Program-made: the position numbers and the translations under genes
Assembly (NCBI GenBank): GCA_026395595.1
Contig: JAPLYL010000003.1
Span: 12,136-76,135 of the forward strand
DNA length: 64,000 nt
Reading direction: 5' to 3'
From: Candidatus Parcubacteria bacterium
GTDB lineage: Bacteria; Patescibacteriota; Minisyncoccia; Phycocordibacterales; CAIJYI01
The notes under the pieces: model-generated
Told to the model about the DNA's origin: nothing
The model's input: the letters and a program-made list of their open reading frames with translations, nothing else
Databases searched by the model: none
Shown here: positions 1-64,000 of the stretch, piece by piece
Layout: every line of letters begins with the position of its first letter
How positions within the stretch are numbered: the first letter of the stretch is position 1

Positions 1-921
1 ACCAATGCTTTTCTTGATTCACTCAAGATTCTTAGAGAAGAGAAGGACACTTTAGTGATAAAAGGCGATATCAAAAAAGAGAAACTTTCTGGAATTGAAG
101 TGTTTCATTTTGGACTTTCCCCGGACATGAATAAAACACCCGGAGATGATGATAAAAAAATAAATGTCTGGACCGATCAAAAGACCGGTGATCTGAGACA
201 AGTGCAGTTTTCTTCCGGAGGATATTCGGTAATCGTTACTCTTGTCCAGACGAATAAAGCGGTTAGTATTTCAGAACCGTCGGTATTTTTGTCGGCAGAG
301 GTGTGGAAAGAAAAACAGTTTGCTTCCGCTCTCCCCGAACACCTTATCACTGAGATATTTATCGGCTCCTACGGTTCCATTAAAAAAGAGTATTTAGATG
401 GAGTGAAGTCTGCCGTGCAAAAAGCAACTGGGGCAAAAGTCACGATAATGGGGAGCGGTTCTCCTCTTGAAAAAACAGCCCCTCTATTTGATGAAGCGCA
501 CCAGCAATTTGACGCCGATGCTCTCTTTAAAAGCATGGAAAGAACGTCTGCAAAATATGGCGATGTAAATCGTTTTATTTACGTTCTTGATGTTAGCCTG
601 TATTCCCCCTCTCATTTGGAAAAAGGGGCGGTATGGTATATGGAAAAACTCGGATCAAACACGGCGCTTGTTTCTTCTTACGGTCTGGAGAAAAAAAATG
701 ATACAGCAACAAGCTCGGCTTCTGTTTCAACCGTTATCAGTCGTCTTCAAAAAATATCTTTGCATGCGCTTGGAACAAGCATAGGTTTCTCAATCTCTTC
801 TTCTTCCGACAATAAAGCTTGTCTAATGTATCCTGCAACTACTCTCTCAGAACTTGATGCGCAAGGCTCAGGTTATTGCGAACCGGAAAAAGGCTTAATA
901 AGCAAAATCTTCAAAAAATAA
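1..921 (+). CDS. hypothetical protein, 5'-partial (frame stays open to window start)
   Basis: Frame 1 has no stop from nt 1 to 921; no recognisable motif. Confidence 0.4.
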   Translation, partial: TNAFLDSLKILREEKDTLVIKGDIKKEKLSGIEVFHFGLSPDMNKTPGDDDKKINVWTDQKTGDLRQVQFSSGGYSVIVTLVQTNKAVSISEPSVFLSAEVWKEKQFASALPEHLITEIFIGSYGSIKKEYLDGVKSAVQKATGAKVTIMGSGSPLEKTAPLFDEAHQQFDADALFKSMERTSAKYGDVNRFIYVLDVSLYSPSHLEKGAVWYMEKLGSNTALVSSYGLEKKNDTATSSASVSTVISRLQKISLHALGTSIGFSISSSSDNKACLMYPATTLSELDAQGSGYCEPEKGLISKIFKK

Positions 922-970
922 CACATAAAAAATCCCCCGATGTAAATGTAAATCGGGGGATTTTTAAGTA

Positions 971-1333
971 TTATTTTGTTGCTGCGGTATCAATGACTTT
1001 CGCAAAAACTTCAGGTTGGAATTCGGCGAGTTCGGCGAGCATTTTTCTGTTGAGAGCAATGTTCTTCTTTTTGAGAGCGTCAATCAATTTGCTGTAAGAG
1101 GGGATAGTGACATTTTCCAAAGCTCTGATACCGGCGTTGATTTTCACGTTCCATAATCGGCGGTAATCTCCTTTTTTATCACGTCGGTGCGCAAAGGCAT
1201 GACTTCCTGCATGGACGATAGCCTCGTATGCCTGGCGTTCTTTTGTGCTGCGTCCAAAACGATACCCTTTAGTTTGGGCGAGAACATTCTTGCGTGATTT
1301 ATTGGCGGTCGTGCCTCTTTTAACTCTTGTCAT
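971..1333 (-). CDS. rplT: 50S ribosomal protein L20
   Basis: 120 aa, basic, N-terminus MTRVKRG; canonical infC-rpmI-rplT order. Confidence 0.9.
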   Translation of the reverse strand: MTRVKRGTTANKSRKNVLAQTKGYRFGRSTKERQAYEAIVHAGSHAFAHRRDKKGDYRRLWNVKINAGIRALENVTIPSYSKLIDALKKKNIALNRKMLAELAEFQPEVFAKVIDTAATK

Positions 1334-1365
1334 GATAGTGTGTGATTACCGGGGTTCCGGCCTGA

Positions 1366-1554
1366 TTATTTGGTTTTTGTTAAAAATCTGCTTTTGGTTT
1401 TATTGGTCATTTTGAAAGCGATGTTCTTTCTCTTTCCCAATTGTTTGACTCTTTGCTTGCGAGAATTGAAATGGTTCAGACCGCCGACGCGTCCCAGCAC
1501 CTTTCCTTTCTTGGTGACTCTCAGTCGTTTTGTGTATGCTTTATTCGTTTTCAT
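1366..1554 (-). CDS. rpmI: 50S ribosomal protein L35
   Basis: 62 aa, very basic, between infC and rplT. Confidence 0.85.
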   Translation of the reverse strand: MKTNKAYTKRLRVTKKGKVLGRVGGLNHFNSRKQRVKQLGKRKNIAFKMTNKTKSRFLTKTK

Positions 1555-1579
1555 GGTGTTATTAAAATATCTCGTTTTG

Positions 1580-2092
1580 TTATTTCTTAACCGATCTTTC
1601 TACGATAAGGGTTAATCCTTTCGGGCCTTTTTTGGGGCCGTCAACAATCTTATACTCCTCGGTAATAAAATGAAGCAGTCGGTCTAATCGTTCTTTTAAA
1701 AATGATTCATTCAAATACTTCGCGCGGCCCTTCAAAAACAGATTTATCTTTACGCGATGGCCTTCTTTGAGCCATGTGGAAGCGTTTTTCGCTTTCAGCT
1801 CAAGATCATGCTCTCCGGTACCGATGGTAACCTGAAGCGACTTCAATTCAATGACGTGAGCCTTGGTTTTGGTCGCTTTTTCTTTTTTGTTCTTCTCGTA
1901 AACGAATTTACCATAATCTAGGATTTTTGCAACAGGCGGAACAGCATTCGGGGAAATTTCCACCAAGTCCATTCCGGCTTGCTCTGCTCGCGTAAGGGCT
2001 TCGTCTCGTGAGATAACTCCGAGAGGGGAACCGTCGGGTCCGATGACTCGCAGTTGAGGGGCCCGTATTTGAGTGTTTATTCGTTCGTCCAA
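1580..2092 (-). CDS. infC: translation initiation factor IF-3
   Basis: IF3 N- and C-domain signature (INTQIRAPQLRVIGPDG...GMDLVEISPNAVPPVAKILDYGKF). Confidence 0.9.
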   Translation of the reverse strand: MDERINTQIRAPQLRVIGPDGSPLGVISRDEALTRAEQAGMDLVEISPNAVPPVAKILDYGKFVYEKNKKEKATKTKAHVIELKSLQVTIGTGEHDLELKAKNASTWLKEGHRVKINLFLKGRAKYLNESFLKERLDRLLHFITEEYKIVDGPKKGPKGLTLIVERSVKK

Positions 2093-2240
2093 AGTAGTAT
2101 TTGAAAAAGGTTATGTTTATAAGCTACCGTAAATAGTAACAAATAATGCCATTTTTGGCAACAGGTAGTCTGTTTTTTTGGGTAAAAAATAAAAGAGCCT
2201 AAATAATAGGCTCTTTTGAATCAGTGGCGAGCATAATCAC

Positions 2241-2573
2241 CTAATAGTGAGAATGAAAGTTAATCGGTTCGGTTTCTGTTTTTGGTCCAGGAATAATGTG
2301 ACTCACATCAAGGGTGTAGTGATCCTTCAAGATCACTATTTCTTTGCGGACTGATGCTATATCGTTTCTCTTCTTTTCTCTTGTTTCAACACTCGTCACT
2401 ACGTCCACTTTTCCGTTTTCGTAAGAAACGCTGGTGATGCAAAAAACGAGATGGGTTCCGGGAATCGTTATTTCCGTTTCCACGCTTTTGGAGCAAGCAT
2501 GCCCTCCGGGGGCATCGGCAAATATATCGTCATTATTCATTTTCTTTCCTCCTCTTTTTACAGTAAAGAACAA
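2241..2573 (-). CDS. hypothetical protein
   Basis: 110-aa ORF, no motif. Confidence 0.35.
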   Translation of the reverse strand: MFFTVKRGGKKMNNDDIFADAPGGHACSKSVETEITIPGTHLVFCITSVSYENGKVDVVTSVETREKKRNDIASVRKEIVILKDHYTLDVSHIIPGPKTETEPINFHSHY

Positions 2574-2659
2574 AAATTTAGTTATTTATACCTTTCGTGG
2601 TTCTATAAGTCAAGGCCATGACGGGCAAGCCCTCCTTCGCTTGCGAGCTATGGCAAGCA

Positions 2660-2690
2660 AGGAAAAACCGCCCCATAGTTGGGGCGGTCA
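2660..2690 (-). terminator. rho-independent terminator (CCGCCCC-loop-GGGGCGG hairpin plus U-run on the minus strand)
   Basis: Hairpin ccgccccatagttggggcgg preceded by an A-run on the plus strand, immediately 3' of the minus-strand gene. Confidence 0.6.
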
Positions 2691-2696
2691 GCTTTT

Positions 2697-3416
2697 CTAT
2701 TGCAGAACTTTTTGAGTTCTTGGTTTCCGAATCATGGTGAGAGGAATGATTTGATCAATAAGACCGAATTCAAATGCTTCTTCCGCAGACATGATTCGTT
2801 CGCGAGTAAGCATCCTTCTTATCTCTTCCTCGCTTCGCATGGTTCTGTCCATAAGAATTTTTACCATCTTGTCATTGATTTTTTCAAATTCCTTAATCAT
2901 GAGCAATCTTTGTTTATCTTTTCTCAGGATACGAGCGTTTACGCGCATCATTCCTTGACTATAATGGCAAAAGAATTCCGTATTCGCCGTGGCGGACCGC
3001 CCTATGCATCCTTGCAAAAGAAGTTGTATCGCCGCGGAACTTACGTATTCGCAGACAACACCGTGCGCTCCACCGGGATAAAGCAGAAGTTGGTCATGAA
3101 TACCCATTCCAGCACGTATAAAGCCTCCGTCGGACGTGATATTCACTCTCACGGGAGGGGAGCCTTTCATTTTTAAAAGTTTAAGACTTTCCCGTACGTT
3201 GCTCGCCATTGCTTCATCAACAAAACCGAAGAGGTTTATTTCCGGTTCGGCGTCATCCAATAATTTGACATTGATGGCTTTTTCAAGACTATCGGAGAAC
3301 ATTTCATTTTTGTTTTGAAAGTACTTCACGAGGGAAGGGAGAGGAGCATCGCAAAAGAGAAACTCATCATATTCGTTATTGGTATTATACATTGTCCACC
3401 TCCTTTTAAAGGGCAA
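2697..3416 (-). CDS. clpP: ClpP-family (S14) peptidase paralog 1
   Basis: ClpP core with candidate Ser (EYVSSAAIQLL) and His (FFCHYSQG). The Asp position reads RERIMSAEEA, so Asp is replaced by Glu. Confidence 0.75.
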   Translation of the reverse strand: MPFKRRWTMYNTNNEYDEFLFCDAPLPSLVKYFQNKNEMFSDSLEKAINVKLLDDAEPEINLFGFVDEAMASNVRESLKLLKMKGSPPVRVNITSDGGFIRAGMGIHDQLLLYPGGAHGVVCEYVSSAAIQLLLQGCIGRSATANTEFFCHYSQGMMRVNARILRKDKQRLLMIKEFEKINDKMVKILMDRTMRSEEEIRRMLTRERIMSAEEAFEFGLIDQIIPLTMIRKPRTQKVLQ

Positions 3417-3493
3417 TTGTTTCTGATATTCAGACTACACCACTTTTTTGAGGCGGTCAAATAAACCCGCCTTCACCAAAGGCTACTGCGGGC

Positions 3494-3526
3494 AAAGAAA
3501 TACCGCCCCGATTTGCTCGGGGCGGT
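3494..3526 (-). terminator. rho-independent terminator
   Basis: Hairpin ccgccccgatttgctcggggcgg followed by a U-run on the minus strand. Confidence 0.6.
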
Positions 3527-3533
3527 CTTGGTG

Positions 3534-4247
3534 TTAAAAGGTGGGCCTTGTTATCCGTTTACGTTTTGCTTTTGTTGGTTTTTCTTCCTCGGGTTCTGCC
3601 ATTTTGAATTCAAGAACCCCGTCAAGGATACCGAACGCCAGCGCTTCTTGTGCCGTCATAAATCGTCCTTTTGCAAGAAGTTTGAAGATTTCTCCCTCTG
3701 TTCTTCCTGTCCTTCTCATGAGAATCCGCACGGCTTGAGCTTTTATTTTCTCAAGTTCGCGAATCATTCTCGTTCGCCACCCGACGCTTTTCAGATCGTG
3801 TTCCGTGATGAGATCTATGGTAAGAGCGTTATGGCACATGATTTCGCAGTTTTCCGTTGCGAAACGGACGGTGCATCCTTGGAGCAGGAACATCGCCGCT
3901 GCAGAGCAGGCTTGTCCAATGGCTAATCCCTCTACTCGTACTCCTGTTTCCAAAGAATACAGCATAAAGAGGTCGTGGATTTCCAACCCCGCTTGAACGC
4001 TTCCTCCGGGAGAGGAAATTCTGACCGTAAGAACGCCTTCTTTTGGTGGTTCGTAGGTGAGGATAACAAGAGCATCCCGCACATATTCGGCCATTTCTTC
4101 GTTTACTTCACCGTGAAGATAGAGAAGTCCTTGATCTAAAAGACTCAAGAGAGCCGCATTTTTAATATCTTTAGGAACAACGAATCTTTCTCGTCCTTCT
4201 CCATTTTCGTTTCGTAAGAATTTTCTTACGGTATATGAGATACTCAT
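3534..4247 (-). CDS. clpP: ClpP-family (S14) peptidase paralog 2 (Asp position is Gly)
   Basis: SSPGGSVQAGLEIHD, GQACSAAAMFLLQG and IMCHNA align to ClpP Ser/His regions. The Asp position reads AKGRFMTAQEA. Confidence 0.75.
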   Translation of the reverse strand: MSISYTVRKFLRNENGEGRERFVVPKDIKNAALLSLLDQGLLYLHGEVNEEMAEYVRDALVILTYEPPKEGVLTVRISSPGGSVQAGLEIHDLFMLYSLETGVRVEGLAIGQACSAAAMFLLQGCTVRFATENCEIMCHNALTIDLITEHDLKSVGWRTRMIRELEKIKAQAVRILMRRTGRTEGEIFKLLAKGRFMTAQEALAFGILDGVLEFKMAEPEEEKPTKAKRKRITRPTF

Positions 4248-4316
4248 GTATTACCTCCGTTTGTCTATGCTATTGAAAGGTACCCATCTTCTAATCTTAT
4301 TATTTCATTGTTTTAC

Positions 4317-5561
4317 CTATTTGTCAATACAAGTTTTTCTGGCATCGCTTCCTGCCACCCATCCGGTCGTCCAGCAAAGTTGGAGAGAAAAACCTCCCGA
4401 AGGGCGATTGATATCCAAAACATCGCCGAGCAAATACAGGTTTGGGTGGATTTTTGAAGTCATGTTTGTGAAGTTCACTTCGGTAAGAGCCACTCCTCCG
4501 TCGGCGATAAGCGCCTTTTCAAAACCGAGGGTTCCCGTAATAGGGAAGGAAAGATCCTTCATTTTTTTTACGAGCGCTTTGCGTTCTTCTTTGGTAACCG
4601 CATTCGCTTCTTTTTCGGCGAGTTGAATATCGGGCAGATTGAGTATTTGTTCCGCAAGAGATTTTTCCATCATCTCCGGCAAGATGTTTTTCAGTAATTT
4701 GTTTTTATTTTTCTCAAACAAACGCCAGACTCTTCGGTCAAGCTCATTTTCTTCCGTGTCGGGAAACATATCAATACTCGCCGTAACCGAACCTTTTTCC
4801 AAAAGTTTTTTCACTTCAAAAGAAGTGTTTAAAACGAGCGGGCCGGAAATGCCGAAATGGGTGAAAAGAATTTTTCCCGTTTTTTTGATCTTATTTTTCC
4901 CATCCTGACGAAAACGAATAGTCATAAAAGAAAGAGAAACGCCGGACAAGGCGTGTATCCATTTTGCATCGGTAGTAAGAGGAACGAGATTCGGATTCGG
5001 TTCTTTAACGGTATGTCCAAGTTTCTCAAGGATTGTCACGCCTTCGCCTCCAATACCGGAAGCAAGAGCGACCTTTTTTCCGATGAATGTTTCTTCTGAT
5101 TTTGTCTGTACGGAAAAAGTGCCATCTTCATTTTTTTTGAGCCCGGTAACTTTCATTCCCGATTTTATTTCCACGTTATTTTTCTTGATATAATTCTTCA
5201 TTACCGCCACGACATCGTTCGCATTCTGTGTCTTGGGAAAAGCGCGTTTCCTCCCTTCAACGACAAGTGGTAACCCTTTCTTCTCAAAAAAATTAAAAGT
5301 GTCCTGTATGGAAAATTTGGAAAATGGCGAAAAAAGAAATTCTTTCGCTTCGGGGAAGTTTGCCAAAAAAGCGCGGGTATCAAATTCCGCGTTCGTGATG
5401 TTGCATCGCCCGCCGCCGGTCAAAGAAAGCTTCTTGCCAAGGTCTTTGTTTTTTTCAGTCAAAAGCACCCGCGAGCCCAGTTCAGCAGCCCGCCCCGCGC
5501 ACATCATCCCTGAAGGCCCGCCCCCGATGACAATAAGATCAAAAATCCGATTATTTTGCAT
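4317..5561 (-). CDS. FAD-dependent flavoprotein, HI0933/YhiN-like family
   Basis: N-terminal DLIVIGGGPSGMMCAGRAAELG dinucleotide-binding motif; GGGRCNITN motif typical of the HI0933 family. Confidence 0.8.
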   Translation of the reverse strand: MQNNRIFDLIVIGGGPSGMMCAGRAAELGSRVLLTEKNKDLGKKLSLTGGGRCNITNAEFDTRAFLANFPEAKEFLFSPFSKFSIQDTFNFFEKKGLPLVVEGRKRAFPKTQNANDVVAVMKNYIKKNNVEIKSGMKVTGLKKNEDGTFSVQTKSEETFIGKKVALASGIGGEGVTILEKLGHTVKEPNPNLVPLTTDAKWIHALSGVSLSFMTIRFRQDGKNKIKKTGKILFTHFGISGPLVLNTSFEVKKLLEKGSVTASIDMFPDTEENELDRRVWRLFEKNKNKLLKNILPEMMEKSLAEQILNLPDIQLAEKEANAVTKEERKALVKKMKDLSFPITGTLGFEKALIADGGVALTEVNFTNMTSKIHPNLYLLGDVLDINRPSGGFSLQLCWTTGWVAGSDARKTCIDK

Positions 5562-5648
5562 ATCAAAAGACTAGCACCTATTGACAAAATATGCAATAGG
5601 GTGTATAGTTAAAATGGTTTTGATTTTTGATACAACGAGGAGAAAAAC

Positions 5649-5993
5649 ATGAAAACAACAAGTGTTTTGAAACAACTTACCGCCGCCGCTAACGATCAGC
5701 TTTGTTTTTGGAAAACAGCGAAAAAAACAGGCTTGGTGACCTATGACTTTGGAAATGATATTGTTTCTGTAGAAACAGGAACGGGGGATGATGACAAAGT
5801 GATCTTAATGACAACCGGGTTCTTGATCTCCCTTTTTTCTGATGTTGAACACACTCCGTATAACGCCTTGCTTGTCCTAGAATCAACAGGGTTGGATGTT
5901 ATGGTAGTCAATTGCCGTAAATATATTACCCCTGATTACCTGGCCGAACTTTGCGACCGCGCCGGTTTTAGTTTTTGCGAAGCTGTTGAATAA
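5649..5993 (+). CDS. hypothetical protein
   Basis: 114-aa ORF downstream of a TTGACA-N17-TATAGT promoter-like site (5581-5609). Confidence 0.4.
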   Translation: MKTTSVLKQLTAAANDQLCFWKTAKKTGLVTYDFGNDIVSVETGTGDDDKVILMTTGFLISLFSDVEHTPYNALLVLESTGLDVMVVNCRKYITPDYLAELCDRAGFSFCEAVE

Positions 5994-6029
5994 ATGAACG
6001 CAACGAACGGGTTTACGCCCGTTCGTTTT

Positions 6030-6224
6030 TTATTTTATATCAAACACGTTCTCAATATGTTTTTGTTTGAGAACTTCTGTGATTTTATGCGCCAAAAGCA
6101 GGGAGGGGTTATACCGTCCCGCTTCAAGAGAAATGATCGTTTGCCGCGTTACCCCGACTCGTTCCGCGAGTTCTTCCTGTGTCATTCCAATCTTTTTTCG
6201 CAGTTCTGAGATTCTGGTTTCCAT
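6030..6224 (-). CDS. XRE-family helix-turn-helix transcriptional regulator
   Basis: 64 aa; [29 protein letters not shown] is a Cro/C1-type HTH. Confidence 0.8.
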
Positions 6225-6319
6225 GATGTCTAAATAATAAAATAGAAAAATAAAATCAAAACATCAGTATCGTTATCGTTAATCTTTTTATTTTACTATT
6301 TTCTTATTTTTCTCTTTTT

Positions 6320-6814
6320 TTAGTTATTTCTATCCAGATACCAGTTTGTCGCGCCTTTGGCGATCAGTCCGGCAATAATGGCAATGATAATAACGGGATC
6401 AACGAGAATATCTTTTCCTCTCACTGCTGTTTGCGCGACCTCAAAGGCGATTCCCGTTGCCAGCACGGCGAGGATTACCCAAAGAGCATTTCTTTCCGCA
6501 AGCGCCTCATGTTGTCTTTCTCGTTCATCTTCCGGCAGATGGATCATAATATCCGCCAAATCAACTGCGAAGATAACCACCCAAACGATGAGAATTACAG
6601 GCACCGCTCCGTTTATCTGCATGAACGAAAGAGCCACAAGAGGGGAGATCATAATTGCGGTATACAACCATCCCTGCCATGTTGCCGGCGTAATTCCCCA
6701 GCCGGAGTATTTTCGTCTTTTAAACCACTCTTTTTTTCCTATCATATATTTGTTTATTATTATATGTAAAAAATATGTTACATATATCAATATAGCATAT
6801 TTTTTCTGCAACAC
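6320..6814 (-). CDS. hypothetical membrane protein (about 4 TM segments; alternative start near 6745)
   Basis: Hydrophobic helices; co-directional with, and downstream of, the XRE regulator. Confidence 0.5.
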   Translation of the reverse strand: MLQKKYAILIYVTYFLHIIINKYMIGKKEWFKRRKYSGWGITPATWQGWLYTAIMISPLVALSFMQINGAVPVILIVWVVIFAVDLADIMIHLPEDERERQHEALAERNALWVILAVLATGIAFEVAQTAVRGKDILVDPVIIIAIIAGLIAKGATNWYLDRNN

Positions 6815-6842
6815 AAGCCTTTTTCTGTGGATTTCCTAAAAT

Positions 6843-7271
6843 TTGACTTTTATTGCATATTATCTTACTTTCCGCGAGGTAAAAGCGTTTGAAGAAATGA
6901 CCGGCGTGGCGCGTCTTTGTTTGTCCGTCCCCGAAGGAAACACGGTAAAAAAAGAGATGATATGCGTCGGATTTGACATAAGAAGTCTTGCGGAAAAAAA
7001 AGAAAAGATGGAGCCGATTTCTTTTCCCGTAAAGAATGGAGATAAGGAGACCTCAGAATTTTTTCGGATATTGGAGATAAGACATCGGATTACTTACAAC
7101 TACGGTAAAGGAATAATGTATTTGATTGATAATACCGACGGAGAACATCCGGACGTCAAAACAATCCCTCATGAAGATTTTGCCAGAGCGGTCAGACAAG
7201 GTATTCCGACCTCTGCCGAAATGCTGCTGTTACTTTCTCTCTCATATCTCTTTCCGCGTTACCGAATATGA
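6843..7271 (+). CDS. hypothetical protein
   Basis: 142-aa ORF, no motif. Confidence 0.35.
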   Translation: MTFIAYYLTFREVKAFEEMTGVARLCLSVPEGNTVKKEMICVGFDIRSLAEKKEKMEPISFPVKNGDKETSEFFRILEIRHRITYNYGKGIMYLIDNTDGEHPDVKTIPHEDFARAVRQGIPTSAEMLLLLSLSYLFPRYRI

Positions 7272-7379
7272 GGACATGGTTTCCGAAGAACAGATGGCGG
7301 AACTCATTGAACTCTTCTATCGCTTGGTTCCGGCTGATGCATAAAAGTTAAAGCGTTCCAATACTCTTGGGACGCTTTT

Positions 7380-7871
7380 TTGTTTTTCGTTCTTCTTGTA
7401 TACTGTAATTCTATGCACACGCTATTATTTTTCGGTTTGATGTTTTGGGTCAGTTTTTGCTTCGCAAAAATGGAAATTGAAATAGAAGGGGCGCACGGGT
7501 GGGCGGGAGATCTTCCTACGTGGCGAATATCCAAAGAACACTTTATCAGTCGAATTTTTGCCGGAGGAAGAGAACTCACCGGTTATCATCTTTGGGTGCA
7601 GCTCTTTGTTTTCTCTCTTCTTCATCTGACATACTTGTTCACCCCGTTTAATCTTGGGGTGGAACTTCAGATTTTTTCTTTCATCTTTTTCGTCTGGATT
7701 ACGGAAGACTATATGTGGTTTCTTTTGAATCCCGCGTTCGGAATCGCGAAGTTTAAAAAAGAAAATATCTGGTGGCACGAACGCCATTGGTGGAAATTTG
7801 CCCCTCGGGATTATTTTATTTTTATCCCGATTGCGATAATACTCTATATCCTTTCTTTCTTTTTGGTATAA
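7380..7871 (+). CDS. hypothetical membrane protein
   Basis: 163 aa, multiple hydrophobic segments, Trp-rich. Confidence 0.4.
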   Translation: MFFVLLVYCNSMHTLLFFGLMFWVSFCFAKMEIEIEGAHGWAGDLPTWRISKEHFISRIFAGGRELTGYHLWVQLFVFSLLHLTYLFTPFNLGVELQIFSFIFFVWITEDYMWFLLNPAFGIAKFKKENIWWHERHWWKFAPRDYFIFIPIAIILYILSFFLV

Positions 7872-7910
7872 AAATAAGGCGTTACGGCTGAGTCGTAACG
7901 CCTTGTGTTT

Positions 7911-9044
7911 TTATACGGTGATTTTATAGCCGTATTCGGTTGTTTCCACTTTCGGTTCGTGATATTCCATTCCGAAAGCATCCGCAACCGCTCGATAGGT
8001 TATCTTTCCTTGAATGATATTCACACCCTTCAAAAGCGCTTCGTTTTCCGCAACCGCACGAATCCAGCCTTTATTGGCCAACTCAAGCGCATAAAGAAGA
8101 GTAGCGTTTGTCAACGCGATTGTTGAAGTTCTTGGAAACGCGCCCGGCATATTAGCCACGCCATAGTGTACGATGCCGTCAACGATAAAGATAGGGTCTT
8201 TGTGTGTGGTCGGATGAACCGTTTCCACACAGCCACCTTGGTCAATGGCAACGTCCACGATAACCGCGCCTTGCTTCATCAGTTTTAAATCTTCGCGACG
8301 AATCAATTTTGGAGCCGCTGCGCCGGGAATGAGAACGCCACCAATCACGAGATCCGCGTCTTTGATGTGTTTCAAGATATTTTCACGATTGGAAACAAGA
8401 CTTTCCGCATTCGGCAAGATATCTCGGAGATATCGCAAACGGGGAAGTGATGAATCCAATATAACCACATTCGCGCCCATACCGAGCGCTTTTTTTGCGG
8501 CATTTAATCCGACGATGCCTCCGCCTAAAACGACGACTTTTCCGCGCGCTGTGCCAGTGACTCCGCCGAGTAAAATACCGCGTCCGCCGTAGATTTTTTC
8601 CAGATACTTCGCACCCTCATGCGTTGCCATACTGCCGGCAACTTCCGACATAGGTACGAGCAACGGAAGGGAATGATCCGGCAATTCAACGGTTTCGTAG
8701 GCGATACACGTTGCGCCAGATTTTAAATGCGCTTCAGTCAGTTCTCGGTCTGCGGCGAAATGGAAGTAGGTGAAGATTACCTGATCTTTTTTCATGCGAG
8801 GCCATTCGGGGGTAATAGGCTCCTTGACCTTGATGATCATGTCGGTGAGATCCCATACGTCTTCAACCGGCATCACATGCGCTCCAGTTTTGAGGTATTC
8901 TTCATCACTGAAACCGCTTCCGATTCCCGCACCCTTTTCTACAAAAACTTTATGACCCGCGGAAACAAGCGCTTCCACGCCGGCGGGGGTTACTCCAACC
9001 CGATTTTCATTCGTTTTAATTTCTTTCGGTACACCTATTTTCAT
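7911..9044 (-). CDS. ald: L-alanine dehydrogenase (start at internal MKIGVPKEIK; ORF track extends to 9140)
   Basis: MKIGVPKEIKTNENRVGVTPAGV N-terminus and VVVLGGGIVGLNAAKKALGMGA NAD-binding fold. Confidence 0.85.
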   Translation of the reverse strand: MKIGVPKEIKTNENRVGVTPAGVEALVSAGHKVFVEKGAGIGSGFSDEEYLKTGAHVMPVEDVWDLTDMIIKVKEPITPEWPRMKKDQVIFTYFHFAADRELTEAHLKSGATCIAYETVELPDHSLPLLVPMSEVAGSMATHEGAKYLEKIYGGRGILLGGVTGTARGKVVVLGGGIVGLNAAKKALGMGANVVILDSSLPRLRYLRDILPNAESLVSNRENILKHIKDADLVIGGVLIPGAAAPKLIRREDLKLMKQGAVIVDVAIDQGGCVETVHPTTHKDPIFIVDGIVHYGVANMPGAFPRTSTIALTNATLLYALELANKGWIRAVAENEALLKGVNIIQGKITYRAVADAFGMEYHEPKVETTEYGYKITV

Positions 9045-9144
9045 CACATCCTCCTTTTGGATAGTGAAATCAATTAAAAATTCTTTTTTCAAAAGAACGC
9101 TCTTTGACCACACGATATATCTTATTTTATAGTTTGTCAATTAT

Positions 9145-9404
9145 TCGGTCCGTGAATCCAAAAACTCTTCGTTCGTCATCCTCGCGAATGCGGGGCGACC
9201 TAATTTTGACCTAATTTTTAAGGAGCGAAGCGACTATAAAAATGGAAATACTCTTGTAGTATAATGACCGAAGCGACTATAAAAATGGAAGTACTCTTGT
9301 GGTGCTCCAGAGTATGGCTTAATGACGTGGATCCCCGTATTCGCGAGGATGACGATTTGGGGATATTTTAGTCCAAGGAAATGAGTTTTTGGATTCACAG
9401 TTCG
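9145..9404. repeat. MITE-like palindromic element: ~45-55-bp imperfect terminal inverted repeats enclosing two tandem ~40-bp direct repeats
   Basis: Left arm ggtccgtgaatccaaaaactc...cgtcatcctcgcgaatgcgggg pairs with right arm ccccgtattcgcgaggatgacg...gagtttttggattcac. Internal tandem unit is gaagcgactataaaaatggaa[a/g]tactcttgt[a/g]gt, two copies. Confidence 0.6.
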
Positions 9405-9484
9405 GTATTTTTCCACAATCGCATTATCCGATAATATGGTATTATATACTTAGCAGAGCATTATTCGTTAATTCGTTTAATTTT

Positions 9485-9547
9485 ATGGCAAAAGGACAAG
9501 ATAAAAGAAAAGAAGTGAAGAAACCGAAAAAAGGAGCGAAAAAATAA
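9485..9547 (+). CDS. candidate 20-aa highly basic peptide (MAKGQDKRKEVKKPKKGAKK)
   Basis: Short ORF immediately followed by hairpin aaaaccgcgcaagcggttttttt; no clear SD. Confidence 0.2.
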   Translation: MAKGQDKRKEVKKPKKGAKK

Positions 9548-9631
9548 TTTTGAAAAACCGCGCAAGCGGTTTTTTTATTTCTGTATCTCTTCGGAATTTG
9601 TTATTATAAAGATGAGATAAAAAATAAAAAT

Positions 9632-10240
9632 ATGGAAACCGATAATAACAATCTTCATGTTCTTTGCGAAAAGGAAATAAAGAATTTAAAAACCGAACGC
9701 GACATCTTAAAAGAATCTTATTTCCAATTAAAAGAATTGAAAGAAAAGCTGGAAGAAAGCGAACGGCGTTTCAAGAATATTTTTGATTATACTTCTGTCG
9801 GAGTTTCTGTCGTTGCTCCAGACGGGCACTGGCTGGAAGTAAATGATTCTCTCTGTAAAATTACCGGCTATTCCCGCGAAGAATTGCTTACCAAACAATT
9901 CAATAAAATTACCTATTCCGAAGATGTCGAGAAAAGCGCTGAACTGTCTCGGAAGATTTTATCAGGCGAAGTTGACCACGCCTCTTTGGAGAAAAGATAT
10001 ACTCATAAAAATGGCCACATTGTTTGGGTTAACTTAAGTATTGCTCTCGTGCGAGACGACAAGAACATCCCTTTGTATTTTGTCGTTCATACCGAAGACA
10101 TCACCAAACGCCGCGAAGCCGAAAAAGCCTTAAAAGAAAAAGTAGGCGAGCTGGAAAAAATGAACAGCTTCATGGTAGGAAGGGAAGAGAAAATGATGGA
10201 ATTGAAAAAAGAAATTGAGGAATTGAAGAAAAAGAAATAA
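9632..10240 (+). CDS. PAS-domain protein with coiled-coil flanks and no output domain
   Basis: PAS fold stretch FKNIFDYTSVGVSVVAPDGHWLEVNDSLCKITGYSREELLTKQFNKITY...KNGHIVWV; coiled-coil N- and C-termini. Confidence 0.7.
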   Translation: METDNNNLHVLCEKEIKNLKTERDILKESYFQLKELKEKLEESERRFKNIFDYTSVGVSVVAPDGHWLEVNDSLCKITGYSREELLTKQFNKITYSEDVEKSAELSRKILSGEVDHASLEKRYTHKNGHIVWVNLSIALVRDDKNIPLYFVVHTEDITKRREAEKALKEKVGELEKMNSFMVGREEKMMELKKEIEELKKKK

Positions 10241-10452
10241 TAAAGAAACAGAACCATGCCTATTTTCAGAAGAAGGAGTCCATTAAAATGATGATGCGCC
10301 TCGTGTTCTGTTTGCCAATAAAAATTTCAGCCTGCGAACCGGAATTTTTATGCAAACTTGGAGGAGTCTGTGGATAATAAATTAGCGAGCGACTCTCGTT
10401 CGCAGTATACTGAAATCAGATCGTTAATGTATAAATTTAACAAAATTATTTT

Positions 10453-10965
10453 ATGAATAAGAATTTTTATATTACCGTCGTTATCTTGCTGGCATTTGTT
10501 TTTGTCGGAAACGCAAATGTTTTTGCAGAAGCAAAGAGCGGTGAAAAGATGAGCGAACAGCACAGAAACAATGTTTCAAAAGTTGTTCAAGAACTTGAAA
10601 AGGTTGCCGGTAAAGACGCGGGTATTGGAGAAGAAGTAAAAGCCGTAGCGCAAGAAGAAAAAGATACCGTCACCAGTGTTGCTGAAAAGATGGAAAAGGC
10701 GGAAAATAGAGGAGGTTTCAAAACCTTTCTCGTCGGTTCCGATTACAAAAACTTGGGAGCGTTGAGAAGCGATCTTGTGACAACGCAAAATCATATTGAC
10801 CGCTTGACGAAAGCAATAGAAAGAGCGACAAGCACGGAAGCAAAAACAGCACTTCAGACTCAGATCAACGAACTCAAAGGAATACAGACAAAAGCGGAAA
10901 CTTTCGTTAAAGCTCAAGAAGGAAAGTTCAGTTTGTTCGGTTGGCTGATAAAACTGTTTCAGTAA
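10453..10965 (+). CDS. secreted coiled-coil protein, hypothetical
   Basis: Signal-peptide-like N-terminus MNKNFYITVVILLAFVFVGNANVFA. Confidence 0.5.
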   Translation: MNKNFYITVVILLAFVFVGNANVFAEAKSGEKMSEQHRNNVSKVVQELEKVAGKDAGIGEEVKAVAQEEKDTVTSVAEKMEKAENRGGFKTFLVGSDYKNLGALRSDLVTTQNHIDRLTKAIERATSTEAKTALQTQINELKGIQTKAETFVKAQEGKFSLFGWLIKLFQ

Positions 10966-10990
10966 TCGTTTGGCTTAACTTAAACCAAAA

Positions 10991-11020
10991 CAATCCGCCC
11001 CAAAGGCGGATTGTTTTTAT
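10991..11020 (+). terminator. rho-independent terminator
   Basis: Hairpin aatccgccccaaaggcggatt followed by gtttttatt. Confidence 0.7.
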
Positions 11021-11095
11021 TCTTTCTCATAACTCTATCCTCATCTATATCAGTGGAGATTAATGAATGACGTTAGAACCTCTTTGATTGAAATC
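10997..11095. repeat. ~95-bp intergenic repeat copy R1 (terminator-proximal module containing the TTAGAACC motif)
   Basis: Aligns at about 70% to 11892-11988 (ttttattctt...ctatatc[a/t]gtggaga...ttagaacc..tttgattgaaa). Confidence 0.5.
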
Positions 11096-11249
11096 GAGAA
11101 TAGTCTGTATTTACAAGCGATGTTAGAATTTTCAAAAACACTGAATGCGAAGGGTGTCTAGGTGAGATTCGGGGAAGAGATTAGAACCTCCAAACAAATA
11201 TACTGAAAATATCTTCCGTTGATGCTTAATAGTTGATATAATCACTGGT

Positions 11250-11801
11250 ATGGAAAATGCAAATATTTTTATAGAAAAGGAACGTCCGATGTTGGAAAAC
11301 AAAGAATTATTTTATGAAGTAATGGGTCAAAGAGTCCAAAGATTAAGAGGGAATTCTTATACCGAAATGGCGGGAGAGAACTCGTCGATGGCTCATTTTG
11401 GTGGGGTAGTTTGTAAAGTTCCCGAAGGGAAACTCATTAAAGATGCGGTGATTTATGTCAATGAAGACGATTTTTTTGTGAAAGGAGAAGATTTTACAGA
11501 CATTATTCCTGTCGTTCTCAGGCACGAGATGTTTGAACTGTGGACTTATGTAAAAAACGGCTGGTCACTTTCACCAGCCCCAAAGCGAATTGGAAATGAA
11601 AACAGGGTTAGTGTTGCACACGGCTTAGCTCTTCGGGAAGAATATAGATATGCTGTTGAAATTGGAAAAGCTGAGAGGTATTTGGAATATATAAAAAAAT
11701 GGTCACAAGAACACCCAAGAGAAAATATGGAAGGTTTTATTTCGGAAAATGAGAATGCCTATAAAAAGGTAATATCTCGAACAGGAGAAACAGACAAATA
11801 A
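11250..11801 (+). CDS. hypothetical protein
   Basis: 183-aa ORF flanked by R1/R2 repeats; followed by a terminator hairpin at 11865-11897. Confidence 0.45.
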   Translation: MENANIFIEKERPMLENKELFYEVMGQRVQRLRGNSYTEMAGENSSMAHFGGVVCKVPEGKLIKDAVIYVNEDDFFVKGEDFTDIIPVVLRHEMFELWTYVKNGWSLSPAPKRIGNENRVSVAHGLALREEYRYAVEIGKAERYLEYIKKWSQEHPRENMEGFISENENAYKKVISRTGETDK

Positions 11802-11891
11802 TATCGAAGACGAGCACATGGTCTCACTGAAAATTATTTTAAATAAAAAGTAACTTACTAAAAAAGAACTCTGACTAAAATCAGAGTTCTT

Positions 11892-11988
11892 TTTTATTCT
11901 TCCATATAGTTCTACCTACTTCTATATCTGTGGAGAAGACTACAGGATATTAGAACCATTTTGATTGAAACACAGGCAATACATTTTC
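11892..11988. repeat. ~95-bp intergenic repeat copy R2
   Basis: Second copy of the R1 module; further TTAGAACC motifs at 11948 and 12048. Confidence 0.5.
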
Positions 11989-12094
11989 TTAGAATCGCAG
12001 ATGAGTGGAGTGGGTCAGATACCTCCGATGGTTATCGTTCGTCAACTCGTTAGAACCACAGAAAGGTTAACAAACGTTAATAACGTTAACGTTG

Positions 12095-13021
12095 TTAATT
12101 TTGTGAAAGTTTGGGCTGAAGAATAACCCAATTATACCCAAAAGGGTTGTCTCTTCGTTGCACAGCCATATCTCCAGGAGCTTTAAGCATATAGGTGAGA
12201 ATTATAAAGTTATTGACGAACAGGTTAAAATCAACCATCGTCCTTTTCATAAACCCTAAGACCAGTTCGGCTTCATCCTTGGAATGATGTATTACCTGAG
12301 GCTGAACTTGTTTCGTATCAGAATCAAACATTATATCTGAGATGTTTTTCATACCACCACGGTGGTGTGTCATATCTCTAAGTTTAACCAAATATGTTAA
12401 TGGCTCGAGATTTACCTCTAAGTGGTCAATAAGATTCTGGTATCTCTGGCTTTTATATTCGTCTTTTAGTTTTAGAGATTGCAGTTTCCTTACTATCTTT
12501 ATACCGCTAAGCTCTTTGCCGTTTTCGACACCTTTGTGCCATCCATCAATATTCTCGTCAAGAATATGGCCGAGTATTTGTCCGAGTTGGTCTAACGCTG
12601 ATTTTATTCCCGATAAGAAATAATCAATTTCTCGGTCTAATTCTGGAGACTTTGTTGTTAAGTATATATTTTGGTTTGTATCTTTAAGGCTTTTTTCTCG
12701 AAAAGTTTCAATACTTTCTTTTTGGACTTTTTCGTAATTTCGGAGTGAGTCGTTGGTTTTTGTCAGGATATGCCCCAAGTCAATCATTTGCCCAAAGTGC
12801 TTTTCGTGGGGCTTATCTTCCTTATTCCTGCCAAAGAAGATAAGAACTTCAGCTTGAAGATACATAGGAAGCTGTACTATTTCAGAAAGAATGTAAGAGT
12901 CGATATCATCCTTCGCTTGAAGAACTGTACCAAGTACAAACTTTTCTTTTTTGTTATTTTCTTTATCCATTGATTTAAACAAAATACTTTTATCTTTTCT
13001 TGTGTGCATGCGAACTAGCAA
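12095..13021 (-). CDS. hypothetical protein, third gene of the lexA-divergent operon
   Basis: 308-aa ORF, no recognisable motif; 20-nt gap to the upstream gene. Confidence 0.5.
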   Translation of the reverse strand: MLVRMHTRKDKSILFKSMDKENNKKEKFVLGTVLQAKDDIDSYILSEIVQLPMYLQAEVLIFFGRNKEDKPHEKHFGQMIDLGHILTKTNDSLRNYEKVQKESIETFREKSLKDTNQNIYLTTKSPELDREIDYFLSGIKSALDQLGQILGHILDENIDGWHKGVENGKELSGIKIVRKLQSLKLKDEYKSQRYQNLIDHLEVNLEPLTYLVKLRDMTHHRGGMKNISDIMFDSDTKQVQPQVIHHSKDEAELVLGFMKRTMVDFNLFVNNFIILTYMLKAPGDMAVQRRDNPFGYNWVILQPKLSQN

Positions 13022-13041
13022 AGTGGACTTTCATTAAAGGA

Positions 13042-13881
13042 CTACGTTTTATCTTCATTATGTCCAGCTTCCAATTTTATTACGATTTCATTCATTGTAT
13101 AGTGTACAAATTGTTTTCCGAGTTCGGTTAACTCATATTTCTTATCGTCATCGAAAGCTGAGGTTGCATATCTGGTCCCGTTGCTCTTTGATTTACTGCG
13201 CTGGGGAGTCTGAAGTATTATGCTACCGTTGTAGCCACGTTCTTTGTGTTGGGTTATGACGTGCCCAGTACTCAAGTCGTGTATGAGCAGTTTAAACAAA
13301 TCCGCTTCCGCTGAATCTTCTCGAGCTGGGTCTCCGTGTATTTCTTGCCATATTTGCTGGCGAGTGCAACCTGGATTTTTATAGACTTCTCGAATAACCG
13401 CAAAATGTGCTTCAGAATAAATATCTATCCATGTTACAAACATGCGCACAACATCATCACTACATATTTGAGATGAGGCAGAATTTGATAAAAGGTTGCG
13501 CACTAATTTTCTTTTTTCCTCACTTTCTGCAGCCGACCAGTCTCGGAAACATTTTTTTACTATTTTTAGATATTCTGGACTTTCCAAACGTTCACGTATT
13601 TTATCGTCTGTTTGGTCTAGTCGAGTTAAAACTTCAAAAATAGTTTGTCCAATTTCCTTCATCTCATCCTCCTGTAGTTTAAGCCAGCTTCCAAATATAT
13701 TGTTAAACCTTTTTTGTTCTTGTTCTGACCAACTTGCGCCTATACCACCAATGGCTCCACCCGCAAAAGGGACAGAGCTTAAACAAGCTAATGCAAATCG
13801 AGCGACTTTTGGTCCCGCGCCACTTTTTAACGCGTCATCAAGCTGTATTCTCAGCTCGTCTTTTTTTTGATTTTCGTCCAT
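13042..13881 (-). CDS. hypothetical protein, second gene of the lexA-divergent operon
   Basis: 279-aa ORF; 2-nt gap to the upstream gene. Confidence 0.5.
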   Translation of the reverse strand: MDENQKKDELRIQLDDALKSGAGPKVARFALACLSSVPFAGGAIGGIGASWSEQEQKRFNNIFGSWLKLQEDEMKEIGQTIFEVLTRLDQTDDKIRERLESPEYLKIVKKCFRDWSAAESEEKRKLVRNLLSNSASSQICSDDVVRMFVTWIDIYSEAHFAVIREVYKNPGCTRQQIWQEIHGDPAREDSAEADLFKLLIHDLSTGHVITQHKERGYNGSIILQTPQRSKSKSNGTRYATSAFDDDKKYELTELGKQFVHYTMNEIVIKLEAGHNEDKT

Positions 13882-13883
13882 AC

Positions 13884-14528
13884 CTACGTTTCAATAGTTA
13901 TTCCAAGTTTTGCTGATAAACTATTTAGACGTTCTCCGTCTCCCGAAATCTTCTTTTTCCTGTCGTTAATAAAATTAGATAATTCTGATTTAATTTTAGA
14001 ATGTCCTTCTTGAATATCTTTGTTTACCCAACTTATCCAATCTAACAAGTGCTTTTTTTGCGAAGTAACAGCGTTTGATACCCCCGTGTCGTCATGAGCA
14101 AATCCATAGCCTTTAATGTCTACAGAAAATGAAACATAATCATTATGCCAATCAAGGCTTTCTGGAGACCAACTGAATGTGCGGGTTGAAGGGTCAAGAG
14201 TTTTAATTATTTCTAGTGTATCGTTTGTGATTAAGGGGAGAACAATTTCAAGTGACTCATATTCCCATTCTTTATCTCCATCAGATTGATAAAAATCATC
14301 CCTCATGTGGGTGGGCACAATCCTCATTTCTTTTTTGAGTCGCATTATTTCTTTTCGATCAGTGTCAAACTCAATAGGGAGGAGAACATCTTCTGATGTT
14401 AAAAGCTCCTCTAGAAATTCCTCTGTGGTTTTATTGAGAATTTTTTCGTTAGGGCTAATTTGTATTTGTTTTTCCAGAGCACTTAAGAGTGCACGATAAT
14501 AATCTGAAATTGATGGTTTGTTAAACAT
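13884..14528 (-). CDS. hypothetical protein, first gene of the lexA-divergent operon
   Basis: 214-aa ORF, acidic, no motif. Confidence 0.5.
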   Translation of the reverse strand: MFNKPSISDYYRALLSALEKQIQISPNEKILNKTTEEFLEELLTSEDVLLPIEFDTDRKEIMRLKKEMRIVPTHMRDDFYQSDGDKEWEYESLEIVLPLITNDTLEIIKTLDPSTRTFSWSPESLDWHNDYVSFSVDIKGYGFAHDDTGVSNAVTSQKKHLLDWISWVNKDIQEGHSKIKSELSNFINDRKKKISGDGERLNSLSAKLGITIET

Positions 14529-14565
14529 GTTATTTGTGGATAACTTTTATTGCTTTTAAATTTCT

Positions 14566-14592
14566 TTCAAATATAATATAAGTATATTTGAA
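14566..14592. promoter_or_regulatory. perfect 10-bp inverted repeat TTCAAATATA-N7-TATATTTGAA, candidate operator (LexA box?)
   Basis: Lies in the 85-bp divergent intergenic region between lexA and the three-gene operon. Confidence 0.45.
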
Positions 14593-14613
14593 ACTAATTT
14601 GAAGGTCAAGTTT

Positions 14614-15276
14614 ATGCTGGGGAAAAAACAAAAAAAGATTTACGATTATATCACTTCGTATATAAAGGATAATGAAATACCGCCTTCTCTTGATGAAATT
14701 GCGGAGCACTGCTCTTTGGGGTACGCGTCATCTGCTCACTATCACGTAAAAAAACTTGAGGAGGAAGGATATCTTGAAAGGTACGCAGGAAAACCGCGGG
14801 GGATAGGTCTTTATGCAAAAAATGAAGTGCACTCTCCTCGATTGAGGAATATGGGGCTTGATTCTATCGGTATTCCTGTTCTCGGTACTGCCAATGCGGG
14901 ACCAGCCACTCTCTTTGCTGAAGAAGAAGCAATAGGACATTTAAAGGTTTCTAAAAGTATCGTTAAAAAGAAAGACGGGGTGTTTGCACTCAAGGTTGAC
15001 GGAGATTCAATGAACAAAGCACAAGTTAATGGGAAAAGCATATCGGATGGTGATTTTGTGGTTATAGATTCTGAATACAAACATCCGAAAGATGGAGACT
15101 ATGTACTTTCTGTACTAGACGGATGCGCAAACTTAAAGAAATTTTCTCGGGATAAAAAAACTGGTGAAATTTTACTACTATCGGAATCAGACAACCCAAA
15201 ACATAAACCGATTTATGTATCTAGCGAAGATAGTTTTATGGTGAACGGAAAAATCATTGCTGTGGTAAAGAGATAA
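14614..15276 (+). CDS. lexA: LexA repressor (S24 peptidase); ATG at 14614 with GAAGG SD, ORF track TTG at 14599
   Basis: N-terminal wHTH KKIYDYITSYIKDNEIPPSLDEIAEHCSLGYASSAHYHVKKLEEEGYLER. C-terminal peptidase with VDGDSMNKA (Ser) and NGKIIAVVKR (Lys). Confidence 0.85.
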   Translation: MLGKKQKKIYDYITSYIKDNEIPPSLDEIAEHCSLGYASSAHYHVKKLEEEGYLERYAGKPRGIGLYAKNEVHSPRLRNMGLDSIGIPVLGTANAGPATLFAEEEAIGHLKVSKSIVKKKDGVFALKVDGDSMNKAQVNGKSISDGDFVVIDSEYKHPKDGDYVLSVLDGCANLKKFSRDKKTGEILLLSESDNPKHKPIYVSSEDSFMVNGKIIAVVKR

Positions 15277-15406
15277 TTTTCTGTCACCTCGTTCGTGCTA
15301 CTACAAGTAATTTCGGGCGTCTTGTTATTTGCACATATTAAAATAATGTGCTATAATCAACAGCAGAATTTACTTTGAAATAACTTAAATAAAAGAGGAG
15401 AAAAAC

Positions 15407-17425
15407 ATGACGACTAATGCAATTACAGAAGACAAATATCGTTGGATGGAAAGCAATGAAAAGCCCGAAGTTCAAGAGTGGCTGAAACAACAATCCGAAA
15501 CAACAGGAAAATACCTTGATGGTATTCCTGTTCGTAAAGAATTGCGCGAGCAGTTTCAAAAGCTGTTTTCTTTGGATACTGTCGGAACACCAGCACCAAG
15601 AAAGGGGCTTTATTTTGTGATGAAACGCAGAGGCGACCAAGATATGTCGGTACTCTATGTTTCTGAAGGAATTTCAGGAATCCCGCGTGTTCTCATTGAT
15701 CCGAATACTCTTTCGGAAGATAAAACGGTTACAATAAAACAGTGGAGACCCTCTCGTGACGGCAAACTTCTTGCGTACGGATTATCAAATGCTGGAAATG
15801 ATAAGTTCGCCATTTATGTGATGGACGTTGTCACAGGAGTAAAACTTTCTGATGAAATTCCTGATGACTTTTACCCATCATTCTTATCGTGGAATACCGA
15901 TGGAACAGGATTCTGGTATCGGAAACATGACCCGCGAATGCCGATGTCAGAAGCTAAGCTTTACCTACGCATTTATTTTCATGCATTGGGAAGCAAGTAC
16001 CAAGACGACCTTCTTGTTTTTGGTGAAGACCTTGAAAAAGATGATTATCCAGGAATGACTATCTCGCAGGATGGACGATACATGCTTGTTGAGGTCGGAG
16101 GAAGAGACCGCCGAAGCGGAAAATGGTGGAATGAGATTTACCTGCGAGACCTTGCACTTTCAGACGTAAAATTTGTCAAAGTAATGGCTCGTATTCCTGA
16201 TATAACATACGATGGAAGATTACACAGAGATAGGCTGTATGTTATCACAAATCAAGATGCACCACGTATGCAAATTCTGGAAATGGATTTGAACGACGCT
16301 GTTTCAGGTCATGTGATTCCCAAGGTTCTCATACCAGAAGGAAAAGGCGTTATCGACGAAGTCGCTTTTGTCGGAAATAAGATTTTTGTCGCCACTCTTC
16401 AGAATGTTTATTCAGCTATTCACGAATATAACCTACACGGGGATTTTGTTAGCGAAGTTGTATTACCGTCTATCGGCTCCGCAGGAGGTTTCTCTTGCGA
16501 AAAAGAAGGGGAAGAACTTTTCTTTTCATTCGAGTCATTTGCTATTCCGCGTACGATTTATCGGTTGGATTTAGTAAAGAACAACCTTTCTATATTTGCA
16601 CAAATGGAAGCAGGTTTTGATGTTGAAATGATAGAAACAAAACAGGTGTGGTATCCGTCAAAAGACGGAACACAGATTCCGATGTTTCTTGTGTATAAAA
16701 AGGGAGTAGTTCTTGATGGCAATAACCCAACAGTTCTTTATGGATATGGCGGATTTAATATCAGTCTTACTCCATCTTTTAACAAAGGAATCATTCCGTT
16801 TGTATTGCATGGCGGTATTTATGCCATAGCAAATATTCGTGGAGGTGGCGAGTTTGGAAAAGAATGGCATGAAGCAGGAATGCAGAAAAACAAGCAGAAT
16901 GTTTTTGATGACTTTGCAGAAGCGGCAAAATGGCTTATCTCGTCTAAATATACAAGAAAAGAAAAACTTGCAATAGAAGGCGGAAGCAATGGCGGTTTGC
17001 TTGTTACTGCAATCGTTATACAAAATCCTGGCCTTGTTGAAGCGGGAATTGCGTCGGTGCCGGTAACTGACATGTTGCGTTATCACCTCTTTTTCGGCGG
17101 AGTTCATTGGATTCCAGACTATGGAGACCCTGACAATGAAGAGATGAGAAAGTATTTGCTCGGATACAGTCCGTATCACAACGTGAAAGACGGAGAAAAA
17201 TATCCAGCAATGCTTATTGTAACATCGGATAATGATGACCGTGTGCATCCAATGCATTCATATAAAATGACCGCTCGTTTGCAGGAAGCAAATACTTCGA
17301 AGTATCCAATTCTTCTTCGTGTGGAATTGAAAGCGGGGCATGGTGGTGCGAGTGCTATCACCAAGTATGTTGAAGAACAAGCCGATGTGTGGAGTTTTGT
17401 ATTTGATCAGCTGAAAATGCTTTGA
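15407..17425 (+). CDS. prolyl oligopeptidase (S9A family)
   Basis: N-terminal propeller and C-terminal alpha/beta hydrolase with GGSNGGLLV nucleophile elbow; terminator hairpin at 17448-17478. Confidence 0.85.
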   Translation: MTTNAITEDKYRWMESNEKPEVQEWLKQQSETTGKYLDGIPVRKELREQFQKLFSLDTVGTPAPRKGLYFVMKRRGDQDMSVLYVSEGISGIPRVLIDPNTLSEDKTVTIKQWRPSRDGKLLAYGLSNAGNDKFAIYVMDVVTGVKLSDEIPDDFYPSFLSWNTDGTGFWYRKHDPRMPMSEAKLYLRIYFHALGSKYQDDLLVFGEDLEKDDYPGMTISQDGRYMLVEVGGRDRRSGKWWNEIYLRDLALSDVKFVKVMARIPDITYDGRLHRDRLYVITNQDAPRMQILEMDLNDAVSGHVIPKVLIPEGKGVIDEVAFVGNKIFVATLQNVYSAIHEYNLHGDFVSEVVLPSIGSAGGFSCEKEGEELFFSFESFAIPRTIYRLDLVKNNLSIFAQMEAGFDVEMIETKQVWYPSKDGTQIPMFLVYKKGVVLDGNNPTVLYGYGGFNISLTPSFNKGIIPFVLHGGIYAIANIRGGGEFGKEWHEAGMQKNKQNVFDDFAEAAKWLISSKYTRKEKLAIEGGSNGGLLVTAIVIQNPGLVEAGIASVPVTDMLRYHLFFGGVHWIPDYGDPDNEEMRKYLLGYSPYHNVKDGEKYPAMLIVTSDNDDRVHPMHSYKMTARLQEANTSKYPILLRVELKAGHGGASAITKYVEEQADVWSFVFDQLKML

Positions 17426-18211
17426 TTAAACCTTTGTAAAAATCACAAAAGCAGTCTTTCGGGGCTGCTTTTTTTATTGTAAAATTTTACATTTTCGTAA
17501 AAACATAATACTATAAAGTTACAACTTAATATCGTTGACCTAAACCAGCGCTTCGGTGCTGGCATGGTTGAAAATCGTTAGGCAAGAATCGGGGTCAGGT
17601 ACTCATTCTTTTTTAAATCTGTGGTGTAGTATTTTTTGATGGACGACGGACGGCGCACGGGGAATTGTGTGCTTCGCACGCTATTTTACGGGGATATCTT
17701 CCCTTACAGGGACGGTACATGTTTCGTATCTCACTTCGCCTGCGGGCTCGTTATGATATACTCAACATCTTCGATTCCCCACGGAAGACAAGCAGTTGTC
17801 TTCCTCCATCTCCACCGAAAATTTACAAACAAAAAATGCCAGTTTGCAAACTGGCATTTTTTGTGTAAATTTTGGTGGACATACTGTCGGAGGGGTGGAA
17901 CCGCCTTGAGGAGTTTGTTTTTAGGGCTTATGCGATGGTAAAAGGAGTACAAACAACGTAAAAGTACTGAAATCATCGGCTTATTTACTCACACACTGTG
18001 AATGGAACAAAGGCAGGGACGCGTCAAACAACAAAAAAACAAGAAAACGGAAACCTCGCAATTTTGTGGAATTTAATATATAATGAAGCGTATCAGGGGG
18101 GTTAAATTATCGCTGGAATTTTGTAATATTTCAGCACGATTCAGCGTAAGATGGTCGTGCTCGCTACTGATAATAACCGATATTTTTTCAAAACGGAAAC
18201 GAAGCCAAATA

Positions 18212-18382
18212 ATGAGTTTTGTTAAGAATAAGGACAGTAAGATCGAGGTCAAATTTCGAAAAATATTATGGGCACTCGGTTTTCAATACCGCAAACACCC
18301 AAAAGGCTATTTTGGAAAACCTGATGTGGTCTTAAAAAAATATAAAACTGTATTTTTTGTCGATCCTGGTTCAATCATCTAA
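18212..18382 (+). pseudogene. vsr: Vsr-like very-short-patch-repair endonuclease remnant (N-terminal ~56 aa only; catalytic His cluster missing)
   Basis: SKIEVKFRKILWALGFQYRKHPKGYFGKPDVVLKKYKTVFFVD aligns to the Vsr N-terminal half (GxPD retained). The ORF stops before the FVDGCFWH motif; the next gene starts 13 nt later. Confidence 0.5.
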
Positions 18383-18394
18383 AACTTTAATATT

Positions 18395-21103
18395 ATGAAT
18401 AAACCATGTTTGGTGCTTACTCAATCGAGAGAAGAAAGCGGGTATAACGATTTTATCGGGCGTTTTTATCATTTTCCAGAAAAATATCTTGGTCAATTCA
18501 AGGAACTTCCTGCGGAATTTGTTTATTACGAGCCGACAAAAAGCGGGGATGGAGTATATTTCGGATACGGAAGGATAGAAAATCAGCCGACAGCAGACAA
18601 ACGAGAGGACGGACATTATTTTGTAGAGATTTCAGATTATAAGCCTTTTGCAAAACCAGTTCCGTTTAAAAACGAGACCGGGATTATACGAGAAGCGGAC
18701 TCGCCTCATTATAATGCGCAAAATGCGGTACGGAAACTGCCAACACTAACTCTGGATGAAATTTGTCTCGATGGGAAAGTTCGTCTTAATTTCAAGGCGG
18801 ATGCTCACCTCATCAAGGTACTCGGAGAACAACTCATTGCTTCGGAGAAGGTCGGGATACTCGAACTTATTAAAAACGCATACGATGCGGGAGCATCATA
18901 TTGCAGGGTTAGAATCGAAAATATTCCTGGTATGTTGCCCGCGCCGGAAAGCGAATGCTTGTTTCCTGAACTCTCCGGACCAGTAATCATAATTGATGAC
19001 GATGGTTATGGAATGACTCGTTCGGTCATTGAAGACGGCTGGCTGCGACCAGCATCCACTATCAAAACAACGGTGAAAGAAACGATGCGAAAAGAAAGAG
19101 AGAAGGCCGCCGCCTCGGGAAGACTCGGTTCTTATGATAAGCTGATCGACGAAATTAAAAAGGAACGCGGGGGAAGAATACCGTTGGGCGAAAAAGGCGT
19201 TGGCCGGTTTGCTTCGCACCGTCTGGGAAAACGTCTTTTGTTAACGACAAAAACCCGTGATCTTGACTACGAGTATGTGCTCGACATAGATTGGGATCAG
19301 TTTGACAGCGATGATGGTGCGGTTAAAAATCTTGACGCTGTCGGCATAAACTTATACCGCCAAAAGCCATCAAGGAACTATGGAAAGAAAGGGTCCGGAA
19401 CTCAGCTTGTGATACACGGTGGGCGTAAAGGTTTTTCTTGGGAACCGGAAACGGTTGGTGATTTACAAAGATCCATCTCCAGTTTGAATTCCCCTCAGGT
19501 TGTACAAAAACCGGATATGGAATTGCCGTTTAAGGCGTTTTTGGAATGTCCGCAAATAGGATACACAAAGAATGATGCCGAAACACTTACTTTTCCCCCC
19601 ATCTTTTCATTTGACGGACAAATCGATGAAAACGGAATTTTGAAATATACGCTAAAATTTACCCCGCCCAAGTCGGTACCGATGTCGCCCGAAACGACGG
19701 AAGACAAAAACTTTGATCTGAGGAAGGCCAAACCGGAACACTGGAAGAAAACGGAAACGGAAGAAGGTTTTCGAAAACCTGAATCCGGCCCTTTCCGGTT
19801 GCACGTGGATGCATGGTACAGAACCGGTCCGTGGATTGTGGGACCCGAGGTGGATTCGTTTACAAAACGACTTGACGACTTTGGCGGAGTATCGATTTTC
19901 AGAGACGGAATCAATGTTTTCCCCGCGGAATGGGGTGCGGAAACGGATTGGCTTGATTTGTCGACAAGACACATTAAACGGGGACGTCATCTTTCCTACT
20001 ACAACATAATCGGTAATCTGGAAATCAACCAAGAGAATAATATTAATCTCATTGATAAGACAGACCGCGAAGGGTTAATCAAAAACAAAGCGTATAACGA
20101 TTTGGTGCTCCTCACACGGGCGGCCATACTCAATATCCTCGAAATATCTTTTGAAGGAAAGCGCGACCAATATAGCAAATTAATCGGTGAGGTGGTACGA
20201 GACCCCGCTGCATTAAAAAATTATGCAAAACAAGGATCGTCTCTCATTTCATCGATTAAAGAAAAGTACCCGTTCGAACAGGATCCCTATGATATTCTCG
20301 ATTCTGTTGGTAAACCCGCAGAGCGTGGAGAAAATCTCGTTAATCTTTCAACGTCGCTTAAAAACCTTCAGAAGAGTCTTGATCTTATGAAAGAGTCTCA
20401 AGAAATGCTCACCGAACAAGCGGGTTATGGATTGGCTGTCGCCGTTTCAGTACACGAGATTGCGAAGATCGCCGCAAATTTCTATACGGGGGTGTCTCAA
20501 CTTTTGAAGTCCGATCGACAGGATGCCGACAAACTTCGAAATCTCAAAGACGCATCGGCCTCCTTGCAGTCGGAACTTAAACGGCTCAGTCCTCTTCGGG
20601 CTGTTCGTACCGAGGCGCGTACCGAATTCCCAATAACGAAACCGATCAATTTTGCCGTTGAGGTCTTTCGATCCAGATTCGAAAAAATGGGGGTGGAAGT
20701 AAAAGTTAATACCAAAGAACAATTTTCCGTATATGGCAGATACGGCGCATTTGCTCAAGTCTTTTCGAATTTATTTGATAACAGTTGCTATTGGTTAGAG
20801 TCGATGCCGCGCAAAAACAGAAAAATTGAAGTCCTCATAGATGCAAAGCATAGAACGATAACAGTCGCCGATTCGGGTCCGGGTATCGCTGAGGTGATTT
20901 TGCCGTACATTTTCGAGCAGGGCTACAGTTTGAAAATTCCACCAAGCGGTCTCGGCTTATATATCTGCAAACATTATATGCATAGTATGAGGGGAGATAT
21001 TTACCTGACGTTGGACAGAGAAAGAATAAACGAACTTTCTGGGGCGCAATTTACTCTGGATTTGGGAAAGGTCGAATCAGAACGTCCGATAGCAAAGAAA
21101 TAA
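18395..21103 (+). CDS. 902-aa multidomain protein: N-terminal unknown domain, GHKL/MORC-like ATPase, C-terminal histidine-kinase core (DHp-like plus HATPase_c)
   Basis: N-box ELIKNAYDAGAS, G1 IIIDDDGYGM and G2 GEKGVGRFASHRLG. C-terminal candidate H-box VSVHEIAKIA followed by ITVADSGPGIAEV...GLGLYICKHYMHSMRGDIYL. Confidence 0.7.
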   Translation: MNKPCLVLTQSREESGYNDFIGRFYHFPEKYLGQFKELPAEFVYYEPTKSGDGVYFGYGRIENQPTADKREDGHYFVEISDYKPFAKPVPFKNETGIIREADSPHYNAQNAVRKLPTLTLDEICLDGKVRLNFKADAHLIKVLGEQLIASEKVGILELIKNAYDAGASYCRVRIENIPGMLPAPESECLFPELSGPVIIIDDDGYGMTRSVIEDGWLRPASTIKTTVKETMRKEREKAAASGRLGSYDKLIDEIKKERGGRIPLGEKGVGRFASHRLGKRLLLTTKTRDLDYEYVLDIDWDQFDSDDGAVKNLDAVGINLYRQKPSRNYGKKGSGTQLVIHGGRKGFSWEPETVGDLQRSISSLNSPQVVQKPDMELPFKAFLECPQIGYTKNDAETLTFPPIFSFDGQIDENGILKYTLKFTPPKSVPMSPETTEDKNFDLRKAKPEHWKKTETEEGFRKPESGPFRLHVDAWYRTGPWIVGPEVDSFTKRLDDFGGVSIFRDGINVFPAEWGAETDWLDLSTRHIKRGRHLSYYNIIGNLEINQENNINLIDKTDREGLIKNKAYNDLVLLTRAAILNILEISFEGKRDQYSKLIGEVVRDPAALKNYAKQGSSLISSIKEKYPFEQDPYDILDSVGKPAERGENLVNLSTSLKNLQKSLDLMKESQEMLTEQAGYGLAVAVSVHEIAKIAANFYTGVSQLLKSDRQDADKLRNLKDASASLQSELKRLSPLRAVRTEARTEFPITKPINFAVEVFRSRFEKMGVEVKVNTKEQFSVYGRYGAFAQVFSNLFDNSCYWLESMPRKNRKIEVLIDAKHRTITVADSGPGIAEVILPYIFEQGYSLKIPPSGLGLYICKHYMHSMRGDIYLTLDRERINELSGAQFTLDLGKVESERPIAKK

Positions 21104-21107
21104 AATC

Positions 21108-22541
21108 ATGCGCTATTCCGTTTGCATTATCGATGATGAAATACCTGTTGCCGGAGTTGAAGGTTTTCGGGATACCGAATTGCTTAATTCGTCAAATCTC
21201 GGGCAGCTACTGCGACAAAATGAGCATCCTTGGACAGATGAAGTGGTAAAGCACTTCGTTCAAACGTTGTTGGAGGAAAAGGAGGATGACGGCACTTCGA
21301 AATGGGATGTATATGCTTTTACAAATCCCGCGCTTTATATCAACCATTTGGAAAACGGAACGTTTCGCCCCGATCTCTTGGTTTTTGATTGGGATTATTC
21401 CACCGGAGGTGTTGATTCCGAAGCACGTCTGAAGGAAATCCTCGAAAGAACCTTTTGTCTCGTGTTTGTCTTTTCAAAAGCCGACAGAGAAGACGAAATA
21501 AACGCCATTTTGAGCACACCGGAGTTTTTGGAATATCAAGGTCGGGTGAGTTATCTCAAAAAAGGCGATCCGGCTGCGGACAATGTCAATACTCTTTTGG
21601 AAAAAGCGAATGAAATGGATAAGAACAATTTTTCTTTTAAGTTTGCTGGCAGGTTACGGCGCGAGTCTTTGAAAATCATGGATAGAACTTTGTCCGATCT
21701 TGGTAAAGCGACAGTCAGTGATATTAAAAATTATCTTGCCTTGGAGGACGGAGAAGAAAAGCATGGGCTTATTGACTTTATTGCTGATCGCTTTCGGTCA
21801 GGTCTTGTTGAAACGGATTTTCCTGAATTGACTGAGGCGTACACCACACCCGCAACAACGGGTACAGGAGGGATTGATAATAACCTCGTAAAAAAGATAT
21901 GGGCATATCGACTTTATCGACCCCTTGATGGAACAGTCTCTTTGGCAAATGAACTTGTGCGTCGCGGAGATATTATCAAATACGAAGACAACCATTACCT
22001 TGTTGTATCAGCGGCTTGTGATTTAAAAAGATTTTGGAAAAAAAATTTCGGAACAATAAATTTGCTCCCGCTTCATAGACTTCATAACTCGAATACGGAG
22101 TTAAAAGATTTGCTGAGTTTTTGTTTGGACCCCGAAAATGTCTCAAAAAAATTAAAGACCGGAAAATTTCAAAATCTTACTGGAAGGTTGGGTGATCTTC
22201 CAGACGGTCCGTTCATTTTGCCGTTCTTGAAAGAGAACGACAACTACGAATGTTTCGTCGTACTTCCAAAAGAAATGTCTGGGCATAAAATTCCTGTTCA
22301 TCGAGACGTTTCTGCATTAGAATTAGATAAAAGAAAGGAAGCTTCTCTAAAATATGAGTGGTTGGGAGCGGAAAAGTTGTGTTCGGTATCTGAGCCATTC
22401 CTATCTGCCATAATTCAGCATACGTTTGGGACTATCGGCGGGTATGGAACCCCAGACTACCCTAAGGAGATGAAAAAAATCTTTGAGGAAATTTTAGATG
22501 AGTTCACCGCTGCTATTCCAGCGGAAAGAATACAAACATGA
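21108..22541 (+). CDS. 477-aa protein with degenerate receiver-like N-terminus and uncharacterised C-terminal domain
   Basis: SVCIIDDE (beta1 acidic pair), RPDLLVFDWDY (candidate phospho-Asp), CLVFVFSKAD (Thr/Ser position), VSYLKKG (Lys). Start 4 nt after the upstream stop; ATGA overlap with dcm. Confidence 0.45.
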   Translation: MRYSVCIIDDEIPVAGVEGFRDTELLNSSNLGQLLRQNEHPWTDEVVKHFVQTLLEEKEDDGTSKWDVYAFTNPALYINHLENGTFRPDLLVFDWDYSTGGVDSEARLKEILERTFCLVFVFSKADREDEINAILSTPEFLEYQGRVSYLKKGDPAADNVNTLLEKANEMDKNNFSFKFAGRLRRESLKIMDRTLSDLGKATVSDIKNYLALEDGEEKHGLIDFIADRFRSGLVETDFPELTEAYTTPATTGTGGIDNNLVKKIWAYRLYRPLDGTVSLANELVRRGDIIKYEDNHYLVVSAACDLKRFWKKNFGTINLLPLHRLHNSNTELKDLLSFCLDPENVSKKLKTGKFQNLTGRLGDLPDGPFILPFLKENDNYECFVVLPKEMSGHKIPVHRDVSALELDKRKEASLKYEWLGAEKLCSVSEPFLSAIIQHTFGTIGGYGTPDYPKEMKKIFEEILDEFTAAIPAERIQT

Positions 22542-23578
22542 AAAAATTCAACGCAATAGATTTGTTTTCCGGATGCGGCGGTTTAACACAGGGATTAAAA
22601 ACCGCCGGATTTGAGGTGCTTGCAGCTTTTGATAATGATGACGACTCAATAGCGGCATATCGGTTAAATCACCCGGAAGCCGTTATTTTCGAGGGCGACA
22701 TCCGCAAAGTACAAACGGCGGACGTTAAGAAATTATTGAAGGGAGAGCCCTTGCATCTTTTAGCTGGTTGCCCGCCTTGCCAGGGTTTTTCCTCTATGCG
22801 ACGGCGCAATAATAAAAGAACCAAAAACGATTCTCGAAACAACCTGATTTTGGAATATCTGCGATTTGTGAAAGAACTCGAACCGCTAACGATCATGATG
22901 GAAAATGTTCCCGGTCTGAAAAATTATCATTTGTTTCAGTACACAATGCGCGAATTGCAAAAACTCGGATATAATCCGAAATATCAAGCTGTTAAGATTC
23001 AAGAATACGGAATTCCGCAGCGGCGCAAGCGTCTCGTTGTCGTCGGTTCGTTGCTTGGCGATATTAATATTGCTGGCCCGACAATGGAAAAAATGACGGT
23101 TCGAGATATGATCGGTCACATAGAATCGGTTGCTGAAACGAAAGACCCGATTCATAAAATCGTCGCGTCGCATACACCGGAAGTGATGAAGCGCATAAAA
23201 GCCACTCCCAAAAATGGTGGGAGTCGTTCGGATCTTCCCAAAAAATACGAACTCGAGTGCCACAAAGAAGAAGGGGTGGGGTTTAATGACGTTTACGGTC
23301 GCTTGCGGTGGGACGATTATTCAACGACAATGACTGGCGGTTGTTTAAATCCCTCCAAGGGTCGTTTCTTGCACCCGGAAGAAAATAGAGCGATCACGGC
23401 AAGAGAAGCGGCACTTTTGCAAACTTTTCCTAAGGACTACAAATTTCCGGACCGTATTTCAAAAACTTCAATCTCGTTGTTGATAGGCAACGCCCTTCCG
23501 CCGAAATTCAGCCACATTCAATCAACCAATATTTTGGAACACCTAAAAGAATTTGAGATCAAAAATAAAACGCACTAA
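22538..23578 (+). CDS. dcm: DNA (cytosine-5)-methyltransferase
   Basis: Motif I FSGCGG, motif IV GCPPCQGFS, motif VI ENVPGL, motif VIII QRRKR, motif X GNALPP. Confidence 0.9.
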   Translation: MKKFNAIDLFSGCGGLTQGLKTAGFEVLAAFDNDDDSIAAYRLNHPEAVIFEGDIRKVQTADVKKLLKGEPLHLLAGCPPCQGFSSMRRRNNKRTKNDSRNNLILEYLRFVKELEPLTIMMENVPGLKNYHLFQYTMRELQKLGYNPKYQAVKIQEYGIPQRRKRLVVVGSLLGDINIAGPTMEKMTVRDMIGHIESVAETKDPIHKIVASHTPEVMKRIKATPKNGGSRSDLPKKYELECHKEEGVGFNDVYGRLRWDDYSTTMTGGCLNPSKGRFLHPEENRAITAREAALLQTFPKDYKFPDRISKTSISLLIGNALPPKFSHIQSTNILEHLKEFEIKNKTH

Positions 23579-23593
23579 TGGACCAAATTGTGT

Positions 23594-23790
23594 AAAAAAC
23601 CACACAAACCGCACACTGCAAATGGTTCCAGACGATACGAAAAAACGTGAAAATGGCACAAACGGCACACCCAACGCATTCATTATATCCAGCTTTTACG
23701 TCGAAATGACACAAACGACACACGAAACCGCACAAACCTCACACAGAAAATGGCTTATTATTGTGAAAATGCCACAAATGCCACACTCAC
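23594..23790. repeat. iteron-like array of five ~21-bp units, each a duplicated half-site xCACAAAy-xCACAC with covarying x
   Basis: Units at about 23596, 23650, 23703, 23724 and 23765 (GGCACAAACGGCACAC, GACACAAACGACACAC, GCCACAAATGCCACAC and so on). Start-to-start spacing is 54, 53, 21 and 41 bp, roughly whole helical turns. Confidence 0.55.
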
Positions 23791-23939
23791 GCTCGTTGTT
23801 TTACACCCAAGGCGACCACAATCGACTGTGTGGGGAGTTTTGGCGCGGGTTTAAGGTTTCCTCGGTTTTGAACAAAAAGACAGACCGCGAGAATTTTTGA
23901 AGGAAAACTGGATTTATCAGCGAACGTGGAGTAAAATGA

Positions 23940-24140
23940 AACTACAACTAAATAAGTATTGACCTAACCCACCGGGTCTGCCGATGGTATGGTCAGAGAG
24001 TCGATCAAGCATAAAGAACCCGTCAGGGGGTTTGCTTGATCGCCATATCGGGAAACCGGTATGAAGGGCTTCGGCTCTTACCCGTGGCGGGCTTTTTGTA
24101 CCCGAAACCGCGGTTATAAATAAGACGATCAAGCAAATTT
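23940..24140 (+). promoter_or_regulatory. structured 5' leader (candidate cis-regulatory RNA) upstream of 24141 gene
   Basis: About 190-nt ORF-free leader with nested hairpins (gatcaagca...tgcttgatc) and a short cccgtggcggg-ctttttg terminator-like stem before the start codon. Confidence 0.3.
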
Positions 24141-24569
24141 ATGGAAGAAGTAAAAAAGGAACCTCCGCGGAAAAGTCATTTACTCCGCGTATTGTTCATA
24201 TCTATCGGAATTATTATTTTTGTTCCGTTTATCGTTGGTTTAAGTACGGGCGCGGGTAAGGGCAAAACTCTAAACCAGCCGCAGATCGGAGAAACATATA
24301 CCCTTAACTATAACGACGATGTATCCAATTGCGACGGAAAAGTTGTCGTGCCAATCGATGAAAAAAGTCAGGAAGCTTACGGCAAAGCGGCGGTGGCGAA
24401 AGATAATGAAGAAATTGCCATGATGGTACTTGAGGGTAACGCCTTCTTCGTACCGAACTGCACAACCGTGAAAGTGATAGATCGAAACATGTACATACGA
24501 AAAATCAGAATTATGGATGGAGAACAAACATTAAAAACAGGGTGGGTTCCGAATGAATATTTGAAGTAA
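24141..24569 (+). CDS. small secreted/membrane-anchored protein, hypothetical
   Basis: N-terminal TM/signal segment LLRVLFISIGIIIFVPFIVGLS. Confidence 0.45.
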   Translation: MEEVKKEPPRKSHLLRVLFISIGIIIFVPFIVGLSTGAGKGKTLNQPQIGETYTLNYNDDVSNCDGKVVVPIDEKSQEAYGKAAVAKDNEEIAMMVLEGNAFFVPNCTTVKVIDRNMYIRKIRIMDGEQTLKTGWVPNEYLK

Positions 24570-24638
24570 GAGAAGAACGATAAAAGCTCGCCGATAAAAA
24601 ATATTGGCGGTCTTTTGTTTTTAGGGTAATATGAGCGC

Positions 24639-25328
24639 ATGAAAGGTGACACAAACAAACTCTCGCGCGGGGAGAAACTTTTTCAGCGTATATCTCAAGG
24701 AGAAAAGTTTACCCATCTCGTAGAAAACATACGGAAAAACTATAAAATCTCGACTGAAGGATTTTCATTTCAGGAAGATATTACGGACTGGTATGCACAG
24801 CATAGCTCGGGGGTCGGGTCCGGAGACTACGAAGAATTCAAGGATGAAATAAACAAACTGCTCATGAAAAATGCACTGCCAGTCAATCAGTGGTGGTGGA
24901 CGAGGGCAACGACGCATATTTTGTCCGGAGACAAGGTTTCTTTTCTACCGCCGTTGCACTCGTTTCAGCATCCGTTTGTTGAAATGATGGATAAGCATGT
25001 CGGAAGAGATGGAAGTTACACTGATATTCGTTTATATGAGGGAGCGGTCCAAAGGGATATGGATGATTTCATGAGCGAAAATTGGGGACGGATGAAACCA
25101 TCGTATCGTGTGGGTACCATCCAAAAAATTCGCAAAGAAAGTCCCGTTGATATCGAAATCAATAAGGAGGCGGATTTCCTTTTGAGGCACTCAAAAAGTG
25201 ATCTTGGAATAAAGAACACGACAAAAGAAATCGCCGTGAGCGGACATCTTACGAAAAAATATGGCAAAAAAATAACGAGCGATTCTGTAAAAATGCGGGT
25301 TCAACGATTGCGTCGAAAGAAGAGGTAA
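24639..25328 (+). CDS. hypothetical protein (basic C-terminal tail QRLRRKKR)
   Basis: 229-aa ORF, no motif. Confidence 0.45.
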   Translation: MKGDTNKLSRGEKLFQRISQGEKFTHLVENIRKNYKISTEGFSFQEDITDWYAQHSSGVGSGDYEEFKDEINKLLMKNALPVNQWWWTRATTHILSGDKVSFLPPLHSFQHPFVEMMDKHVGRDGSYTDIRLYEGAVQRDMDDFMSENWGRMKPSYRVGTIQKIRKESPVDIEINKEADFLLRHSKSDLGIKNTTKEIAVSGHLTKKYGKKITSDSVKMRVQRLRRKKR

Positions 25329-25470
25329 CAGATATTGCACCGCAATACATGTCACTTACCGGAAAAAGAAAAAATGCGACCATAATCTTGTGGCCGCATT
25401 TTGCGTCCACGAGGTGACGTCACAAAGCTCAAGCCGCTCCGGTGAGTCACCCTCCGGAGCGGCTTAGTGC

Positions 25471-25644
25471 ATGAATGACACAAGGCTCACAATTGAAAAT
25501 TGCCGAAAACTTTTAGGTGATGAAGATTTAATCGACGAGAGGGTCGTGGAAATTCGCGATGCCTTGTATTCCATTGCGGAAAGTGTTTTTGATAAACACA
25601 AAAACACTGGATATACCCCGGATATAGGGTATAATTCTCAATAA
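25471..25644 (+). CDS. candidate 57-aa small protein immediately upstream of the recombinase (possible accessory or directionality factor)
   Basis: ORF MNDTRLTIENCRKLLGDEDLIDERVVEIRDALYSIAESVF..., below the ORF-track length cutoff; ends 11 nt before the recombinase start. Confidence 0.25.
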   Translation: MNDTRLTIENCRKLLGDEDLIDERVVEIRDALYSIAESVFDKHKNTGYTPDIGYNSQ

Positions 25645-25655
25645 TCAAAAAGTTT

Positions 25656-27257
25656 ATGTTAGATGGTGATAAAAAAGAAATCGCGCTTATCTACTGTCGA
25701 GTTTCTTCTGAACGGCAAAAAAATGATGGTCATGGTCTTGATGGGCAGGAACATCGTTGCCGGATCCATGCGGAAGATCAAGGGTATGAAGTTGAAAAAA
25801 TTTTCAGAGATAGTTTCAGTGGGGCGGGAGATTTTATGCAACGTCCCGCGATGGCAGAAATGATAAACTACATGGATAAGAACGCACATAAAAAGTATGT
25901 GGTGATTTTTGACGACCTTTCTCGTTTTGCCAGAGATACAGTATTTCATCTCAAACTGGCGTCGGCGTTTAAGGTGCGCGGGGCGCGACGCGAATGTCTC
26001 AATTTTAACTTTGATGATTCTCCGGAAGGGGAATTTGCTGAAACGATCGTAGCCGCTTCAAACGCTCTTGACCGGCAGAAAAACCGTCGTCAGGTTATCC
26101 AGAAGCAAAAAGCGCGTCTAGAAAAAGGATACTGGCCATTCTTCCCGCCACCGGGATATAAGCATATAAAAGATCCGGTTCACGGAAAACTTTTGACCCC
26201 GGAGGAACCCAAGGCAAGTATCATAAGGGAGGCGTTTGAAGGCTTTGCCAATGGACGTTTTTTGACACAAACAGACGTTATGAAGTTTCTCAGGGAAAAA
26301 GATTTTTGTGACGGAAAACCAACGCATCTTTTTTATGTAAAAAGATTGCTGGTTCGAGCCGTTTATTCAGGATACATAGAGTATCCCGACTGGGGCGTTT
26401 CGAGAATGCTCGGACATCATAAACCAATTGTTGATCCGGAAGTATGGGGACAAGTTCAGAAAAAACTCTCGGAAAAAGCCCCGATACGGACGAGAAAGGA
26501 CTATAGCTGTATCTTATCTCTTCGCGGATATGCTTGTTGTGCTTATTGCGGTGAACCAATGACAGGAAGCGAGAGCACGGGACGGCACGGAAATAAATTC
26601 GCTTACTATCGTTGTCGAAACAGAAATTGCTCGCATCGAACCAAAAGCATAAAGAAAAAAGACCTTGAGGATGAATTCTGCCGGATTCTTGGTAATACAC
26701 AACCGAAAAAGAATATCATCACATTAGCAAGGGCGATCATCGAAGATGTTTATTCGAAAAGACAAAATTCCTCTGGTGAGCTGTTCAGTCGAACGGAAAA
26801 ACAGATCGCAAAGATTGACGAAGAAATGAAGGCTCTCGGCTTACTGGCAGGGAGGTCGAAAAAAGAAAGCGCCATCACTTTGTACGAAGAGCAGATCGAC
26901 GATTTAAGCAAAAAGAAAAAGGAACTGGAGAAAAAGAGAGACTCTACGGCTTCCGGTCCTGTGAGTGTTGGAACCGCTTTTGACGAAGTGATGAAATATC
27001 TGAATGATCCAGTAAATATGTGGGTTAATGGTGATCCAAACGACAAAAGACGAGTGCAAGCACTCGTCTTTGAGGAAAACTTCGTATACGATCGGAAAAA
27101 CGGTGTTGGAACCGCCAAAGTGTCAGTCCTGTACGAGTTTTTTGAGCGAACTCGCGACCGCGAGTTGCAGGATGTGGAGATGGGGGGAATCGAACCCCCG
27201 TGCAAAAAGGAACTCTCGTTACTTTGTACAAACGTATTCTGTTTATTTTTTGTTTGA
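25656..27257 (+). CDS. large serine recombinase (resolvase/invertase catalytic domain, recombinase domain, zinc ribbon, coiled coil)
   Basis: N-terminus ALIYCRVSSERQKNDGHGLDGQ holds the catalytic Ser motif. Zn ribbon CCAYCGEPMTGS...YYRCRNRNC. C-terminal codons run into the tRNA-like repeat. Confidence 0.9.
   Translation: MLDGDKKEIALIYCRVSSERQKNDGHGLDGQEHRCRIHAEDQGYEVEKIFRDSFSGAGDFMQRPAMAEMINYMDKNAHKKYVVIFDDLSRFARDTVFHLKLASAFKVRGARRECLNFNFDDSPEGEFAETIVAASNALDRQKNRRQVIQKQKARLEKGYWPFFPPPGYKHIKDPVHGKLLTPEEPKASIIREAFEGFANGRFLTQTDVMKFLREKDFCDGKPTHLFYVKRLLVRAVYSGYIEYPDWGVSRMLGHHKPIVDPEVWGQVQKKLSEKAPIRTRKDYSCILSLRGYACCAYCGEPMTGSESTGRHGNKFAYYRCRNRNCSHRTKSIKKKDLEDEFCRILGNTQPKKNIITLARAIIEDVYSKRQNSSGELFSRTEKQIAKIDEEMKALGLLAGRSKKESAITLYEEQIDDLSKKKKELEKKRDSTASGPVSVGTAFDEVMKYLNDPVNMWVNGDPNDKRRVQALVFEENFVYDRKNGVGTAKVSVLYEFFERTRDRELQDVEMGGIEPPCKKELSLLCTNVFCLFFV
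27172..27200 (-). other. tRNA 3'-fragment-like sequence (T-arm GGGGGTTCGATTCCCCC plus acceptor 3' strand), no 5' half
   Basis: Minus strand reads gggggttcgattccccccatctccaca. No complementary 5' acceptor strand within 100 nt. Equals the right inverted repeat of the 17770-27200 segment. Confidence 0.55.
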
Positions 27258-27686
27258 GCTTGAAAAGTTTGAAACAGACAAAATCTTTACAAGCCGAGCT
27301 TCCTTTATTTTGAAAATACGCCAAAACGCTCATATTTTCTATCCTGAAGTTTATTACACTGATATTTTCCTAACAGGATTCAGAATATATCAATGCCGAA
27401 TTTACGCTAAAGCGAATTCCGGAGCAAAGGAGAAATATGGTGAAACCATACCCTTTACTTTTGAAGATAAGTTTGCACTTATTCTTTTTTCCTGCACACG
27501 ATAACGGACGAGCAGGAGTAGCCGGTTTGAGTAAACGAGAGAGCGGCTTATTGTCTAGGCCGATCATCCCCATATATTTGTCTTTCAAAGGACTCCTCTA
27601 TTATACTCCAATGCCTTGGTACTTGTCAAATATCATTTTGCGTGCTACTCTCATCTCGGATAAGTTATTTGAAGAGGGAAAAAAGA

Positions 27687-28646
27687 ATGAATAAAGATGA
27701 AAATTTGATACGGAAACTTCTTGCTCTCAACGACGAACGAAGCAAAGAATTTGCAAGGCTGGAGCTGGAAAGAAAATGTTGGACAGATATCCGTCCGACA
27801 AAAATAATTGTTTTTGAGTGCATGGACGGCAGGGTAAATTTTCCGCTTTCGGTCGGATTGCCATTTGGAATAGTTTCTTCATTCAGAAGCATGGGTGGAA
27901 TCTTTGATCTCGGTATTCCGTACTTTGCAAAAACTTTGAACACCATCGTTCGGAAATCATTAGCGGAAGGTCGTGACGGTCTTTTGATTGTGACCTATCA
28001 CTTTTCAAAAGGGGATAAACATAACGGATGTAAGGGTCATAATTATGACACCGATTCGGCGAAGCTGAGTGCAGAAAAATTTTGCGCGGAATTGAAAGAA
28101 GTTTTTGCGAAGGGTAAAGTATATCCTATCGTTCTTGGCATTGAAACTGACGAAGATCGTTTTATTGTTGAAAGTTCTTTTTTGGAAAAACTTCCGAAAA
28201 CAGTGCGAAAAGATTTGGATTATCTTTTGTCGGAAAATGTGAAGCGTGCGAATAAACTTATTCGCACCGAAAAAGAAAAACAGCATGGTGAAAATATCGT
28301 TGCCGTCGGTACTGGTTTTGATTGGTTTCATTCTTACAATCAGTCTCTTATTATTGGCCCGTGGCATTATGATCTGAATGCTTCGGTTGTAACCGCGGCG
28401 AATATAGTCCTATTTAATTTGAAAGAGAAACGAATTTCTGAAAGCGATGGTTTGTTTCTTTTGTGCGGAGCGGTTCCATCCGGCAGCAGCGCGATTGAAT
28501 TGTCTTTTGCAAAAAAAGAAGCAAAAGCTCTTTCCGGACATTGCGTGAAGATACTTGAAACTTCCGTACCGGAAATTATTCCGCATCTCCATGTTCTTGC
28601 GGGAATAACCAATCCGAAAACAAGAAAATTTTTACCCGTATTATAA
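27687..28646 (+). CDS. hypothetical protein with Cys/His motifs faintly reminiscent of beta-carbonic-anhydrase (CMDGR...HNGCKGH)
   Basis: ATG at 27687 (GTG at 27642 in the ORF track); FECMDGRV and DKHNGCKGH motifs. Confidence 0.4.
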   Translation: MNKDENLIRKLLALNDERSKEFARLELERKCWTDIRPTKIIVFECMDGRVNFPLSVGLPFGIVSSFRSMGGIFDLGIPYFAKTLNTIVRKSLAEGRDGLLIVTYHFSKGDKHNGCKGHNYDTDSAKLSAEKFCAELKEVFAKGKVYPIVLGIETDEDRFIVESSFLEKLPKTVRKDLDYLLSENVKRANKLIRTEKEKQHGENIVAVGTGFDWFHSYNQSLIIGPWHYDLNASVVTAANIVLFNLKEKRISESDGLFLLCGAVPSGSSAIELSFAKKEAKALSGHCVKILETSVPEIIPHLHVLAGITNPKTRKFLPVL

Positions 28647-28814
28647 AGAAGTATCGCAATCCCTCTCACTTTATTGTGGGAGGGATTTTACTATAGATGA
28701 ATTTGACAAAATTCCTTTTGAAATTGCTTGACAACTTTAATACAAAATGTATCATTACTCCGATTTGGGAAATTCCCCAAAGAGTTCTATGACAATTAAA
28801 TAGAGGTTTAAAGT

Positions 28815-30632
28815 ATGGAAATTATTTCAGGATTACTGGGCTATTGGTGGGTTATCCCTATCATTTTGGCTATTGTATGCTGGAAACAGATCGTCTTGTT
28901 GTTTTTTGGGATGAAAATCATTCCGGAAAACCATATGGGTAAAGTGAATAAAAAATTCGTATTATTTGGTAATAACAGAACATTGCCGGACGGTAAAATC
29001 ATCGCTTTAAACGGTGAAGCCGGTGACCAAGCAGACACCCTTGCTCCGGGTCTCTATTGGGGATACTGGGTATGGCAATATGATGTTAAGGTTGAACCCT
29101 TTACTCATATTGAAAAAGGGTATGTCGGATGCGTTGTTGCTCGCGATGGTACTCCTATCGTTGGCGGACGCGTTCTTGGTAAAAGTGTGAAGTGTGATGC
29201 TTTCCAGGATGCTCGTGCTTTTTTGAACAAAGGCGGCGAACGCGGACCGCAACTGGATTGCATACCTCCCGGCGACTGGCGTATCAACACTTCGTTGTTC
29301 ACCATCAATCCAGAAAGGGCTTATGTTGTTGCTGATAATAAAGTCGGATTAGTTACCACAAAAGACGGTAAAGCTCTTCCTGAGGGTGAAATTGCCGGTA
29401 AAGTAATTAATGGGCATAACGGCTTCCAAGACGGACAAGTATTTATAGACAATGGTGGATTTAAAGGGCCGCAAGAACAAGTGATTCTTGCCGGGCTTTA
29501 TTATCTTAACCCTTGGTTTGCTACCGTCAAAGAAGTGGATCTGACCGAAGTGGAAATGGCTCACGTAGGTGTTGTTGTTTCTTTTGTCGGTGAAAAAGGC
29601 GAAGACGTTACTGGTGATGAATTTAAACACGGGAATTTGGTAAAACGCGGTTTCCGCGGAGTCTGGGTTGATTCTTATGATCCGGGCAGATATCCAATCA
29701 ACCCACTGACGCATCGTGTCGAACAAGTTTCAACGGCAAACATTGTTCTGAACTGGGCAACCGGTAAAAATGAATCGCATAATTTGGACAAAAATTTGTC
29801 TACGATTATGGTACGGTCTTCTGACGGTTTTAAGTTTCCTCTTGACGTAAGTCAGATCATTCATATTCCGCGCGCTGATGCTCCAAAAGTAATTGCTCGT
29901 TTTGGTAGTGTCGCAAACTTGGTTACTCAAGTGCTTGAACCAACCATCGGCAACTATTTTCGTAACGCGGCACAAAGCTCAGATGCTCTCGCTTTCTTGA
30001 AGGAGCGTGAAAAACGGCAATCAGATGCTCGGCAGAAAATTGCTGAGGCTCTTCGCGAGTACAATGTGGTGGCTGTTGACACTTTGATTGGTGATATCGT
30101 TCCTCCTGACGAGTTGATGAAAACTCTGACAGATCGTAAGATTGCGGAGCAAGAACAAATCACTTTTAAAACACAACAAGAAGCACAAGACGTTCGTAAA
30201 GAGTATATGCAAGCCCAAGCAATTGCTGATACGCAAGCAAACGTTGTGGCGTCTCAACGAAAAGTTGAGATTGCAAAATTTGACGCTGATTCAGCTGTCA
30301 AAAAAGCGGAAGGCGAAGCAAAAGCTAAAATCATCAATGCTGAAGCCGATGCGAACGTATTGCAAGTTGTCGGTAACGCTGAGGCTGTCAAAATCACTGC
30401 CGTCGGTACCGCCGAAGCGGAAGTTATCAAATTGAAAACCTCTGCAGTCGGTCAAACCAACTACGCGGTCATTGAAGTCGGTCGTGCATTGGCAGAACAC
30501 GGTATCAAACTGGTTCCTGAAATTGTCGCAGGTGGCAATGGCAGTGGTGGCGGAACAATTGTTGATGTTCTCGTCGCTCAAATGCTTAAAGATCGTCTAC
30601 ATAAAACGTCAAACGAAACCCTTACCGAATAA
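28815..30632 (+). CDS. flotillin-like SPFH/band-7 protein
   Basis: N-terminal TM, SPFH-like core, C-terminal Ala/Glu-rich coiled-coil repeats (AEGEAKAKIINAEADANVLQVVGNAEAVKITAVGTAEAEV). Confidence 0.75.
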   Translation: MEIISGLLGYWWVIPIILAIVCWKQIVLLFFGMKIIPENHMGKVNKKFVLFGNNRTLPDGKIIALNGEAGDQADTLAPGLYWGYWVWQYDVKVEPFTHIEKGYVGCVVARDGTPIVGGRVLGKSVKCDAFQDARAFLNKGGERGPQLDCIPPGDWRINTSLFTINPERAYVVADNKVGLVTTKDGKALPEGEIAGKVINGHNGFQDGQVFIDNGGFKGPQEQVILAGLYYLNPWFATVKEVDLTEVEMAHVGVVVSFVGEKGEDVTGDEFKHGNLVKRGFRGVWVDSYDPGRYPINPLTHRVEQVSTANIVLNWATGKNESHNLDKNLSTIMVRSSDGFKFPLDVSQIIHIPRADAPKVIARFGSVANLVTQVLEPTIGNYFRNAAQSSDALAFLKEREKRQSDARQKIAEALREYNVVAVDTLIGDIVPPDELMKTLTDRKIAEQEQITFKTQQEAQDVRKEYMQAQAIADTQANVVASQRKVEIAKFDADSAVKKAEGEAKAKIINAEADANVLQVVGNAEAVKITAVGTAEAEVIKLKTSAVGQTNYAVIEVGRALAEHGIKLVPEIVAGGNGSGGGTIVDVLVAQMLKDRLHKTSNETLTE

Positions 30633-30663
30633 TTCGGTAAAATAGTTCTTTAGAGAGTCACAC

Positions 30664-30694
30664 AAACGCCCCGAGCAATCGGGGCGTTCTTTTA
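30664..30694 (+). terminator. rho-independent terminator
   Basis: acgccccgagcaatcggggcgt followed by tctttt. Confidence 0.6.
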
Positions 30695-31132
30695 TATATG
30701 ATATTCTCTCGCCAGATCTCTTTCCGTATCTCTTTTTTTTATCGTCTCGCGTTTGTCGTATTTTTTCTTTCCTCGGACGACAGCAATCTCAACTTTTATT
30801 TTTCTCCCTTTTTGATACAGAGAAACAGGAACGATGGTCAATCCTTTCTTTCCTTCAATCTGTGCGAGGTCAATGAGTTCTTTTTTGGTGAGCAGTAATT
30901 TGCGATTCCGGTCGGGTTCATATCCTTTCGGCGTGTTTTGCGGTTGATAGGCGGGAATACTGGCACCGATCAAAAAGGCTTCGCTTCCTCGGACGAGCAC
31001 GCGCGCACCATCAAGATGCCCGTGTTTGGCTTTTACGGACTTCACTTCAAGACCGAGCAATTCAATGCCGGCCTCAAACTTTTCCAGTATTTCGTAGTCA
31101 AAAGAGACTTTTTTATTAAATATGAGGGACAC
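30692..31132 (-). CDS. smpB: SsrA-binding protein SmpB
   Basis: FDYEILEKFEAGIELLGLEVKSVK...GKKGLTIVPVSLYQKGRKIKVEIAVVRGKKKYDKRE. Confidence 0.9.
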   Translation of the reverse strand: MSLIFNKKVSFDYEILEKFEAGIELLGLEVKSVKAKHGHLDGARVLVRGSEAFLIGASIPAYQPQNTPKGYEPDRNRKLLLTKKELIDLAQIEGKKGLTIVPVSLYQKGRKIKVEIAVVRGKKKYDKRETIKKRDTERDLAREYHI

Positions 31133-31207
31133 GTCATAAGTATATCAGGGAAAAGGATAGTTGACAAATAATATATCATGAGCTAATATATAGAAAGGTT
31201 CCGTTGC

Positions 31208-31438
31208 TTGCGAGTGACGGAGAATGTGTTGTTTTTACAGAGGAGAGACTTTATGAGATTATCTCATGAACCCCAAGATACATCAGATCCCTATTTGCTG
31301 GCCGGTGTAATCGAATTGCATCAAAAACAAGAATTTTCGCATCCCATTACCGTTACGGCCTCCGCCGCAAAAGTTTTGGAAAAAGAAGGGTGGCATGTGA
31401 TTTCTGACTCCGACCTCGGTGCCGGCGGTGAAATTTAA
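31208..31438 (+). CDS. hypothetical small protein
   Basis: 76-aa ORF; terminator hairpin at 31450-31486 follows. Confidence 0.3.
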   Translation: MRVTENVLFLQRRDFMRLSHEPQDTSDPYLLAGVIELHQKQEFSHPITVTASAAKVLEKEGWHVISDSDLGAGGEI

Positions 31439-31517
31439 TTGAAGGGCAAGCCCCGCGAACGCAAAACGTTTTCGCGGGGCTTTTTTGTTTCGCATTTTGT
31501 GTTATGATGGATTTTAT

Positions 31518-33461
31518 ATGAAAGAACAAGAACCAGACAAAAAATTAAAAAATGATACAAAAGGAGGAGAAAAGAATGGTAAAATGAAAATGCCGGAAAT
31601 GAATCCGAAACAGCAATTTTTCACGAATATCGCCAGTTCGCTCCTTATCTTTTTAGTGATTATCACTCTCTACTCGTATTTCACTACGGAGCAAACGAAG
31701 AAACCGAAAGAAATTTCTGTTTCGGAATTAGTCTCTCTGGTTAAAAAAGGGGAAGTTTCTGCTATTTCTGTTGACGGAGAAAAGTTGAGCATTGACCTCA
31801 AAGACAAAACACAAAAAGAAGCGAAGAAAGAAACCGAAGATTCTCTTTCTCAAACGCTTCTCAATTACGGCGTTACGCAAGATCAGCTTTCCGCGACAAA
31901 AATAAAAGTGGTGGAACCGACCGGTTTTTGGTTTTGGTTTTTGAATCTCGCTCCGATACTTATTCCTGTCATTTTTATTCTTCTTTTCTTCTGGATTATT
32001 ACGAGGCAGGTGAAAGGCGCCGGCGTGCAGGCGTTTACCTTCGGCCAATCCAAAGCGCGCATTATTGATCCCGATGATACGAATCAGATTGTCACTTTCA
32101 AAGATGTCGCCGGAGTAAAAGAAGCCAAAGAAGAACTTTCCGAAATCGTAGATTTTTTGAAAAATCCCAAAAAATTCTTGGACATCGGAGCGCGCATTCC
32201 GAAAGGAGTGATTCTTATGGGAGCGCCGGGAACAGGAAAGACTCTGTTGGCTCGTGCCGTCGCGGGAGAAGCGCATGTGCCGTTCTTCCATCTTTCCGGT
32301 TCGGAATTTGTGGAAATGTTTGTCGGTGTTGGAGCTTCCCGCGTTCGCGATTTATTCAAGATGGCGAAAAAAGCCGCGCCCGCGATAATTTTCATTGATG
32401 AAATAGATGCCGTCGGACGGATTAGAGGAACCGGCGTCGGAGGAGGAAATGACGAACGCGAACAAACACTCAATCAGATACTCGTAGAAATGGACGGTTT
32501 TGAACCGAACGAAAAAGTCATCATTATTGCGGCCACAAACCGTCCTGATGTTTTGGATCCCGCCCTGCTTCGCCCCGGACGTTTTGACCGACGAGTTACT
32601 TTAGATTTGCCCGACTTAGAAGACCGTCAAGAGATCTTGAAAATTTACGCGAACAAAAAACCGTTTGCCGAAGATGTGAATCTGCGAACTATTGCCGAAA
32701 GAACCCCGGGGTTTTCCGGCGCCGACCTGTATTCTCTCATGAATGAAGGCGCTATTCTCGCCGCCCGCGAAGGACGGAAAAAGGTGGCGCAGTTTGATCT
32801 CGTCCGTTCCATAGAAAAAGTCATGCTGGGGCCCGAACGACGAAGCCATATTCTTTCCAAAGATGAAAAGAAAATTACCGCGTACCACGAAGTAGGACAC
32901 GCGCTCGTCGCTTCTGTTCTCAAGTATTCCGACCCGGTTCACAAAGTTTCCATTATTTCTCGCGGACATGCCGCCGGTTACACTTTGACGCTTCCTCTGG
33001 AAGAAAGAAAACTTCAGAGCAAAAAAGAATTTCTTGATGATATTGCGAAAATGCTCGGCGGATATGCGGCGGAAAGAATTGCCTTCGGTGATATTACGAC
33101 CGGCCCGTCTAACGATTTACAGGTAGCCACTTCTCTCGCGCGAAGCATGGTGACGAGATGGGGAATGTCCGACAAAATCGGCCCGGTGGCATTGGAAGAT
33201 CCGTCAGGAAAGATCATTTACGGAAGGGGAATTGGAGAGAAAGAATACTCTGAACAAGTTTTCGCTTTAGTTGACGCCGAAGTGTCGCTCATTATGAACG
33301 AAGGACTGGCAAGAGCCAATGAAGTACTTGCCACTCACCGAAAAGCGCTTGATCTTATTTCAGAAGAGCTCATCCGAGTAGAAACGATAGAACATACTGA
33401 ATTTGATACTCTCTTGGTTGCAAACGGAATTATTCCCAAGAAAAAAACAGAAGAAGTTTAA
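31518..33461 (+). CDS. ftsH: ATP-dependent zinc metalloprotease FtsH (ATG at 31518; ORF track TTG at 31485)
   Basis: N-terminal TM pair, AAA Walker [24 protein letters not shown], zinc motif HEVGHAL. Confidence 0.9.
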
Positions 33462-33592
33462 TAGAAAGATAAAAAATAGTAAAATAGAAAAACTCTGACG
33501 ACCGTCATTATGTTTTTCTATTTTACTATTTTTACTTTTTTGACAAATATGGTGTAAAAACGTATTCTCTATCCCAGATATATGATTGTTCC

Positions 33593-33940
33593 TTGGAGGT
33601 TTTAATGTCTGATTTATATCTATACCACTCCCGCGCCGGATTTTGTCATCTGAAATACCGCGCCACCGGGCACGTTTGGGGCTGGTTTACTCCCGAATGT
33701 TTACCTATCGCGACCCACTTTATCGCTTATTCTGAAGGCGGACTCGTTTTTGCGGTTCCGTATTCCGTATTTTGCGAAGGAAAAATCTGCATTTACGCCG
33801 AAACCTATTGCCTCGGACAAAAAACCGGCACCGGAAAAATTTCCGAAGCTCATAACTGGGAAGAACGGCTGGCACATCACGGTCTTTCCGCTGAATTGAT
33901 AGGAAGAATAAGCGGGTTCTTAAAAACAGCAGAACTCTAA
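33593..33940 (+). CDS. hypothetical protein
   Basis: 115-aa ORF downstream of a TTGACA-N17-TATTCT promoter-like site; terminator hairpin at 33948-33975. Confidence 0.4.
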   Translation: MEVLMSDLYLYHSRAGFCHLKYRATGHVWGWFTPECLPIATHFIAYSEGGLVFAVPYSVFCEGKICIYAETYCLGQKTGTGKISEAHNWEERLAHHGLSAELIGRISGFLKTAEL

Positions 33941-34180
33941 AATAACCATAGCCCCGCAATGCGGGGCTATTTTTAGAGAATCCCTTGACTATTCCAACCG
34001 TTTTGCTATTATGACTAACACCTCTATCGCTCGTAGGCGTATTTTTTTATAGCGCTTTTTGCGGTAAATAGATGTAATTTATTAATTATTAGCTTAAGTC
34101 ATTATTTATTAACGGTCAGGGTTAAGTTGATCAAATCTTAAGAGCTTAACTTTGACCGGTAAATAATAAAAAATAATACT

Positions 34181-35377
34181 ATGGCAGCAGAAGAATTCAA
34201 AAGAGACAAACCGCATGTGAATGTGGGAACCATCGGTCACGTTGACCACGGCAAGACTACTCTTACCGCGGCTATTCTCCATGTCCTCAATATGGCAGGA
34301 AAGACCGTTAAAATGAAAAGCGTTGACCAAATAGACTCAGCGCCGGAAGAAAAAGCTCGTGGAATCACGATTGCTCTTTCTCACAATGAATACGCAACCG
34401 ATACGCGCCACTACGCGCACATTGATGCTCCGGGACATGCCGACTATATTAAGAACATGATCACCGGTGCCGCTCAGATGGACGGCGCAATCCTCGTCGT
34501 TGCCGCAACTGACGGCGCAATGCCTCAGACTCGCGAACACATCTTGCTCGCGCGCCAGGTTGGAGTACCGAAAATGTTGGTATTCTTGAACAAATGCGAC
34601 ATGGTTGAAGATCCTGACTTGATTGAACTCGTTGAAGAAGAAGTTCGCGAGCTCCTCACGAAACAAGGATATGACGGCGCAAACGCCCCGGTTATCCGTG
34701 GTTCGGCCCTGAAAGCACTTGAGGCAAAAACTCTTGATGATCCGTACGCAAAAGCTATTTTGCAGCTTACCGATGCTTTGGATTCCTACATTCCGGTTCC
34801 TGAGCGCCAGACCGACAAGCCGTTCCTTATGCCGGTTGAAGACATCTTCACCATTGAAGGACGCGGAACCGTTGCTACCGGACGTATTGAAAGAGGCGTC
34901 ATCAAAGTCGGACAAGAAATTGAGATCGTTGGTTTGAAACCGACCGTCAAAACTACTGTTACTGGTATTGAAATGTTCAACAAGTCCCTCCAAGAAGGTA
35001 TGGCTGGAGACAACGCCGGAGTTCTCCTCCGCGGTGTTAAAAAAGAAGACGTTACCAGAGGACAAGTCCTCGCAGCTACCGGTTCCGTTACTCCTCACAC
35101 GGAGTTCACCGGAGAAGTCTACATTCTTTCAAAAGAAGAAGGAGGCCGTCACACTCCGTTCTTCACGGGCTACAAACCTCAGTTCTATATCCGAACCACT
35201 GACGTTACCGGAGAGGTAACCTTGGCAGAAGGCGTAGAAATGGTTATGCCGGGAGATACCGTTACTTTCAAAGTAAAGCTCATCATGCCGGTCGCTCTTG
35301 AAGAGAAAATGCGTTTCGCCGTCCGCGAAGGAGGACGAACCGTCGGATCAGGCGTTGTTACTTCAATCATTGCGTAA
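34181..35377 (+). CDS. tuf: elongation factor Tu
   Basis: [14 protein letters not shown] and DCPGHADY-type G motifs ([26 protein letters not shown]). Confidence 0.95.
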
Positions 35378-35397
35378 CTCGGTGATCCGAAAAGCGC

Positions 35398-35841
35398 TTG
35401 AGCGCTCATAAAAAAATGCCTACAAAAACTACTACCACAAAAACACCGGCAAAAACGGTAAAAGCCCCCGCAAAAACCGCGGCTGTCAAAACGACGGCCG
35501 CTCCGAAAGCGGTCGCGAAACCGAAGACCGACGAGTTTCAGAAGCTCCGTATCCGCGTTCGCGCCTACGAGCACAAGATCCTTGATGCTTCCGTAAAGCA
35601 GATCATTGATACGGCATTGCGTTATGATGCCAAAGTGATCGGTCCCGTACCGTTGCCTGCCGAGATCAAAAAGTATACCGTCAACCGTTCCACGTTCGTT
35701 CACAAAGATGCTCGCGAGCAATTTGAAATGCGAATCCATAAACGATTGATCGATATAGTGAGCCCGAACGCGAAAGTGATCGAGGCCCTCACTAATCTAT
35801 CTCTTCCGTCAGGAGTGAGCATAGATGTCAAAATGATCTAA
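35398..35841 (+). CDS. rpsJ: 30S ribosomal protein S10 with ~46-aa Lys/Ala/Thr-rich N-terminal extension
   Basis: Core QKLRIRVRAYEHKILDASVKQIIDTA... aligns to S10; preceded by AKTVKAPAKTAAVKTTAAPKAVAKPK low-complexity extension. Confidence 0.85.
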   Translation: MSAHKKMPTKTTTTKTPAKTVKAPAKTAAVKTTAAPKAVAKPKTDEFQKLRIRVRAYEHKILDASVKQIIDTALRYDAKVIGPVPLPAEIKKYTVNRSTFVHKDAREQFEMRIHKRLIDIVSPNAKVIEALTNLSLPSGVSIDVKMI

Positions 35842-36309
35842 TCCATTCCAAAAGGAATGAACAAAAACACACGACAAAGGTCGTGTGTTTTTGTTTGCGT
35901 ATCATTTTCGTGACGTCGCGGAAACGATACGCCTTCCGTCGCCGGTTCGGGGTTGTACCCCGAACCGAAACGTTTGGATAAAACACAGAACTCGAGTATC
36001 TCAAATGTTTCGGATAGAGATAAAACTTCCGTCCTGCGGATATAAATTGTTTACTCCCGATTCTTGCGAATCGGGAGCGAGCCGTGAGGCCATTTGTGTT
36101 TAGTATAAACTATTTTCTCCCACTCGTCATCCCGGGCCACGACCCGGGATCCAGGAGTTGATGACAAAATCGTCACTTCACTAAAAAGTGAAGCTCAGTG
36201 GGAAATCCCAAAAATCTTTACTTCCCGAAGGAAGGGTGTCCTTGGTGGACATTTGCATATAATAATACTCTTTTTTGGTAATTTGTCATAATCCTGATAC
36301 AATTTTACT

Positions 36310-36720
36310 ATGAAATCTTGGCATTATGGAATAAACAGTCTGTATAAAACCGGGCATATCATACGCGAAGAAGCGCCGTGGTATATTTTTGCCATAGATC
36401 GCGTTTCAATATGGTTTTGTGACCACTTTCCGCCCATTCCTTTTCCTTCTGTTTCGATGAAAGACGACGACGGGGAAGAAACGACTTGGAAAGAATATTA
36501 CGGCGACGCGAGGGCACTTTTTCACATTAAAGTATGTATGCCGATATTTGAATGGGTTGAAAGCAAAAAGAAAACGGTTTCTGTCGACGTTCCTTACGAT
36601 ATTCTCAAAGAAAAATTTTACGAAACGGATAAGAAGTTTTTTGATGAGGAGGCAGAAAATTGCGAAAGCATAAACGAATCAAAAAATGGGGAAGTTACCC
36701 CAATAGAAAGCATCCTCTAA
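36310..36720 (+). CDS. hypothetical protein
   Basis: 136-aa ORF after a TTGGTA-N17-TACAAT promoter-like site. Confidence 0.4.
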   Translation: MKSWHYGINSLYKTGHIIREEAPWYIFAIDRVSIWFCDHFPPIPFPSVSMKDDDGEETTWKEYYGDARALFHIKVCMPIFEWVESKKKTVSVDVPYDILKEKFYETDKKFFDEEAENCESINESKNGEVTPIESIL

Positions 36721-36766
36721 GTCGGATGTTTTTTGTGGTGGAGAGTTTTCGTGATAGGATATCAAT

Positions 36767-37327
36767 ATGGAAAAGGAATATTTAAATGTTTACGCGTTTA
36801 TTGACGCTTCCAACTTATGGCAGGCGCAAAAGGTAAAAGGACGAATGTTTGATTTTGAAAAACTTAAAAGGTTTTTGAAAGAAAAATTCAATGCCAAAAA
36901 TTTGAAAGTCTTTTACTATACCGCTTATCCCGCGGACGGAACGCGCGATTATAGTTTGGATTCAAAGCATAAATTTTTTACTTATTTAAAGAAAGGTTTA
37001 GATTTTGAGGTGGTCAAAAAAGAGCTGAAACGGATCAATGTTTCCAATGAATGCGGTGTCGTAATAGAAGAAAAAGGAAATATGGATGTTGAACTTACTA
37101 TTGACACGGTTCGTCATCTGGAGAAATATGATGCCGCGATATTTTTTACTGGTGATTCTGACTTTTTGGCACTGGTTACCTATTTAAGAAACCTCAAGAA
37201 AGACGTTTATGTTTTTTCTTCTAAAAATAATGTTTCTCAGGAATTAAGAACAGGAAGTAATGGTTATTTTGATGTTCTTGAAATAGGAGAAGACATTTGG
37301 GGCAAAAATCTTGAACATCGCCACTAA
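36767..37327 (+). CDS. NYN-domain (LabA-like, PIN-fold) putative ribonuclease
   Basis: YAFIDASNLW, MDVELTIDTV and FFTGDSDFLALV acidic motifs of the NYN/LabA fold. Confidence 0.7.
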   Translation: MEKEYLNVYAFIDASNLWQAQKVKGRMFDFEKLKRFLKEKFNAKNLKVFYYTAYPADGTRDYSLDSKHKFFTYLKKGLDFEVVKKELKRINVSNECGVVIEEKGNMDVELTIDTVRHLEKYDAAIFFTGDSDFLALVTYLRNLKKDVYVFSSKNNVSQELRTGSNGYFDVLEIGEDIWGKNLEHRH

Positions 37328-37530
37328 CAAAAAGCAACCCTCCTTGCGGAGGGTTGCCCTAGGATGTAGAACCCTTTCAGTCTATGAAAAACCGAAAGAC
37401 TCCTTTAATATAAGCTTATTGGGTGTTGGTGTCAAGTGCGTTTTGTGGATAAACCCCGCCACGGTTTGCGTTCCGCCAAAATTAGCGGTATTGTTTTGGT
37501 AAAGAAAAATTGTTAAATAAATTAAAATTT

Positions 37531-38106
37531 ATGGATGAACATAAAAAAGAAAATAAAATCTCTAAATTTAACCGCCCCAATCGTTCGTATCATATCGAAA
37601 CACATGATCCGCGCTGGTTTGATGAATTCGCAAAACGAAAATCAAAACTAGAAGCAATCCTAGGTGATATTGTGGTAGATATTCAACACACTGGAAGTAC
37701 TTCCGTACAAGGGCTCATCGCCAAACCACAAATTGATATCCTTGTAGTCGTAAAAAGGCTTGATGATATAATTCCTCATTACGATGACATGGAGGTCGCA
37801 GGGTTCACTCCGCGAGGTGATTATACTCATATCGGCGAAGAATATTTCACTGAGGATGATGAGCAAGGGACACGTCTTGCCAGTATACATATCCTCCCTG
37901 TCGGACATCCGGAGATTTCCGCAATTCTGGATTTTAGGGACTATCTTCGCTCTAATGCTAAAGATAGGAATTTATATGCCGCGACGAAACAAATCCTTTT
38001 TAAAAAGTTTCCCGATGATTATAAATCATACGATAGTGGTAAAACCGAGGTAATACTTGCGATTAAAAAACGTGCGAAAAACTGGGCGAATCAACGCGGA
38101 AAATAA
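37531..38106 (+). CDS. GrpB/UPF0157 family nucleotidyltransferase-fold protein
   Basis: DIQHTGSTSVQGLIAKPQIDILVVV and HIHILPVGHPE motifs typical of GrpB (COG2320). Confidence 0.7.
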   Translation: MDEHKKENKISKFNRPNRSYHIETHDPRWFDEFAKRKSKLEAILGDIVVDIQHTGSTSVQGLIAKPQIDILVVVKRLDDIIPHYDDMEVAGFTPRGDYTHIGEEYFTEDDEQGTRLASIHILPVGHPEISAILDFRDYLRSNAKDRNLYAATKQILFKKFPDDYKSYDSGKTEVILAIKKRAKNWANQRGK

Positions 38107-38145
38107 AAATCGCTACCGCCCATATAAGACGGTAGCGATGCTGTG

Positions 38146-38595
38146 TTAATTTCTGTAGACTTTTGTCGTTCGTAGAAACAATTTGTTGGTCGACACATAA
38201 TCATCAAAGTTAGAATATTGCTCCGTCGTAATGCAAAATACCTCACGAGGTGTTTTATTTGTCGGATTTTGTTCTGTTGCAAAAATTCCATAGGTTGAGG
38301 GCTCTAGAAAATACTCGTCGTTTTCCAGACCTCCGATACATCTCATATCCCCCAATCCCATGAATACTGAGAATTTGCGAATATCCACTATTTCACATTG
38401 TTTCTCGTCGCATATTTCTTCATATGCACCACTTACGACTTGAAATGGTTTGGACCATGCGATAAGTAAATCTTCGCTGTCAAAAGTCCCGGAAAGGAAA
38501 ATGTTTTCTGTGGATAATAATGTCGTTAGATCGAGTACCGGAATAAATCCAAAATCGGTCATCTTTACTCGTCCGTCTGTATTGTTTTGTCTCAT
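38146..38595 (-). CDS. hypothetical protein
   Basis: 149-aa ORF on the opposite strand within the inserted segment between rpsJ and rplC. Confidence 0.4.
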   Translation of the reverse strand: MRQNNTDGRVKMTDFGFIPVLDLTTLLSTENIFLSGTFDSEDLLIAWSKPFQVVSGAYEEICDEKQCEIVDIRKFSVFMGLGDMRCIGGLENDEYFLEPSTYGIFATEQNPTNKTPREVFCITTEQYSNFDDYVSTNKLFLRTTKVYRN

Positions 38596-38821
38596 TTTGA
38601 ATACCTCGTTTGAAATCTGAGTTTAGTATATCATTATAATTATGTAGTGTCAAGTTCATGTCGGAAAAGAAAAAAAGCGTTTGACGTCGGAGAATATTTC
38701 TGCTAGGATTAAAGCCAAACCTTAAAGGGCTTTTTTATTTTGCTCATGGTTGTTTTCACAGAGCTAATGGGACCAATGGCGATTGGGTGGTTACACACGC
38801 CCCGCGAAAGTCCCCAGAATT

Positions 38822-39439
38822 ATGAAATTTATACTCGGAGAAAAACTTGCGATGACGCAGATCTTCACAGAAGACGGCGTGGTCCATCCGGTTACCGCTG
38901 TTCAGTCAGGACAGATGACCGTTGTTCAAGTAAAGAACAAGAAAAAGGACGGTTACGACGCTATTCAGTATGGATATGGCGTTCGCAACGAAAAGAATAT
39001 CAATAAAGCGCAGATCGGCCATGCTAAAACGCTTGGCAATTTCCGATATTACCGCGAAGAACGTTTGCCGAACGAGGCGACTGTCAACCCGGGCGATACC
39101 GTTTCTTTGGATACCTTCAAAGTCGGTGATATCGTTGAGGTTTCGGCCATTTCCAAAGGTAAAGGTTTCCAAGGCGTTGTCAAAAGACATATGTTTGAAG
39201 GAGGCCGCCGAACTCACGGACAAAAACACTCAGAACGCGAAGCCGGTTCTATCGGCGGAGGTTCAAACGGCGGAGGAAGAGTCGCGAAAGGAAAAAGAAT
39301 GCCGGGAAGAATGGGTTCTGATCGCGTAACGGTTAAAAATTTGAAAATAGTAGCGATTGACCCGAGCACGAATCAGATATTCGTGTCCGGTGCAACACCT
39401 GGTCGAAGAGGAACTCTTATCGAAATTAAAGGTCTATAA
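38822..39439 (+). CDS. rplC: 50S ribosomal protein L3
   Basis: MKFILGEKLAMTQIFTEDGVVHPVTAV; start chosen at the internal ATG of the ORF-track ORF. Confidence 0.9.
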   Translation: MKFILGEKLAMTQIFTEDGVVHPVTAVQSGQMTVVQVKNKKKDGYDAIQYGYGVRNEKNINKAQIGHAKTLGNFRYYREERLPNEATVNPGDTVSLDTFKVGDIVEVSAISKGKGFQGVVKRHMFEGGRRTHGQKHSEREAGSIGGGSNGGGRVAKGKRMPGRMGSDRVTVKNLKIVAIDPSTNQIFVSGATPGRRGTLIEIKGL

Positions 39440-39443
39440 TTCC

Positions 39444-40106
39444 ATGGAAGCTAAAATATACAATCAAACAGGGAAGAGCGTAGGCACCATCGCTTTGCCG
39501 GAAGAAGTTTTCGGAGCGCAATGGAACGGCGACTTGGTACATCAGGTATTGATGTCTGAAGGCGGAAATGCTCGCGCCACCGTTGCTCATGCTAAAGGAC
39601 GCGGAGAAGTCCGCGGAGGAGGAAGAAAGCCATGGAAACAAAAAGGCACAGGACGCGCCCGACATGGTTCTACTCGCTCACCAATCTGGATTGGAGGAGG
39701 AGTCACCCATGGCCCGCTCACTGAAAAGGATTACACCCGAAAAATCAATCGAAAAATGAAAGCGGCCGCTTTATACGCGATCCTTTCAGAAAAATTGAAA
39801 AGCGGAGAAATCATCTTCTTGGATGAAATAAAAGCGAAGGATATCAAAACGAAAGAAGCGAAAACCATCATCACTTCCATCGCCAATATCCCGGGATGCG
39901 CCGATATTGCCACCAAAAGAAAAAATGCCGCCTTTATCGCGCTCGGAAAGAAAGACAAAGAGGCAGAGCGAATTTTTGGAAACATTAAAAGCGTTGTTAT
40001 TGGAGAATGGCGAAACATTACGCCTTCCGACCTTTTGAAATACAAATATATCGTTGTATCTCATCCGGAAGAAAGCGTGAAATTTGTCGCTTCAAAAATG
40101 AAATAA
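39444..40106 (+). CDS. rplD: 50S ribosomal protein L4
   Basis: MEAKIYNQTGKSVGTIALPEEVFG...; start placed after the rplC stop. Confidence 0.9.
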   Translation: MEAKIYNQTGKSVGTIALPEEVFGAQWNGDLVHQVLMSEGGNARATVAHAKGRGEVRGGGRKPWKQKGTGRARHGSTRSPIWIGGGVTHGPLTEKDYTRKINRKMKAAALYAILSEKLKSGEIIFLDEIKAKDIKTKEAKTIITSIANIPGCADIATKRKNAAFIALGKKDKEAERIFGNIKSVVIGEWRNITPSDLLKYKYIVVSHPEESVKFVASKMK

Positions 40107-40107
40107 C

Positions 40108-40407
40108 ATGACTGAAAACACTTTTAAAAACAAAACCGCCTCGGCCGTCTTGAAACGACCTCGCGTTACCGAAAAAGCGGCTATTCTCGTAGAGAACAAT
40201 GCCTATACGTTTGAGGTTGCCAGCGATGCGACAAAATCGGAAGTAAAAGCGGCCATCAAAGCGATGTACAAAGTCACTCCGATTCAGATCAACATGACGC
40301 AAGGCACCAAAAAGAATATCGTTCGCCGTGGTCGGGCGGGGGTAAAAACAACCAGCAAAAAAGCGGTTGTTCACCTTAAAAAAGGTGATAAAATAGAATT
40401 CATCTAA
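40108..40407 (+). CDS. rplW: 50S ribosomal protein L23
   Basis: 99 aa, VTEKAAILVENNAYTFEV... Confidence 0.9.
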   Translation: MTENTFKNKTASAVLKRPRVTEKAAILVENNAYTFEVASDATKSEVKAAIKAMYKVTPIQINMTQGTKKNIVRRGRAGVKTTSKKAVVHLKKGDKIEFI

Positions 40408-40487
40408 CTCTAGAAAAAAGGAAAAAGCAAAAAGAAAAAAGGGACGACACGCGGTATCTTTTTCTTTCAATTTTTCTTCAAAATTTT

Positions 40488-41330
40488 ATGAAAACACATA
40501 GACCTACAACCCCTTCAATGCGACACACAACGGTGGTTTCTTACCGCAACGTGTTGACCGCGACAAAACCCCACAAGGCTTTGACTTTTGGGCGTAAACG
40601 CGATGTTGGACGGAATGCCGACGGACGCATCACTACGCGTCATCAGGGAGGCGGACACAAACGCTTGTACCGCGAAATTGACTTTAAATATGCCAAAAAA
40701 GATATTCCGGCGAAGATTGAATCTATTGAATATGACCCGAACCGCACCGGTTTTATTTCCCTCGTCTGCTATAAAGACGGAGAAAGACGCTATATCTTAA
40801 CCCCAAAAACCATGAAGGTGGGCGACATGGTTATTATCTCAGAAAATGCAGAGATTAAACCGGGAAATCGTCTTCCGATGAAAAACATTCCTCAGAGTAC
40901 TTTTGTGTACAATGTGGAAGTAAAACCCGATGGAGGAGCTAAATTGGTTCGTTCCGGAGGAAGCTATGCTGAAATTGTGGCGAAGGATGCTCCGTATGTT
41001 CACTTGAAAATGCCGTCAGGAGAAATTCGCAAAATTCACGAAACCTCATGGGCTTCTGTCGGCGTTGTTTCCAACGATGAACACAAGCTTCGCAACGTCG
41101 GAAAAGCCGGCCGTTCCCGATGGCTCGGTATTCGTCCGACGGTCCGCGGTTCAGCGATGAATCCGGTTGACCACCCATACGGAGGAGGAGAAGGATCCCA
41201 AGGAAGAGGCTTGAAACGAGCCAAAACCGCTTGGGGAAAACCGTCAGGAAAAGGCCAGAAAACCAGAACCCCGAAGAAATACTCCAACGTCTTCATCGTC
41301 TCCCGCAGAAAAACTCGAAAGAAGAAATAA
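40488..41330 (+). CDS. rplB: 50S ribosomal protein L2
   Basis: 280 aa; GRNADGRITTRHQGGGHKRLYR and VRGSAMNPVDHPYGGGEG motifs. Confidence 0.95.
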   Translation: MKTHRPTTPSMRHTTVVSYRNVLTATKPHKALTFGRKRDVGRNADGRITTRHQGGGHKRLYREIDFKYAKKDIPAKIESIEYDPNRTGFISLVCYKDGERRYILTPKTMKVGDMVIISENAEIKPGNRLPMKNIPQSTFVYNVEVKPDGGAKLVRSGGSYAEIVAKDAPYVHLKMPSGEIRKIHETSWASVGVVSNDEHKLRNVGKAGRSRWLGIRPTVRGSAMNPVDHPYGGGEGSQGRGLKRAKTAWGKPSGKGQKTRTPKKYSNVFIVSRRKTRKKK

Positions 41331-41400
41331 AAAACTTTCAACAAAAAACCGCCGAAAGGCGGTTTTTGTATTGACAAATTGTACTGTATATGATATATAA
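41219..41400 (+). repeat. rplB-3'-tail/terminator/promoter module, copy 1 (native)
   Basis: Last ~110 nt of rplB, hairpin ccgccgaaaggcgg-ttttt, then TTGACA-N17-TATATA. Confidence 0.7.
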
Positions 41401-41438
41401 AAACAGGATACATTTCTATTTACAATAGGAGAATTTAA

Positions 41439-41744
41439 ATGTGGTACGTTATTGGTGGAATTAGCTTGTTCATACTCGGAATATTATGCATAGTTATGCA
41501 AACAAGCGAGTGGATGAAGACGGGTGATAAAAGTATTTTAAATGGTCTTTTGGCACCCTATGCTATGATATTTTTTGGCTGGATACTTATGGAGGACGTT
41601 CTTGTCTCATCGGTTGATTTTGTTTTTTATCTCCATACTCAATGGTGGTATGTGTCTGCGTTAGTTAGTATGCCACTTGTGATAATAATATCATGTGCTG
41701 TTGCTGTAATTTGCATTAAAAGTCGCGAGGACTCAAAAAAATAA
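41439..41744 (+). CDS. small membrane protein, hypothetical
   Basis: 101 aa, 3 hydrophobic helices. Confidence 0.4.
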   Translation: MWYVIGGISLFILGILCIVMQTSEWMKTGDKSILNGLLAPYAMIFFGWILMEDVLVSSVDFVFYLHTQWWYVSALVSMPLVIIISCAVAVICIKSREDSKK

Positions 41745-41845
41745 AAAGTGATATTTCGCCGGACGCGGGTCTTTGCCCTCGTCCGTTTTTTTGTACGAAA
41801 ATTTTTGTCGCAAAGCGCCTGTTTTTTTGGTATAATAAATGTACC

Positions 41846-42142
41846 ATGATAATGGATTCTGCACGAACAATCGAAAAAATCCCGCAATATGTTGCGCCAT
41901 TTTTGTGGTCGTATGATATTGCAGCACTTGATTTTGAGCGGGATAAAAAGAGGATCGTGGTAAACGTCCTTAACTTCGGGACAAAAGAAGCTACCGATTG
42001 GCTGTTTTCCGTGTATCCAAAGGAGGAAATTCGCAAGATCGTCGCCGAGTCGCTGTATGGAGAATGGAATAAAAAATCCTTATATTATTGGCGGTTTGTG
42101 CTTGGAATTTCCACACAGCTTAAAACCTCGCGTTTTTCATAA
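41846..42142 (+). CDS. putative antitoxin partner of the downstream DUF1814 nucleotidyltransferase
   Basis: 98-aa ORF immediately upstream of, and co-directional with, the NTase; no motif. Confidence 0.35.
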   Translation: MIMDSARTIEKIPQYVAPFLWSYDIAALDFERDKKRIVVNVLNFGTKEATDWLFSVYPKEEIRKIVAESLYGEWNKKSLYYWRFVLGISTQLKTSRFS

Positions 42143-42146
42143 TTCT

Positions 42147-42767
42147 ATGCACTACGAAATTTTAGACGAACAAAGAAGAAATATGTTGCCGCTTTTTCGT
42201 GAATTTAAAAATGACTTCTATATGGCGGGCGGTACGGCACTTGCGCTCCAGCTTGGACACCGTGACAGCATTGATTTTGATTTTTTTTCAGAAACGCCGA
42301 TAAATACGCAGAAATTGTTTGAAAAAATTCGCGAGGTTTTTCAAGGGCATATCATCGCAAAAACGCAAGAAGAGGCCAATACTCTTTCCGTGCTTATTGA
42401 TGAACGAATTAAATTAAGTTTTTTCTCATATTCGTACCCTTTGCTTGCGGAAACTATTGACGAAGAAAATTTTCGTTTGGCGAGTGTTAAAGATATCGCT
42501 TGCATGAAATTGTCGGCGATCACGGGTCGCGCCAGCAACAAAGACTATATTGATCTCTATTATATTCTCCAAACCATTCCGCTTTCGCATCTGCTTATTT
42601 TGGCGGAACAAAAATTTGATGCGTTGGATCAGAATCTTCTCTTAAAAAGTATTATCTATTTTGAAGATATCACGGTTGATCCGATCTTATTCAAAGAAGG
42701 CAAAGAAGTTTCGTTTGAAGTCGTAAAAACATTTTTAGAAAACGAAGTAAAGAAAATAACGAGATAA
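42147..42767 (+). CDS. DUF1814 nucleotidyltransferase (AbiEii/MenT-like toxin family)
   Basis: YMAGGTALALQLGHRDSIDFDFF NTase motif. Start at the internal ATG; the upstream part of ORF 42057 is read-through. Confidence 0.7.
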   Translation: MHYEILDEQRRNMLPLFREFKNDFYMAGGTALALQLGHRDSIDFDFFSETPINTQKLFEKIREVFQGHIIAKTQEEANTLSVLIDERIKLSFFSYSYPLLAETIDEENFRLASVKDIACMKLSAITGRASNKDYIDLYYILQTIPLSHLLILAEQKFDALDQNLLLKSIIYFEDITVDPILFKEGKEVSFEVVKTFLENEVKKITR

Positions 42768-42768
42768 G

Positions 42769-42955
42769 AGCCAAAACCGCTTGGGGAAAACCGTCAGGAA
42801 AAGGCCAGAAGACCAGAACGCCGAAGAAATACTCCAACGTCTTCATCGTTTCCCGCAGAAAAACAAGAAAGAAAAAATAAAATACCAAACAAAAATCCGC
42901 CAAAAAAGGCGGTTTTTTGTATTGTATTGACAAAATGGTATTATCGTGTATTATC
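42769..42955 (+). repeat. rplB-3'-tail/terminator/promoter module, copy 2
   Basis: Near-identical rplB tail (still encodes AKTAWGKPSGKGQKTRTPKKYSNVFIVSRRKTRKKK), terminator hairpin and TTGACA-N16-TATTAT; begins 1 nt after the NTase stop. Confidence 0.75.
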
Positions 42956-43000
42956 AAAATAGGTTTATTTTAGTTGATTGATATTTTAGGAGAGAACAAA

Positions 43001-43186
43001 ATGAAGAAAAAACACTATACATGCGTTAGGTGTGGAGCACAAGATTACGAAACCGAATCCAATTTTTGCGATAAATGCAGAGTGCAAGCATTAGCGCCAA
43101 AATGGGAAAAAGATTATAGCGGCGGTTTTGCATTAACAGGAACACTTGCTCTTTATGCCTCTTTAGCTATAACTTTGTTTTTGTAA
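43001..43186 (+). CDS. small zinc-ribbon protein with C-terminal TM, hypothetical
   Basis: CVRCGAQDY...CDKCRVQ two CxxC pairs; hydrophobic tail. Confidence 0.35.
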   Translation: MKKKHYTCVRCGAQDYETESNFCDKCRVQALAPKWEKDYSGGFALTGTLALYASLAITLFL

Positions 43187-43291
43187 GTTTTTTTATTCCG
43201 GACGGGGTTTCTCACCTCGTTCGGTTTTTTGTATTTTTGAATCGAGTTCGGTTTGTTTTGGAAATTAACTGATATATGTTAAAATAACATC

Positions 43292-43645
43292 ATGAATGAG
43301 AAAACCCCGATAATCCTTTTTGGTTCTCAAGCACGCGGTGTTGCTCGGGTGGATTCTGATGTGGATATTGGCGTGCTTGGAGAACAAAACCTTACTCTTG
43401 ATGAAAAAATGGCGGTGTGTGAAAAAGTTGCGCGCGAGCTTAAGGTTTCGGAAGATAAGATTGATTTGGTAGAACTTCGTCATGCTTCGCCTCTGCTTCA
43501 GTACCATGCGGGAAGGGAAGGAAAATTGCTTTTTGGAGACCATCAAAAGTTTATTCGTTTTCAGGTGCTTTCATGGAAACTTTATTTGAGCACGGCGAAA
43601 TTTAGAAGAATGCGCGAATTATCACTGGCAAAAAAATATGCTTAA
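43292..43645 (+). CDS. minimal nucleotidyltransferase (MntA-type antitoxin)
   Basis: GSQARGVARVDSDVDIGVL NTase signature; overlaps the downstream HEPN gene by 8 nt. Confidence 0.8.
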   Translation: MNEKTPIILFGSQARGVARVDSDVDIGVLGEQNLTLDEKMAVCEKVARELKVSEDKIDLVELRHASPLLQYHAGREGKLLFGDHQKFIRFQVLSWKLYLSTAKFRRMRELSLAKKYA

Positions 43646-44054
43646 CGAAATTTTAATCAAAAAGATAGAACAGATAGATATTCTTCTCCGCGAGCTTGAA
43701 GGATTTACTGCGCATACTTTTGAAGAATTTGAAAAAGATATCTCCGATATGAGAGCATCGGAACGGAATTTTCAGCTTATCGTCGATCTTGCTTCCGACG
43801 TGAATACCGAGCTTCTTTTGGAAAGCGGACATCGTGCACCGGATACGTACAAGCAGTCGTTTCTTTTTCTTGCCGATATTGGAATCGTTGAGAAAAAACT
43901 TGCGGAAGAACTTTCACAAAGTGCTCTGATTCGAAATATATTGGTTCATGAATATGACATAGACGAAGACAATGCGACATTTTATCGCGAAGCAAAAAGA
44001 TTTTTGCCGATTTTTCGGGAATACCTGAAAGCGGTTATCGGGTACAAGAAGTAA
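43638..44054 (+). CDS. HEPN/DUF86 protein (HepT-type toxin)
   Basis: Rx4-6H HEPN motif RNILVHEYD near the C-terminus. Confidence 0.8.
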   Translation: MLNEILIKKIEQIDILLRELEGFTAHTFEEFEKDISDMRASERNFQLIVDLASDVNTELLLESGHRAPDTYKQSFLFLADIGIVEKKLAEELSQSALIRNILVHEYDIDEDNATFYREAKRFLPIFREYLKAVIGYKK

Positions 44055-44057
44055 ATA

Positions 44058-44278
44058 AACGAGACAAAATTGCAAAGGGAAAACCATCAGGAAAAGTTTA
44101 TCTCTCTTCTCTCTCTGAGAGACGCGGGACAAGGAAAGACCAGAACTCCGAAGAAATACTCAAACGTCTTCCTTGTCTCCCGCAGAAAAACAAGAAAGAA
44201 AAAATAAAATACCAAACAAAAATCCGCCAAAAAAGGCGGTTTTTTGTATTGACAGAAAGTAAGGAAGTAATATAATAA
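44058..44278 (+). repeat. rplB-3'-tail/terminator/promoter module, copy 3 (with ~40-nt internal indel)
   Basis: Starts 4 nt after the HEPN stop; tail plus hairpin ccgccaaaaaaggcgg-tttttt and TTGACA-N16-TATAAT ending 7 nt before the ATG of 44284 (leaderless-like). Confidence 0.7.
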
Positions 44279-44283
44279 GAAAT

Positions 44284-44538
44284 ATGGAAACAACCACAAC
44301 TCGCATTCAAAAAATTACGAGCAAGGGGCAAATCACGTTGCCCGCCTCTTGGCGCGCACGGACAAAAACGGATACCATCACCGTAAAGATAATCGGCGAC
44401 ACAGTGGAAATTTCACCTGCTCGTTTGCAAGATAAAGATGAATACACCGTTTTTGATGCCATTCGCGATAACAAAGGAAAAGGAATAAAGGCCTCTGATT
44501 TGATAAAAATACTCCGCAAAATCGATGAAGGAAATTGA
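44284..44538 (+). CDS. AbrB/MazE/SpoVT-fold antitoxin
   Basis: ITSKGQITLPASWRARTKTDTITVKIIGDTVEI swapped-hairpin motif. Confidence 0.7.
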   Translation: METTTTRIQKITSKGQITLPASWRARTKTDTITVKIIGDTVEISPARLQDKDEYTVFDAIRDNKGKGIKASDLIKILRKIDEGN

Positions 44539-44767
44539 AAAACTCCTTCGGAAAATATCAGCAAAAGAACGAGCAGGATTGCTTGCTTTTTTGGAACAAT
44601 TATCCGTCAAAAATGAACACGGAAATCTTGATGTAAAAAAACTGAAAGGAAGTGATCTTTTTCGTGCGCGAAAAGGAAATTTCCGTATAATTTTTCATTA
44701 CGAAGAAAAAGAAATCACTATCGATTCTATTCGGTTGCGAAATGATAATACTTATCACGATGTGTAA
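44525..44767 (+). CDS. RelE/ParE-family toxin
   Basis: 80 aa, FRARKGNFRIIFHYEEKEITIDSIRLRNDNTY; overlaps the antitoxin gene by 14 nt. Confidence 0.65.
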   Translation: MKEIEKLLRKISAKERAGLLAFLEQLSVKNEHGNLDVKKLKGSDLFRARKGNFRIIFHYEEKEITIDSIRLRNDNTYHDV

Positions 44768-44782
44768 AATGAAACAAAAAAA

Positions 44783-44820
44783 GTAAAAAATCCCCCGACT
44801 TGTCGGGGGATTTTTGTTTG
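44783..44820. terminator. bidirectional rho-independent terminator
   Basis: atcccccgacttgtcgggggat flanked by an A-run and a T-run. Confidence 0.65.
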
Positions 44821-44823
44821 TCG

Positions 44824-45003
44824 TTATTTCGGCAAAACATATTTTCCGGTAAATGGTCCGTAGAAAAAAGATTTTGCAAACACTACGGCAAATTGATTCC
44901 GTGTTAAATGGATAAGTTTGCTTGAGTTTTGTCTCAATTCGTCTCGAATAATGGATATTCCGATACCGCACCAGAAAAGTAGTGCAACTAATATATATAT
45001 CAT
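44824..45003 (-). CDS. small single-TM protein, hypothetical (start at internal ATG with AAGGAG SD)
   Basis: MIYILVALLFWCGIGISII hydrophobic helix. Confidence 0.3.
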   Translation of the reverse strand: MIYILVALLFWCGIGISIIRDELRQNSSKLIHLTRNQFAVVFAKSFFYGPFTGKYVLPK

Positions 45004-45133
45004 AAAGAACTCCTTTTGTTTGTCTCTTTGTTCCTTTGAGAATTTATCATAATTCTCAATTAAAAGCAAAAAAATGGCATGTTTACGAATAATCTCTTTT
45101 TTTGATTGATATATTAGGTTATACTATAACCAT

Positions 45134-46042
45134 ATGAAAGAAACAAAAACATTAAAAAAGGCAGGAGAACATATTCGAAAAGCGTTTGACTTTTACCAAC
45201 AGAAATATCGCGCTCTCCTTTTTGTTTCCTGTATTATTATTGTCCCATCTCTTCTCGTTTCTATTTTTTCTCAGAAAGAGGTAATGCTTTCTGTTGTGCA
45301 TACTTTCGGTTTTTTCTTCACTCTTTTTTGTGGAGTTGTTTTGGGAATTCTTTTCATTGTCATTTCTTCATGGGGACAGATTGCTCTTATGTACATGGTG
45401 AAAGATTCGGATGATAAACTCACACCATCTCATGCCTTCAATCTTGCGTGGCAAAAATTGATGTCTTATTGGTGGGTAATGTTTCTCATCGGTTTTTTGG
45501 TTTTTGGCGGAATAATGCTGTTTATTGTTCCCGGATTTCTTTTTGCGATATGGTTCAGTATGGCTTATTTTGTGTTAATTGCGGAAGGTGAAAAAGGAAT
45601 GAATGCGCTGTTGAAAAGCCGAGAGTATATAAAAGGGAGAGCCTGGTCAGTTTTTTGGAGATACCTCGTTTTATCTTTTTGCACGCTTCTTTTTGGTATT
45701 CCCGTGAGTATTCTTTTCTCTGGTATTCCCGAACCGTGGGGCGGGATCATTACACAAAACATCTTTTCTTTTTTTGTTGTCCCGTTCAACGTTATATACA
45801 TATTTCTGGTTTATCGCGATCTTGTGGAAACAAAAGGTGAGTTTTCTTTTGTTCCTAAACAAAAAACTAAAAGAATTTTTATTGCTCTCGGATGGCTTGG
45901 TATTCTGTTGCCGATAATTCTTATTATTTCTCTTTGGAAGTTTCTTCCTCCTGAAAAATTGAATACGCTTATTCCTCCAAAATTTGATATGACGCAAAAA
46001 AGCATTAACTCTCTTTCTTCTGCAATCATTCCCTTTATTTAA
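45134..46042 (+). CDS. polytopic membrane protein, hypothetical
   Basis: 302 aa, about 6 hydrophobic helices. Confidence 0.5.
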   Translation: MKETKTLKKAGEHIRKAFDFYQQKYRALLFVSCIIIVPSLLVSIFSQKEVMLSVVHTFGFFFTLFCGVVLGILFIVISSWGQIALMYMVKDSDDKLTPSHAFNLAWQKLMSYWWVMFLIGFLVFGGIMLFIVPGFLFAIWFSMAYFVLIAEGEKGMNALLKSREYIKGRAWSVFWRYLVLSFCTLLFGIPVSILFSGIPEPWGGIITQNIFSFFVVPFNVIYIFLVYRDLVETKGEFSFVPKQKTKRIFIALGWLGILLPIILIISLWKFLPPEKLNTLIPPKFDMTQKSINSLSSAIIPFI

Positions 46043-46103
46043 AAGGCATATTGCTTTTTATTGAAAATTGTTGTTAAATACATCCGGACACTTTTACATT
46101 AAC

Positions 46104-46161
46104 CAGCCCGCCTTCGCTCTGAGTTTATCGAAGGGCTATGGCGGGCAAAGAAGGAGGTTCT
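46104..46161 (+). promoter_or_regulatory. conserved 5' leader stem-loop plus RBS, copy A (upstream of gcvT)
   Basis: gcccgcc-ttcgctcTGAGTTTAtcgaagggctat-ggcgggc-aaagAAGGAGGttctATG; near-identical copy at 47655-47712. Confidence 0.5.
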
Positions 46162-47316
46162 ATGTCCGAACTTTTGAAAACACCGCTTTCCGATTGTCAT
46201 ATCACCAACGGCGCAAGAATGGCGGAATTCGCTGGCTATTCCATGCCGATCAATTATCAGACCGGAGCATTGAAAGAAATCAAAGCCGTTCGCGAGACTG
46301 CGGGACTTTTTGATATTTCCCATATGCGCCCGATTGTCGTGGAGGGTCTTTCTGCCCGAAGTTTTCTCAACTATATTGATACACGGGATCTTTCCCTCAT
46401 GAAACCAGGTGATGCCCTCTACGGGATAGTCTGTAACGATTTGGGAGAGCCAATAGATGATATCATTGTGTATCAAGACCCATTCTCTGAAAAAGAACGC
46501 GAGTCATTTCTTGTCATTTCAAATGCCAGCAATGGTGCACAAGTTCACCGGCATTTGTGTGGAGTGAAAAAAGCCTTTAACCTTCCCGACGAACACGTGA
46601 AAATTGAGGACGGTTTAGGTCAGTACGGCTTTCTTTCTTTGCAGGGGCCGAATGCGGAAGCTATTTTGGCGGAAGCAATTCATTGTCGCGATGCTATTCC
46701 GAAAAAGTACTATTCGTGTCAGTATGCGCTTCTCTTCGGATATTTGGCTCTCGTGGCAAAAACGGGATACACCGGCGAAGCGGGTTTTGAAATTCTGTGT
46801 GACAAACAAGTTACGCTGGAAATCTGGACGAAGTTACTGGAAGTCGGAGCACCTCATGGACTCATTCCTTGCGGTCTTGCTTCACGAGATACTTTGCGTC
46901 TGGAGGCTGGTATGCCACTCTTTGGACACGAAATGGACGCTGACCATGATCCGATAATGGCGGGCTTGGGTAAGTACGTTAATTTTGACAAACTCCGGTA
47001 TTTCCTCGGAAAAATTTCTTTGCAAAATGTTCTGAATGGAAAATCTTCAAAACCGCGCGAATATCTCCATGCCTTCATTATGGAAAAAGGACGCGTTCCA
47101 AGACATGGCGATAAACTTTTCTTGAAAGATGAAATGAATCTTAAAATAGGGAAGCTGACCAGTGCCGGTTTTTCTCCAACGTTGGAAAAAAACATTGCCA
47201 TGGGATACGTAGACCGCGAACTGGCTTTCGGTTCAGAGGTTCTTATTGAAATCGGCGGAAAGTTATATCCCGCCGTCGTTACAAAACTTCCGTTCTACAA
47301 AAGAACGAAGAAATAA
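46162..47316 (+). CDS. gcvT: glycine cleavage system aminomethyltransferase T
   Basis: TPLSDCHITNGARMAEFAGYSMPINYQ...GYTGEAGFEI GcvT signature; start at the second ATG after the RBS. Confidence 0.85.
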   Translation: MSELLKTPLSDCHITNGARMAEFAGYSMPINYQTGALKEIKAVRETAGLFDISHMRPIVVEGLSARSFLNYIDTRDLSLMKPGDALYGIVCNDLGEPIDDIIVYQDPFSEKERESFLVISNASNGAQVHRHLCGVKKAFNLPDEHVKIEDGLGQYGFLSLQGPNAEAILAEAIHCRDAIPKKYYSCQYALLFGYLALVAKTGYTGEAGFEILCDKQVTLEIWTKLLEVGAPHGLIPCGLASRDTLRLEAGMPLFGHEMDADHDPIMAGLGKYVNFDKLRYFLGKISLQNVLNGKSSKPREYLHAFIMEKGRVPRHGDKLFLKDEMNLKIGKLTSAGFSPTLEKNIAMGYVDRELAFGSEVLIEIGGKLYPAVVTKLPFYKRTKK

Positions 47317-47328
47317 AGAGTAAAACCC

Positions 47329-47357
47329 ATCGCCCCGAGTAATCGGGGCGATTTTTC
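47329..47357 (+). terminator. rho-independent terminator
   Basis: cgccccgagtaatcggggcg followed by atttttct. Confidence 0.65.
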
Positions 47358-47373
47358 TAAACCCTGTCTATGT

Positions 47374-47545
47374 CGTATTGCAAGGTCTTTCCTTAAGGAG
47401 GAGTGTAGCGAAGCGGAACGACGGGGAAAGGTGAGGAATGGGTAAGGGACCCATTCTGCAAGACTTTTTGAGAAATTTTATGAGGTACGAATAAAATATC
47501 CAAAAAGTAACTGCTCCTGTAAGGAGAGACCTTGGGGCTATTTTG
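47374..47545. repeat. dispersed hairpin element, long copy (core 12-bp stem CAAGGTCTTTCC/GGAGAGACCTTG with ~100-nt nested insertion)
   Basis: Same core as 55904-55971; shares AAGGAGGAGCGAAGCG with the MITE-like element at 9145-9404. Confidence 0.55.
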
Positions 47546-47654
47546 CTTGGTTAGAACTTATTGACAATCTAAACAACGGTATGAGTAACATCGTGTCAAC
47601 GTTGATATGCTTTGCGTGTCTGGTATCATTGTCAATGGTTTTGATATTTGAAAT

Positions 47655-47712
47655 AAACCCGCCTATGCCCTGAGTTTACCGAGGGGCTATGGCGGGCAGA
47701 GAAGGAGGTACT
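47655..47712 (+). promoter_or_regulatory. conserved 5' leader stem-loop plus RBS, copy B (upstream of metallophosphoesterase gene)
   Basis: acccgcc-tatgcccTGAGTTTAccgaggggctat-ggcgggc-agagAAGGAGGtactATG. Confidence 0.5.
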
Positions 47713-48876
47713 ATGGATACGACGCAAACCGCTGTAACCGTTTGGTATGAACAAGCTGTAAAGCTTCTTCAGTCCGCTCGGAAAAAAGCGAAAAAAATGT
47801 CTCCGGAAGAACTTATTGTTCTGAAAAAAGAGACGTATGAAGAACTGGAACATCTTTTTACCGAACGCAGTCTTCGCGAAGAGATTGCGGAAGATAGAAA
47901 TCTCCGCAAGACAAAAGCGGAAGAAAGCGATCTGAAAAAGAAGTACAAAGCGCTTCAAGAACAAGTAGAAATGCTTGAAAGAGAAAATCTGGCGATACGT
48001 GAACTGCAAAAAGATCACAATACTCATGCCATTACACCGAATACCGGTCTTGGAACTTCCGAAGCAACCGCAGTTGCCATTCTTTCCGATTGGCATTGTG
48101 AAGAAATAGTTCGTTCCGAAACGGTTAACGGGAAAAATTCTTTCAATCTGGATCGTGCAAGAAAACGCGCAGACCGGTGTTTCCAAAAGATTGTCAGTTT
48201 GACGAGAAAAGAACAGCAAGATGTTACCATCAATAATCTGGTTGTAGGATTGCTCGGCGATTTTATCTCCGGCAACATTCACGAAGAATTGTTGGAAAAT
48301 TGCCAGCTTCGCCCGATGGAAGCGATTCTCTTTGCTCAAGGACTTCTTGAGTCCGGAATTTTGTTTCTTCTTGAACAAACGAAACTGAATTTGACGTTCG
48401 TCTGTCATGTCGGCAACCATACGCGGATTACGAAAAAAGTGCATATTTCCACGGAGATGGGGAATTCGCTTGAGTCTTTAATGTATTGTTCGCTCAAACA
48501 AAGATTTGCTTCCGAACCCCGCGTGAAGTTCATTATCGCGGAAGGGTATCACTCTTATCTGGAAGTGTACGGAACGAAAATCCGTTTTCATCACGGACAT
48601 TCTTTGCGGTATCAAGGCGGTGTCGGCGGATTAACCATTCCTGTCAATAAAGCCATTGCTCAGTGGAATAAGATCATACCGGTTGACTTGGACATCTTCG
48701 GACACTGGCACACCTACATGCACATGAAGAACTTTGTGGCCAACGGCTCGCTCATCGGCTACAATGCCTTTGCTCTTTCCATTAAAGCGGACTTTGACGT
48801 CCCCAAACAGGCCTATTTCTTGATAGACAAACGCCTCGGCCCGTCAATTTTCGCCCCGATTTTTGTAGATAAGTAG
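47713..48876 (+). CDS. calcineurin-like metallophosphoesterase with N-terminal coiled-coil
   Basis: GNHTR, GHSLRYQGG and GHWHTYMH metallophosphatase motifs; N-terminal ~110 aa coiled-coil. Confidence 0.65.
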   Translation: MDTTQTAVTVWYEQAVKLLQSARKKAKKMSPEELIVLKKETYEELEHLFTERSLREEIAEDRNLRKTKAEESDLKKKYKALQEQVEMLERENLAIRELQKDHNTHAITPNTGLGTSEATAVAILSDWHCEEIVRSETVNGKNSFNLDRARKRADRCFQKIVSLTRKEQQDVTINNLVVGLLGDFISGNIHEELLENCQLRPMEAILFAQGLLESGILFLLEQTKLNLTFVCHVGNHTRITKKVHISTEMGNSLESLMYCSLKQRFASEPRVKFIIAEGYHSYLEVYGTKIRFHHGHSLRYQGGVGGLTIPVNKAIAQWNKIIPVDLDIFGHWHTYMHMKNFVANGSLIGYNAFALSIKADFDVPKQAYFLIDKRLGPSIFAPIFVDK

Positions 48877-48884
48877 TATTTTGT

Positions 48885-48919
48885 CCCATTCCCGCCCCAG
48901 TAACTGGGGCGGTTTTTTT
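48885..48919 (+). terminator. rho-independent terminator
   Basis: cccgccccagtaactggggcgg followed by tttttta. Confidence 0.65.
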
Positions 48920-49051
48920 ATACAAAAATGACCCTTTTTCCAAAGTCTCGGTCTTTTCTCTCTCTTGTATTGACTTAATCACTCCTTTTTGTTAGGATAC
49001 ACCGTAAAGCTCACAAATAAGCGGAGCTTTTGTTTTTGACTAAAAATCACT

Positions 49052-49405
49052 ATGACTAGATCGCTCAAAAAAGGTCCTTATGTGGACGAAAAACTGTTAA
49101 AGAAGATTGAAGGCAAAAAGCCTTCTCAAACGCCTCCGATCAAAACTTGGGCGCGCGCGAGTCAGATTTCCCCTGAAATGGTGGGATTCATTTTTGGCGT
49201 TCATAACGGAAGAGCGCACGTTGAAGTGTTAGTAAGCGAAGACATGGTCGGCCATCGTTTGGGTGAGTTTTCTCCGACGAGAAAGTTCATCAGACATGGA
49301 GGTAAAATGCAGAAAGAAATAGAACAGAAGAAGAAGGAGTCCGAAATCTCCGCCGCGAAAGCCGCAAAGGCCGCGCCTGCAGCTGATACAAAAAAGAAGA
49401 AATAA
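49052..49405 (+). CDS. rpsS: 30S ribosomal protein S19 (K/A-rich C-terminal tail)
   Basis: [19 protein letters not shown]... Confidence 0.9.
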
Positions 49406-49426
49406 AACTGAAATATCACAATCACC

Positions 49427-49870
49427 ATGGAAACTGGAACAGCAACACTTAAGAACTATAGGCAGGCGCCGAGAAAAGTACGTCTCATCGCCGGCTTGAT
49501 TAAAGGACGAGAGGCAAAGGAAGCTTTGACTATTCTTCGTTTTACTCCGAAAAGAGCTTCTCTCCCGATCGTTAAACTTCTTGAAAGCGCTCTCTCTAAT
49601 GTAAAGAATGCCGGGGCTTCCGACAAAGATTCTTTCCGAATCGCCAACATGACCGTAGACAAAGGCGTTGTCATGAAAAGAAGCATGCCTCGCGCCAGAG
49701 GAAGGGCTTTTCCTATCAAGAAACGAACCAGCCACATCACCATCACAATTGAAAGGATGGACACCGTAGAAAAAGCAAAGAAAGCGGTAAAGGAAACAAA
49801 AGAGACTGTAAAGAAAACCGCCGTTGTAAAGAAACCGGCAACAAAGAAAAAGACGGCAATCAAAGAATAA
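49427..49870 (+). CDS. rplV: 50S ribosomal protein L22 (K-rich C-terminal extension)
   Basis: Position and RKVRLIAGLIKGREAKEALTILRFTPK core. Confidence 0.9.
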   Translation: METGTATLKNYRQAPRKVRLIAGLIKGREAKEALTILRFTPKRASLPIVKLLESALSNVKNAGASDKDSFRIANMTVDKGVVMKRSMPRARGRAFPIKKRTSHITITIERMDTVEKAKKAVKETKETVKKTAVVKKPATKKKTAIKE

Positions 49871-49906
49871 TTTTTTAATTTTTCATTTTTAATTTTTAAC
49901 TCTGTT

Positions 49907-50578
49907 ATGTCACACACCGTTCATCCATATTCGCATCGCTTGGGAATACTTCGGGATTGGAAATCTCGTTGGTTTGCTGCGCCCGGAAAATATCAGGACT
50001 TCTTGAAAACAGACGTTCTTATTCGCGAATACTTGGAAAAACGCCTTCATGGTCACCACGTGAGCGCTCTTGATTTTGAAAGAAGCGCTGATACTTTGAA
50101 GATCGTCATCAAAACAGCTCGCCCCGGTATGATTATCGGACGCAGCGGAGAAGGACACGCCAAACTCCGAAAAGATGTTTTTGAATTCGCAAAAAGACAC
50201 AACATCACTCTTTTGGAAAACCTGAAGATTGATATTGAAGAAGTTCGTTATCCTGAAACGGATGCGGCCATTGTGGCGCAAATGATCGCGGAAGGACTTG
50301 AAAAGCGTATGCCTTTCAGACGTGTTCTCAAACAAACCGTAGAAAAAGTTATGGCGAGCAAATCAGTCCTTGGAGCAAGAATCGGTATTTCCGGTCGTTT
50401 GGGTGGAGCAGAAATGAGCCGTTCAGAACAGATCAAAAAAGGAAACATTCCTTTGCAGACGTTCCGCGCTGATATTGATTTCGCAAAAGAAAGAGCCAAC
50501 CTTCCTTACGGAGTTATCGGTATTAAAGTGTGGATTTACAAAGGCGAAGTTTTTGAACACAAGCCGAAGACGTTTTAA
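49907..50578 (+). CDS. rpsC: 30S ribosomal protein S3
   Basis: KH-domain core and GIKVWIYKGEVF C-terminal region; position. Confidence 0.9.
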   Translation: MSHTVHPYSHRLGILRDWKSRWFAAPGKYQDFLKTDVLIREYLEKRLHGHHVSALDFERSADTLKIVIKTARPGMIIGRSGEGHAKLRKDVFEFAKRHNITLLENLKIDIEEVRYPETDAAIVAQMIAEGLEKRMPFRRVLKQTVEKVMASKSVLGARIGISGRLGGAEMSRSEQIKKGNIPLQTFRADIDFAKERANLPYGVIGIKVWIYKGEVFEHKPKTF

Positions 50579-50599
50579 TGTAATTTATAAACAACCAAC

Positions 50600-51022
50600 A
50601 TGTTATCTTTCCCAAGAAAAGTAAAGCATCGGAAATGGCAGACCAGCCGTATCAATCCGAAAAAACCGAAAGTTGAATCGCGCGGCATTACCGTAGCGTT
50701 CGGTTCCTTTGGTCTGAAAGCGCAAACCCCGGGACGTGTTCGTTCCAATCAGATTGAAGCAGCGAGAAAAACACTCACTCGTACGCTTTCCAAGGCGGGA
50801 AAGGTTTGGATTCGTATCTTTACCGATAGGCCGTTTACTCACAAAGCGGCACAGATGCCGATGGGTAAAGGAAAAGGAGAACCGGAAGGATATTGTTTTG
50901 AAGTTTTTCCTGGACGCGTACTTTTTGAAGTAGACGGGGTAACCGAAGCGGTTGCCAAAGAAGCGTTGCGCAAAGCGGGAGCAAAACTTCCGATTAAGAC
51001 GAAAGTGGTCGCTCACGTCTAA
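50600..51022 (+). CDS. rplP: 50S ribosomal protein L16
   Basis: MLSFPRKVKHRKWQ...; 140 aa. Confidence 0.9.
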   Translation: MLSFPRKVKHRKWQTSRINPKKPKVESRGITVAFGSFGLKAQTPGRVRSNQIEAARKTLTRTLSKAGKVWIRIFTDRPFTHKAAQMPMGKGKGEPEGYCFEVFPGRVLFEVDGVTEAVAKEALRKAGAKLPIKTKVVAHV

Positions 51023-51039
51023 CCAATATATTTACAAAC

Positions 51040-51228
51040 ATGAAAGACGAAATAAAAACAAAAAGCGATCAGGACCTGACGAAAGATCTCACTGAAAAGA
51101 GGGAGGGTTTGCGCGGAATGAGATTCAATATCGCCGGTTCTAAAATTAAGAACGTTAAAGAACAGAAAGGCAGAAAGAAAGAAATTGCTCGAATTTTAAC
51201 CGAACTTAATGCACGACGAGAGATTTAA
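51040..51228 (+). CDS. rpmC: 50S ribosomal protein L29
   Basis: 62 aa, position between rplP and rpsQ. Confidence 0.85.
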   Translation: MKDEIKTKSDQDLTKDLTEKREGLRGMRFNIAGSKIKNVKEQKGRKKEIARILTELNARREI

Positions 51229-51280
51229 GATTTACGATTTAAGAATTATGAATACGGAAACGTCGGTCGTCATTCTTGAA

Positions 51281-51309
51281 TCATAAATCATAAATCATAA
51301 ATCATAAAC
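51281..51309. repeat. heptamer microsatellite (ATCATAA)x4 in the rpmC-rpsQ spacer
   Basis: aatcataaatcataaatcataaatcataaac, preceded by gatttaaga x2. Confidence 0.6.
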
Positions 51310-51312
51310 AAC

Positions 51313-51567
51313 ATGGAAAAGAAAACAATACATCTGAAAAAGTTTAAAGGGGTCGTCGTCTCCGATAAAATGAATAAGACCGTCGTCGTACGCGTCAACC
51401 GTTTCGTGAAGCATCCGAAATACGGAAAATTCATTGAGTCAAGCAAGCGTTTCAAAGCGCATGATGAGACGAACGAGTACAAAACGGGTGATAAAGTCAT
51501 CATAGAAGAAACTCGCCCGATTTCAAAAGATAAAACCTTTAAGGTGACAGGGAAGCAAGCCCAATAA
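51313..51567 (+). CDS. rpsQ: 30S ribosomal protein S17
   Basis: [22 protein letters not shown]. Confidence 0.9.
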
Positions 51568-51588
51568 AAATCACGGAAAAGCAATAAC

Positions 51589-51960
51589 ATGATACAGCCA
51601 CAAACTATAGTTAAAATAGCGGACAACACCGGAGCTAAGATCGGAAGGGTGTTCAAAATACCCGGAGGTTCAAAAAAGCGATACGCTGAAATAGGCGAAG
51701 TCGTTATTTTGGCAGTTCAGGTAGTAGAGCCACGCAAATCCGTAAAAAGGAAAGACGTTCTTCAGGCCGTTGTCGTGAGACAAACCAAACCTTTCCGAAG
51801 AAAAGACGGCTCATACGTTCGTTTTGACGAAAATGCGGTTGTTATTTTAGAAAAAGGAAAGCTTGAACCGAAAGGAGGTCGCGTGTTCGGGCCGATTCCG
51901 CGCGAGCTCGCGGAACGCGGATACCAGAAGATTGTTTCTCTCGCGCCGGAAATTGTTTAA
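51589..51960 (+). CDS. rplN: 50S ribosomal protein L14
   Basis: MIQPQTIVKIADNTGAK. Confidence 0.9.
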   Translation: MIQPQTIVKIADNTGAKIGRVFKIPGGSKKRYAEIGEVVILAVQVVEPRKSVKRKDVLQAVVVRQTKPFRRKDGSYVRFDENAVVILEKGKLEPKGGRVFGPIPRELAERGYQKIVSLAPEIV

Positions 51961-51974
51961 CTTCAAATACATAT

Positions 51975-52280
51975 ATGAACGTAAAGAAAGACGACATGGT
52001 CATAGTCCTCACGGGCAAGGATAAAGGAAAGAAAGGAAAAATCCTTCGGGTTTTCCGTGATGCCAATAAAGTAACGGTTGAAGGCGTGGCCATCAGAAAG
52101 AAAACTCTCAAAGCAAAGAAAAAAGGAGGGAAGGGTCAGATTATTGAAATGGCTTCTCCTATCAACGCTTCAAACGTCGCTTTGATTGATCCGAAAACGG
52201 ATAAGCCCACCAGAGTCGGACACAAAATTGTTGCCGGCAAAAAGGTAAGAGTTACCAAAAAAAGCGGAGTAGAAATTTAA
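51975..52280 (+). CDS. rplX: 50S ribosomal protein L24
   Basis: KOW motif region VKKDDMVIVLTGKDKGKKGKI. Confidence 0.9.
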   Translation: MNVKKDDMVIVLTGKDKGKKGKILRVFRDANKVTVEGVAIRKKTLKAKKKGGKGQIIEMASPINASNVALIDPKTDKPTRVGHKIVAGKKVRVTKKSGVEI

Positions 52281-52340
52281 TAAAAAGAAAAAGGTACTTG
52301 CGTATGCTTGTCATATGCTTATCCTATATCACCTAATACC

Positions 52341-52886
52341 ATGGAAACCATTAAAGATAGAGAAAAGAAAGCCTTTGAGCTCATGAAGAGCGAATTTGGC
52401 TATAAAAATCCGATGCAGGCCCCTCGTCTCGCCAAAGTTATTGTTAGCTCAGGCACAGGAAAATCAAAAGATCCGAAAAGAAACGATCTCGTCATTGACC
52501 GTCTTACAAAAATTACCGGACAGAAACCTTCTCTTCGCGGAGCAAAGAAATCCATCGCTTCCTTCAAAGTAAGAGAAGGAGACCCTGTCGGCGTTATGGT
52601 AACCCTTCGCTCGGGAAGAATGTATGGTTTCTTGGATAAACTCATCAATGTCGCTATTCCCCGCATGAAAGACTTCCGTGGATTGGAAGCGAAAGCGATA
52701 GACGAGATTGGAAACTACACCATGGGACTTCGCGAACACACCATTTTTACCGAAGCGACCAATGAAGACCTGAAAGATGTTTTCGGACTCGCCATCACCG
52801 TCGTTACTACCGCCAAGAATGCCAAAGAAGCCAAAGCCTTCCTTGATATCCTCGGTTTCCCGTTCAAGAAAACCGAAGCGAAATAA
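52341..52886 (+). CDS. rplE: 50S ribosomal protein L5 (alternative start 52308)
   Basis: NPMQAPRLAKVIVSSGTG...; 181 aa from the internal ATG. Confidence 0.85.
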   Translation: METIKDREKKAFELMKSEFGYKNPMQAPRLAKVIVSSGTGKSKDPKRNDLVIDRLTKITGQKPSLRGAKKSIASFKVREGDPVGVMVTLRSGRMYGFLDKLINVAIPRMKDFRGLEAKAIDEIGNYTMGLREHTIFTEATNEDLKDVFGLAITVVTTAKNAKEAKAFLDILGFPFKKTEAK

Positions 52887-52899
52887 ATTTACAAAAAAA

Positions 52900-52926
52900 A
52901 AGCCGCTCACACTGAGCGGCTTTTTG
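52900..52926 (+). terminator. rho-independent terminator; the S10/spc-type cluster ends here
   Basis: agccgctcacactgagcggct followed by ttttgg. Confidence 0.65.
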
Positions 52927-52928
52927 GT

Positions 52929-53228
52929 TTAGAATAAAGAAATCATCCAAGGTTCAAAAGATTTTTTGCTAAAATCAATAAGCCAGTCTTCTTTTGCATA
53001 CCTTATTGTTAGTTCAATCATAATATCTCTATTTAGATTGAATTTGGGGGGAAGAATGATCCGTATAGGGTCACTGCCTGTTAAATTATCCGCAGTCAAA
53101 TTGATGAGATAACTGTCAACAAAATTTTCAATTTCCTTTATCATCTCAAAGTTCCTGATGTATTTTTCAGCTTCTACCGCATCATTTTTTTCTTTGAGCG
53201 AGAGACAAGCTTTTTTACTAATTGCCAT
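52929..53228 (-). CDS. hypothetical protein
   Basis: 99-aa ORF. Confidence 0.35.
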   Translation of the reverse strand: MAISKKACLSLKEKNDAVEAEKYIRNFEMIKEIENFVDSYLINLTADNLTGSDPIRIILPPKFNLNRDIMIELTIRYAKEDWLIDFSKKSFEPWMISLF

Positions 53229-53336
53229 TTTTCATCTCCTTTTTGATGTTCAAAATCTGGTTTCAATTATAAACTATTTTTTAGACATGTCAAGTTTTGA
53301 TAAAAAGCCGTCCATTTGGGACGGCTTTTGTTTTAA

Positions 53337-53567
53337 CTATGGCATTGAGTCAAAAGTCTCCTCGCCCCCTTTTAGTTCAGATATCGGTTTTGGGGGTACG
53401 GGGACTTGCCTTGTTTGAGGTTTTTGTTTTGCCTGTATTTTTGGATCAGGTTTTGATTCAAGGGCTTTTTCTTCCTGTTTCTTTTTAAAAAAAGCGATGA
53501 TTCCATAACCTATGGCAATAAAAAGATTTTCTAAAGCTTTCTTTTCGAACTCATGATATTCGCTCAT
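53337..53567 (-). CDS. hypothetical small membrane-anchored protein
   Basis: 76 aa with one TM (IAIGYGIIAFF). Confidence 0.35.
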   Translation of the reverse strand: MSEYHEFEKKALENLFIAIGYGIIAFFKKKQEEKALESKPDPKIQAKQKPQTRQVPVPPKPISELKGGEETFDSMP

Positions 53568-53762
53568 TGATGTAACCTCATTTTTAGTACTTTGTTTCTG
53601 AGGGGTAGTATATCGTATTATTATTATCAGTCAACCCTAAATACAGTTTGCCATATTGAGAAAAATAGTTTAGAATATCCGTAATGAAGCCAACCGTGGC
53701 TTTTTTGTTTAGACATATTTATTCATCTTAAAAGTTAATTTTAACAAAAGTTCATCAATTTT

Positions 53763-55910
53763 ATGGAACGTGATTATCCACTGGAGAAAGTAAGAAATAT
53801 CGGAATTATTGCCCACATAGATGCCGGCAAAACGACGTGCTCTGAGCGCGTGCTTTTCTATACCGGAGTAACGCACAAGATCGGAGAGGTGCACGAAGGA
53901 GAGGCGGTCATGGACTGGATGGAACAGGAACAGGAGCGTGGAATCACGATTACCTCGGCGGCGACCACTTGTTTTTGGGTCCCGACCTATGCCAAAGGAG
54001 ATGTCTCTAAAAAGCATCGCTTTAACCTGATTGACACCCCCGGGCACATTGACTTTACCATTGAGGTGAAGCGTTCCCTTCGTGTTCTTGACGGAGCCGT
54101 CGTCGTTTTTGACGGCGTTGCCGGCGTTGAACCTCAGTCTGAAACCAACTGGCGCTATGCCGATGACGGTAATGTTCCTCGTATCTGCCTCATCAATAAA
54201 TTGGACAGAACCGGTGCATCCTTTGAACGTTCCTATCAGAGCATTCTTGCTCGTTTGACCAAAGATGCGGTTCGCATGCATCTTCCTATCGGAGAAGAAG
54301 ATAAACTTCTCGGCGTTGTTGATCTGCTTGAAATGAAAGGCTATCACTTTGACGGAGAAAGAGGAGAGAAAGTAGTAGAAGTTCCGGTTCCGGAAAACAT
54401 GAAAGCTGATGTGGAAAAATATCATAATGAATTAGTTGAAAAAATAGTGGAACAGGATGAAGAATTGATGAATGAGTATCTTGAAGGAAAAATTCCTTCA
54501 ACTGAAGTATTAAAAACAACGCTTCGCAAAGCGGTTATCGCGAATAAGATCGTTCCTGTTATGGCCGGTTCTGCTTTGAAGAATAAAGGAATTCAGCTTA
54601 CTCTTGATGCCGTGGTTGATTACCTCCCGAGTCCTCTTGATATTCCCGCTCCGAAAGGAATTGATCCGAACACCAACGAAGAAATCACGCGAGAAGTTTC
54701 CGACAAGGCTCCTTTGTCCGCACTCGCTTTCAAGATTGCCAGCGATCCGTACGTCGGACAACTCGTTTTCTTCCGCGTCTATTCCGGAACGCTTGAATCA
54801 GGTTCTTACGTCTTCAATGCGACCAAAAACAAAAAAGAAAGAATCGGACGCATCCTTCGAATGCACGCCAACGAAAGAGAAGAGGTGAAAAAAGTTTTTG
54901 CCGGAGAAATTGCCGCTGCTGTTGGATTGAAAGACGCGACGACTTCCGACACCTTCTGTGACGAAGACCACCCGATTATTCTTGAAAGAATTATCGCTCC
55001 GGATTCCGTCATCTCCATGCGCATTGAACCGAAGACGAAAGCCGACCAAGAGAAAATGGGTATGGCGCTCTCTCGTCTTGTTGCTGAAGACCCGACCTTC
55101 CGCGTGAAAACCGATCCCGAAACGCTTGAGACGATTATCTCGGGAATGGGAGAACTCCACTTGGACGTTATGGTTGAACGCATGAAAAGAGAGTTCGGCG
55201 TTGAAGCCAACGTCGGCAAACCGCAAGTCGCCTATCGCGAGACCATTCTCGGAAATGCGGAAGCGGAAGGAAAATACATCAAGCAGTCCGGCGGTAAAGG
55301 TCAGTATGGGCACGTACGCATTCGCATGAAACCGCTTGATAAAACGGTTGATGTGGAGGAGTTGCCGAAGAACACCAAACGCAACAAAGAAAACACTTTT
55401 GAATTCATCAATAGTATTAAAGGAGGAGTCATTCCGCAGGAATTTATTCCCGCTGTTGAAAAAGGACTCCGCGAGGCGATGGATCGCGGAGTGCTCGCCG
55501 GATTCCCTATGGTTGACCTCTCTATTGAACTCTACGACGGTTCTTACCACGATGTTGACTCATCAGAAATCGCCTTTAAAGTCGCCGCTTCTATGGCCTT
55601 CCAGGAGGCAACCAAGCACGCGAAAGCCGTTATCTTAGAGCCGATCATGAAAGTGGAAGTCGTTATGCCGGAAAAATTCATGGGAGATATCTCCGGACAC
55701 CTTTCCTCACGACGCGGACAAATTGAATCCATGGAAGATCGTGGAATGAACAAAGTCGTGAAAGCGACCGTTCCGTTGTCCGAAATGTTCGGTTATGTCA
55801 CCAGTCTTCGTTCCATGACCGAAGGTCGCGGAATGTCCACGATGGAATTCTCGCACTATGCGGTCGTGCCGAACAACGTGGCGACGACGATTATTGAGAG
55901 CAGAAAATAA
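53763..55910 (+). CDS. fusA: elongation factor G
   Basis: [21 protein letters not shown]; 715 aa. Confidence 0.95.
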
Positions 55911-55971
55911 TTTCGTATTGCAAGGTCTTTCCTTAAGGAGGAGCGAAGCGACGGGGAAAGGAGAGACCTTG
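55904..55971. repeat. dispersed hairpin element, short copy
   Basis: cgtattgcaaggtctttccttaaggaggagcgaagcgacggggaaaggagagaccttggggctattt, starting inside the fusA stop codon. Confidence 0.55.
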
Positions 55972-56047
55972 GGGCTATTTCACTCTATTTTTATAATCCA
56001 AAAAAACGGCACTCGCCGTTTTTTTGTTTTGTTGATATACTCTGTAT

Positions 56048-56425
56048 ATGAAAAAGAAACATTTTTTTGCTATCGCTCTTTTTTCTCTCATCCCCATCTC
56101 TGTTTTTGCCGTGTATGGCGGAACCTACGACAATATCGTCGGATGCGGAATAAATACGATTCCGAAATTTATTAAAGCGACGCTTGATCTCGTTATAAAA
56201 GTCGGCATCCCCGTCGCCTCCGTTTTTCTTATCTTCGCCGGCTTCATGTTTCTTACCGCGCAAGGAAATGAAGGCAAACTCACCGCCGCCAAAAGCGCTT
56301 TCCTCTGGTCGTGTGTCGGTTTCGGTGTTCTTATCGGAGCATGGCTCTTTTCAACTGCCTTTGTCGGAATTATGACCTCCATTACTGGCGGCAATGCTGA
56401 ATCGGTTACCATCACACCCTGTTAA
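56048..56425 (+). CDS. small secreted two-TM protein, possible TrbC/VirB2-like pilin (speculative)
   Basis: Signal peptide, then two long hydrophobic helices separated by a short loop; 125 aa. Confidence 0.35.
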   Translation: MKKKHFFAIALFSLIPISVFAVYGGTYDNIVGCGINTIPKFIKATLDLVIKVGIPVASVFLIFAGFMFLTAQGNEGKLTAAKSAFLWSCVGFGVLIGAWLFSTAFVGIMTSITGGNAESVTITPC

Positions 56426-56431
56426 GATACA

Positions 56432-56992
56432 ATGAATGAGATCTGTTTTGGCTCTGAAAAAATAGCATATATTCTCAAACGGTATCCGCGTTCAAAGCGG
56501 GTGCGTTTGTGTATTTCACGTGATAGGGCTTTGCTGGTAACCGCTCCGAAAAGAACACCGTTTTATTTCATTGAACGAGTGCTTCAGGAAAAACAAGATT
56601 GGATACGAAAAACGCTCAAGTATTTTGAAGCATTACCAAAACCGGTATCTTTTGTTTCGGGAAGAAAACTCTATGAAAAGCACAAAGAAGAAGCAAGAGA
56701 ACTCGTTTCCATTCGGCTTGTTTACTGGAACCAATGGTATAATTTCTCATGGGGAAGGATAAGTATCCGCAACCAGAAAACGCGATGGGGAAGCTGTTCC
56801 AAAAAAGGAAATCTTAATTTTAGTTACAAACTCGCCCTGCTTCCTCAAGAATTGTCAGATTATGTCATCGTCCACGAACTGTGCCACCTGAGAGAATTCA
56901 ACCACTCAAAAAATTTCTGGGATCTTGTCTCTCAAGCTATCCCCGATCACAAAGAAAAACGAGAAGCGCTTCATCAACATCGACTTTCGTAA
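56432..56992 (+). CDS. M48/DUF45-family metal-dependent hydrolase (YgjP-like)
   Basis: TRWGSCS and HELCHLREFNHSKNFW (HExxH) motifs. Confidence 0.75.
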   Translation: MNEICFGSEKIAYILKRYPRSKRVRLCISRDRALLVTAPKRTPFYFIERVLQEKQDWIRKTLKYFEALPKPVSFVSGRKLYEKHKEEARELVSIRLVYWNQWYNFSWGRISIRNQKTRWGSCSKKGNLNFSYKLALLPQELSDYVIVHELCHLREFNHSKNFWDLVSQAIPDHKEKREALHQHRLS

Positions 56993-57093
56993 TCGTACCT
57001 CCTCCCCTTTTTAAAGGGGAGGATTGAGGTGGGGTTTGATGAGCCACCATACTTTGTCTTGACCACTCAATTGTTTAATGTTTGAATAGCTCT

Positions 57094-57639
57094 ATGGAAA
57101 AATTCTTACTTCATACTTGTTGCGCTCCTTGCGGGGTAGCGGTTATTGATGAACTTCGCAAGAAGTTTGATTTGACTGTGTTTTTTTACAATCCAAACAT
57201 ATTTCCCGAGGAAGAATACCTGAAACGAAAAAAAGAAGTGATTCTCGTATGTGAAGAATGGAATGTTTCCATGATAGACCACGACTATATCCCCGAAGAA
57301 TGGAATGAAAAAGTGCGAGGTCTGGAAAACGAACCCGAAGGTGGAATGCGATGCGGAGCATGCATTAAAATGCGTTTGCTTCGCACTGGCGAGATTGCCA
57401 AAGAAAACAATTTTGAAATTTTCGGAACGACCCTCACGATGGGCCGGCAAAAAACAGCCAAAGTCATCACTCCGATAGGCGAAGCCATCGCGCAGATTTT
57501 CGGCCTCAAATATCTCGCCGAAGACTGGAAAAAAGGTGGCAGGCAAGAAATAGCGCGCCACTTAATAAAGGAAAAAAATATCTATCAGCAAAATTACTGC
57601 GGTTGCAAATACTCGTTGCAAGCAAGAAGAGAAGAATAG
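57094..57639 (+). CDS. queH: epoxyqueuosine reductase QueH (DUF208); ORF-track TTG at 57082
   Basis: LLHTCCAPCG motif plus C-terminal NYCGCKYS cysteine cluster. Confidence 0.8.
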   Translation: MEKFLLHTCCAPCGVAVIDELRKKFDLTVFFYNPNIFPEEEYLKRKKEVILVCEEWNVSMIDHDYIPEEWNEKVRGLENEPEGGMRCGACIKMRLLRTGEIAKENNFEIFGTTLTMGRQKTAKVITPIGEAIAQIFGLKYLAEDWKKGGRQEIARHLIKEKNIYQQNYCGCKYSLQARREE

Positions 57640-57766
57640 AAGCCAGAGGTAGCTATTTTTTGGAGGTGAGTCCTCCCTTTGGAGGTCTCTCCTCCAAAAA
57701 ATAGCGGTGTTTAAAACACAAAACTCCATGTAAAAAACAGCCTCGCAAATGCGAGGCTGTTGTCTT

Positions 57767-58276
57767 CTACTCTACTTTATACAACGGTAAGAATTTGAAA
57801 AATTTCGGATATTCAGGGAGAACGCGAAATCCCAGTCCGAGTTCGCCGAGCTCTTGGTGACGAACTTCTGTTAGAGCAAAGTAATCTCCTTGTTCTTTTG
57901 CTTTCCAAAAAACTTCCGGGGTGACTTTGCAAATTACCTTTTTTTGCAGTTTGGTTTCAAACCATTTTTGCACAACGAAACGGTCTTTAAATTTTTTATA
58001 CGTCCCCATTGATGTATGAGCTGCAATAAGGGGAACAAGGTCAGCCGGTGTATCATCTCTTATGAGAATATACATTTTAAGCTGTTCCGGTTTCCATAAG
58101 TTTTGGGAGTATTGCGGTCTTGGTGGTGGTTCTGGCCATACAATGGCCGGTATGTTCCATGTGCAAGTATCGCGACGACAACCGGTACCTCCACACATTC
58201 CGCGAGACGGGTCAGTATAATAACAGTCGTGAAAACCAAAAAAACAAAGTATTTTTCCAAAGAACTTTTTAGACAT
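57767..58276 (-). CDS. hypothetical Cys-rich protein
   Basis: CYYTDPSRGMCGGTGCRRDTCTW N-terminal cysteine cluster; terminator hairpin at 57731-57755. Confidence 0.4.
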   Translation of the reverse strand: MSKKFFGKILCFFGFHDCYYTDPSRGMCGGTGCRRDTCTWNIPAIVWPEPPPRPQYSQNLWKPEQLKMYILIRDDTPADLVPLIAAHTSMGTYKKFKDRFVVQKWFETKLQKKVICKVTPEVFWKAKEQGDYFALTEVRHQELGELGLGFRVLPEYPKFFKFLPLYKVE

Positions 58277-58404
58277 TTTTCTCTCCTTCCTTGCCTCGCC
58301 GTAGCTTCAGCGGTGGGTTTTGTGAAATGCTAAATAGGATATTACTATAATAACCATAGTCTGTCAACATTTCGTCATTATGGTATTTTCGTTATCATAC
58401 TCGT

Positions 58405-59835
58405 ATGGAACCAAAAGAATTTTTCAAAAACAAGAGTGTTCTCGTTGTCATTTTGGGTATTTACGGCGGGGGCGCCGCGACAGCGAAGTGGTTGTTTCAA
58501 AACGGCGCAGAGGTAACGGTGACTGATATGCGTTCGGAAAAAGAACTGGAAGAATCTATGAAATTATTTACCCCAAAAGAACGGAAGGGAATTCGTTTTG
58601 TTCTTGGAGGGCAACAGGAAGAAGATTTTTCTTCGCACGACATTATTGTCCTCGGCCCGGGCGTACCGAGAGAAAGCAAGTATCTTGCCGTGGCGAAAAA
58701 AGCAGGCAAGCAGATAGAAAATGATGCGAGCTTATTTTTTCGCTTCGTAAAAAATCCGGTAATCGCAGTAACGGGTACACGAGGGAAATCAACAACTACT
58801 TCATGGATTGCCCATATTTTATCTCACAAGTATGGAGATTTTATTCCTACCGGAAACAATCCAAAACACGCTTTTTTGAAAGAACTTTCTTTATTGAAAG
58901 ACGAAAGTCGTCCCGTTGTTGCGGAAATGTCTTCGTGGCAGCTTGAGTATTTACCTCATGCAGAAAAAGCGCCTCATATTGCCGTCATAACCAACCTCAC
59001 ACTCGATCACCTCAACCGATATCAGGGAGGAATGGAAGACTACGCCGGAGCGAAAGCCAACATTTTTAAAGACCAAACTGAAAATGATTTTCTTATTTTG
59101 AATGCTGATAATGAATGGACAAAGTTCTATCTTTCCAAAAAACCGAAAGCGAAACTCTATTATTTTTCCAAAAAACCGCTCGCGAAAGGCAAGAACGGGA
59201 TGTTTACAAAAGAGGGGAAAATGATATTCCAAAACGGAAAAGAAGGAAAAGAAATTCTTGATATAAAAAAGTTTTCCGAAACCATGGGAACCCATAATTT
59301 GGAAAATCTTTTAGCTACCGTACTTTCCATCACTCTTTTTGATCCAAAATTCCATATTACAAGAAAGATGATTGATTCACTCCCTCAAATTCCTTTTCGC
59401 CAAGAAATTATTTTTTCAAAAAACGGATTGACCATTGTGAATGACAGCGCTGGAACTTCTCCGGATGCCACAATCGCCGTTCTCCGCAGGTTTCCTAAAA
59501 ATAGCATTTTGGTTACTGGCGGAACGGATAAAGATCTGGAATTTCGCGAATTGGCGAAAGAAATAAAGGAAACACTCACCCCTGCGAAACTCATTTTATT
59601 GAACGGTTCTGCCACCAAAAAACTTATTTTGGAACTCAAGAAAATACATTTCTTCAAAGATAAAAAAATACTTCTTTTTGAAACACTGGAAGAATGCACC
59701 GATTTTGCTCTCGGAGTGCTCCCACAAAAAAAAGGAACCGTTCTCTTCTCCCCTGGCTCTGCCAGTTTTGAAAAGTTCCAAAATGAGTTTGACAGAGGCG
59801 GTAGGTTTAACGCCATCATTCAGTCACTCTTGTAA
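58405..59835 (+). CDS. murD: UDP-N-acetylmuramoylalanine--D-glutamate ligase
   Basis: Mur ligase P-loop AVTGTRGKSTTTSW and Mur ligase middle/C-terminal domains. Confidence 0.8.
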   Translation: MEPKEFFKNKSVLVVILGIYGGGAATAKWLFQNGAEVTVTDMRSEKELEESMKLFTPKERKGIRFVLGGQQEEDFSSHDIIVLGPGVPRESKYLAVAKKAGKQIENDASLFFRFVKNPVIAVTGTRGKSTTTSWIAHILSHKYGDFIPTGNNPKHAFLKELSLLKDESRPVVAEMSSWQLEYLPHAEKAPHIAVITNLTLDHLNRYQGGMEDYAGAKANIFKDQTENDFLILNADNEWTKFYLSKKPKAKLYYFSKKPLAKGKNGMFTKEGKMIFQNGKEGKEILDIKKFSETMGTHNLENLLATVLSITLFDPKFHITRKMIDSLPQIPFRQEIIFSKNGLTIVNDSAGTSPDATIAVLRRFPKNSILVTGGTDKDLEFRELAKEIKETLTPAKLILLNGSATKKLILELKKIHFFKDKKILLFETLEECTDFALGVLPQKKGTVLFSPGSASFEKFQNEFDRGGRFNAIIQSLL

Positions 59836-59856
59836 TTTCACAATAAGCGTGGTATT

Positions 59857-60787
59857 GTGCGTTTAGATTATTTCATTTTATTTCGGAGGTGTCTCATGAA
59901 AATACAGATCTCGGACACCGCGTCCGGTTCTCTTCATATGATCTTTGCCAGCGTATCTTTTTCGTTGATGGTGGCTTGTGTCTATCTTGCGCGAGTGCTT
60001 GATCCGAGTGTTTCGTCTGTTGTCGTCAGTTTTGTGCGAGTACTGGTCAACTTGATCATTCTGCTTATTCCGGCGATATTCGCTCGCGACATAAGGGGTC
60101 TTTTTGGGGACGGACGAGCCTCTCTTTGGTTCCGCGGATTGTTCGGCGGAATATCGCTCATGCTTTTCTTTTTTGCGATTCAGTCTATCGGCATGGCGGA
60201 ATCAACTTTTATTCAGTCAAGCAACGGAATTTTCATCGTGCTGCTCTGTCCGTTCTTCCTCTCTGAAAAGTTTTCGTTCTCGGCTCTTTTTGCGGTCTTC
60301 GGTTCTCTTATCGGGTTGTACTTTTTTGTTTGACCCGCATCTTGGCATGGCTCATTTGGTCGGAAAATCCATCGCCCTTGCCGCCGGGTTTTTTGCCGCT
60401 CTCTCCAATCTTATGGTGGCGAGAGCAGGAAGAAGCAATACCTCAGCCTGTGTTGTTTTTTATTTTTGCTTCGTTTCCGTCTTCATCCACATTCCATATT
60501 TTTGGCAATACGGATTGATTATTCCTTCCGGAACTTTTATCTGGCTGGCGATGATAGGAGCGGGATTGTTTGCCAGTATCGGACAGCTCTGTATGACCAA
60601 AGCGTACCAACTTGCGAACATAGGGAAGATGACCATTCTCGGATATTTTGCGCCTGTATTCAGTTTAGTCTGGAGCGTGCTGTTCTTTCATCAGGTGCTT
60701 ACCGCAAGGTCTCTTATCGGTTGTTTCATTATTCTTGTGTGCGGAGTATTTTTCTCTCTTCTCCGAAACGAAAAAGTTGTTTCATAA
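59857..60787 (+). pseudogene. EamA/DMT-family transporter split by a +1 frameshift at a T6 run (~60325)
   Basis: ORFs 59857-60333 (frame 1) and 60104-60787 (frame 2) each encode one EamA repeat; they join to a 10-TM protein of about 305 aa. Confidence 0.55.
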
Positions 60788-60823
60788 ATCAAACTGCCCC
60801 GATAGAGGGGCAGTTTTTTCTCT

Positions 60824-61651
60824 TTATCTTCCTCGTATTCTTAGTGAAAAATCAGGGTCTTCTCCGTGTTTTTTGGCGAAATGATTGATAATATGTTTTT
60901 TTCGTATCTCTTGAAAGGGAAGTTCTGTATCTATAATGTTGAGCGCATGGATATATTGGTCGGCGTTCTCCGGAAGGATAATGCGATAGTTAAAAGGTAT
61001 TTTCCCCGGAACCACATGATTGATATGTTTTACGATATTGCCGAAGCAAGCGTTTGAGACGGAGTGATAAAATTCCGGATTTTGGGAAAGTTCGTTTGAC
61101 CTTTTAAGCATATCCGAGAAAAGTTCCTGTGATTGTTTTTTGTTAAAGCGAAGCGGATAGAGAAAAAGATTATCCTTATGATGATCCGTACGAAGGCGCA
61201 TGACATCGCGTTCATCCGCGATAACATACATGAGTTCAAATTGGCGGAAAAGACCTTTGAAGGCGGAATACTTTTCTCCTTTTTTCTTTCGTATTTCAAC
61301 GGAAATGGAAACAAAAACATCACCTTCAAATTCAAATGAAAGGAAAGTGTGCGCGGCATATTTGTATCCGGTGAAGTGGACCAGAGAGAGCCAGACTTTT
61401 TTAAGTTTGTTGAGATCGTATTCGCGGTCGTCATAACTGACGACGTAATCGGTCGCGGTTTTGTACGATACATGACGGACGTTTTTTATGAGAATTTTTC
61501 CATCGTCTTTAAACTCCGAGATTGGAAGCACTTTTTGATCAAGGCTCCAATCACGTTCTTTTAAGGGACGTTTTTTATAGAGCCAAAAAGAGACGATCAA
61601 AATGATTGCCGTGCACGCGATTAAAAAAAACTTGAGAAAAATTAAAAACAT
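60824..61651 (-). CDS. hypothetical protein with N-terminal TM anchor
   Basis: 275-aa ORF. Confidence 0.45.
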   Translation of the reverse strand: MFLIFLKFFLIACTAIILIVSFWLYKKRPLKERDWSLDQKVLPISEFKDDGKILIKNVRHVSYKTATDYVVSYDDREYDLNKLKKVWLSLVHFTGYKYAAHTFLSFEFEGDVFVSISVEIRKKKGEKYSAFKGLFRQFELMYVIADERDVMRLRTDHHKDNLFLYPLRFNKKQSQELFSDMLKRSNELSQNPEFYHSVSNACFGNIVKHINHVVPGKIPFNYRIILPENADQYIHALNIIDTELPFQEIRKKHIINHFAKKHGEDPDFSLRIRGR

Positions 61652-61655
61652 ATTT

Positions 61656-61994
61656 TTATCCGTCGCCCCACTTCCTTGTTTCGTTTATTTTGTTTTTCTC
61701 GCGAAAAGCTTTTTCCAGATCAACCTCAAAATAGTTTGCGAGATCAAGAAGATAATTCAGAACATCGGCAAATTCGTGCTCAAGATGGTGTTTTTGCCCC
61801 TTCTTGCTTTCTTTGCCTTCTTGCTCCCATTCTCCATTATAATCACGCATGGCGCGAGTAAGTTCCCCAAGCTCTTCTACGAGTCCGCTTAAAATGACGA
61901 GATTGGAATTTTTATCAAAACCGCGTTCTTTGCAAAATTCTTTTACGTTCAATTGCAAATCTGCGAGCGTTGGATTTTCTTTTAGTGTGTTCAT
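61656..61994 (-). CDS. MazG-like nucleoside triphosphate pyrophosphohydrolase
   Basis: EELGELTRAM...EFADVLNYLLDLA EExxE/D motifs of the MazG fold. Confidence 0.7.
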   Translation of the reverse strand: MNTLKENPTLADLQLNVKEFCKERGFDKNSNLVILSGLVEELGELTRAMRDYNGEWEQEGKESKKGQKHHLEHEFADVLNYLLDLANYFEVDLEKAFREKNKINETRKWGDG

Positions 61995-62381
61995 ATATAT
62001 ATTAAAACAAAAAGGGAACGGATTTGCCAGTTAATCCGTTCCCGTGAATAATCGTCCTCGTTTTTATTCCTCGGAACGAAGGGTTTGCGTCTCTTTCATA
62101 AGGGTTCCCAGCTTCTTTTGCAGGTCGTCTATTTCTTTCTCTTTTTTCAGTATTTTCTTGATTACTTTTTCTTGCTCTTTCTGGAGATTCTGCCTCTTAA
62201 ACTCTTTTAAAATATACCGCATCATGACGGCTCCCCGAAGTTAATTCTGTGTATATTATATATCTAATACGATATTTTGTCAAATTATTCCGGAAAGATA
62301 GCTTGACATATTTTTAGATATATAGTATGTTATATCAGGCTTTTGTTATTTTACATTATTCTATTTTCGGGAGGACGAATT

Positions 62382-63053
62382 ATGAATCTTATAGAGTTTT
62401 TGGCCTTTGTCTTGTTGTTTTTGGTCGTTTGGGTCCAATACTCAACGATTAAAGACCTCAGGAACGAGTTGACCCATGATCCGCTGACCGGTCTTCGCAT
62501 TATGCGCCATTTTGAAAAAAAATGTCTCGATGTTATGGATCGAGTGGAAAGAAAAAGGGAAGCGTCTTTGACGGCATCGCAGGAAGAACACACGGCCCAC
62601 CGGTCTCACAACCATTCTCATTGCGTTGCTTTCGTAGATTTGGACGGTCTTCAGTGGACAAACAACCATGCTGATTTTGGATACTTTGTCGGAGATCGCG
62701 TATTGGTCGCATTGGCAAACATTTTGAATCGTTGGAAACGGCAAGATGACTTGGTGGTACGCCGTTCAAAAGGCGGAGATGAATTTCTTCTGCTTTTTGC
62801 CGGATCTACCGAAGAGGAAGCGGAACGGCTTCTCTTGGAAAACAGAAGACGTTTTGAAACGGTTATCGCGAAGCGTTTTCCCGGGCTTGCCGGTAATGTC
62901 AGTTTTTCTTTCGGAGTAAGAGAAGTGAATCTTGGACAAACTGAAGACGATATCGCTCAAGCGATTGAAGCTTCCAGTAAGGTCATGCATCGTTTCAAAA
63001 CGGAACGGAAAATGGATCGTCGCATCTCTTCTCTTAAAGAAGAAGTGTCATAA
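62382..63053 (+). CDS. GGDEF-domain protein (putative diguanylate cyclase) with N-terminal TM
   Basis: VDLDGLQWTNNHADFGYFVGDRVL and RSKGGDEFLLLF (GGDEF) motifs; GGGAGGA SD before the ATG at 62382. Confidence 0.8.
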   Translation: MNLIEFLAFVLLFLVVWVQYSTIKDLRNELTHDPLTGLRIMRHFEKKCLDVMDRVERKREASLTASQEEHTAHRSHNHSHCVAFVDLDGLQWTNNHADFGYFVGDRVLVALANILNRWKRQDDLVVRRSKGGDEFLLLFAGSTEEEAERLLLENRRRFETVIAKRFPGLAGNVSFSFGVREVNLGQTEDDIAQAIEASSKVMHRFKTERKMDRRISSLKEEVS

Positions 63054-63156
63054 AATATGGGTAAAAAGGGGGTTCTTACGAACCCCCTTTCTTTTTGTTT
63101 AAAAATAAGATATATTAGTACCAGTCAAAAGTTAAAAAGTTTAATTTTTAGAATAA

Positions 63157-63229
63157 GCCTGGTTAGCTCAGTTGGTAGAGCACGTCATTGGTAATGACGA
63201 GGTCCACAGTTCAATCCTGTGACCAGGCT
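63157..63229 (+). tRNA. tRNA-Thr (anticodon GGU)
   Basis: Cloverleaf: acceptor gcctggt/accaggc, D-arm tagctcagttggtagagc, anticodon stem cgtca/tgacg with loop ttGGTaa, T-arm cacag-ttcaatc-ctgtg; no encoded CCA. Confidence 0.85.
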
Positions 63230-63310
63230 CAAGACAATAGAAAAATAGTAAAATAATGAAATAGAAAATTTAAGTAGCCGATTTCCTATTTTTATATCAT
63301 TCTATTTTAG

Positions 63311-63383
63311 GCCACCTTAGCTCAGTTGGTAGAGCATCTCACTCGTAACGAGAAGGTCCCCAGTTCAATCCTGGGAGGTGGCT
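63311..63383 (+). tRNA. tRNA-Thr (anticodon CGU)
   Basis: Acceptor gccacct/aggtggc, anticodon loop ctCGTaa, T-arm cccag-ttcaatc-ctggg; terminator-like hairpin plus T-run at 63390-63418. Confidence 0.8.
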
Positions 63384-63497
63384 CACAAAAAAAAGCGACG
63401 GTATTCCGGCGCTTTTTTGTTTGCACTTTTATTGAATTCATGGTACTTTGCAAACAGATATATTTGCGTCCCTAAGGAGGCCAGAGTGGACCTTGAT

Positions 63498-64000
63498 ATG
63501 AAAAAAGTTCGGAATCTCCGAATGACCGCAAGAACGATTCAATTTTTCATTCTTGCTATCGTAGCGCTTTATGCTGTCTTTTGTTTCTATTTTGTCTTGT
63601 TTGATAGTGGAACACTAGACGGAAGATTTTTTCTGTACTCTCTCGTTCCGATTCCTTTTTTTTGGTATGCGGAAATAAAAGAACGTCAGGATACGTCTCC
63701 TTTTTTGGTAAAACTTAACCGCCTTTTTGCCGGAAAAAATGTTCACATCCGCGAAGCGACCGATACGGAAAAAAAAATCGTCAAAAGCTTTTTTGATGAA
63801 AAAGGGTACGAAATGCCCCTCCTCTTTACCTGCCGCCCAACGGAAGAAGTAAATGCGTTGATCGGACATTGCCATCAAACCAAATTTCTTCTTTTTACGG
63901 AGGAAGCATACTGGAAATGTTCCCCCCAAGAGATATGGGTAATACTCGCTCATGAAGTAGGACATTTGATAAACCGGGATATATTGCTTATGGCGGTGGA
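63498..64000 (+). CDS. M48-family (HtpX-like) zinc metallopeptidase, 3'-partial (runs off the window)
   Basis: Open frame from the ATG at 63498 to the window end; N-terminal TM helices and a HEVGHLINRD (HExxH...) motif. Not in the ORF track because it has no stop. Confidence 0.55.
   Translation, partial: MKKVRNLRMTARTIQFFILAIVALYAVFCFYFVLFDSGTLDGRFFLYSLVPIPFFWYAEIKERQDTSPFLVKLNRLFAGKNVHIREATDTEKKIVKSFFDEKGYEMPLLFTCRPTEEVNALIGHCHQTKFLLFTEEAYWKCSPQEIWVILAHEVGHLINRDILLMAV

What the first reader, a model, noticed from the sequence alone, without database searches (positions are those of the whole stretch)
12095..15276. lexA divergently paired with a three-gene operon of unknown proteins, separated by a perfect 10-bp inverted repeat
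Seen in sequence: LexA (wHTH plus S24 Ser/Lys peptidase) lies 85 bp from, and divergent to, three tightly spaced genes (214, 279 and 308 aa) with no recognisable motifs. TTCAAATATA-N7-TATATTTGAA sits in the intergenic region.

Established: lexA commonly neighbours SOS-induced cassettes (sulA, imuA-imuB-dnaE2). These three proteins resemble none of them by eye.

Inference: a lineage-specific SOS-controlled module, either DNA-damage tolerance or an abortive-infection/defence cassette held off by LexA.
Basis: partly seen in the sequence, partly recalled or inferred. Interest (0 to 1): 0.6.

Follow-up and report, generated by a model that had tools for sequence, protein, structure and literature searches.

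The report
LexA-linked candidate anti-phage gene pair
A DNA-damage-sensing repressor (LexA) in a candidate-phyla-radiation bacterium sits back-to-back with a mobile two-gene cassette. One of those proteins shares a domain with TIR- and nuclease-type immune proteins, so this is probably a damage-inducible anti-phage switch, not a DNA-repair operon.

Summary
The sequence features are real. lexA (14614-15276) lies 85 bp from three minus-strand ORFs, and the 10-N7-10 palindrome is the core of a 49-bp imperfect inverted repeat. It covers the -10 regions of both divergent promoter-like sites and the spacer of the A-B one.

The "trio" is not one unit:
- **A and B:** A (214 aa) and B (279 aa) form a conserved pair, 2 bp apart.
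- **C:** C (about 291 aa) is an unrelated gene. Elsewhere it occurs alone, often beside a serine recombinase.

Eleven distinct A-B loci were examined:
- Eight carry a LexA or LexA-like S24 repressor directly upstream, two divergent and six co-directional.
- One carries an XRE-HTH plus ImmA-like protease pair instead.

A metagenomic locus with a 64%-identical LexA keeps the same operator and promoter, with 83% DNA identity.

A matches the N-terminal half of the PADLOC candidate PDC-S54. The A domain is fused elsewhere to TIR or PD-(D/E)xK-like domains. B belongs to a family of about 3,900 clusters found on mobile elements. It has a hydrophobic Gly-rich helix, a winged helix and weak Abi-alpha similarity.

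Best reading: a mobile, LexA-repressed candidate abortive-infection module. Binding, cleavage and defence activity are all untested. It is a new variant of a known kind.

The parts
14614..15276 (+). lexA: winged-HTH plus S24 self-cleaving repressor, 220 aa from ATG 14614. The mechanical ORF begins at TTG 14599.
   Evidence: Pfam LexA_DNA_bind 1.8e-13 and Peptidase_S24 3.6e-21. TIGR00498 scores 125.7 bits against a cut-off of 110.95. The start was set by alignment to the 64%-identical L026 protein. The Ala-Gly site (NAG), the GDSM serine and the LKKF lysine are present, and the Gly, Ser and Lys columns are invariant in the alignment with the LexA-like proteins of three other cassettes.
14555..14603 (.). 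Candidate operator: a 49-bp imperfect inverted repeat with 21-nt arms. Its core is the perfect TTCAAATATA-N7-TATATTTGAA at 14566-14592. It contains TTTCAAA/TTTGAAA-type half-sites spaced 10 bp apart on each arm.
   Evidence: It is conserved in L026, which has TTTCAA-N17-TTGAAA and TTTGAAACnnATTTGAA at the equivalent positions. The intergenic region is 83% identical, while the two LexA proteins are 64% identical. Protein binding has not been tested.
14581..14609 (-). Promoter-like site for the A-B transcript: TTGACC (14609-14604), N17, TATACT (14586-14581). The right arm of the palindrome fills the spacer and the -10 lies in the palindrome centre.
   Evidence: 10 of 12 matches. The same TTGACT-N17-TATACT is read in L026 at 1241-1269. 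This is a consensus match only.
14550..14577 (+). Candidate lexA promoter: TTGCTT (14550-14555), N16, TATAAT (14572-14577). The -10 lies inside the palindrome.
   Evidence: Read from the sequence. L026 has TTGCTC-N17-TATTAT in the aligned position. The -35 is weak, and this is an inference.
14535..14543 (-). Perfect DnaA-box 9-mer TTATCCACA, 6 nt upstream of the ATG of gene A.
   Evidence: It is exact at the equivalent place in L026 (1308-1316). Its significance is unknown.
13884..14528 (-). Gene A (214 aa): a standalone copy of the N-terminal domain of the PADLOC candidate PDC-S54, inferred to be a sensor or adaptor.
   Evidence: PADLOC PDC-S54 1.9e-17, covering profile positions 7-202 of 410. 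There are 13 close homologues. A profile search finds only 119 clusters among 1.84 billion representatives, bimodal between about 210 aa and about 375-420 aa. The fusions carry TIR (TIR_2 about 1e-20) or a PD-(D/E)xK-like C-terminus. The AlphaFold model has pLDDT 86 and no Foldseek match in PDB or BFVD.
13042..13881 (-). Gene B (279 aa): inferred effector. It has a conserved hydrophobic Gly-rich segment (residues about 26-50), an all-alpha core and a C-terminal winged helix.
   Evidence: 3,928 homologues, many 60-75% identical across phyla. Abi_alpha matches weakly, 20 bits against a cut-off of 29, in 9 of 26 members. KD19 hydropathy is 1.6-2.0 at residues 26-50. The winged helix is supported by Foldseek matches to MarR/PadR (probability about 1, E 0.08) and PDB histone H1/H5 (E 0.02). 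The start is 2 bp after A's stop.
12095..12970 (-). Gene C (about 291 aa; the mechanical ORF of 308 aa runs from TTG 13021). It is adjacent but independent and is not part of the conserved module.
   Evidence: Nine homologues of 281-294 aa, none next to A or B. In L007-L010 it is divergently paired with a large serine recombinase. It has no Pfam, PADLOC, PHROG or PDB match. An invariant LRDxxHH (Rx4H) motif was seen by eye only.
11859..11896 (.). Bidirectional terminator-like hairpin with 16-nt perfect arms and T-runs on both strands. It closes the minus-strand transcript downstream of C.

Best explanation
Proposal: lexA plus genes A and B form a small mobile regulatory and effector module. 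It is a candidate abortive-infection (anti-phage) cassette whose transcription is gated by a self-cleaving LexA-type repressor.

Proposed mechanism:
1. In undamaged cells, LexA dimers occupy the 49-bp inverted repeat. This repeat covers the -10 regions of both face-to-face promoter-like sites and the spacer of the A-B one. Both lexA and A-B are therefore kept low.
2. RecA-ssDNA filaments form through DNA damage or through replicating or degraded phage DNA. LexA then cleaves itself at its Ala-Gly site using the Ser/Lys dyad, and A-B is derepressed.
3. A is a sensor or adaptor domain. In other proteins the same domain is fused directly to TIR or PD-(D/E)xK-like killing domains.
4. In this split version, A acts on B. 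B is an Abi-alpha-like protein with a membrane-seeking glycine-rich helix and a winged helix. It arrests or kills the cell.

Gene C is a separate cargo gene.

Shown: gene content, synteny, conservation of the operator and promoter, and the domain fusions.
Inferred: LexA binding, induction by damage, the A-B interaction, and the defence phenotype.
For: Linkage:
- Eight of 11 distinct A-B loci have a LexA or LexA-like (wHTH plus S24) gene directly upstream.
- Two are divergent: the window and L026.
- Six are co-directional: L004, L005/6, L013, L014, L107/8 and L109/10.
- One more (L111) has an XRE-HTH plus an HExxH ImmA/M78-like protease in that position. That pair is the other classic damage-responsive repressor system.
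- Three of the repressors pass the LexA equivalog cut-off and five score 75-88 bits.
- Among about 80 B-only loci, S24 proteins are near B in only L054 and L032, so the repressor tracks A-B.

Operator:
- The palindrome is unique in 64 kb and extends to 21-nt arms.
- It is conserved with the -35 and -10 elements in L026. DNA identity is 83%, against 64% LexA protein identity.
- The gene on the far side of lexA differs between the two loci: a Dam-like methylase (read by eye) in L026 and a prolyl oligopeptidase in the window.

Defence character:
- A matches PADLOC PDC-S54 at 1.9e-17.
- The A domain is fused to TIR in four clusters and to a PD-(D/E)xK-like domain in many more.
- A-B neighbours include Hachiman (HamA plus helicase), DNA methylases, AAA_13, R.HinP1I, serine recombinases and a terminase.
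- B recurs on mobile elements and in 7 IMG/VR contigs.
- Abi_alpha is B's only recurrent Pfam signal.
- Abi-alpha is a proven single-gene prophage Abi of 272 aa (PMC6356687).

Precedent: damage-responsive repressors that gate immune operons are established for CapH/CapP (bioRxiv 10.1101/2022.04.27.489752; PMC13228613).
Against: - No experiment exists for any component. PDC-S54 is only a computational candidate, and no paper in the library mentions it.
- B's Abi_alpha match is below Pfam's threshold and PADLOC finds nothing for B.
- A has no structural neighbour that would indicate a biochemical activity.
- The window's LexA passes the LexA equivalog threshold. It could therefore be the organism's only, global LexA, with A-B as just one regulon member.
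- Absence of further operator copies was shown only for 64 kb containing no known SOS genes.
- The operators of the co-directional loci are not recognisably similar.
- A was not found in IMG/VR.
- B was not found in cultured phages or plasmids.
- In the co-directional loci the cassette is co-transcribed with its repressor. That arrangement fits constitutive low-level expression as well as it fits induction.
Confidence: 0.55

Rival explanations
1. This is the immunity region of a prophage or integrative element. The LexA-like protein would be the element's CI-type master repressor, controlling induction or excision. A-B would be lysogen-expressed superinfection-exclusion 'moron' genes, as in lambda cI-rexA-rexB. 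On this reading A-B are ON with the repressor instead of being induced by its loss.
For: - Six loci have the order repressor, then A, then B on one strand with gaps of 4-10 bp or a small ORF between. This is the lambda cI-rexAB layout.
- L004 and L005 carry a terminase-like gene, DNA methylases and large serine recombinases nearby.
- The recombinases near these cassettes are 54-73% identical to each other.
- The window has a serine recombinase abutting the tmRNA 3' end at 25.6-27.2 kb, and a GC dip over 9.2-15.8 kb.
Against: - No phage structural or replication genes lie next to the window or L026 cassette.
- No element boundary was found.
- In the divergent loci the single operator overlaps the A-B promoter, which predicts repression of A-B and not co-expression.
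- A and the window's LexA have no relatives in IMG/VR.
- A and B have no PHROG match, so they do not match PHROG families such as RexA/RexB.
- This rival still makes A-B an anti-phage pair. It differs only in the regulatory logic.
Confidence: 0.2
2. A-B is a toxin-antitoxin or addiction module that stabilises the mobile element. LexA would couple it to the SOS response, as with tisB, hokE, symE or yafNO. It would have no dedicated role against phages.
For: - The two genes are tightly coupled, 2 bp apart.
- The context is a mobile element.
- B has a hydrophobic segment typical of small membrane toxins.
- SOS-regulated toxin-antitoxin modules are established in E. coli (my own knowledge).
Against: - B is most often found alone, without A or any conserved small partner. 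It is therefore not an obligately neutralised toxin.
- A is fused in cis to TIR or nuclease-like domains, which is sensor-effector architecture and not an antitoxin.
- Neither protein matches a known toxin-antitoxin family.
Confidence: 0.1
3. This is the host's global SOS LexA, with an SOS-induced DNA-damage-tolerance or cell-cycle operon next to it.
For: - The protein passes the LexA equivalog cut-off.
- lexA is commonly autoregulated and often neighbours SOS genes (PMC8565304).
- B has a winged helix, so it might bind DNA.
Against: - There is no similarity to SulA, ImuA/B, DnaE2, UmuC/D or other repair families.
- The A domain's fusion partners are TIR and restriction-endonuclease-like domains.
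- The cassette moves between phyla with different flanks.
- No copy of the operator lies elsewhere in the 64 kb.
Confidence: 0.08
4. The adjacency is chance. lexA and the neighbouring genes would be unrelated, and the palindrome would be an AT-rich accident.
For: The region is AT-rich, and the core of the repeat is made of TATA-like sequence.
Against: - The LexA-like gene is linked to A-B in 8 of 11 loci.
- The palindrome has an expected frequency of 0.02 per window.
- It is conserved above the level of the coding sequence in L026.
Confidence: 0.02

Closest known systems
PADLOC phage-defence candidate PDC-S54 (single-gene candidate, profile of 410 positions)
   Same: Gene A aligns to profile positions 7-202 at 1.9e-17. 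Full-length relatives of 414-415 aa were recovered in Saccharibacteria and Planctomycetota MAGs.
   Different: A is only the N-terminal half. The C-terminal PD-(D/E)xK-like half (GKTDIYL...CECKIW, read by eye) is missing, and a separate, unrelated gene B follows instead. PDC-S54 itself has no published validation that I could find.
Abi-alpha (Pfam PF14337 Abi_alpha/DUF4393; E. faecalis V583 prophage 6 ef2833)
   Same: It is a single protein of similar size (272 vs 279 aa) carried by prophages and mobile elements. It is the only Pfam family that recurs across the B family, in 9 of 26 members with a best E-value of 7.4e-5. It causes premature lysis of infected cells (PMC6356687).
   Different: Every score is below Pfam's gathering threshold, for example 20 bits against 29. 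Only about 90 residues align. B adds a Gly-rich hydrophobic N-terminal segment and a C-terminal winged helix. PADLOC models do not detect it.
CapH/CapP (and CapW/BrxR): DNA-damage-responsive transcriptional switches attached to immune operons such as CBASS and BREX
   Same: The logic is the same. A repressor encoded at the edge of an immune operon is inactivated proteolytically in response to ssDNA or DNA damage, which raises expression of the operon (bioRxiv 10.1101/2022.04.27.489752; PMC13228613). One A-B locus (L111) actually carries an XRE-HTH plus M78-like protease pair in that position.
   Different: Here the switch is a one-protein LexA-type S24 self-cleaving repressor, presumably dependent on RecA*. 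It is not a two-protein HTH plus metallopeptidase pair. I found no description of LexA-type switches dedicated to a defence cassette in the searched library.
Phage lambda cI-rexA-rexB immunity operon
   Same: An S24 self-cleaving repressor is followed on the same strand by a two-gene abortive-infection pair. Six A-B loci have this order.
   Different: No sequence relationship was detected, and A and B have no PHROG hits. The repressor has a LexA-type winged HTH and not a lambda-type HTH. In the window and in L026 the arrangement is divergent with a shared operator.
Secondary or accessory lexA genes (e.g. Leptospira interrogans lexA2; motif divergence after lexA duplication)
   Same: These are LexA paralogues with their own palindromic operator that regulate a local set of genes instead of the whole SOS regulon (PMC3789691; duplication and divergence model in PMC8565304).
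   Different: Whether this genome has a second lexA is unknown. The genes under control here look like immune genes, not repair genes.

Membership tests
LexA (NCBIfam TIGR00498 equivalog) | N-terminal LexA-type winged HTH (PF01726) | tested here: met
   LexA_DNA_bind 1.8e-13, residues 7-68.
LexA (NCBIfam TIGR00498 equivalog) | C-terminal S24 domain with the Ser/Lys dyad and an Ala-Gly (or Cys-Gly) cleavage site | tested here: met
   Peptidase_S24 3.6e-21. NAG, GDSM and LKKF are present, and the Gly, Ser and Lys columns are invariant in the alignment with the LexA-like proteins of three other cassettes. Those proteins have Cys-Gly, as in UmuD.
LexA (NCBIfam TIGR00498 equivalog) | Whole-protein score above the curated cut-off | tested here: met
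   125.7 bits against a cut-off of 110.95. L026 scores 124.5 and L107 136.8. The other five cassette repressors score 75-88 bits and fail.
LexA (functional definition: repressor of a canonical SOS regulon) | Operator copies upstream of recA, uvr or translesion polymerase genes | not testable with these tools
   No further operator copy lies in the 64-kb window, but no repair gene was found among the larger ORFs scanned. The rest of the genome could not be reached.
LexA (functional definition) | Binding to its own promoter and RecA*-stimulated self-cleavage | not testable with these tools
   A conserved palindrome overlaps both promoters. Binding and cleavage need biochemistry.
PADLOC PDC-S54 | Match to the PDC-S54 profile | tested here: met
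   Gene A: 1.9e-17, 61.8 bits, but only profile positions 7-202 of 410.
PADLOC PDC-S54 | Single polypeptide that carries the C-terminal (PD-(D/E)xK-like) half | tested here: not met
   A ends at 214 aa. B gives no PADLOC hit at E up to 1. Full-length 414-415-aa forms exist elsewhere.
Abi_alpha (PF14337) | Score at or above Pfam's gathering threshold | tested here: not met
   B scores 20 bits against a cut-off of 29, E 7.6e-4. Nine of 26 family members hit at E up to 0.01, with a best of 7.4e-5.
Abi_alpha (PF14337) | Abortive-infection phenotype (premature lysis on infection) | not testable with these tools
   Known only for E. faecalis ef2833 (PMC6356687).
CapH/CapP-type regulator pair | XRE-type HTH repressor plus an M78/ImmA-like metallopeptidase next to the immune operon | tested here: not met
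   The window has a single LexA-type protein instead. The pair is present in the related locus L111, with HTH_3/HTH_31 and an HEAGH protein matching Peptidase_M78 at E 1e-3.
Lambda Rex (RexA/RexB) | Sequence relationship to RexA or RexB | tested here: not met
   A and B have no PHROG family match at E up to 0.1.
HEPN superfamily (considered for gene C) | Rx4-6H motif in an all-alpha domain that matches a HEPN family model | tested here: inconclusive
   An invariant LRDxxHH (R198, H203) appears in the alignment of 9 homologues.

The most novel reading that the evidence does not exclude
LexA paralogues may have been repeatedly captured as dedicated, portable switches for an uncharacterised immune module. 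If so:
- The A domain would be a new phage-sensing or adaptor fold shared by TIR, nuclease and split (A+B) effectors. It has no match in PDB or BFVD.
- B would represent a very large family, about 3,900 clusters at 90% identity and 60-75% identical across phyla, of unstudied abortive-infection effectors.
- Genome-reduced CPR bacteria would license cell suicide through RecA-sensed ssDNA, with possible extra input from DnaA through the conserved DnaA box at the A-B leader.
Probability: 0.3. Interest if true: 0.7.

Novelty: new variant of a known kind. Interest (0 to 1): 0.55.

Why it matters
- **CPR defences:** Little seems to be known about how CPR/Patescibacteria defend themselves against phages (my general impression, not checked here). 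This locus offers a compact, testable candidate of three genes plus one operator.
- **Regulation:** It would extend the emerging rule that immune operons are gated by DNA-damage-responsive repressors (CapH/CapP, WYL regulators) to the classic one-protein LexA switch. It would also show lexA paralogues travelling with their target genes.
- **New families:** It flags two protein families for study. One is a small sensor-like domain with a new fold that is swapped between TIR, nuclease and split effectors. The other is a very abundant, highly conserved mobile-element protein (B) with no annotation.
- **Annotation:** 'LexA' calls in MAGs may sometimes be cassette-specific regulators and not SOS master regulators.

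Tried and rejected
- **Three-gene unit:** Rejected. C's nine homologues are never next to A or B. C shows no profile similarity to the roughly 190-aa 'D' proteins, or to the 303-aa protein, that follow B in other loci.
- **Family assignments for A, B and C:** NCBIfam, PHROGs and PDB sequence searches gave nothing usable. The only signals were a weak histone-H1-like winged-helix match for B, a 14.9-bit isocitrate dehydrogenase match for C, and two weak matches of C to PHROGs of unknown function.
- **Wider regulon:**
  - No other copy of the palindrome or its half-site pairs lies in the window or in about 110 fetched loci, apart from L026.
  - IMG/VR has no exact copy.
  - The window has no Gram-positive-type GAAC-N4-GTTC box.
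- **Common operator in the co-directional loci:** Only unrelated short palindromes were found.
- **Element boundary:** blastn-short found no repeat of the tmRNA 3' end beyond chance.
- **Cultured sources:** B has no tblastn match in cultured phages or plasmids. A and the window's LexA have no relatives in IMG/VR.
- **Patescibacteria SOS paper:** Sanchez-Osuna et al. 2017 is not held in the library. The published Patescibacteria LexA motif could therefore not be compared.

Full report
**1. What is in the sequence**

ORF listing and domain scans confirm a LexA gene on the plus strand. It has LexA_DNA_bind at 1.8e-13 and Peptidase_S24 at 3.6e-21. It scores 125.9 bits on the NCBIfam LexA equivalog TIGR00498, whose cut-off is 110.95. 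A 64%-identical homologue from another locus aligns from ATG 14614 (MLGKKQKKIYDY against MISQKQKQVYDF).

The Ala-Gly cleavage site, the GDSM serine and the LKKF lysine are all present.

The palindrome TTCAAATATA-N7-TATATTTGAA lies at 14566-14592. It is unique in the window even with three mismatches, against 0.02 expected. It is the core of a longer repeat with 21-nt arms at 14555-14575 and 14583-14603, 86% complementary.

The minus strand carries three genes:
- A: 13884-14528, 214 aa.
- B: 13042-13881, 279 aa, starting 2 bp after A's stop.
- C: a 308-aa ORF from TTG 13021. Its homologues are 281-294 aa, which places its start at ATG 12970, 71 bp after B.

**2. The trio is a pair plus a passenger**

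A has only 13 close homologues of 212-218 aa. One is the identical NCBI entry from a 'Candidatus Parcubacteria bacterium' MAG. In every locus recovered, A is followed within 0-3 bp, or with a short overlap, by a B homologue.

C has nine homologues, and none is near A or B. In two lineages C sits divergently, 31-57 bp away, from a large serine recombinase. C gave no match in Pfam, PADLOC or PDB, and only weak PHROG matches to families of unknown function. An invariant LRDxxHH (Rx4H) motif hints at a HEPN-like protein. That is a reading by eye and not a test.

**3. LexA travels with A-B**

Eleven distinct A-B loci were examined.

| Arrangement | Loci |
|---|---|
| LexA, divergent from A-B | window; L026 |
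| LexA-like, co-directional, 4-10 bp before A | L004; L005/6; L013 |
| LexA-like, co-directional, 265-bp gap | L014 |
| LexA or LexA-like, co-directional, with a small DUF2188 gene between | L107/8; L109/10 |
| XRE-HTH plus an HEAGH, M78/ImmA-like protease | L111 |
| No repressor: Hachiman genes upstream | L001-3 |
| No repressor: GIY-YIG plus a HATPase/sigma-70 region 4/DnaA-C protein upstream | L019 |

Three of the repressors pass the LexA equivalog cut-off: the window at 125.7, L026 at 124.5 and L107 at 136.8 bits. Five score 75-88 bits. They are only 35-37% identical to the window's protein.

Among about 80 loci retrieved through B alone, an S24 protein lies near B in only two besides L026. 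The repressor therefore tracks the A-B combination.

It is met for C but clearly not for A-B.

**4. The operator**

L026 is a 3.2-kb metagenomic contig with the same divergent layout. A weakly Cas2-like small ORF (Pfam E 0.0077) sits between its operator and A. The gene beyond its lexA looks like a Dam-type methylase (read by eye), not the window's prolyl oligopeptidase.

Its intergenic DNA aligns to the window's at 83% identity, while the LexA proteins are 64% identical. One block, AGTATATTTGAAACTnATTTGAAnGTCAA, is nearly invariant. Both loci have TTTCAA-N17-TTGAAA and TTTGAAACnnATTTGAA. No other fetched locus or window position has them.

A sigma-70-like promoter for A-B reads TTGACC-N17-TATACT at 14609-14581, matching 10 of 12 positions. 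Its spacer is filled by the right arm of the repeat and its -10 lies in the repeat's centre. L026 has TTGACT-N17-TATACT. A weaker candidate lexA promoter, TTGCTT-N16-TATAAT, places its -10 in the repeat as well.

One operator controlling two face-to-face promoters is the simplest reading. Binding itself is inferred and has not been shown.

**5. What A and B look like**

*Gene A*
- A matches the PADLOC candidate PDC-S54 at 1.9e-17, but only its N-terminal half.
- An exhaustive profile search over 1.84 billion representatives finds just 119 clusters. In nearly all of them the domain is N-terminal, and lengths are bimodal.
- The long forms carry a TIR domain (TIR_2 about 1e-20 in four clusters) or a domain of about 200 aa with a PD-(D/E)xK-like GKTDIYL...CECKIW signature read by eye.
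- The AlphaFold model of A is confident, with pLDDT 86. It has three helices, a small sheet and a 60-residue C-terminal helix.
- The model has no Foldseek neighbour in PDB or BFVD.

*Gene B*
- B belongs to a large family of 3,928 hits, many 60-75% identical across phyla, including Acidobacteria.
- The window's B is closer to solo copies (up to 75%) than to the Bs of most other A-B loci (41-46%), which suggests module shuffling.
- B is usually solo or has variable partners: Hypoth_Ymh, M78-like and M50-like proteins. It often lies next to serine recombinases and occurs in seven IMG/VR contigs.
- It has a conserved hydrophobic Gly-rich segment at residues 26-50 (KD19 1.6-2.0), an all-alpha core and a C-terminal winged helix.
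- Its only recurrent Pfam signal is Abi_alpha, below threshold, in 9 of 26 members.
- Abi-alpha is an experimentally shown prophage Abi of 272 aa that causes premature lysis (PMC6356687).

**6. Mechanism proposed**

A LexA-type repressor keeps the cassette low. RecA-ssDNA generated by damage or by phage replication triggers self-cleavage and derepression. A is the sensor or adaptor domain that is elsewhere fused to killing domains. Here it works with B, a membrane-seeking, winged-helix, Abi-alpha-like effector, to stop the infected cell.

The logic parallels CapH/CapP-gated immune operons (bioRxiv 10.1101/2022.04.27.489752; PMC13228613). L111 shows that this very cassette can use that alternative switch.

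The co-directional loci also resemble lambda cI-rexA-rexB. The main rival is therefore a prophage or element immunity region in which A-B are co-expressed with the repressor. That reading changes the regulatory sign but not the anti-phage role.

The other rivals have little support. Against a toxin-antitoxin addiction module: B is mostly solo, and A is fused to effectors in cis. Against an SOS repair operon: there is no repair homology, and the fusion partners are immune-type domains.

**7. Limits**

- Nothing here is experimental.
- PDC-S54 is only a computational candidate, and no paper in the searchable library mentions it.
- Whether this LexA is the genome's only LexA could not be determined.
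- The window holds no further operator and no GAAC-N4-GTTC box. No repair gene was found among the larger ORFs scanned, so there was no upstream region to inspect.
- The published Patescibacteria LexA motif could not be consulted.

**8. Context and verdict**

The cassette lies in a low-GC stretch, 0.33-0.39 over 9.2-15.8 kb against 0.41-0.51 in the flanks. A HATPase plus unknown plus Dcm operon lies at 18.4-23.6 kb. A large serine recombinase abuts the tmRNA 3' end at 25.7-27.6 kb. This suggests a mobile or defence island, although no boundary was found.

Verdict:
- The 'defence cassette held off by LexA' reading is the best supported, but for two genes and not three.
- The module is mobile and not lineage-specific.
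- It is a new variant of a known kind, namely immune operons under damage-responsive repressors.
- It is of moderate interest. The upside would come if the A domain and the very abundant B family prove to be true immune components.

Noticed in passing
window 14535-14543 (minus strand); L026 1308-1316: A perfect DnaA-box 9-mer, TTATCCACA, lies 6 nt upstream of gene A's ATG, between the promoter and the start codon. It is exact at the equivalent place in L026. The window has four exact copies in 64 kb (10369, 14535, 37444, 38509). L019 is an A-B locus without LexA, and its upstream protein has a DnaA C-terminal DNA-binding domain.
   Followed up: partly
L054 2070-3857 (minus strand): A single 595-aa ORF fuses a complete LexA (LexA_DNA_bind 4.5e-20 plus Peptidase_S24 3.9e-31) to an N6/N4 DNA methyltransferase (3.2e-48). 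It is divergent, 110 bp away, from a B homologue. This is an unusual repressor-methylase fusion.
   Followed up: no
window 25656-27257 (+) and 27172-27571 (-): A large serine recombinase (Resolvase, Recombinase and Zn_ribbon_recom domains) has a 3' end that overlaps the 3' end of the tmRNA gene (Rfam 114.7 bits). This is probably one end of an integrated element. No matching repeat was found elsewhere in the window.
   Followed up: partly
window 18395-23578 (+): An operon encodes a 902-aa protein with two HATPase_c-type domains, a 477-aa protein with no family match, and a C-5 cytosine DNA methylase. It looks like a restriction or defence-type system a few kb from the lexA cassette.
   Followed up: no
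window 23961-24079 (+): A LOOT RNA motif (Rfam RF03000, 73.4 bits against a gathering score of 46.4) lies between the methylase and the serine recombinase.
   Followed up: no
L007-L010 (C homologues P0021, P0022): Homologues of gene C lie divergently, 31-57 bp away, from large serine recombinases that are 56-100% identical to one another. C may be cargo or an accessory factor of a small serine-recombinase element. In the window no recombinase is adjacent.
   Followed up: partly
window 12063-12098 and 11859-11896: An AACGTT-rich overlapping palindrome (TTAATAACGTTAAC/GTTAACGTTGTTAA) spans gene C's stop codon. A hairpin with 16-nt perfect arms and T-runs on both strands, 200 bp further on, looks like a bidirectional terminator.
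   Followed up: no
L014 2433-3005; L107 7560-8126; L109 5066-5665: A conserved protein of about 190 aa ('D') follows B in three A-B loci. It carries WRNV[IV]AH, an RNxxxH HEPN-like motif read by eye. It has no Pfam match and no profile similarity to the window's gene C.
   Followed up: partly
L026 1333-1611; L107 5752-5997; L109 3336-3575; L111 1512-1790: Different small genes are inserted between the repressor and A in other loci. L026 has a weakly Cas2-like 92-aa ORF, two loci have DUF2188, and one has DUF3892. The window has none.
   Followed up: no
window 9200-15800: A GC dip to 0.33-0.39, against 0.41-0.51 in the flanks, covers a PAS-domain gene, two unknown genes, C, B, A and lexA. This is consistent with horizontally acquired DNA.
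   Followed up: no
L005 4008-5324; L107 747-2078; L017 5845-7188: The large serine recombinases near A-B or B cassettes in unrelated samples are 54-73% identical to each other. The cassettes may ride on one family of recombinase-driven elements.
   Followed up: partly

Follow-up and report, generated by a model that had tools for sequence, protein, structure and literature searches.

A divergent HK-like/RR-like cassette with a C5 cytosine methyltransferase in a Candidatus Parcubacteria genome

The 64,000-nucleotide stretch of Candidatus Parcubacteria DNA analysed here (the window) carries a real, tightly packed cassette of a known but uncharacterised kind. It is a divergent, Patescibacteria-borne form of the HK-like/RR-like cassette with a C5 cytosine methyltransferase (C5-MTase) and usually Vsr that was predicted in 2021. 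A sequence-only reading of this DNA had proposed a defence operon linking DNA modification to two-component-like proteins, and had held that no described system pairs a GHKL-plus-HK protein and a receiver-like effector with an m5C methyltransferase. The operon exists and is of interest, yet it is not undescribed, since the accessible part of Bellieny-Rabelo, Pretorius & Moleleki (2021, Genome Biol Evol; PMC8011034) reports such an HK-like/RR-like pair associated with a C5-MTase. Other parts of that reading hold: the GHKL/HK protein, the receiver, Dcm, and the conserved trio of genes are borne out, and a modification-linked, two-component-like conflict system is still the best reading. The preferred model, to which a probability of about 50% is given, has m5C as the self-mark, a GHKL-kinase as the sensor, and phosphotransfer switching on a toxin-fold effector.

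Layout and conservation of the cassette

Four genes on the + strand, each present in the ORF list, make up the cassette: a vsr remnant (positions 18083-18382, 99 aa), an HK-like gene encoding a GHKL-ATPase/histidine-kinase fusion (18395-21103, 902 aa), an RR-like gene encoding a receiver with a predicted toxin-fold domain (21108-22541, 477 aa), and an intact dcm encoding a C5 cytosine DNA methyltransferase (22538-23578, 346 aa). Read directly from the sequence, the HK-like/RR-like junction is TAA-AATC-ATG at 21101-21110, a 4-nt gap, and the RR-like and dcm genes share an ATGA overlap at 22538-22541; the gap and the overlap indicate that the genes are translationally coupled. The tight, co-directional packing claimed earlier therefore stands, and each of the motif strings quoted with it was found in the translations of the 902-aa and 477-aa proteins. 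The three core genes (HK-like, RR-like, and dcm) look intact here, and the accessory vsr is a remnant.

Gene order was compared across 24 fetched loci and judged in those that are complete. Every complete locus keeps the order HK-like, RR-like, dcm, with vsr before or after, and because the same order recurs in all of them the arrangement is not due to chance. These loci come from at least six phyla (Patescibacteria, Zixibacteria, Acidobacteriota, Chloroflexota, Aminicenantes, and Bacteroidota), so the trio is conserved as a unit across genomes. The HK-like and RR-like genes are adjacent in every complete locus and dcm is directly next in most; it lies 1-1.5 kb downstream of the pair in L010 and L012. 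Some loci show decay of the cassette: L018 has no dcm and a fragmented HK-like gene, and L022 is frameshifted.

Vsr repairs the T:G mismatches created by m5C deamination in Dcm-Vsr pairs. The window copy retains the N-terminal half only: its Vsr-homologous part spans 18173-18364 (+ strand), the Pfam Vsr family (PF03852) matches the 99-aa ORF at E 9e-24 over profile positions 1-63 of 74 only, and the NCBIfam Vsr score of 55 bits falls below the cut-off of 97.85. Compared with the Vsr proteins of L001, L006, and L008, the remnant runs to ...KTVFFVD, continues as PGSII and stops, just 5' of the CFWHGC segment of intact homologues; a tblastn search of the window matched Vsr residues 1-64 only and found the second half nowhere else. 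The sequence-only reading was right that vsr is truncated, everything after ...FFVD being lost, but not that an insertion truncated it. Intact vsr genes stand at the equivalent upstream site in six other loci (L001, L006, L008, L009, L011, and L024), which rules out a cut made by insertion of the cassette. In L004, L017, L019, and L020 an intact vsr stands just 3' of dcm. Because intact copies occur upstream of the HK-like gene or just after dcm, vsr is a member of the cassette, although a variable one. It was found in about two thirds of the fetched loci and is dispensable, since L010, L012, L014, and L015 are otherwise intact without it.

The 346-aa protein is a bona fide C5-MTase with all motifs, as had been proposed. 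Its match to DNA_methylase (PF00145; E 2.4e-57) is nearly full length (profile positions 1-314 of 324), TIGR00675 scores 156.8 bits (above its cut-off of 100.65), and the PDB catalytic domain of DNMT1 is matched at E 8.5e-36.

Domains of the HK-like and RR-like proteins

The 902-aa protein is 100% identical to P0221, from a Candidatus Parcubacteria MAG, which NCBI names "sensor histidine kinase." Its architecture is HATPase_c_3, a DHp-like H-box (His687-Glu688), and HATPase_c, so that Pfam and NCBIfam domains and conserved motifs agree on the GHKL-plus-HK hybrid first read from its motifs. These motifs start at residues 157 (ELIKNAYDAGAS), 201 (DDDGYGM), and 265 (GEKGVGRFAS), and at the kinase end at 684 (VSVHEIAKIA), 826 (DSGPGI), and 852 (GLGLYI). 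The N-terminal domain of about 130 aa (18395..18790, + strand) is highly conserved, with 37 invariant columns in 15 homologues; it has no sequence relative in the PDB, and its sole match is to EVE, at E 0.13 in 2 of the 15 homologues. Residues 153-317 (18851..19345, + strand) form a MORC/MutL-type GHKL ATPase domain (HATPase_c_3, PF13589, E 6.6e-13), in which E157, N161, D164, and the GEKGVGRFAS lid are kept in all 15 homologues. In MORC/paraMORC proteins an S5-fold transducer domain follows the GHKL domain. Region 140-680 gave no match in a PDB-sequence profile search, and the sole hint of such a domain is the sequence IFRDGINV at residue 501, which would resemble the FVNGR of MutL.

The DHp-like H-box region (residues 679-735; 20429..20599, + strand) has H687 and E688 invariant in 15 of 15 homologues and weakly matches HEF_HK (PF19191) at the expected place (E 0.0036); its 18.2 bits fall short of the gathering score, 24.1. 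The HK-like protein of L001 gave the same sub-threshold result, that of L004 no match, and precomputed PF19191 matches were found in 0 of the 120 homologues listed. The histidine-kinase CA domain (HATPase_c, PF02518, E 2.2e-14; residues 786-890; 20750..21064, + strand) conserves the N box NLFDN, D826xGxG, and G852LGLY and matches the PhoQ CA domain in the PDB at E 1.7e-6, and NCBIfam HK models align to residues 654-890, with a start at about 654. Precomputed HATPase_c_3 and HATPase_c domains occur together throughout the 120 listed homologues, with the single exception of a truncated match of 697 aa.

The N-terminal part of the 477-aa protein (residues 1-172; 21108..21623, + strand) is a receiver (REC) domain with the acidic pair D9/D10, the phospho-acceptor D94, S123, K152, and a (beta-alpha)5 fold. 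The strings CIIDDE, DLLVFDWDY, VFVFSKAD, and YLKKG are all present, and fold and conserved catalytic residues together bear out the receiver-like N-terminus proposed earlier. Response_reg_2 (PF19192) has no match in the window protein, matches 30 of 44 close homologues weakly (E<=1, best 1e-6), and matches 5 of 37 members of the wider family at E<=1e-3. Residues 173-255 (21624..21872, + strand) form a helical linker, judged from the secondary structure of the model, and this is the most variable part of the protein (mean identity 0.40, compared with 0.51 for REC).

The sequence-only reading had left about 300 aa of this protein without a known motif, a stretch now divided between the linker and a C-terminal domain (residues 256-470; 21873..22517, + strand) that is, as modelled, a MazF/CcdB-like SH3-like barrel with large insertions. 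The likeness is at the level of fold only: hhalign against MazF/Kid was not significant (probability 1%), the PemK_toxin and CcdB Pfam families gave no match at E<=10, and a PDB profile search gave nothing relevant. Conserved residues are R268, R285-x-G287-D288, C304, Y416, P430-F431, and G447. In secondary-structure register only, the equivalents of the catalytic Arg and Thr of MazF appear not to be conserved and an invariant Cys304 and the R-x-G-D are found instead, so RNase chemistry is not implied; the same register leaves no more than a tight turn for the beta1-beta2 loop and shows different residues (H/Y/N/F/L) at the "PLH" position. The domain is confined to this architecture, with 251 cluster representatives of 1.84 billion. 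Because no restriction-nuclease fold is recognised in the three assigned parts of the RR-like protein or detected in the HK-like protein, whose matched domains lie outside residues 1-150 and about 320-680, the RR-like protein is probably the output of the system.

Relation to described systems

The closest relatives are the HEF_HK/Response_reg_2 pairs (PF19191, PF19192). In the accessible text of PMC8011034, an HK-like protein (HATPase_c_3 + HEF_HK + HATPase_c) and an RR-like protein (Response_reg_2) show a linkage of 91.6% in 644 regions, with R-M, C5-MTase, and Vsr enriched. As far as that text goes, the window shares with them a soluble "group 1" HK-like protein (N-terminal HATPase_c_3, His-Glu H-box, and C-terminal HATPase_c), an adjacent RR-like protein about 450-500 aa long that opens with a receiver domain and carries no other annotation in its C-terminal part, close linkage to a C5-MTase, and Vsr in many cases. 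The window clade is, however, divergent, with PF19191 below threshold and PF19192 unmatched in the window protein, and its order is (vsr)-HK-RR-dcm, whereas in the accessible part of the survey the methylase mostly precedes the RR-like gene and vsr follows it. That part names none of the phyla Patescibacteria, Zixibacteria, Acidobacteriota, Chloroflexota, and Aminicenantes, and it gives no known domain for the RR-like C-terminus, for which a MazF/CcdB fold is predicted here.

Like Detocs (HK-Hpt-REC-effector), the cassette pairs a histidine kinase with a receiver whose fused effector is non-transcriptional, apparently for conflict and not for gene regulation. Unlike Detocs, it has no Hpt, as the earlier reading had stated and as the lack of any Hpt ORF at the locus agrees with; its predicted effector is MazF-fold and not a nucleosidase, its sensor is a GHKL/MORC-like ATPase, and it has its own DNA methyltransferase. 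Detocs models in PADLOC gave no match in the cassette. PADLOC returned only PDC-M43B (E 0.0065, on the CA domain of the HK-like protein) and nothing for the 477-aa protein, apart from the generic MTase models DruM, DrmMII, and MTase_II, which match Dcm. Signature genes of BREX (PglZ/BrxC), DISARM (DrmA/B), and Druantia (DruA-E) were not among the PADLOC results.

The modelled C-terminal barrel has an RGDI-type motif on strand 1, as do the MazF/PemK/Kid, CcdB, and ToxN/CptN toxins, but has no significant sequence similarity to them and, because of its insertions, is about twice their size. It differs from MazF/CcdB toxins in its invariant Cys304, apparently without conserved equivalents of the MazF catalytic Arg/Thr, and in having no antitoxin gene (no small ORF up- or downstream is conserved within the cassette); the fused receiver presumably takes the inhibitory role of the antitoxin.

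GHKL paraMORCs have been described in R-M operons with Dcm and Vsr, and nuclease partners were proposed for them (Iyer, Abhiman & Aravind 2008; PMC2292703). The window protein resembles MORCs and paraMORCs in its N-terminal HATPase_c_3 with intact ATP-binding motifs and in sharing an operon with Dcm and Vsr on mobile islands of the R-M-like type, but its ATPase is fused to a complete histidine-kinase core and its partner is a receiver protein, not a helicase or restriction-fold nuclease. Classical Dcm-Vsr and Type II m5C R-M systems share a bona fide C5-MTase, Vsr in most loci, and horizontal mobility; in contrast, the cassette has no recognisable restriction endonuclease and has two signalling-type proteins in the "R" position.

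Proposed working and its alternatives

In the preferred model, Dcm, whose enzyme family is established, would methylate a specific cytosine motif in host DNA and thereby mark it as self. The soluble 902-aa sensor may engage DNA or another infection cue through its N-terminal domain and MutL/MORC-type GHKL ATPase, which its sequence places in the same polypeptide as the DHp-like helix with His687 and the kinase CA domain, so that the two would be coupled. Once activated, the HK-like protein would autophosphorylate and pass the phosphoryl group to Asp94 of the RR-like receiver, the residues needed for this being conserved. Phosphorylation may then free the modelled MazF/CcdB-fold domain, whose toxin-like attack on nucleic acid or on some target in the host would stop the invader or the infected cell. 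In favour of this model are the self-contained character of the cassette (conserved gene order, translational coupling, and a C-terminal domain confined to this architecture), the conflict-system neighbours (Type III R-M in L001; Fic, HaeII R-M, and a reverse transcriptase in L024; a serine integrase and tmRNA in the window), and the reports of PMC8011034 and PMC2292703. Against it count the fold-only link to MazF, the sub-threshold HEF_HK match and absent Response_reg_2 match of the window proteins, and the stretches of the HK-like protein without a domain match, which could hide a nuclease. The cue for the sensor, and gating of the sensor by methylation, are pure conjecture, and no experimental test of any cassette member was found in the literature searched.

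If this model is true, bacteria link DNA-methylation self-recognition to a toxin-type effector by His-Asp phosphotransfer, which would form a bridge among R-M, MORC-like chromatin ATPases, two-component signalling, and toxin-antitoxin folds. A more specific version is possible but doubtful: a self-contained immune system whose R arm is a phosphorelay and not a DNA endonuclease, with the ATPase reading methylation or foreignness and the kinase signalling through the receiver to a MazF-fold toxin with novel Cys-dependent chemistry. Epigenetic self/non-self discrimination would then be coupled directly to an abortive-infection effector, even in minimal Patescibacteria genomes. The accessible part of the 2021 description leaves the output domain blank, and the fold assignment offers experimenters a concrete hypothesis, covering whether the domain is toxic on its own, whether its target is RNA or DNA, and what Cys304, Asp94, and His687 do.

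It is unlikely that the two proteins are instead a disguised ATP-dependent restriction enzyme, a two-subunit endonuclease cutting unmethylated DNA in which either the MazF-fold domain or some part of the 902-aa protein without a domain match supplies a new kind of DNase or DNA-binding module and the His-Asp pair is an allosteric switch, not a suicide trigger. The layout of M, "R," and Vsr is that of classical m5C R-M, translation of dcm is coupled to that of the RR-like gene, D281, R285, and D288 are conserved in the C-terminal domain, and the ligands of MazF are single-stranded nucleic acids, a DNA substrate analogue among them (PDB 5cr2 is one of the fold matches). The nuclease partners proposed for paraMORCs point the same way, and the large stretches of the 902-aa protein without a domain match (residues 1-150 and about 320-680) could hide a nuclease. 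However, PD-(D/E)xK, HNH, GIY-YIG, and PLD were found as fold or motif in neither protein, the C-terminal domain has no PD-(D/E)xK fold, and Pfam, NCBIfam, and PADLOC gave no nuclease family in either the HK-like protein, where domains were matched outside those two stretches only, or the RR-like protein. To our knowledge, all characterised proteins of the MazF/CcdB fold are RNases or gyrase poisons and none is a DNase.

A regulatory two-component system, in which the pair responds to a signal inside the cell and governs the expression or activity of Dcm or of a neighbouring R-M system, with the barrel as a nucleic-acid-binding output, is quite improbable. Signalling that controls R-M is the role put forward, as speculation, in the accessible text of PMC8011034, and other R-M systems are often neighbours (Type III R-M in L001; HaeII R-M with Fic and a reverse transcriptase in L024); but the window and L004 have no other R-M beside the cassette to regulate, its own dcm being the only constant partner, and neither an HTH nor any other output domain known to bind DNA is present.

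There is similarly little chance that the window copy is a decaying relic without current function. Its vsr is down to the N-terminal half, decay is seen elsewhere in L018 and L022, and its RR-like protein has Ala at position 303, which is Asp in 41 of 44 close homologues. The three core ORFs are nevertheless full length with every catalytic and phospho-relay residue intact, residue 303 varies freely across the wider family, and vsr is dispensable.

Selfish addiction through post-segregational killing is very unlikely. On this reading methylation would be diluted in cells that lose the cassette, which would trigger the sensor-kinase and let the toxin-fold effector kill them; the element would be stabilised in this way, and phage defence would not be its primary role. 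In favour are the toxin fold, the wide lateral transfer across phyla, the location on an integrative island whose serine integrase lies at tmRNA, and the addiction behaviour established for Type II R-M (as cited in the accessible text of PMC8011034). Against it, no plasmid copies of the cassette were found, and sequence data cannot separate addiction from defence, both of which could be true.

With this copy, carried by a small, putatively integrative island of a Parcubacteria MAG, the family now reaches ultra-small, host-dependent bacteria. The right edge of the putative island is a large serine recombinase of the phage-integrase type (25656..27257, + strand; Pfam Resolvase, Recombinase, and Zn_ribbon_recom), which matches the phrog_95 integrase at E 3e-70. 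A tmRNA gene (27172..27571, - strand; ARAGORN; Rfam RF00023, 114.7 bits) is the likely integration site, because the 3' end of the gene adjoins the recombinase ORF and runs into it.

Composition and conservation of the cassette

Four co-directional ORFs on the forward strand form the cassette: a vsr remnant of 99 aa (18083-18382), the HK-like gene (902 aa, 18395-21103), the RR-like gene (477 aa, 21108-22541), and dcm (346 aa, 22538-23578). The ORF list gives exactly the coordinates of the sequence-only reading, and the peptide motifs it quoted are all found in the translations. The junctions it described can be read from the DNA: a 4-nt gap between the HK-like and RR-like genes (TAA-AATC-ATG) and an ATGA stop/start overlap between the RR-like gene and dcm. 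The observation of a tightly packed four-gene cassette is confirmed.

Conservation as a unit was examined from contigs encoding two homologues, by a genome-collection scan, and by tblastn searches of all 24 loci fetched from other genomes (L001-L024) with the four cassette proteins, and all agree. The order HK-like, RR-like, Dcm is kept in every complete locus; these come from Patescibacteria (including Uhrbacteria), Zixibacteria, Acidobacteriota/Terriglobia, Anaerolineales/Chloroflexia, Aminicenantes, and Bacteroidota (Leeuwenhoekiella, Saprospiraceae, and Ravibacter), with one further IMG/VR contig. The trio is tightly translationally coupled and conserved across phyla. By tblastn, identity across loci is 53-70% for the HK-like protein and 58-80% for Dcm in most loci (41-44% in L010 and L012), while the RR-like protein is much less conserved (29-49%). 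Degraded copies in L018 (Tunturiibacter lichenicola; HK fragmented, no dcm) and L022 (a Terriglobia MAG; RR-like gene and dcm frameshifted) indicate that the cassette is evidently often lost through decay. A tblastn search of plasmids for further copies found nothing significant.

The Vsr match (PF03852, E 9e-24) covers only profile positions 1-63 of 74; the ORF ends directly after ...KTVFFVD, where intact homologues continue with the CFWHGC segment, and tblastn found no second half elsewhere in the window. The truncation had been attributed to an insertion, but an intact vsr recurs in cassette loci, either directly upstream (L001, L006, L008, L009, L011, L021, and L024) or directly after dcm (L004, L017, L019, and L020), and is absent from others (L010, L012, L014, and L015). 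This distribution makes vsr a dispensable cassette member and not a bystander gene interrupted by insertion. Dcm is full length with all motifs present (DNA_methylase PF00145, E 2.4e-57) and is by sequence an intact m5C methyltransferase. Among solved structures, eukaryotic DNMT1 catalytic domains are closest in sequence (E 8.5e-36) and outrank the bacterial enzymes M.HaeIII (1e-22) and M.HhaI (2e-14).

The kinase-like and receiver-like proteins

The HK-like protein matches HATPase_c_3 at residues 153-317 (E 6.6e-13) and HATPase_c at residues 786-890 (E 2.2e-14) in Pfam, and NCBIfam histidine-kinase models span residues 654-890. In 15 homologues drawn from the loci, the GHKL motifs are kept (E157, N161, D164, the D/E-x-D-G-x-G-M segment, and the GEKGVGRFAS lid), His687-Glu688 is invariant, and the N box, D826xGxG, and G852LGLY of the CA domain are retained. 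Judged by these residues, the protein is a soluble fusion of a GHKL ATPase and a histidine kinase with every predicted ATP-binding and phospho-His residue. A PDB profile search found no sequence relative for region 140-680 and none for the first approximately 130 residues (18395-18790, forward strand), which are strikingly conserved, with 37 invariant columns. This N-terminal domain is beta-rich, with the motifs YNDF.G.FYHFP, EFVYYEP, YFGYG, and YFVEI.DYKPF. It could be assigned to no family, its sole match being to EVE (E 0.13, in two of the fifteen sequences), a faint EVE/PUA-like hint; if it is a modified-base reader, the domain would be the methylation sensor.

The RR-like protein has no significant match in Pfam, NCBIfam, PADLOC, or PHROGs. 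The earlier description of its N-terminus as receiver-like is nevertheless correct, since the receiver residues are conserved (the acidic pair D9/D10, the phospho-acceptor D94, S/T123, and K152) and D94 is still invariant in a family-wide alignment reaching down to 22% identity; every residue predicted for phospho-Asp chemistry is present. Within the protein, variation is greatest in the linker. Residues 252-470 were modelled separately (pLDDT 89.7, pTM 0.83), and in a Foldseek search with this model approximately 30 MazF chains head the ranking (probability 1.0, target-normalised TM 0.56-0.65), so the C-terminal domain is modelled with a MazF/CcdB fold. It has no Pfam match at E<=10, and in hhalign comparison with three MazF/Kid sequences only the RGDI motif aligned, without significance. 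Judged by secondary-structure register, the family does not conserve the positions of the catalytic Arg and Thr of MazF; the residues invariant throughout it are C304, R268, R285-x-G287-D288, Y416, P430-F431, and G447. A profile of the domain found 251 cluster representatives in 1.84 billion proteins, and because practically all are proteins of 430-520 aa with the domain C-terminal, or fragments, the domain is exclusive to the RR-like architecture. The MazF/CcdB-fold assignment is the one new element of the present analysis and turns what had been called an unknown effector into a testable hypothesis.

Two other ideas about the domain were set aside. A PD-(D/E)xK core was suspected at "GDII...VVSAACDLK," but the model fits MazF/CcdB barrels and no restriction fold. 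Position 303 is Ala in the window copy and Asp in 41 of 44 close homologues, which raised the suspicion of a dead effector; however, this position is freely variable family-wide and only C304 is invariant there.

Relation to described families and proposed mechanism

The sequence-only reading held that no described system combines these parts, which is wrong, because Bellieny-Rabelo, Pretorius & Moleleki (2021; PMC8011034), in work that began from Pectobacterium, defined both families: the HK-like one (HATPase_c_3, HEF_HK PF19191, and HATPase_c) and the RR-like one (Response_reg_2 PF19192). The accessible text reports that the pair shows 91.6% linkage across 644 regions from 628 strains, that R-M domains are over-represented, with C5-MTases prominent, and that Vsr occurs in 20 genera; it connects the HK-like proteins with the paraMORCs described by Iyer et al. 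2008 (PMC2292703) and gives no known domain for the rest of the RR-like protein. In the literature searched, just two further papers name these Pfam families, and one of them states that PF19191 lacks the T/N phosphatase motif. A 2026 DefensePredictor figure legend includes a system with HATPase and REC domains that is predicted and unvalidated. MADS (bioRxiv 10.1101/2023.03.30.534895) was considered as the identity and rejected: it has an N6-MTase, and a histidine kinase only as a flanking marker gene.

Neither window protein reaches the Pfam threshold of these families. PF19191 matches exactly on the H-box region (residues 679-735) with 18.2 bits (E 0.0036), short of its gathering score of 24.1, and none of the best 120 HK-like homologues has a precomputed PF19191; PF19192 is weakly detected in 30 of 44 close homologues (best 1e-6) and 5 of 37 family-wide. 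By these profile scores the window clade is divergent within its kind, and the locus is a divergent Patescibacteria member, in a putative tmRNA-associated island, of a kind that is computationally known but experimentally untouched. The earlier interpretation thus stands for its domain calls, for the receiver, and for a conserved unit linked to modification, and falls for novelty and the origin of the vsr truncation.

In the mechanism we favour, Dcm would mark self DNA, and the N-terminal domain together with the MORC/MutL-like ATPase would detect DNA that is foreign or unmethylated, or some other cue of infection. Sensing would lead to autophosphorylation at His687 and transfer to Asp94; the phosphorylated receiver would free the toxin-fold domain, which may then damage nucleic acid or a host target and so abort the infection or the cell. 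We give this explanation as a whole a probability of about 0.5, its identity part being close to certain and its mechanistic chain much less so. That the cassette is instead a disguised ATP-dependent restriction enzyme is unlikely, and no restriction-nuclease fold is recognisable in the assignable parts of the HK-like and RR-like proteins. A purely regulatory two-component system is somewhat less probable still; the purely computational PMC8011034 speculates, in its accessible text, that the pair regulates R-M systems. Just as improbable, and compatible with the main model, is a decaying relic in this genome, a reading weakened because all core residues are intact in the cassette proteins and A303 is no longer anomalous once the alignment is widened. 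An addiction module, also compatible with the methylase-kinase-receiver-toxin model, is quite doubtful.

Genomic setting and the putative island

Neighbours of the cassette are typical of defence islands: L001 has a Type III R-M, and L024 has Fic, a reverse transcriptase, and an R-M of HaeII type. The latter (positions 1-11700 of IMG/VR UViG_3300025012_001675, a contig classified as viral) has the order Fic, M.HaeII-like Dcm, R.HaeII (PF09554, E 2e-130), Vsr, HK-like, RR-like, and Dcm, followed by the reverse transcriptase on the opposite strand; one vsr is common to two m5C systems.

Downstream of the cassette, the window carries a LOOT RNA and two unknown ORFs, then a large serine integrase of phage type (25656-27257, forward strand; phrog_95, E 3e-70). 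The last approximately 85 nt of the integrase ORF overlap the 3' end of the tmRNA gene ssrA (27172-27571, reverse strand; Rfam 114.7 bits), and this overlap beside the cassette points to a probable integrative island at ssrA, roughly 9.5 kb long. The C-terminal "GGIEPP..." of the integrase ORF is read-through of the tmRNA T-arm region. No att-like direct repeats of at least 14 nt were found flanking the putative island, as expected for a serine integrase, so repeats do not place its left boundary. A prolyl-oligopeptidase gene and the vsr remnant are separated by 650 nt of non-coding DNA, which contain two strong terminator-like hairpins on the forward strand (17447-17472 and 17829-17864); their stems of 11 and 16 bp precede T runs, and the second hairpin could be the left edge.

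The LOOT RNA motif (RF03000, 23961-24079, forward strand) scores 73.4 bits, above its gathering score of 46.4, and comes shortly after dcm, ahead of the next ORF. The intergenic region after dcm also carries five irregularly spaced doublets of the 9-nt unit AAACNNCAC (23597-23785), which may serve as iterons for a binding protein or as an operator array. Upstream of lexA are two unannotated ORFs on the reverse strand (13042-13881 and 13884-14528), the first with a weak, sub-threshold match to Abi_alpha (E 7e-4, 20 bits against 29).

What the first reader, a model, noticed from the sequence alone, without database searches (positions are those of the whole stretch)
17770..27200. 9.4-kb segment bracketed by inverted tRNA-like repeats, ending in a large serine recombinase: candidate invertible or mobile island
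Seen in sequence: plus-strand 17770-17815 reads TTCGATTCCCC-[25-nt hairpin ggaagacaa-gcag-ttgtcttcc]-CCATCTCCAC. The reverse complement of 27174-27199 reads TTCGATTCCCCCCATCTCCAC. That is 21 of 21 matching positions in inverted orientation. The right repeat resembles a tRNA T-arm plus 3' acceptor strand with no 5' half. The 533-aa serine recombinase gene terminates inside it. The segment has about 600 bp of ORF-free, hairpin-rich DNA at its left end (17480-18080) and carries accessory-type cargo.

Inference: serine recombinases acting on inverted sites invert DNA, and large serine integrases leave repeats at element ends. This could be an invertible switch for the defence operon or a degenerate integrative element whose attachment core is tRNA-derived.
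Basis: partly seen in the sequence, partly recalled or inferred. Interest (0 to 1): 0.75.

Follow-up and report, generated by a model that had tools for sequence, protein, structure and literature searches.

The report
Serine-integrase island inserted at tmRNA gene
The 9.3-kb segment is a mobile island that a large serine integrase inserted at the last bases of the tmRNA gene; the inverted repeats are an older host palindrome that the insertion split, not the island's ends or an inversion switch.

Summary
The split 11+10-nt inverted match is real. The right arm, however, is the 3' end of a complete tmRNA gene (27172-27571, minus strand), not a 5'-less tRNA fragment.

The true island junctions are a 5-bp direct repeat, GTGGA, at 17875-17879 and 27174-27178. 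The island is 9,299 bp. Island-free relatives (L121, L104, L117) carry the left arm, a terminator and the tmRNA gene contiguously. The insertion therefore split a pre-existing palindrome. Inversion is not supported; mobility is.

The recombinase belongs to a large family. In 56 of 80 genomic loci its gene runs convergently into a tmRNA or tRNA 3' end.

The recombinase gene spans attP. Its native C-terminal helix is encoded at the far end of the island (17875-17961). That peptide is conserved at about 38 loci and lies within a continuous reading frame in a circular 12.3-kb relative (L175). In the chromosome the gene instead ends in antisense tmRNA (VEMGGIEPPCK).

Cargo is an m5C methyltransferase with Vsr, plus a LOOT RNA, which recurs in these elements.

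The closest precedent is the Dehalococcoides ssrA islands with DsiB (McMurdie 2011). This is a new variant of a known kind.

The left-arm hairpin module is conserved (126/126 Watson-Crick cells) and remains unexplained.

The parts
27172..27571 (-). Complete tmRNA (ssrA) gene, the integration target. Its last 21 nt (27174-27194) are the finding's right arm.
   Evidence: ARAGORN. Rfam RF00023, 114.7 bits, full model.
27174..27178 (+). attL core GTGGA (TCCAC, the 3' terminus of tmRNA). This is the right junction of the island.
   Evidence: Empty-site alignment to L121. att reconstruction.
17875..17879 (+). attR core GTGGA, the left junction of the island.
   Evidence: The same GTGGA + CAY..TTGGAACC junction occurs in about 38 related loci.
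17880..27178 (+). The integrated island, 9,299 bp.
   Evidence: It is bounded by the two GTGGA cores. Relatives lack this segment at the homologous site.
25656..27257 (+). Large serine recombinase ORF as it stands in the chromosome (533 aa). Codons from 27174 onward (VEMGGIEPPCK...) are antisense tmRNA, that is, host DNA.
   Evidence: Pfam Resolvase, Recombinase and Zn_ribbon_recom. Homologue alignment A1..
17875..17961 (+). Detached 3' exon of the recombinase gene. It encodes VDILSEGWNRLEEFVFRAYAMVKGVQTT* and is in frame with 25656-27173 once the element circularises. It also forms the P arm of attP.
   Evidence: In-frame join. Peptide conserved at the distal ends of related loci. It is the natural C-terminus of P0015, P0114 and P0120. 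The ORF is continuous in the circular L175.
18083..18382 (+). Vsr very-short-patch endonuclease (cargo).
   Evidence: Pfam PF03852, E = 9e-24. PADLOC Vsr.
18395..21103 (+). 902-aa protein with two GHKL ATPase domains (cargo, role unknown).
   Evidence: Pfam HATPase_c and HATPase_c_3. No defence-system model matched.
21108..22541 (+). 477-aa protein with no family match (cargo).
   Evidence: no hits.
22538..23578 (+). C5 cytosine DNA methyltransferase (cargo).
   Evidence: Pfam PF00145, E = 2e-57. PADLOC MTase_II, E = 2e-89. Homologues occur in other islands of the family.
23961..24079 (+). LOOT RNA gene inside the island.
   Evidence: Rfam RF03000, 73.4 bits against a gathering score of 46.4. 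LOOT lies inside 10 related elements, including the circular one.
24141..25328 (+). Two ORFs (142 aa and 229 aa) between LOOT and the recombinase. They have no known family and could include an excision factor.
   Evidence: no family hit and no homologue in the fetched loci.
17770..17815 (+). The finding's left arm, a mirror copy of the tmRNA 3' end split by a 9-bp/GCAG hairpin (stem 17783-17791 with 17796-17804). It lies outside the island and pre-dates it.
   Evidence: Hairpin covariation: 126/126 Watson-Crick cells, 8 of 9 pairs compensatory.
17829..17864 (.). Bidirectional terminator palindrome. It was the tmRNA gene's own terminator before the insertion; with its flanks (17818-17873) it forms the centre of the split palindrome.
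   Evidence: (I6, I17). It is contiguous with tmRNA in L121, L104 and L117.
17537..17671 (+). LOOT-like fragment, with further decayed repeat units up to 17769. These are probably debris of earlier insertions at this hot spot.
   Evidence: Rfam LOOT, 28 bits, E = 0.004, below the gathering score. Homology to L123 and L129 units.

Best explanation
An integrative mobile element of 9.3 kb has been inserted by its own large serine recombinase into the extreme 3' end (TCCAC) of the tmRNA gene of a Patescibacteria-like bacterium.

How the insertion worked:
- The crossover lies within the 5-bp core GTGGA, which is shared by attP and attB.
- The tmRNA gene stays whole, apart from losing its encoded CCA and its terminator.
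- Before the insertion, the tmRNA 3' end, its terminator and a mirror copy of the 3' end formed one long palindrome. The island landed inside one arm. That is why a tmRNA-like 21-mer now appears in inverted orientation 9.4 kb away.

The split recombinase gene:
- The recombinase gene spans attP.
- In the circular form it ends in a conserved helix of about 28 aa, encoded at what becomes the far end of the island.
- After integration that exon is detached, and the gene instead runs into antisense tmRNA.

Shown: the junctions, the empty site in relatives, the family-wide targeting of t(m)RNA genes, the conserved detached exon, and a circular relative.

Inferred: that this particular copy is still mobile, and that the C-terminal swap alters the enzyme's activity or directionality.
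For: Target and junctions:
- The tmRNA gene is complete.
- Window 17770-17879 joined to 27179-27571 aligns colinearly with island-free L121. The match is near-identical across the junction (TTTTGGTGGAGATGGGGGGAATCGAACCCCCGTGCAAAAAGG).
- L104/L145 and L117 have the same contiguous layout.

Family-wide pattern:
- In 56 of 80 genome loci the recombinase gene overlaps the 3' end of a gene on the opposite strand: 20 tmRNA, 28 tRNA-Ala and 8 other tRNAs.
- 83 of the 120 best homologues end in t(m)RNA-antisense peptides such as VEMGGIEPP.

Split gene:
- An in-frame join gives ...LQD-VDILSEGWNRLEEF....
- A profile of that tail finds it, starting at GTGGA, in 39 loci including the window. In the 19 loci where both junctions were located, the two cores lie 3.3-11.7 kb apart.
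- The same tail is the natural C-terminus of P0015, P0114 and P0120.
- L175 is a circular contig (55-nt terminal overlap, bridged by L176) with an uninterrupted recombinase gene.
- In the AlphaFold model of P0114 the tail is one helix, residues 496-524.

Precedent:
- McMurdie 2011 (PMC3146451) reports that the Dehalococcoides ssrA-island integrase gene dsiB always overlaps attL and ssrA.
Against: - No read-level evidence of excision or of an empty site in the same strain. The empty sites come from other species: identity is 76% overall, though near-perfect at the junction.
- The exact recombinase is not on record elsewhere.
- Base composition does not set the island apart from its flanks.
- No recombination directionality factor was identified. 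ORFs 24141-25328 have no homologues.
- The symmetry expected of a serine-integrase attP could not be separated from the coding constraint on the same bases.
- The function of the C-terminal swap is untested.
Confidence: 0.85

Rival explanations
1. Invertible segment. The serine recombinase flips 17770-27200 between the two inverted tRNA-like repeats and so switches expression of the restriction-modification genes.
For: The inverted 11+10-nt match is real and not due to chance. Serine recombinases can invert DNA (general knowledge).
Against: - The left arm is split by 25 nt. It is present next to the tmRNA terminator in genomes that have no island and no recombinase.
- The real junctions are direct GTGGA cores.
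- The enzyme is a three-domain integrase type, not a small invertase.
- 56 related loci show the convergent layout.
- Inversion at the arms would place a 25-nt insertion in the tmRNA acceptor/T junction.
Confidence: 0.03
2. Decayed, immobile remnant. The island integrated once by the mechanism above but can no longer excise.
For: No directionality factor was recognised. There is no circular junction or empty allele for this exact element. The hot spot around it holds decayed debris.
Against: - The recombinase ORF is full length, with the invariant catalytic and zinc-ribbon residues of the family.
- Both cores are intact and the detached exon is open and in frame.
- The exon is conserved at the protein level across loci. 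That conservation requires selection acting in the circular form.
Confidence: 0.1
3. The left arm belongs to a small structured RNA gene on the plus strand (about 17520-17870). It has a three-way junction, the GCAG hairpin and a single-stranded tail identical to the tmRNA acceptor 3' strand, and it mimics or interacts with tmRNA.
For: - The folds are far more stable than shuffled controls (z = -4.9 to -8.9).
- The same layout recurs in the other loci folded (L016, L036 and the unit sequences taken from L121 and L105).
- It ends at a strong terminator, and a promoter-like site lies at 17486-17514.
- The window copy keeps GGGGAU, which could pair with AUCUCC including a G.U at the alanine-identity position.
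Against: - The hairpin shows 0 G.U pairs in 126 cells, which is unusual for an RNA helix and typical of a DNA palindrome.
- The 5' partner arm is decayed in several copies.
- No Rfam family matches.
- There are no expression data.
Confidence: 0.25
4. The left arm is part of a miniature, gene-less integrative unit of about 170-215 nt that targets the tmRNA T-loop. It carries its own replacement 3' end plus terminator and stacks in tandem, like the integration-module-less ssrA islands of Dehalococcoides.
For: - Units recur in tandem downstream of tmRNA or tRNA-Ala in L121, L105, L129, L096, L016, L027, L036, L037 and L040.
- They carry a roughly 20-bp direct copy of the t(m)RNA 3' end that breaks at GGAATCG|GTCAC.
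- Their arms track the local target gene.
- In L088 the native flank and the displaced 3' end lie outside the unit.
- Precedent.
Against: - No recombinase is assigned to these units.
- The window copy is a variant that lacks the GGTCAC...CGACCCCG motif.
- The purpose of the mirror copy and of the GCAG hairpin remains unexplained.
Confidence: 0.4

Closest known systems
Dehalococcoides ssrA-specific genomic islands with the CcrB-like serine recombinase DsiB (McMurdie et al. 2011, PMC3146451)
   Same: [quoted passage not shown]
- The integrase gene is convergent with ssrA, overlaps attL and stops inside ssrA.
- Tandem accumulation at the site, including units with no integration genes.
- ParB and a second serine recombinase are part of the module; here both are seen in the circular relative L175.
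   Different: [quoted passage not shown] Here the shared core is 5 bp at the very 3' terminus.
- There, the authors judged the overlap region divergent and only speculated that the gene is complete in the circle. Here the detached exon is identified, conserved, and seen joined in a circular contig.
- The host phylum differs.
- A LOOT RNA is present here instead of the tRNA-Gly-like locus.
- Sequence homology to DsiB itself could not be tested.
Tyrosine-integrase islands and prophages in tRNA/tmRNA genes (Islander/TIGER catalogues; PMC4383910, PMC7192596)
   Same: The target class is the same, the integrase sits next to the target gene, the target gene is preserved, and islands stack in tandem.
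   Different: - The catalytic family is different.
- There is no long identity block that restores the gene. Only the last bases after TCCAC are replaced, and the encoded CCA is lost.
- PMC7192596 found only 14 of 297 serine-integrase elements at t(m)RNA genes and called such use unreported.
Genes that span attP and are therefore changed by integration: SSV1-type archaeal integrases and integration-dependent immunity of mycobacteriophage BPs (recalled from general knowledge, not checked here)
   Same: The attachment site lies inside a coding sequence of the element, so integration alters the C-terminus of the product.
   Different: - Those systems use tyrosine recombinases.
- In SSV1 the integrase gene is split into two large parts, and in BPs the affected gene is the repressor.
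- Here a serine integrase loses only a roughly 28-aa terminal helix and gains a host-encoded tail.
Staphylococcal SCCmec recombinases CcrA/CcrB
   Same: Large serine recombinases that insert an island at the 3' end of one essential, single-copy host gene. The NCBIfam CcrB model matches at 75.7 bits, far below its cut-off of 900.
   Different: The target is a protein-coding gene (rlmH, by general knowledge). The recombinases work as a pair. The recombinase gene does not span the attachment site.

Membership tests
Large serine recombinase (serine integrase) | N-terminal resolvase catalytic domain with the serine nucleophile motif | tested here: met
   Pfam PF00239, E = 9.7e-21, residues 10-159. 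R15-V16-S17-S18 and Q21 are invariant in alignment A1.
Large serine recombinase (serine integrase) | Recombinase domain followed by a zinc-ribbon domain | tested here: met
   PF07508 (residues 186-274) and PF13408 (residues 289-341), both above their cut-offs. Four invariant cysteines: C295, C298, C320 and C325.
Large serine recombinase (serine integrase) | Coiled-coil motif inserted in the zinc-ribbon domain | tested here: inconclusive
   The AlphaFold model of homologue P0114 has long helices at 344-392 and 396-422, immediately after the zinc-ribbon strands. The window protein itself was not modelled.
Site-specific integrative island at a t(m)RNA gene | Integrase gene adjacent to an intact target gene | tested here: met
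   The recombinase ORF overlaps a full-length tmRNA gene. The same holds in 56 of 80 related loci.
Site-specific integrative island at a t(m)RNA gene | Uninterrupted (empty) target site in relatives | tested here: met
   L121, L104/L145 and L117 carry mirror copy, terminator and tmRNA contiguously. They are different species, so this is not a same-strain comparison.
Site-specific integrative island at a t(m)RNA gene | Excised circular form | tested here: inconclusive
   It is shown for a relative: L175 is circular and has attP inside an uninterrupted recombinase gene.
Dehalococcoides-type ssrA island (DsiB module) | Serine recombinase gene overlapping attL and ending inside ssrA | tested here: met
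   The ORF at 25656-27257 crosses the core at 27174 and ends 84 nt into ssrA. The feature is as described in PMC3146451.
Dehalococcoides-type ssrA island (DsiB module) | [quoted passage not shown] | tested here: not met
   Only GTGGA is shared by the two junctions. There is no direct copy of the 21-mer in the window at up to 3 mismatches. The small neighbouring units do show T-loop junctions.
Dehalococcoides-type ssrA island (DsiB module) | Module with a second small serine recombinase, ParB, Mom and a tRNA-like locus | tested here: not met
   None of these is in the window island. The circular relative L175/L176 has ParB_N and a second recombinase.
Dehalococcoides-type ssrA island (DsiB module) | Sequence homology of the integrase to DsiB | not testable with these tools
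Invertible DNA switch | Recombination sites in inverted orientation at the ends of the segment, with both orientations found | tested here: not met
   The junction cores are direct. The inverted arm pre-exists without the island. The alternative orientation could not be sought in reads.
LOOT RNA (Rfam RF03000) | Score at or above the curated gathering threshold over the full model | tested here: met
   23961-24079: 73.4 bits against 46.4, model positions 1-121. The second site, 17537-17671, fails at 28.2 bits.

The most novel reading that the evidence does not exclude
Integration acts as a built-in switch on the integrase itself. Only the circular element encodes the full enzyme with its conserved C-terminal amphipathic helix. 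The chromosomal copy makes a chimera whose tail is antisense tmRNA, and its mRNA 3' end is complementary to the abundant tmRNA. This could set directionality or silence the enzyme without a separate factor, in a family that spans Patescibacteria and Alphaproteobacteria. The element-borne LOOT RNA would be part of the same control.
Probability: 0.3. Interest if true: 0.7.

Novelty: new variant of a known kind. Interest (0 to 1): 0.5.

Why it matters
- **A dedicated t(m)RNA-targeting family.** Serine integrases are prized genome-engineering tools. How they choose direction is an active question, and their use of tRNA or tmRNA genes has been regarded as rare or unproven. This locus leads to a large, cross-phylum family that is dedicated to the last bases of tmRNA and tRNA-Ala genes.
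- **A testable natural experiment.** The family's own reading frame is rewired by integration, so one enzyme exists with two C-termini.
- **A genomic home for LOOT RNA.** The orphan LOOT RNA family is placed inside mobile elements.
- **A defence-gene vehicle.** The island is flagged as a small carrier of restriction-modification genes in ultra-small bacteria.
- **A caution for the scan.** An inverted repeat around a recombinase can be a split host palindrome rather than the recombinase's sites.

Tried and rejected
- **Exact-protein look-ups.** Look-ups of the recombinase and of the right-flank gene found nothing.
- **Logan contigs from SRR20698640.** They reproduce the window (L001 = 9371-17794; L183 = 17835-27197) but give no alternative junction. 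The start of L183 is explained by the 36-nt perfect terminator palindrome, which exceeds k = 31. The end of L001, in the GCAG loop, is unexplained.
- **Half-site search.** A search for the hairpin half-site elsewhere in the window returned chance-level matches.
- **Base composition.** It does not mark the island.
- **Cargo and accessory ORFs.** PADLOC and NCBIfam gave no system for the 902-aa and 477-aa proteins. The 142-aa and 229-aa ORFs have no family hit and no homologue in 180 loci.
- **attP symmetry.** The arms could not be judged for symmetry because both arms are coding.
- **Viral contigs.** They hold only 6 distant relatives, so a phage identity is unlikely.
- **An early misreading.** I first read GTGGACA..TTGGAACC..TATATT as a promoter or operator. 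Protein-level conservation showed it is coding sequence.
- **A second misreading.** I considered the direct 16-20-nt remnants in L036, L037 and L027 as the island's far junction. Comparison of L083 with L036 showed that they belong to the small outer units.
Full report
**1. Observation**

The plus strand at 17770-17815 reads TTCGATTCCCC, then 25 nt (A-CGGAAGACAA-GCAG-TTGTCTTCC-T), then CCATCTCCAC. The minus strand at 27174-27194 reads the same 21 nt without the insert. No other copy exists in the window at up to 3 mismatches, and shuffles give none.

ARAGORN and Rfam both call a complete tmRNA gene at 27172-27571 on the minus strand (114.7 bits against a gathering score of 47, full model). So the arm is simply the T-loop, T-stem and acceptor 3' strand of that gene. 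The 533-aa recombinase ORF (25656-27257) reads through the arm and stops 63 nt deeper in the tmRNA gene.

**2. The recombinase family targets t(m)RNA 3' ends**

- The protein has resolvase, recombinase and zinc-ribbon domains.
- It has more than 1,400 homologues at E below 1e-20. The best is 60% identical, and the few hits that carry a source name are from Parcubacteria or Paceibacterota.
- In the alignment most C-termini read VEMGGIEPPCK, VEMAGIEPA, VEMRGIEPR or VEMARIELA. This is the antisense translation of an acceptor strand and T-arm, and T-stem covariation shows up as paired amino-acid changes.
- In 56 of 80 genome loci fetched with the family profile, a gene on the opposite strand overlaps the end of the recombinase gene: 20 tmRNA, 28 tRNA-Ala and 8 other tRNAs.

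**3. True junctions and the empty site**

- The closest relatives (L083, L086) have no inverted copy. Their host flank and terminator run straight into GTGGACACCC...TTGGAA(T/C)C.
- A metagenome scan for the split motif gave about ten real loci.
- In L121, L104/L145 and L117 the split copy, a terminator and the antisense tmRNA gene are contiguous, with no recombinase present.
- Window 17770-17879 joined to 27179-27571 aligns colinearly to L121, and the match is almost perfect across the joint.
- The island is therefore 17880-27178 (9,299 bp), flanked by GTGGA at 17875-17879 and 27174-27178 in direct orientation.
- Before the insertion, the tmRNA gene ended ...CCATCTCCA-CCA, followed by the 17864-17829 terminator. 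Now it ends ...CCA-CAU and has no terminator.

**4. Why there is an inverted repeat**

In island-free genomes the tmRNA 3' end, trailer and terminator are mirrored on the other side of the terminator. The island inserted into the tmRNA-side arm of this palindrome and pushed the two arms 9.4 kb apart. The arms are therefore neither products nor substrates of the recombinase.

**5. The recombinase gene spans attP**

- Joining 27173 to 17875 keeps the reading frame and gives ...LQD-VDILSEGWNRLEEFVFRAYAMVKGVQTT*.
- The equivalent stretch after GTGGA in other loci encodes VD[IT]L...WNQ[IL]ESY[IV]F, with synonymous differences between loci.
- A profile of it finds the exon in 39 loci including the window. 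In the 19 loci where both junctions were located, the two cores lie 3.3-11.7 kb apart.
- Database proteins P0015, P0114, P0120, P0111, P0039 and P0096 carry this tail as their natural end.
- P0015 lies on L175, a 12,376-bp contig whose last 55 nt repeat its first 55 nt. An independent contig, L176, bridges the two ends. L175 is therefore a circle with an uninterrupted recombinase gene. It also carries Prim-Pol/AAA_25, ParB, a second serine recombinase and a protein kinase and a LOOT RNA.
- An AlphaFold model of P0114 (mean pLDDT 84.6) shows the tail as a single helix, residues 496-524.
- Conservation of an exon that is not joined to the gene in the chromosome implies regular passage through the circular form.

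**6. Cargo**

- Vsr, a C5 cytosine methyltransferase, a 902-aa double GHKL ATPase and a 477-aa unknown protein.
- Methyltransferase homologues recur in other islands of the family.
- LOOT RNA (RF03000) lies inside the element in the window and in L003, L004, L007, L009, L016, L036, L082, L083, L086 and L175.

**7. The left-arm module**

- Downstream of tmRNA or tRNA-Ala, many Patescibacteria loci carry one to three units of about 170-215 nt.
- Each unit consists of a direct copy of the t(m)RNA 3' end breaking at GGAATCG|GTCAC, two hairpins around CGCGACCCCGNCTCG, the mirror copy split by ACG-N8-GCAG-N8'-C, and a terminator.
- The arms follow the local target gene.
- Across 14 distinct copies the 9-bp hairpin is Watson-Crick in 126 of 126 cells. 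Eight of nine pairs show compensatory changes, and there is no G.U pair. This argues for selection on a DNA-level palindrome, or for a copying mechanism, rather than for a typical RNA helix.
- The folds are much more stable than shuffles.
- I regard a miniature, gene-less tmRNA-targeting unit as the leading reading and a small RNA as the alternative. Neither is shown.
- The window copy is a variant shared with L123 and L129.

**8. Literature**

- McMurdie et al. 2011 (PMC3146451) described Dehalococcoides ssrA islands. Their CcrB-like recombinase gene dsiB always overlaps attL and ends inside ssrA. They report tandem arrays and units without integration genes. They speculated that dsiB may be complete only in the circle.
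- Mageeney et al. 2020 (PMC7192596) found 14 of 297 serine-integrase elements at t(m)RNA genes and regarded such use as unreported.
- I found no paper on LOOT function.

**9. Verdict**

- The invertible-switch reading is rejected; the mobile-island reading is upheld.
- The element is a new variant of the ssrA-island kind. It uses a terminal 5-bp core rather than a T-loop 20-mer, its detached exon is demonstrated, it carries LOOT, and its host phylum is new.
- Interest is moderate (0.5). It rests on the family-wide split integrase gene and on the unexplained palindromic module, not on the original hypothesis.

Noticed in passing
window 23961-24079; also L003, L004, L007, L009, L016, L036, L082, L083, L086, L175: LOOT RNA (RF03000), an orphan RNA family, lies inside the serine-integrase element in 11 of 17 sequences examined, including the circular episomal form. 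It is usually 1-2 kb upstream of the integrase gene.
   Followed up: partly
window 11020-11085 and 11893-11960: Two further sites consist of a terminator, a conserved flank (TTATTCTTCCATAT...TATATC), GTGGAGA and a motif ending in TTAGAACC. The flank matches the native tmRNA downstream flank of L036, L083, L088 and L105. The first junction is identical to one that sits beside the tmRNA terminator in L123. The insertion hot spot may therefore reach back to about 11054, which would make the LexA-like and prolyl-oligopeptidase genes part of older insertions.
   Followed up: partly
L105 (as oriented) 5835-5870; L001 end = window 17794: In L105 a third unit has its GCAG hairpin broken just after the loop (ACGGAAGACAAGCAGTT|AGACTTG...). 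An independent Logan contig of the window's own sequence ends in the same loop. The loop may be an insertion or recombination point.
   Followed up: no
window 17537-17580: The 5' hairpin of a LOOT-like RNA (GACCTAAACC...GGCATGG; 28 bits, below threshold) lies outside the island. A promoter-like site lies at 17486-17514. It is probably a relic of an earlier element of the same family.
   Followed up: partly
window 27172-27178: Integration replaces the tmRNA gene's encoded CCA (seen in the reconstructed attB and in L121) by CAU and removes its terminator. The tmRNA must now rely on 3' trimming and CCA addition. Its read-through transcript would be antisense to the recombinase mRNA.
   Followed up: no
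L027 4750-5000 and 5620-5850; L009 4137 and 5110; L062 5375 and 6153: Some loci carry two copies of the detached recombinase exon 0.8-1 kb apart. This indicates tandem or remnant islands of the same family at one target.
   Followed up: no
L043-L080 (Rhodobacteraceae and other Alphaproteobacteria): The same recombinase family sits against tRNA-Ala, tRNA-Thr and tRNA-Tyr genes in cultured marine Alphaproteobacteria. There the encoded CCA is kept, and the tail profile built from Patescibacteria found no exon.
   Followed up: no
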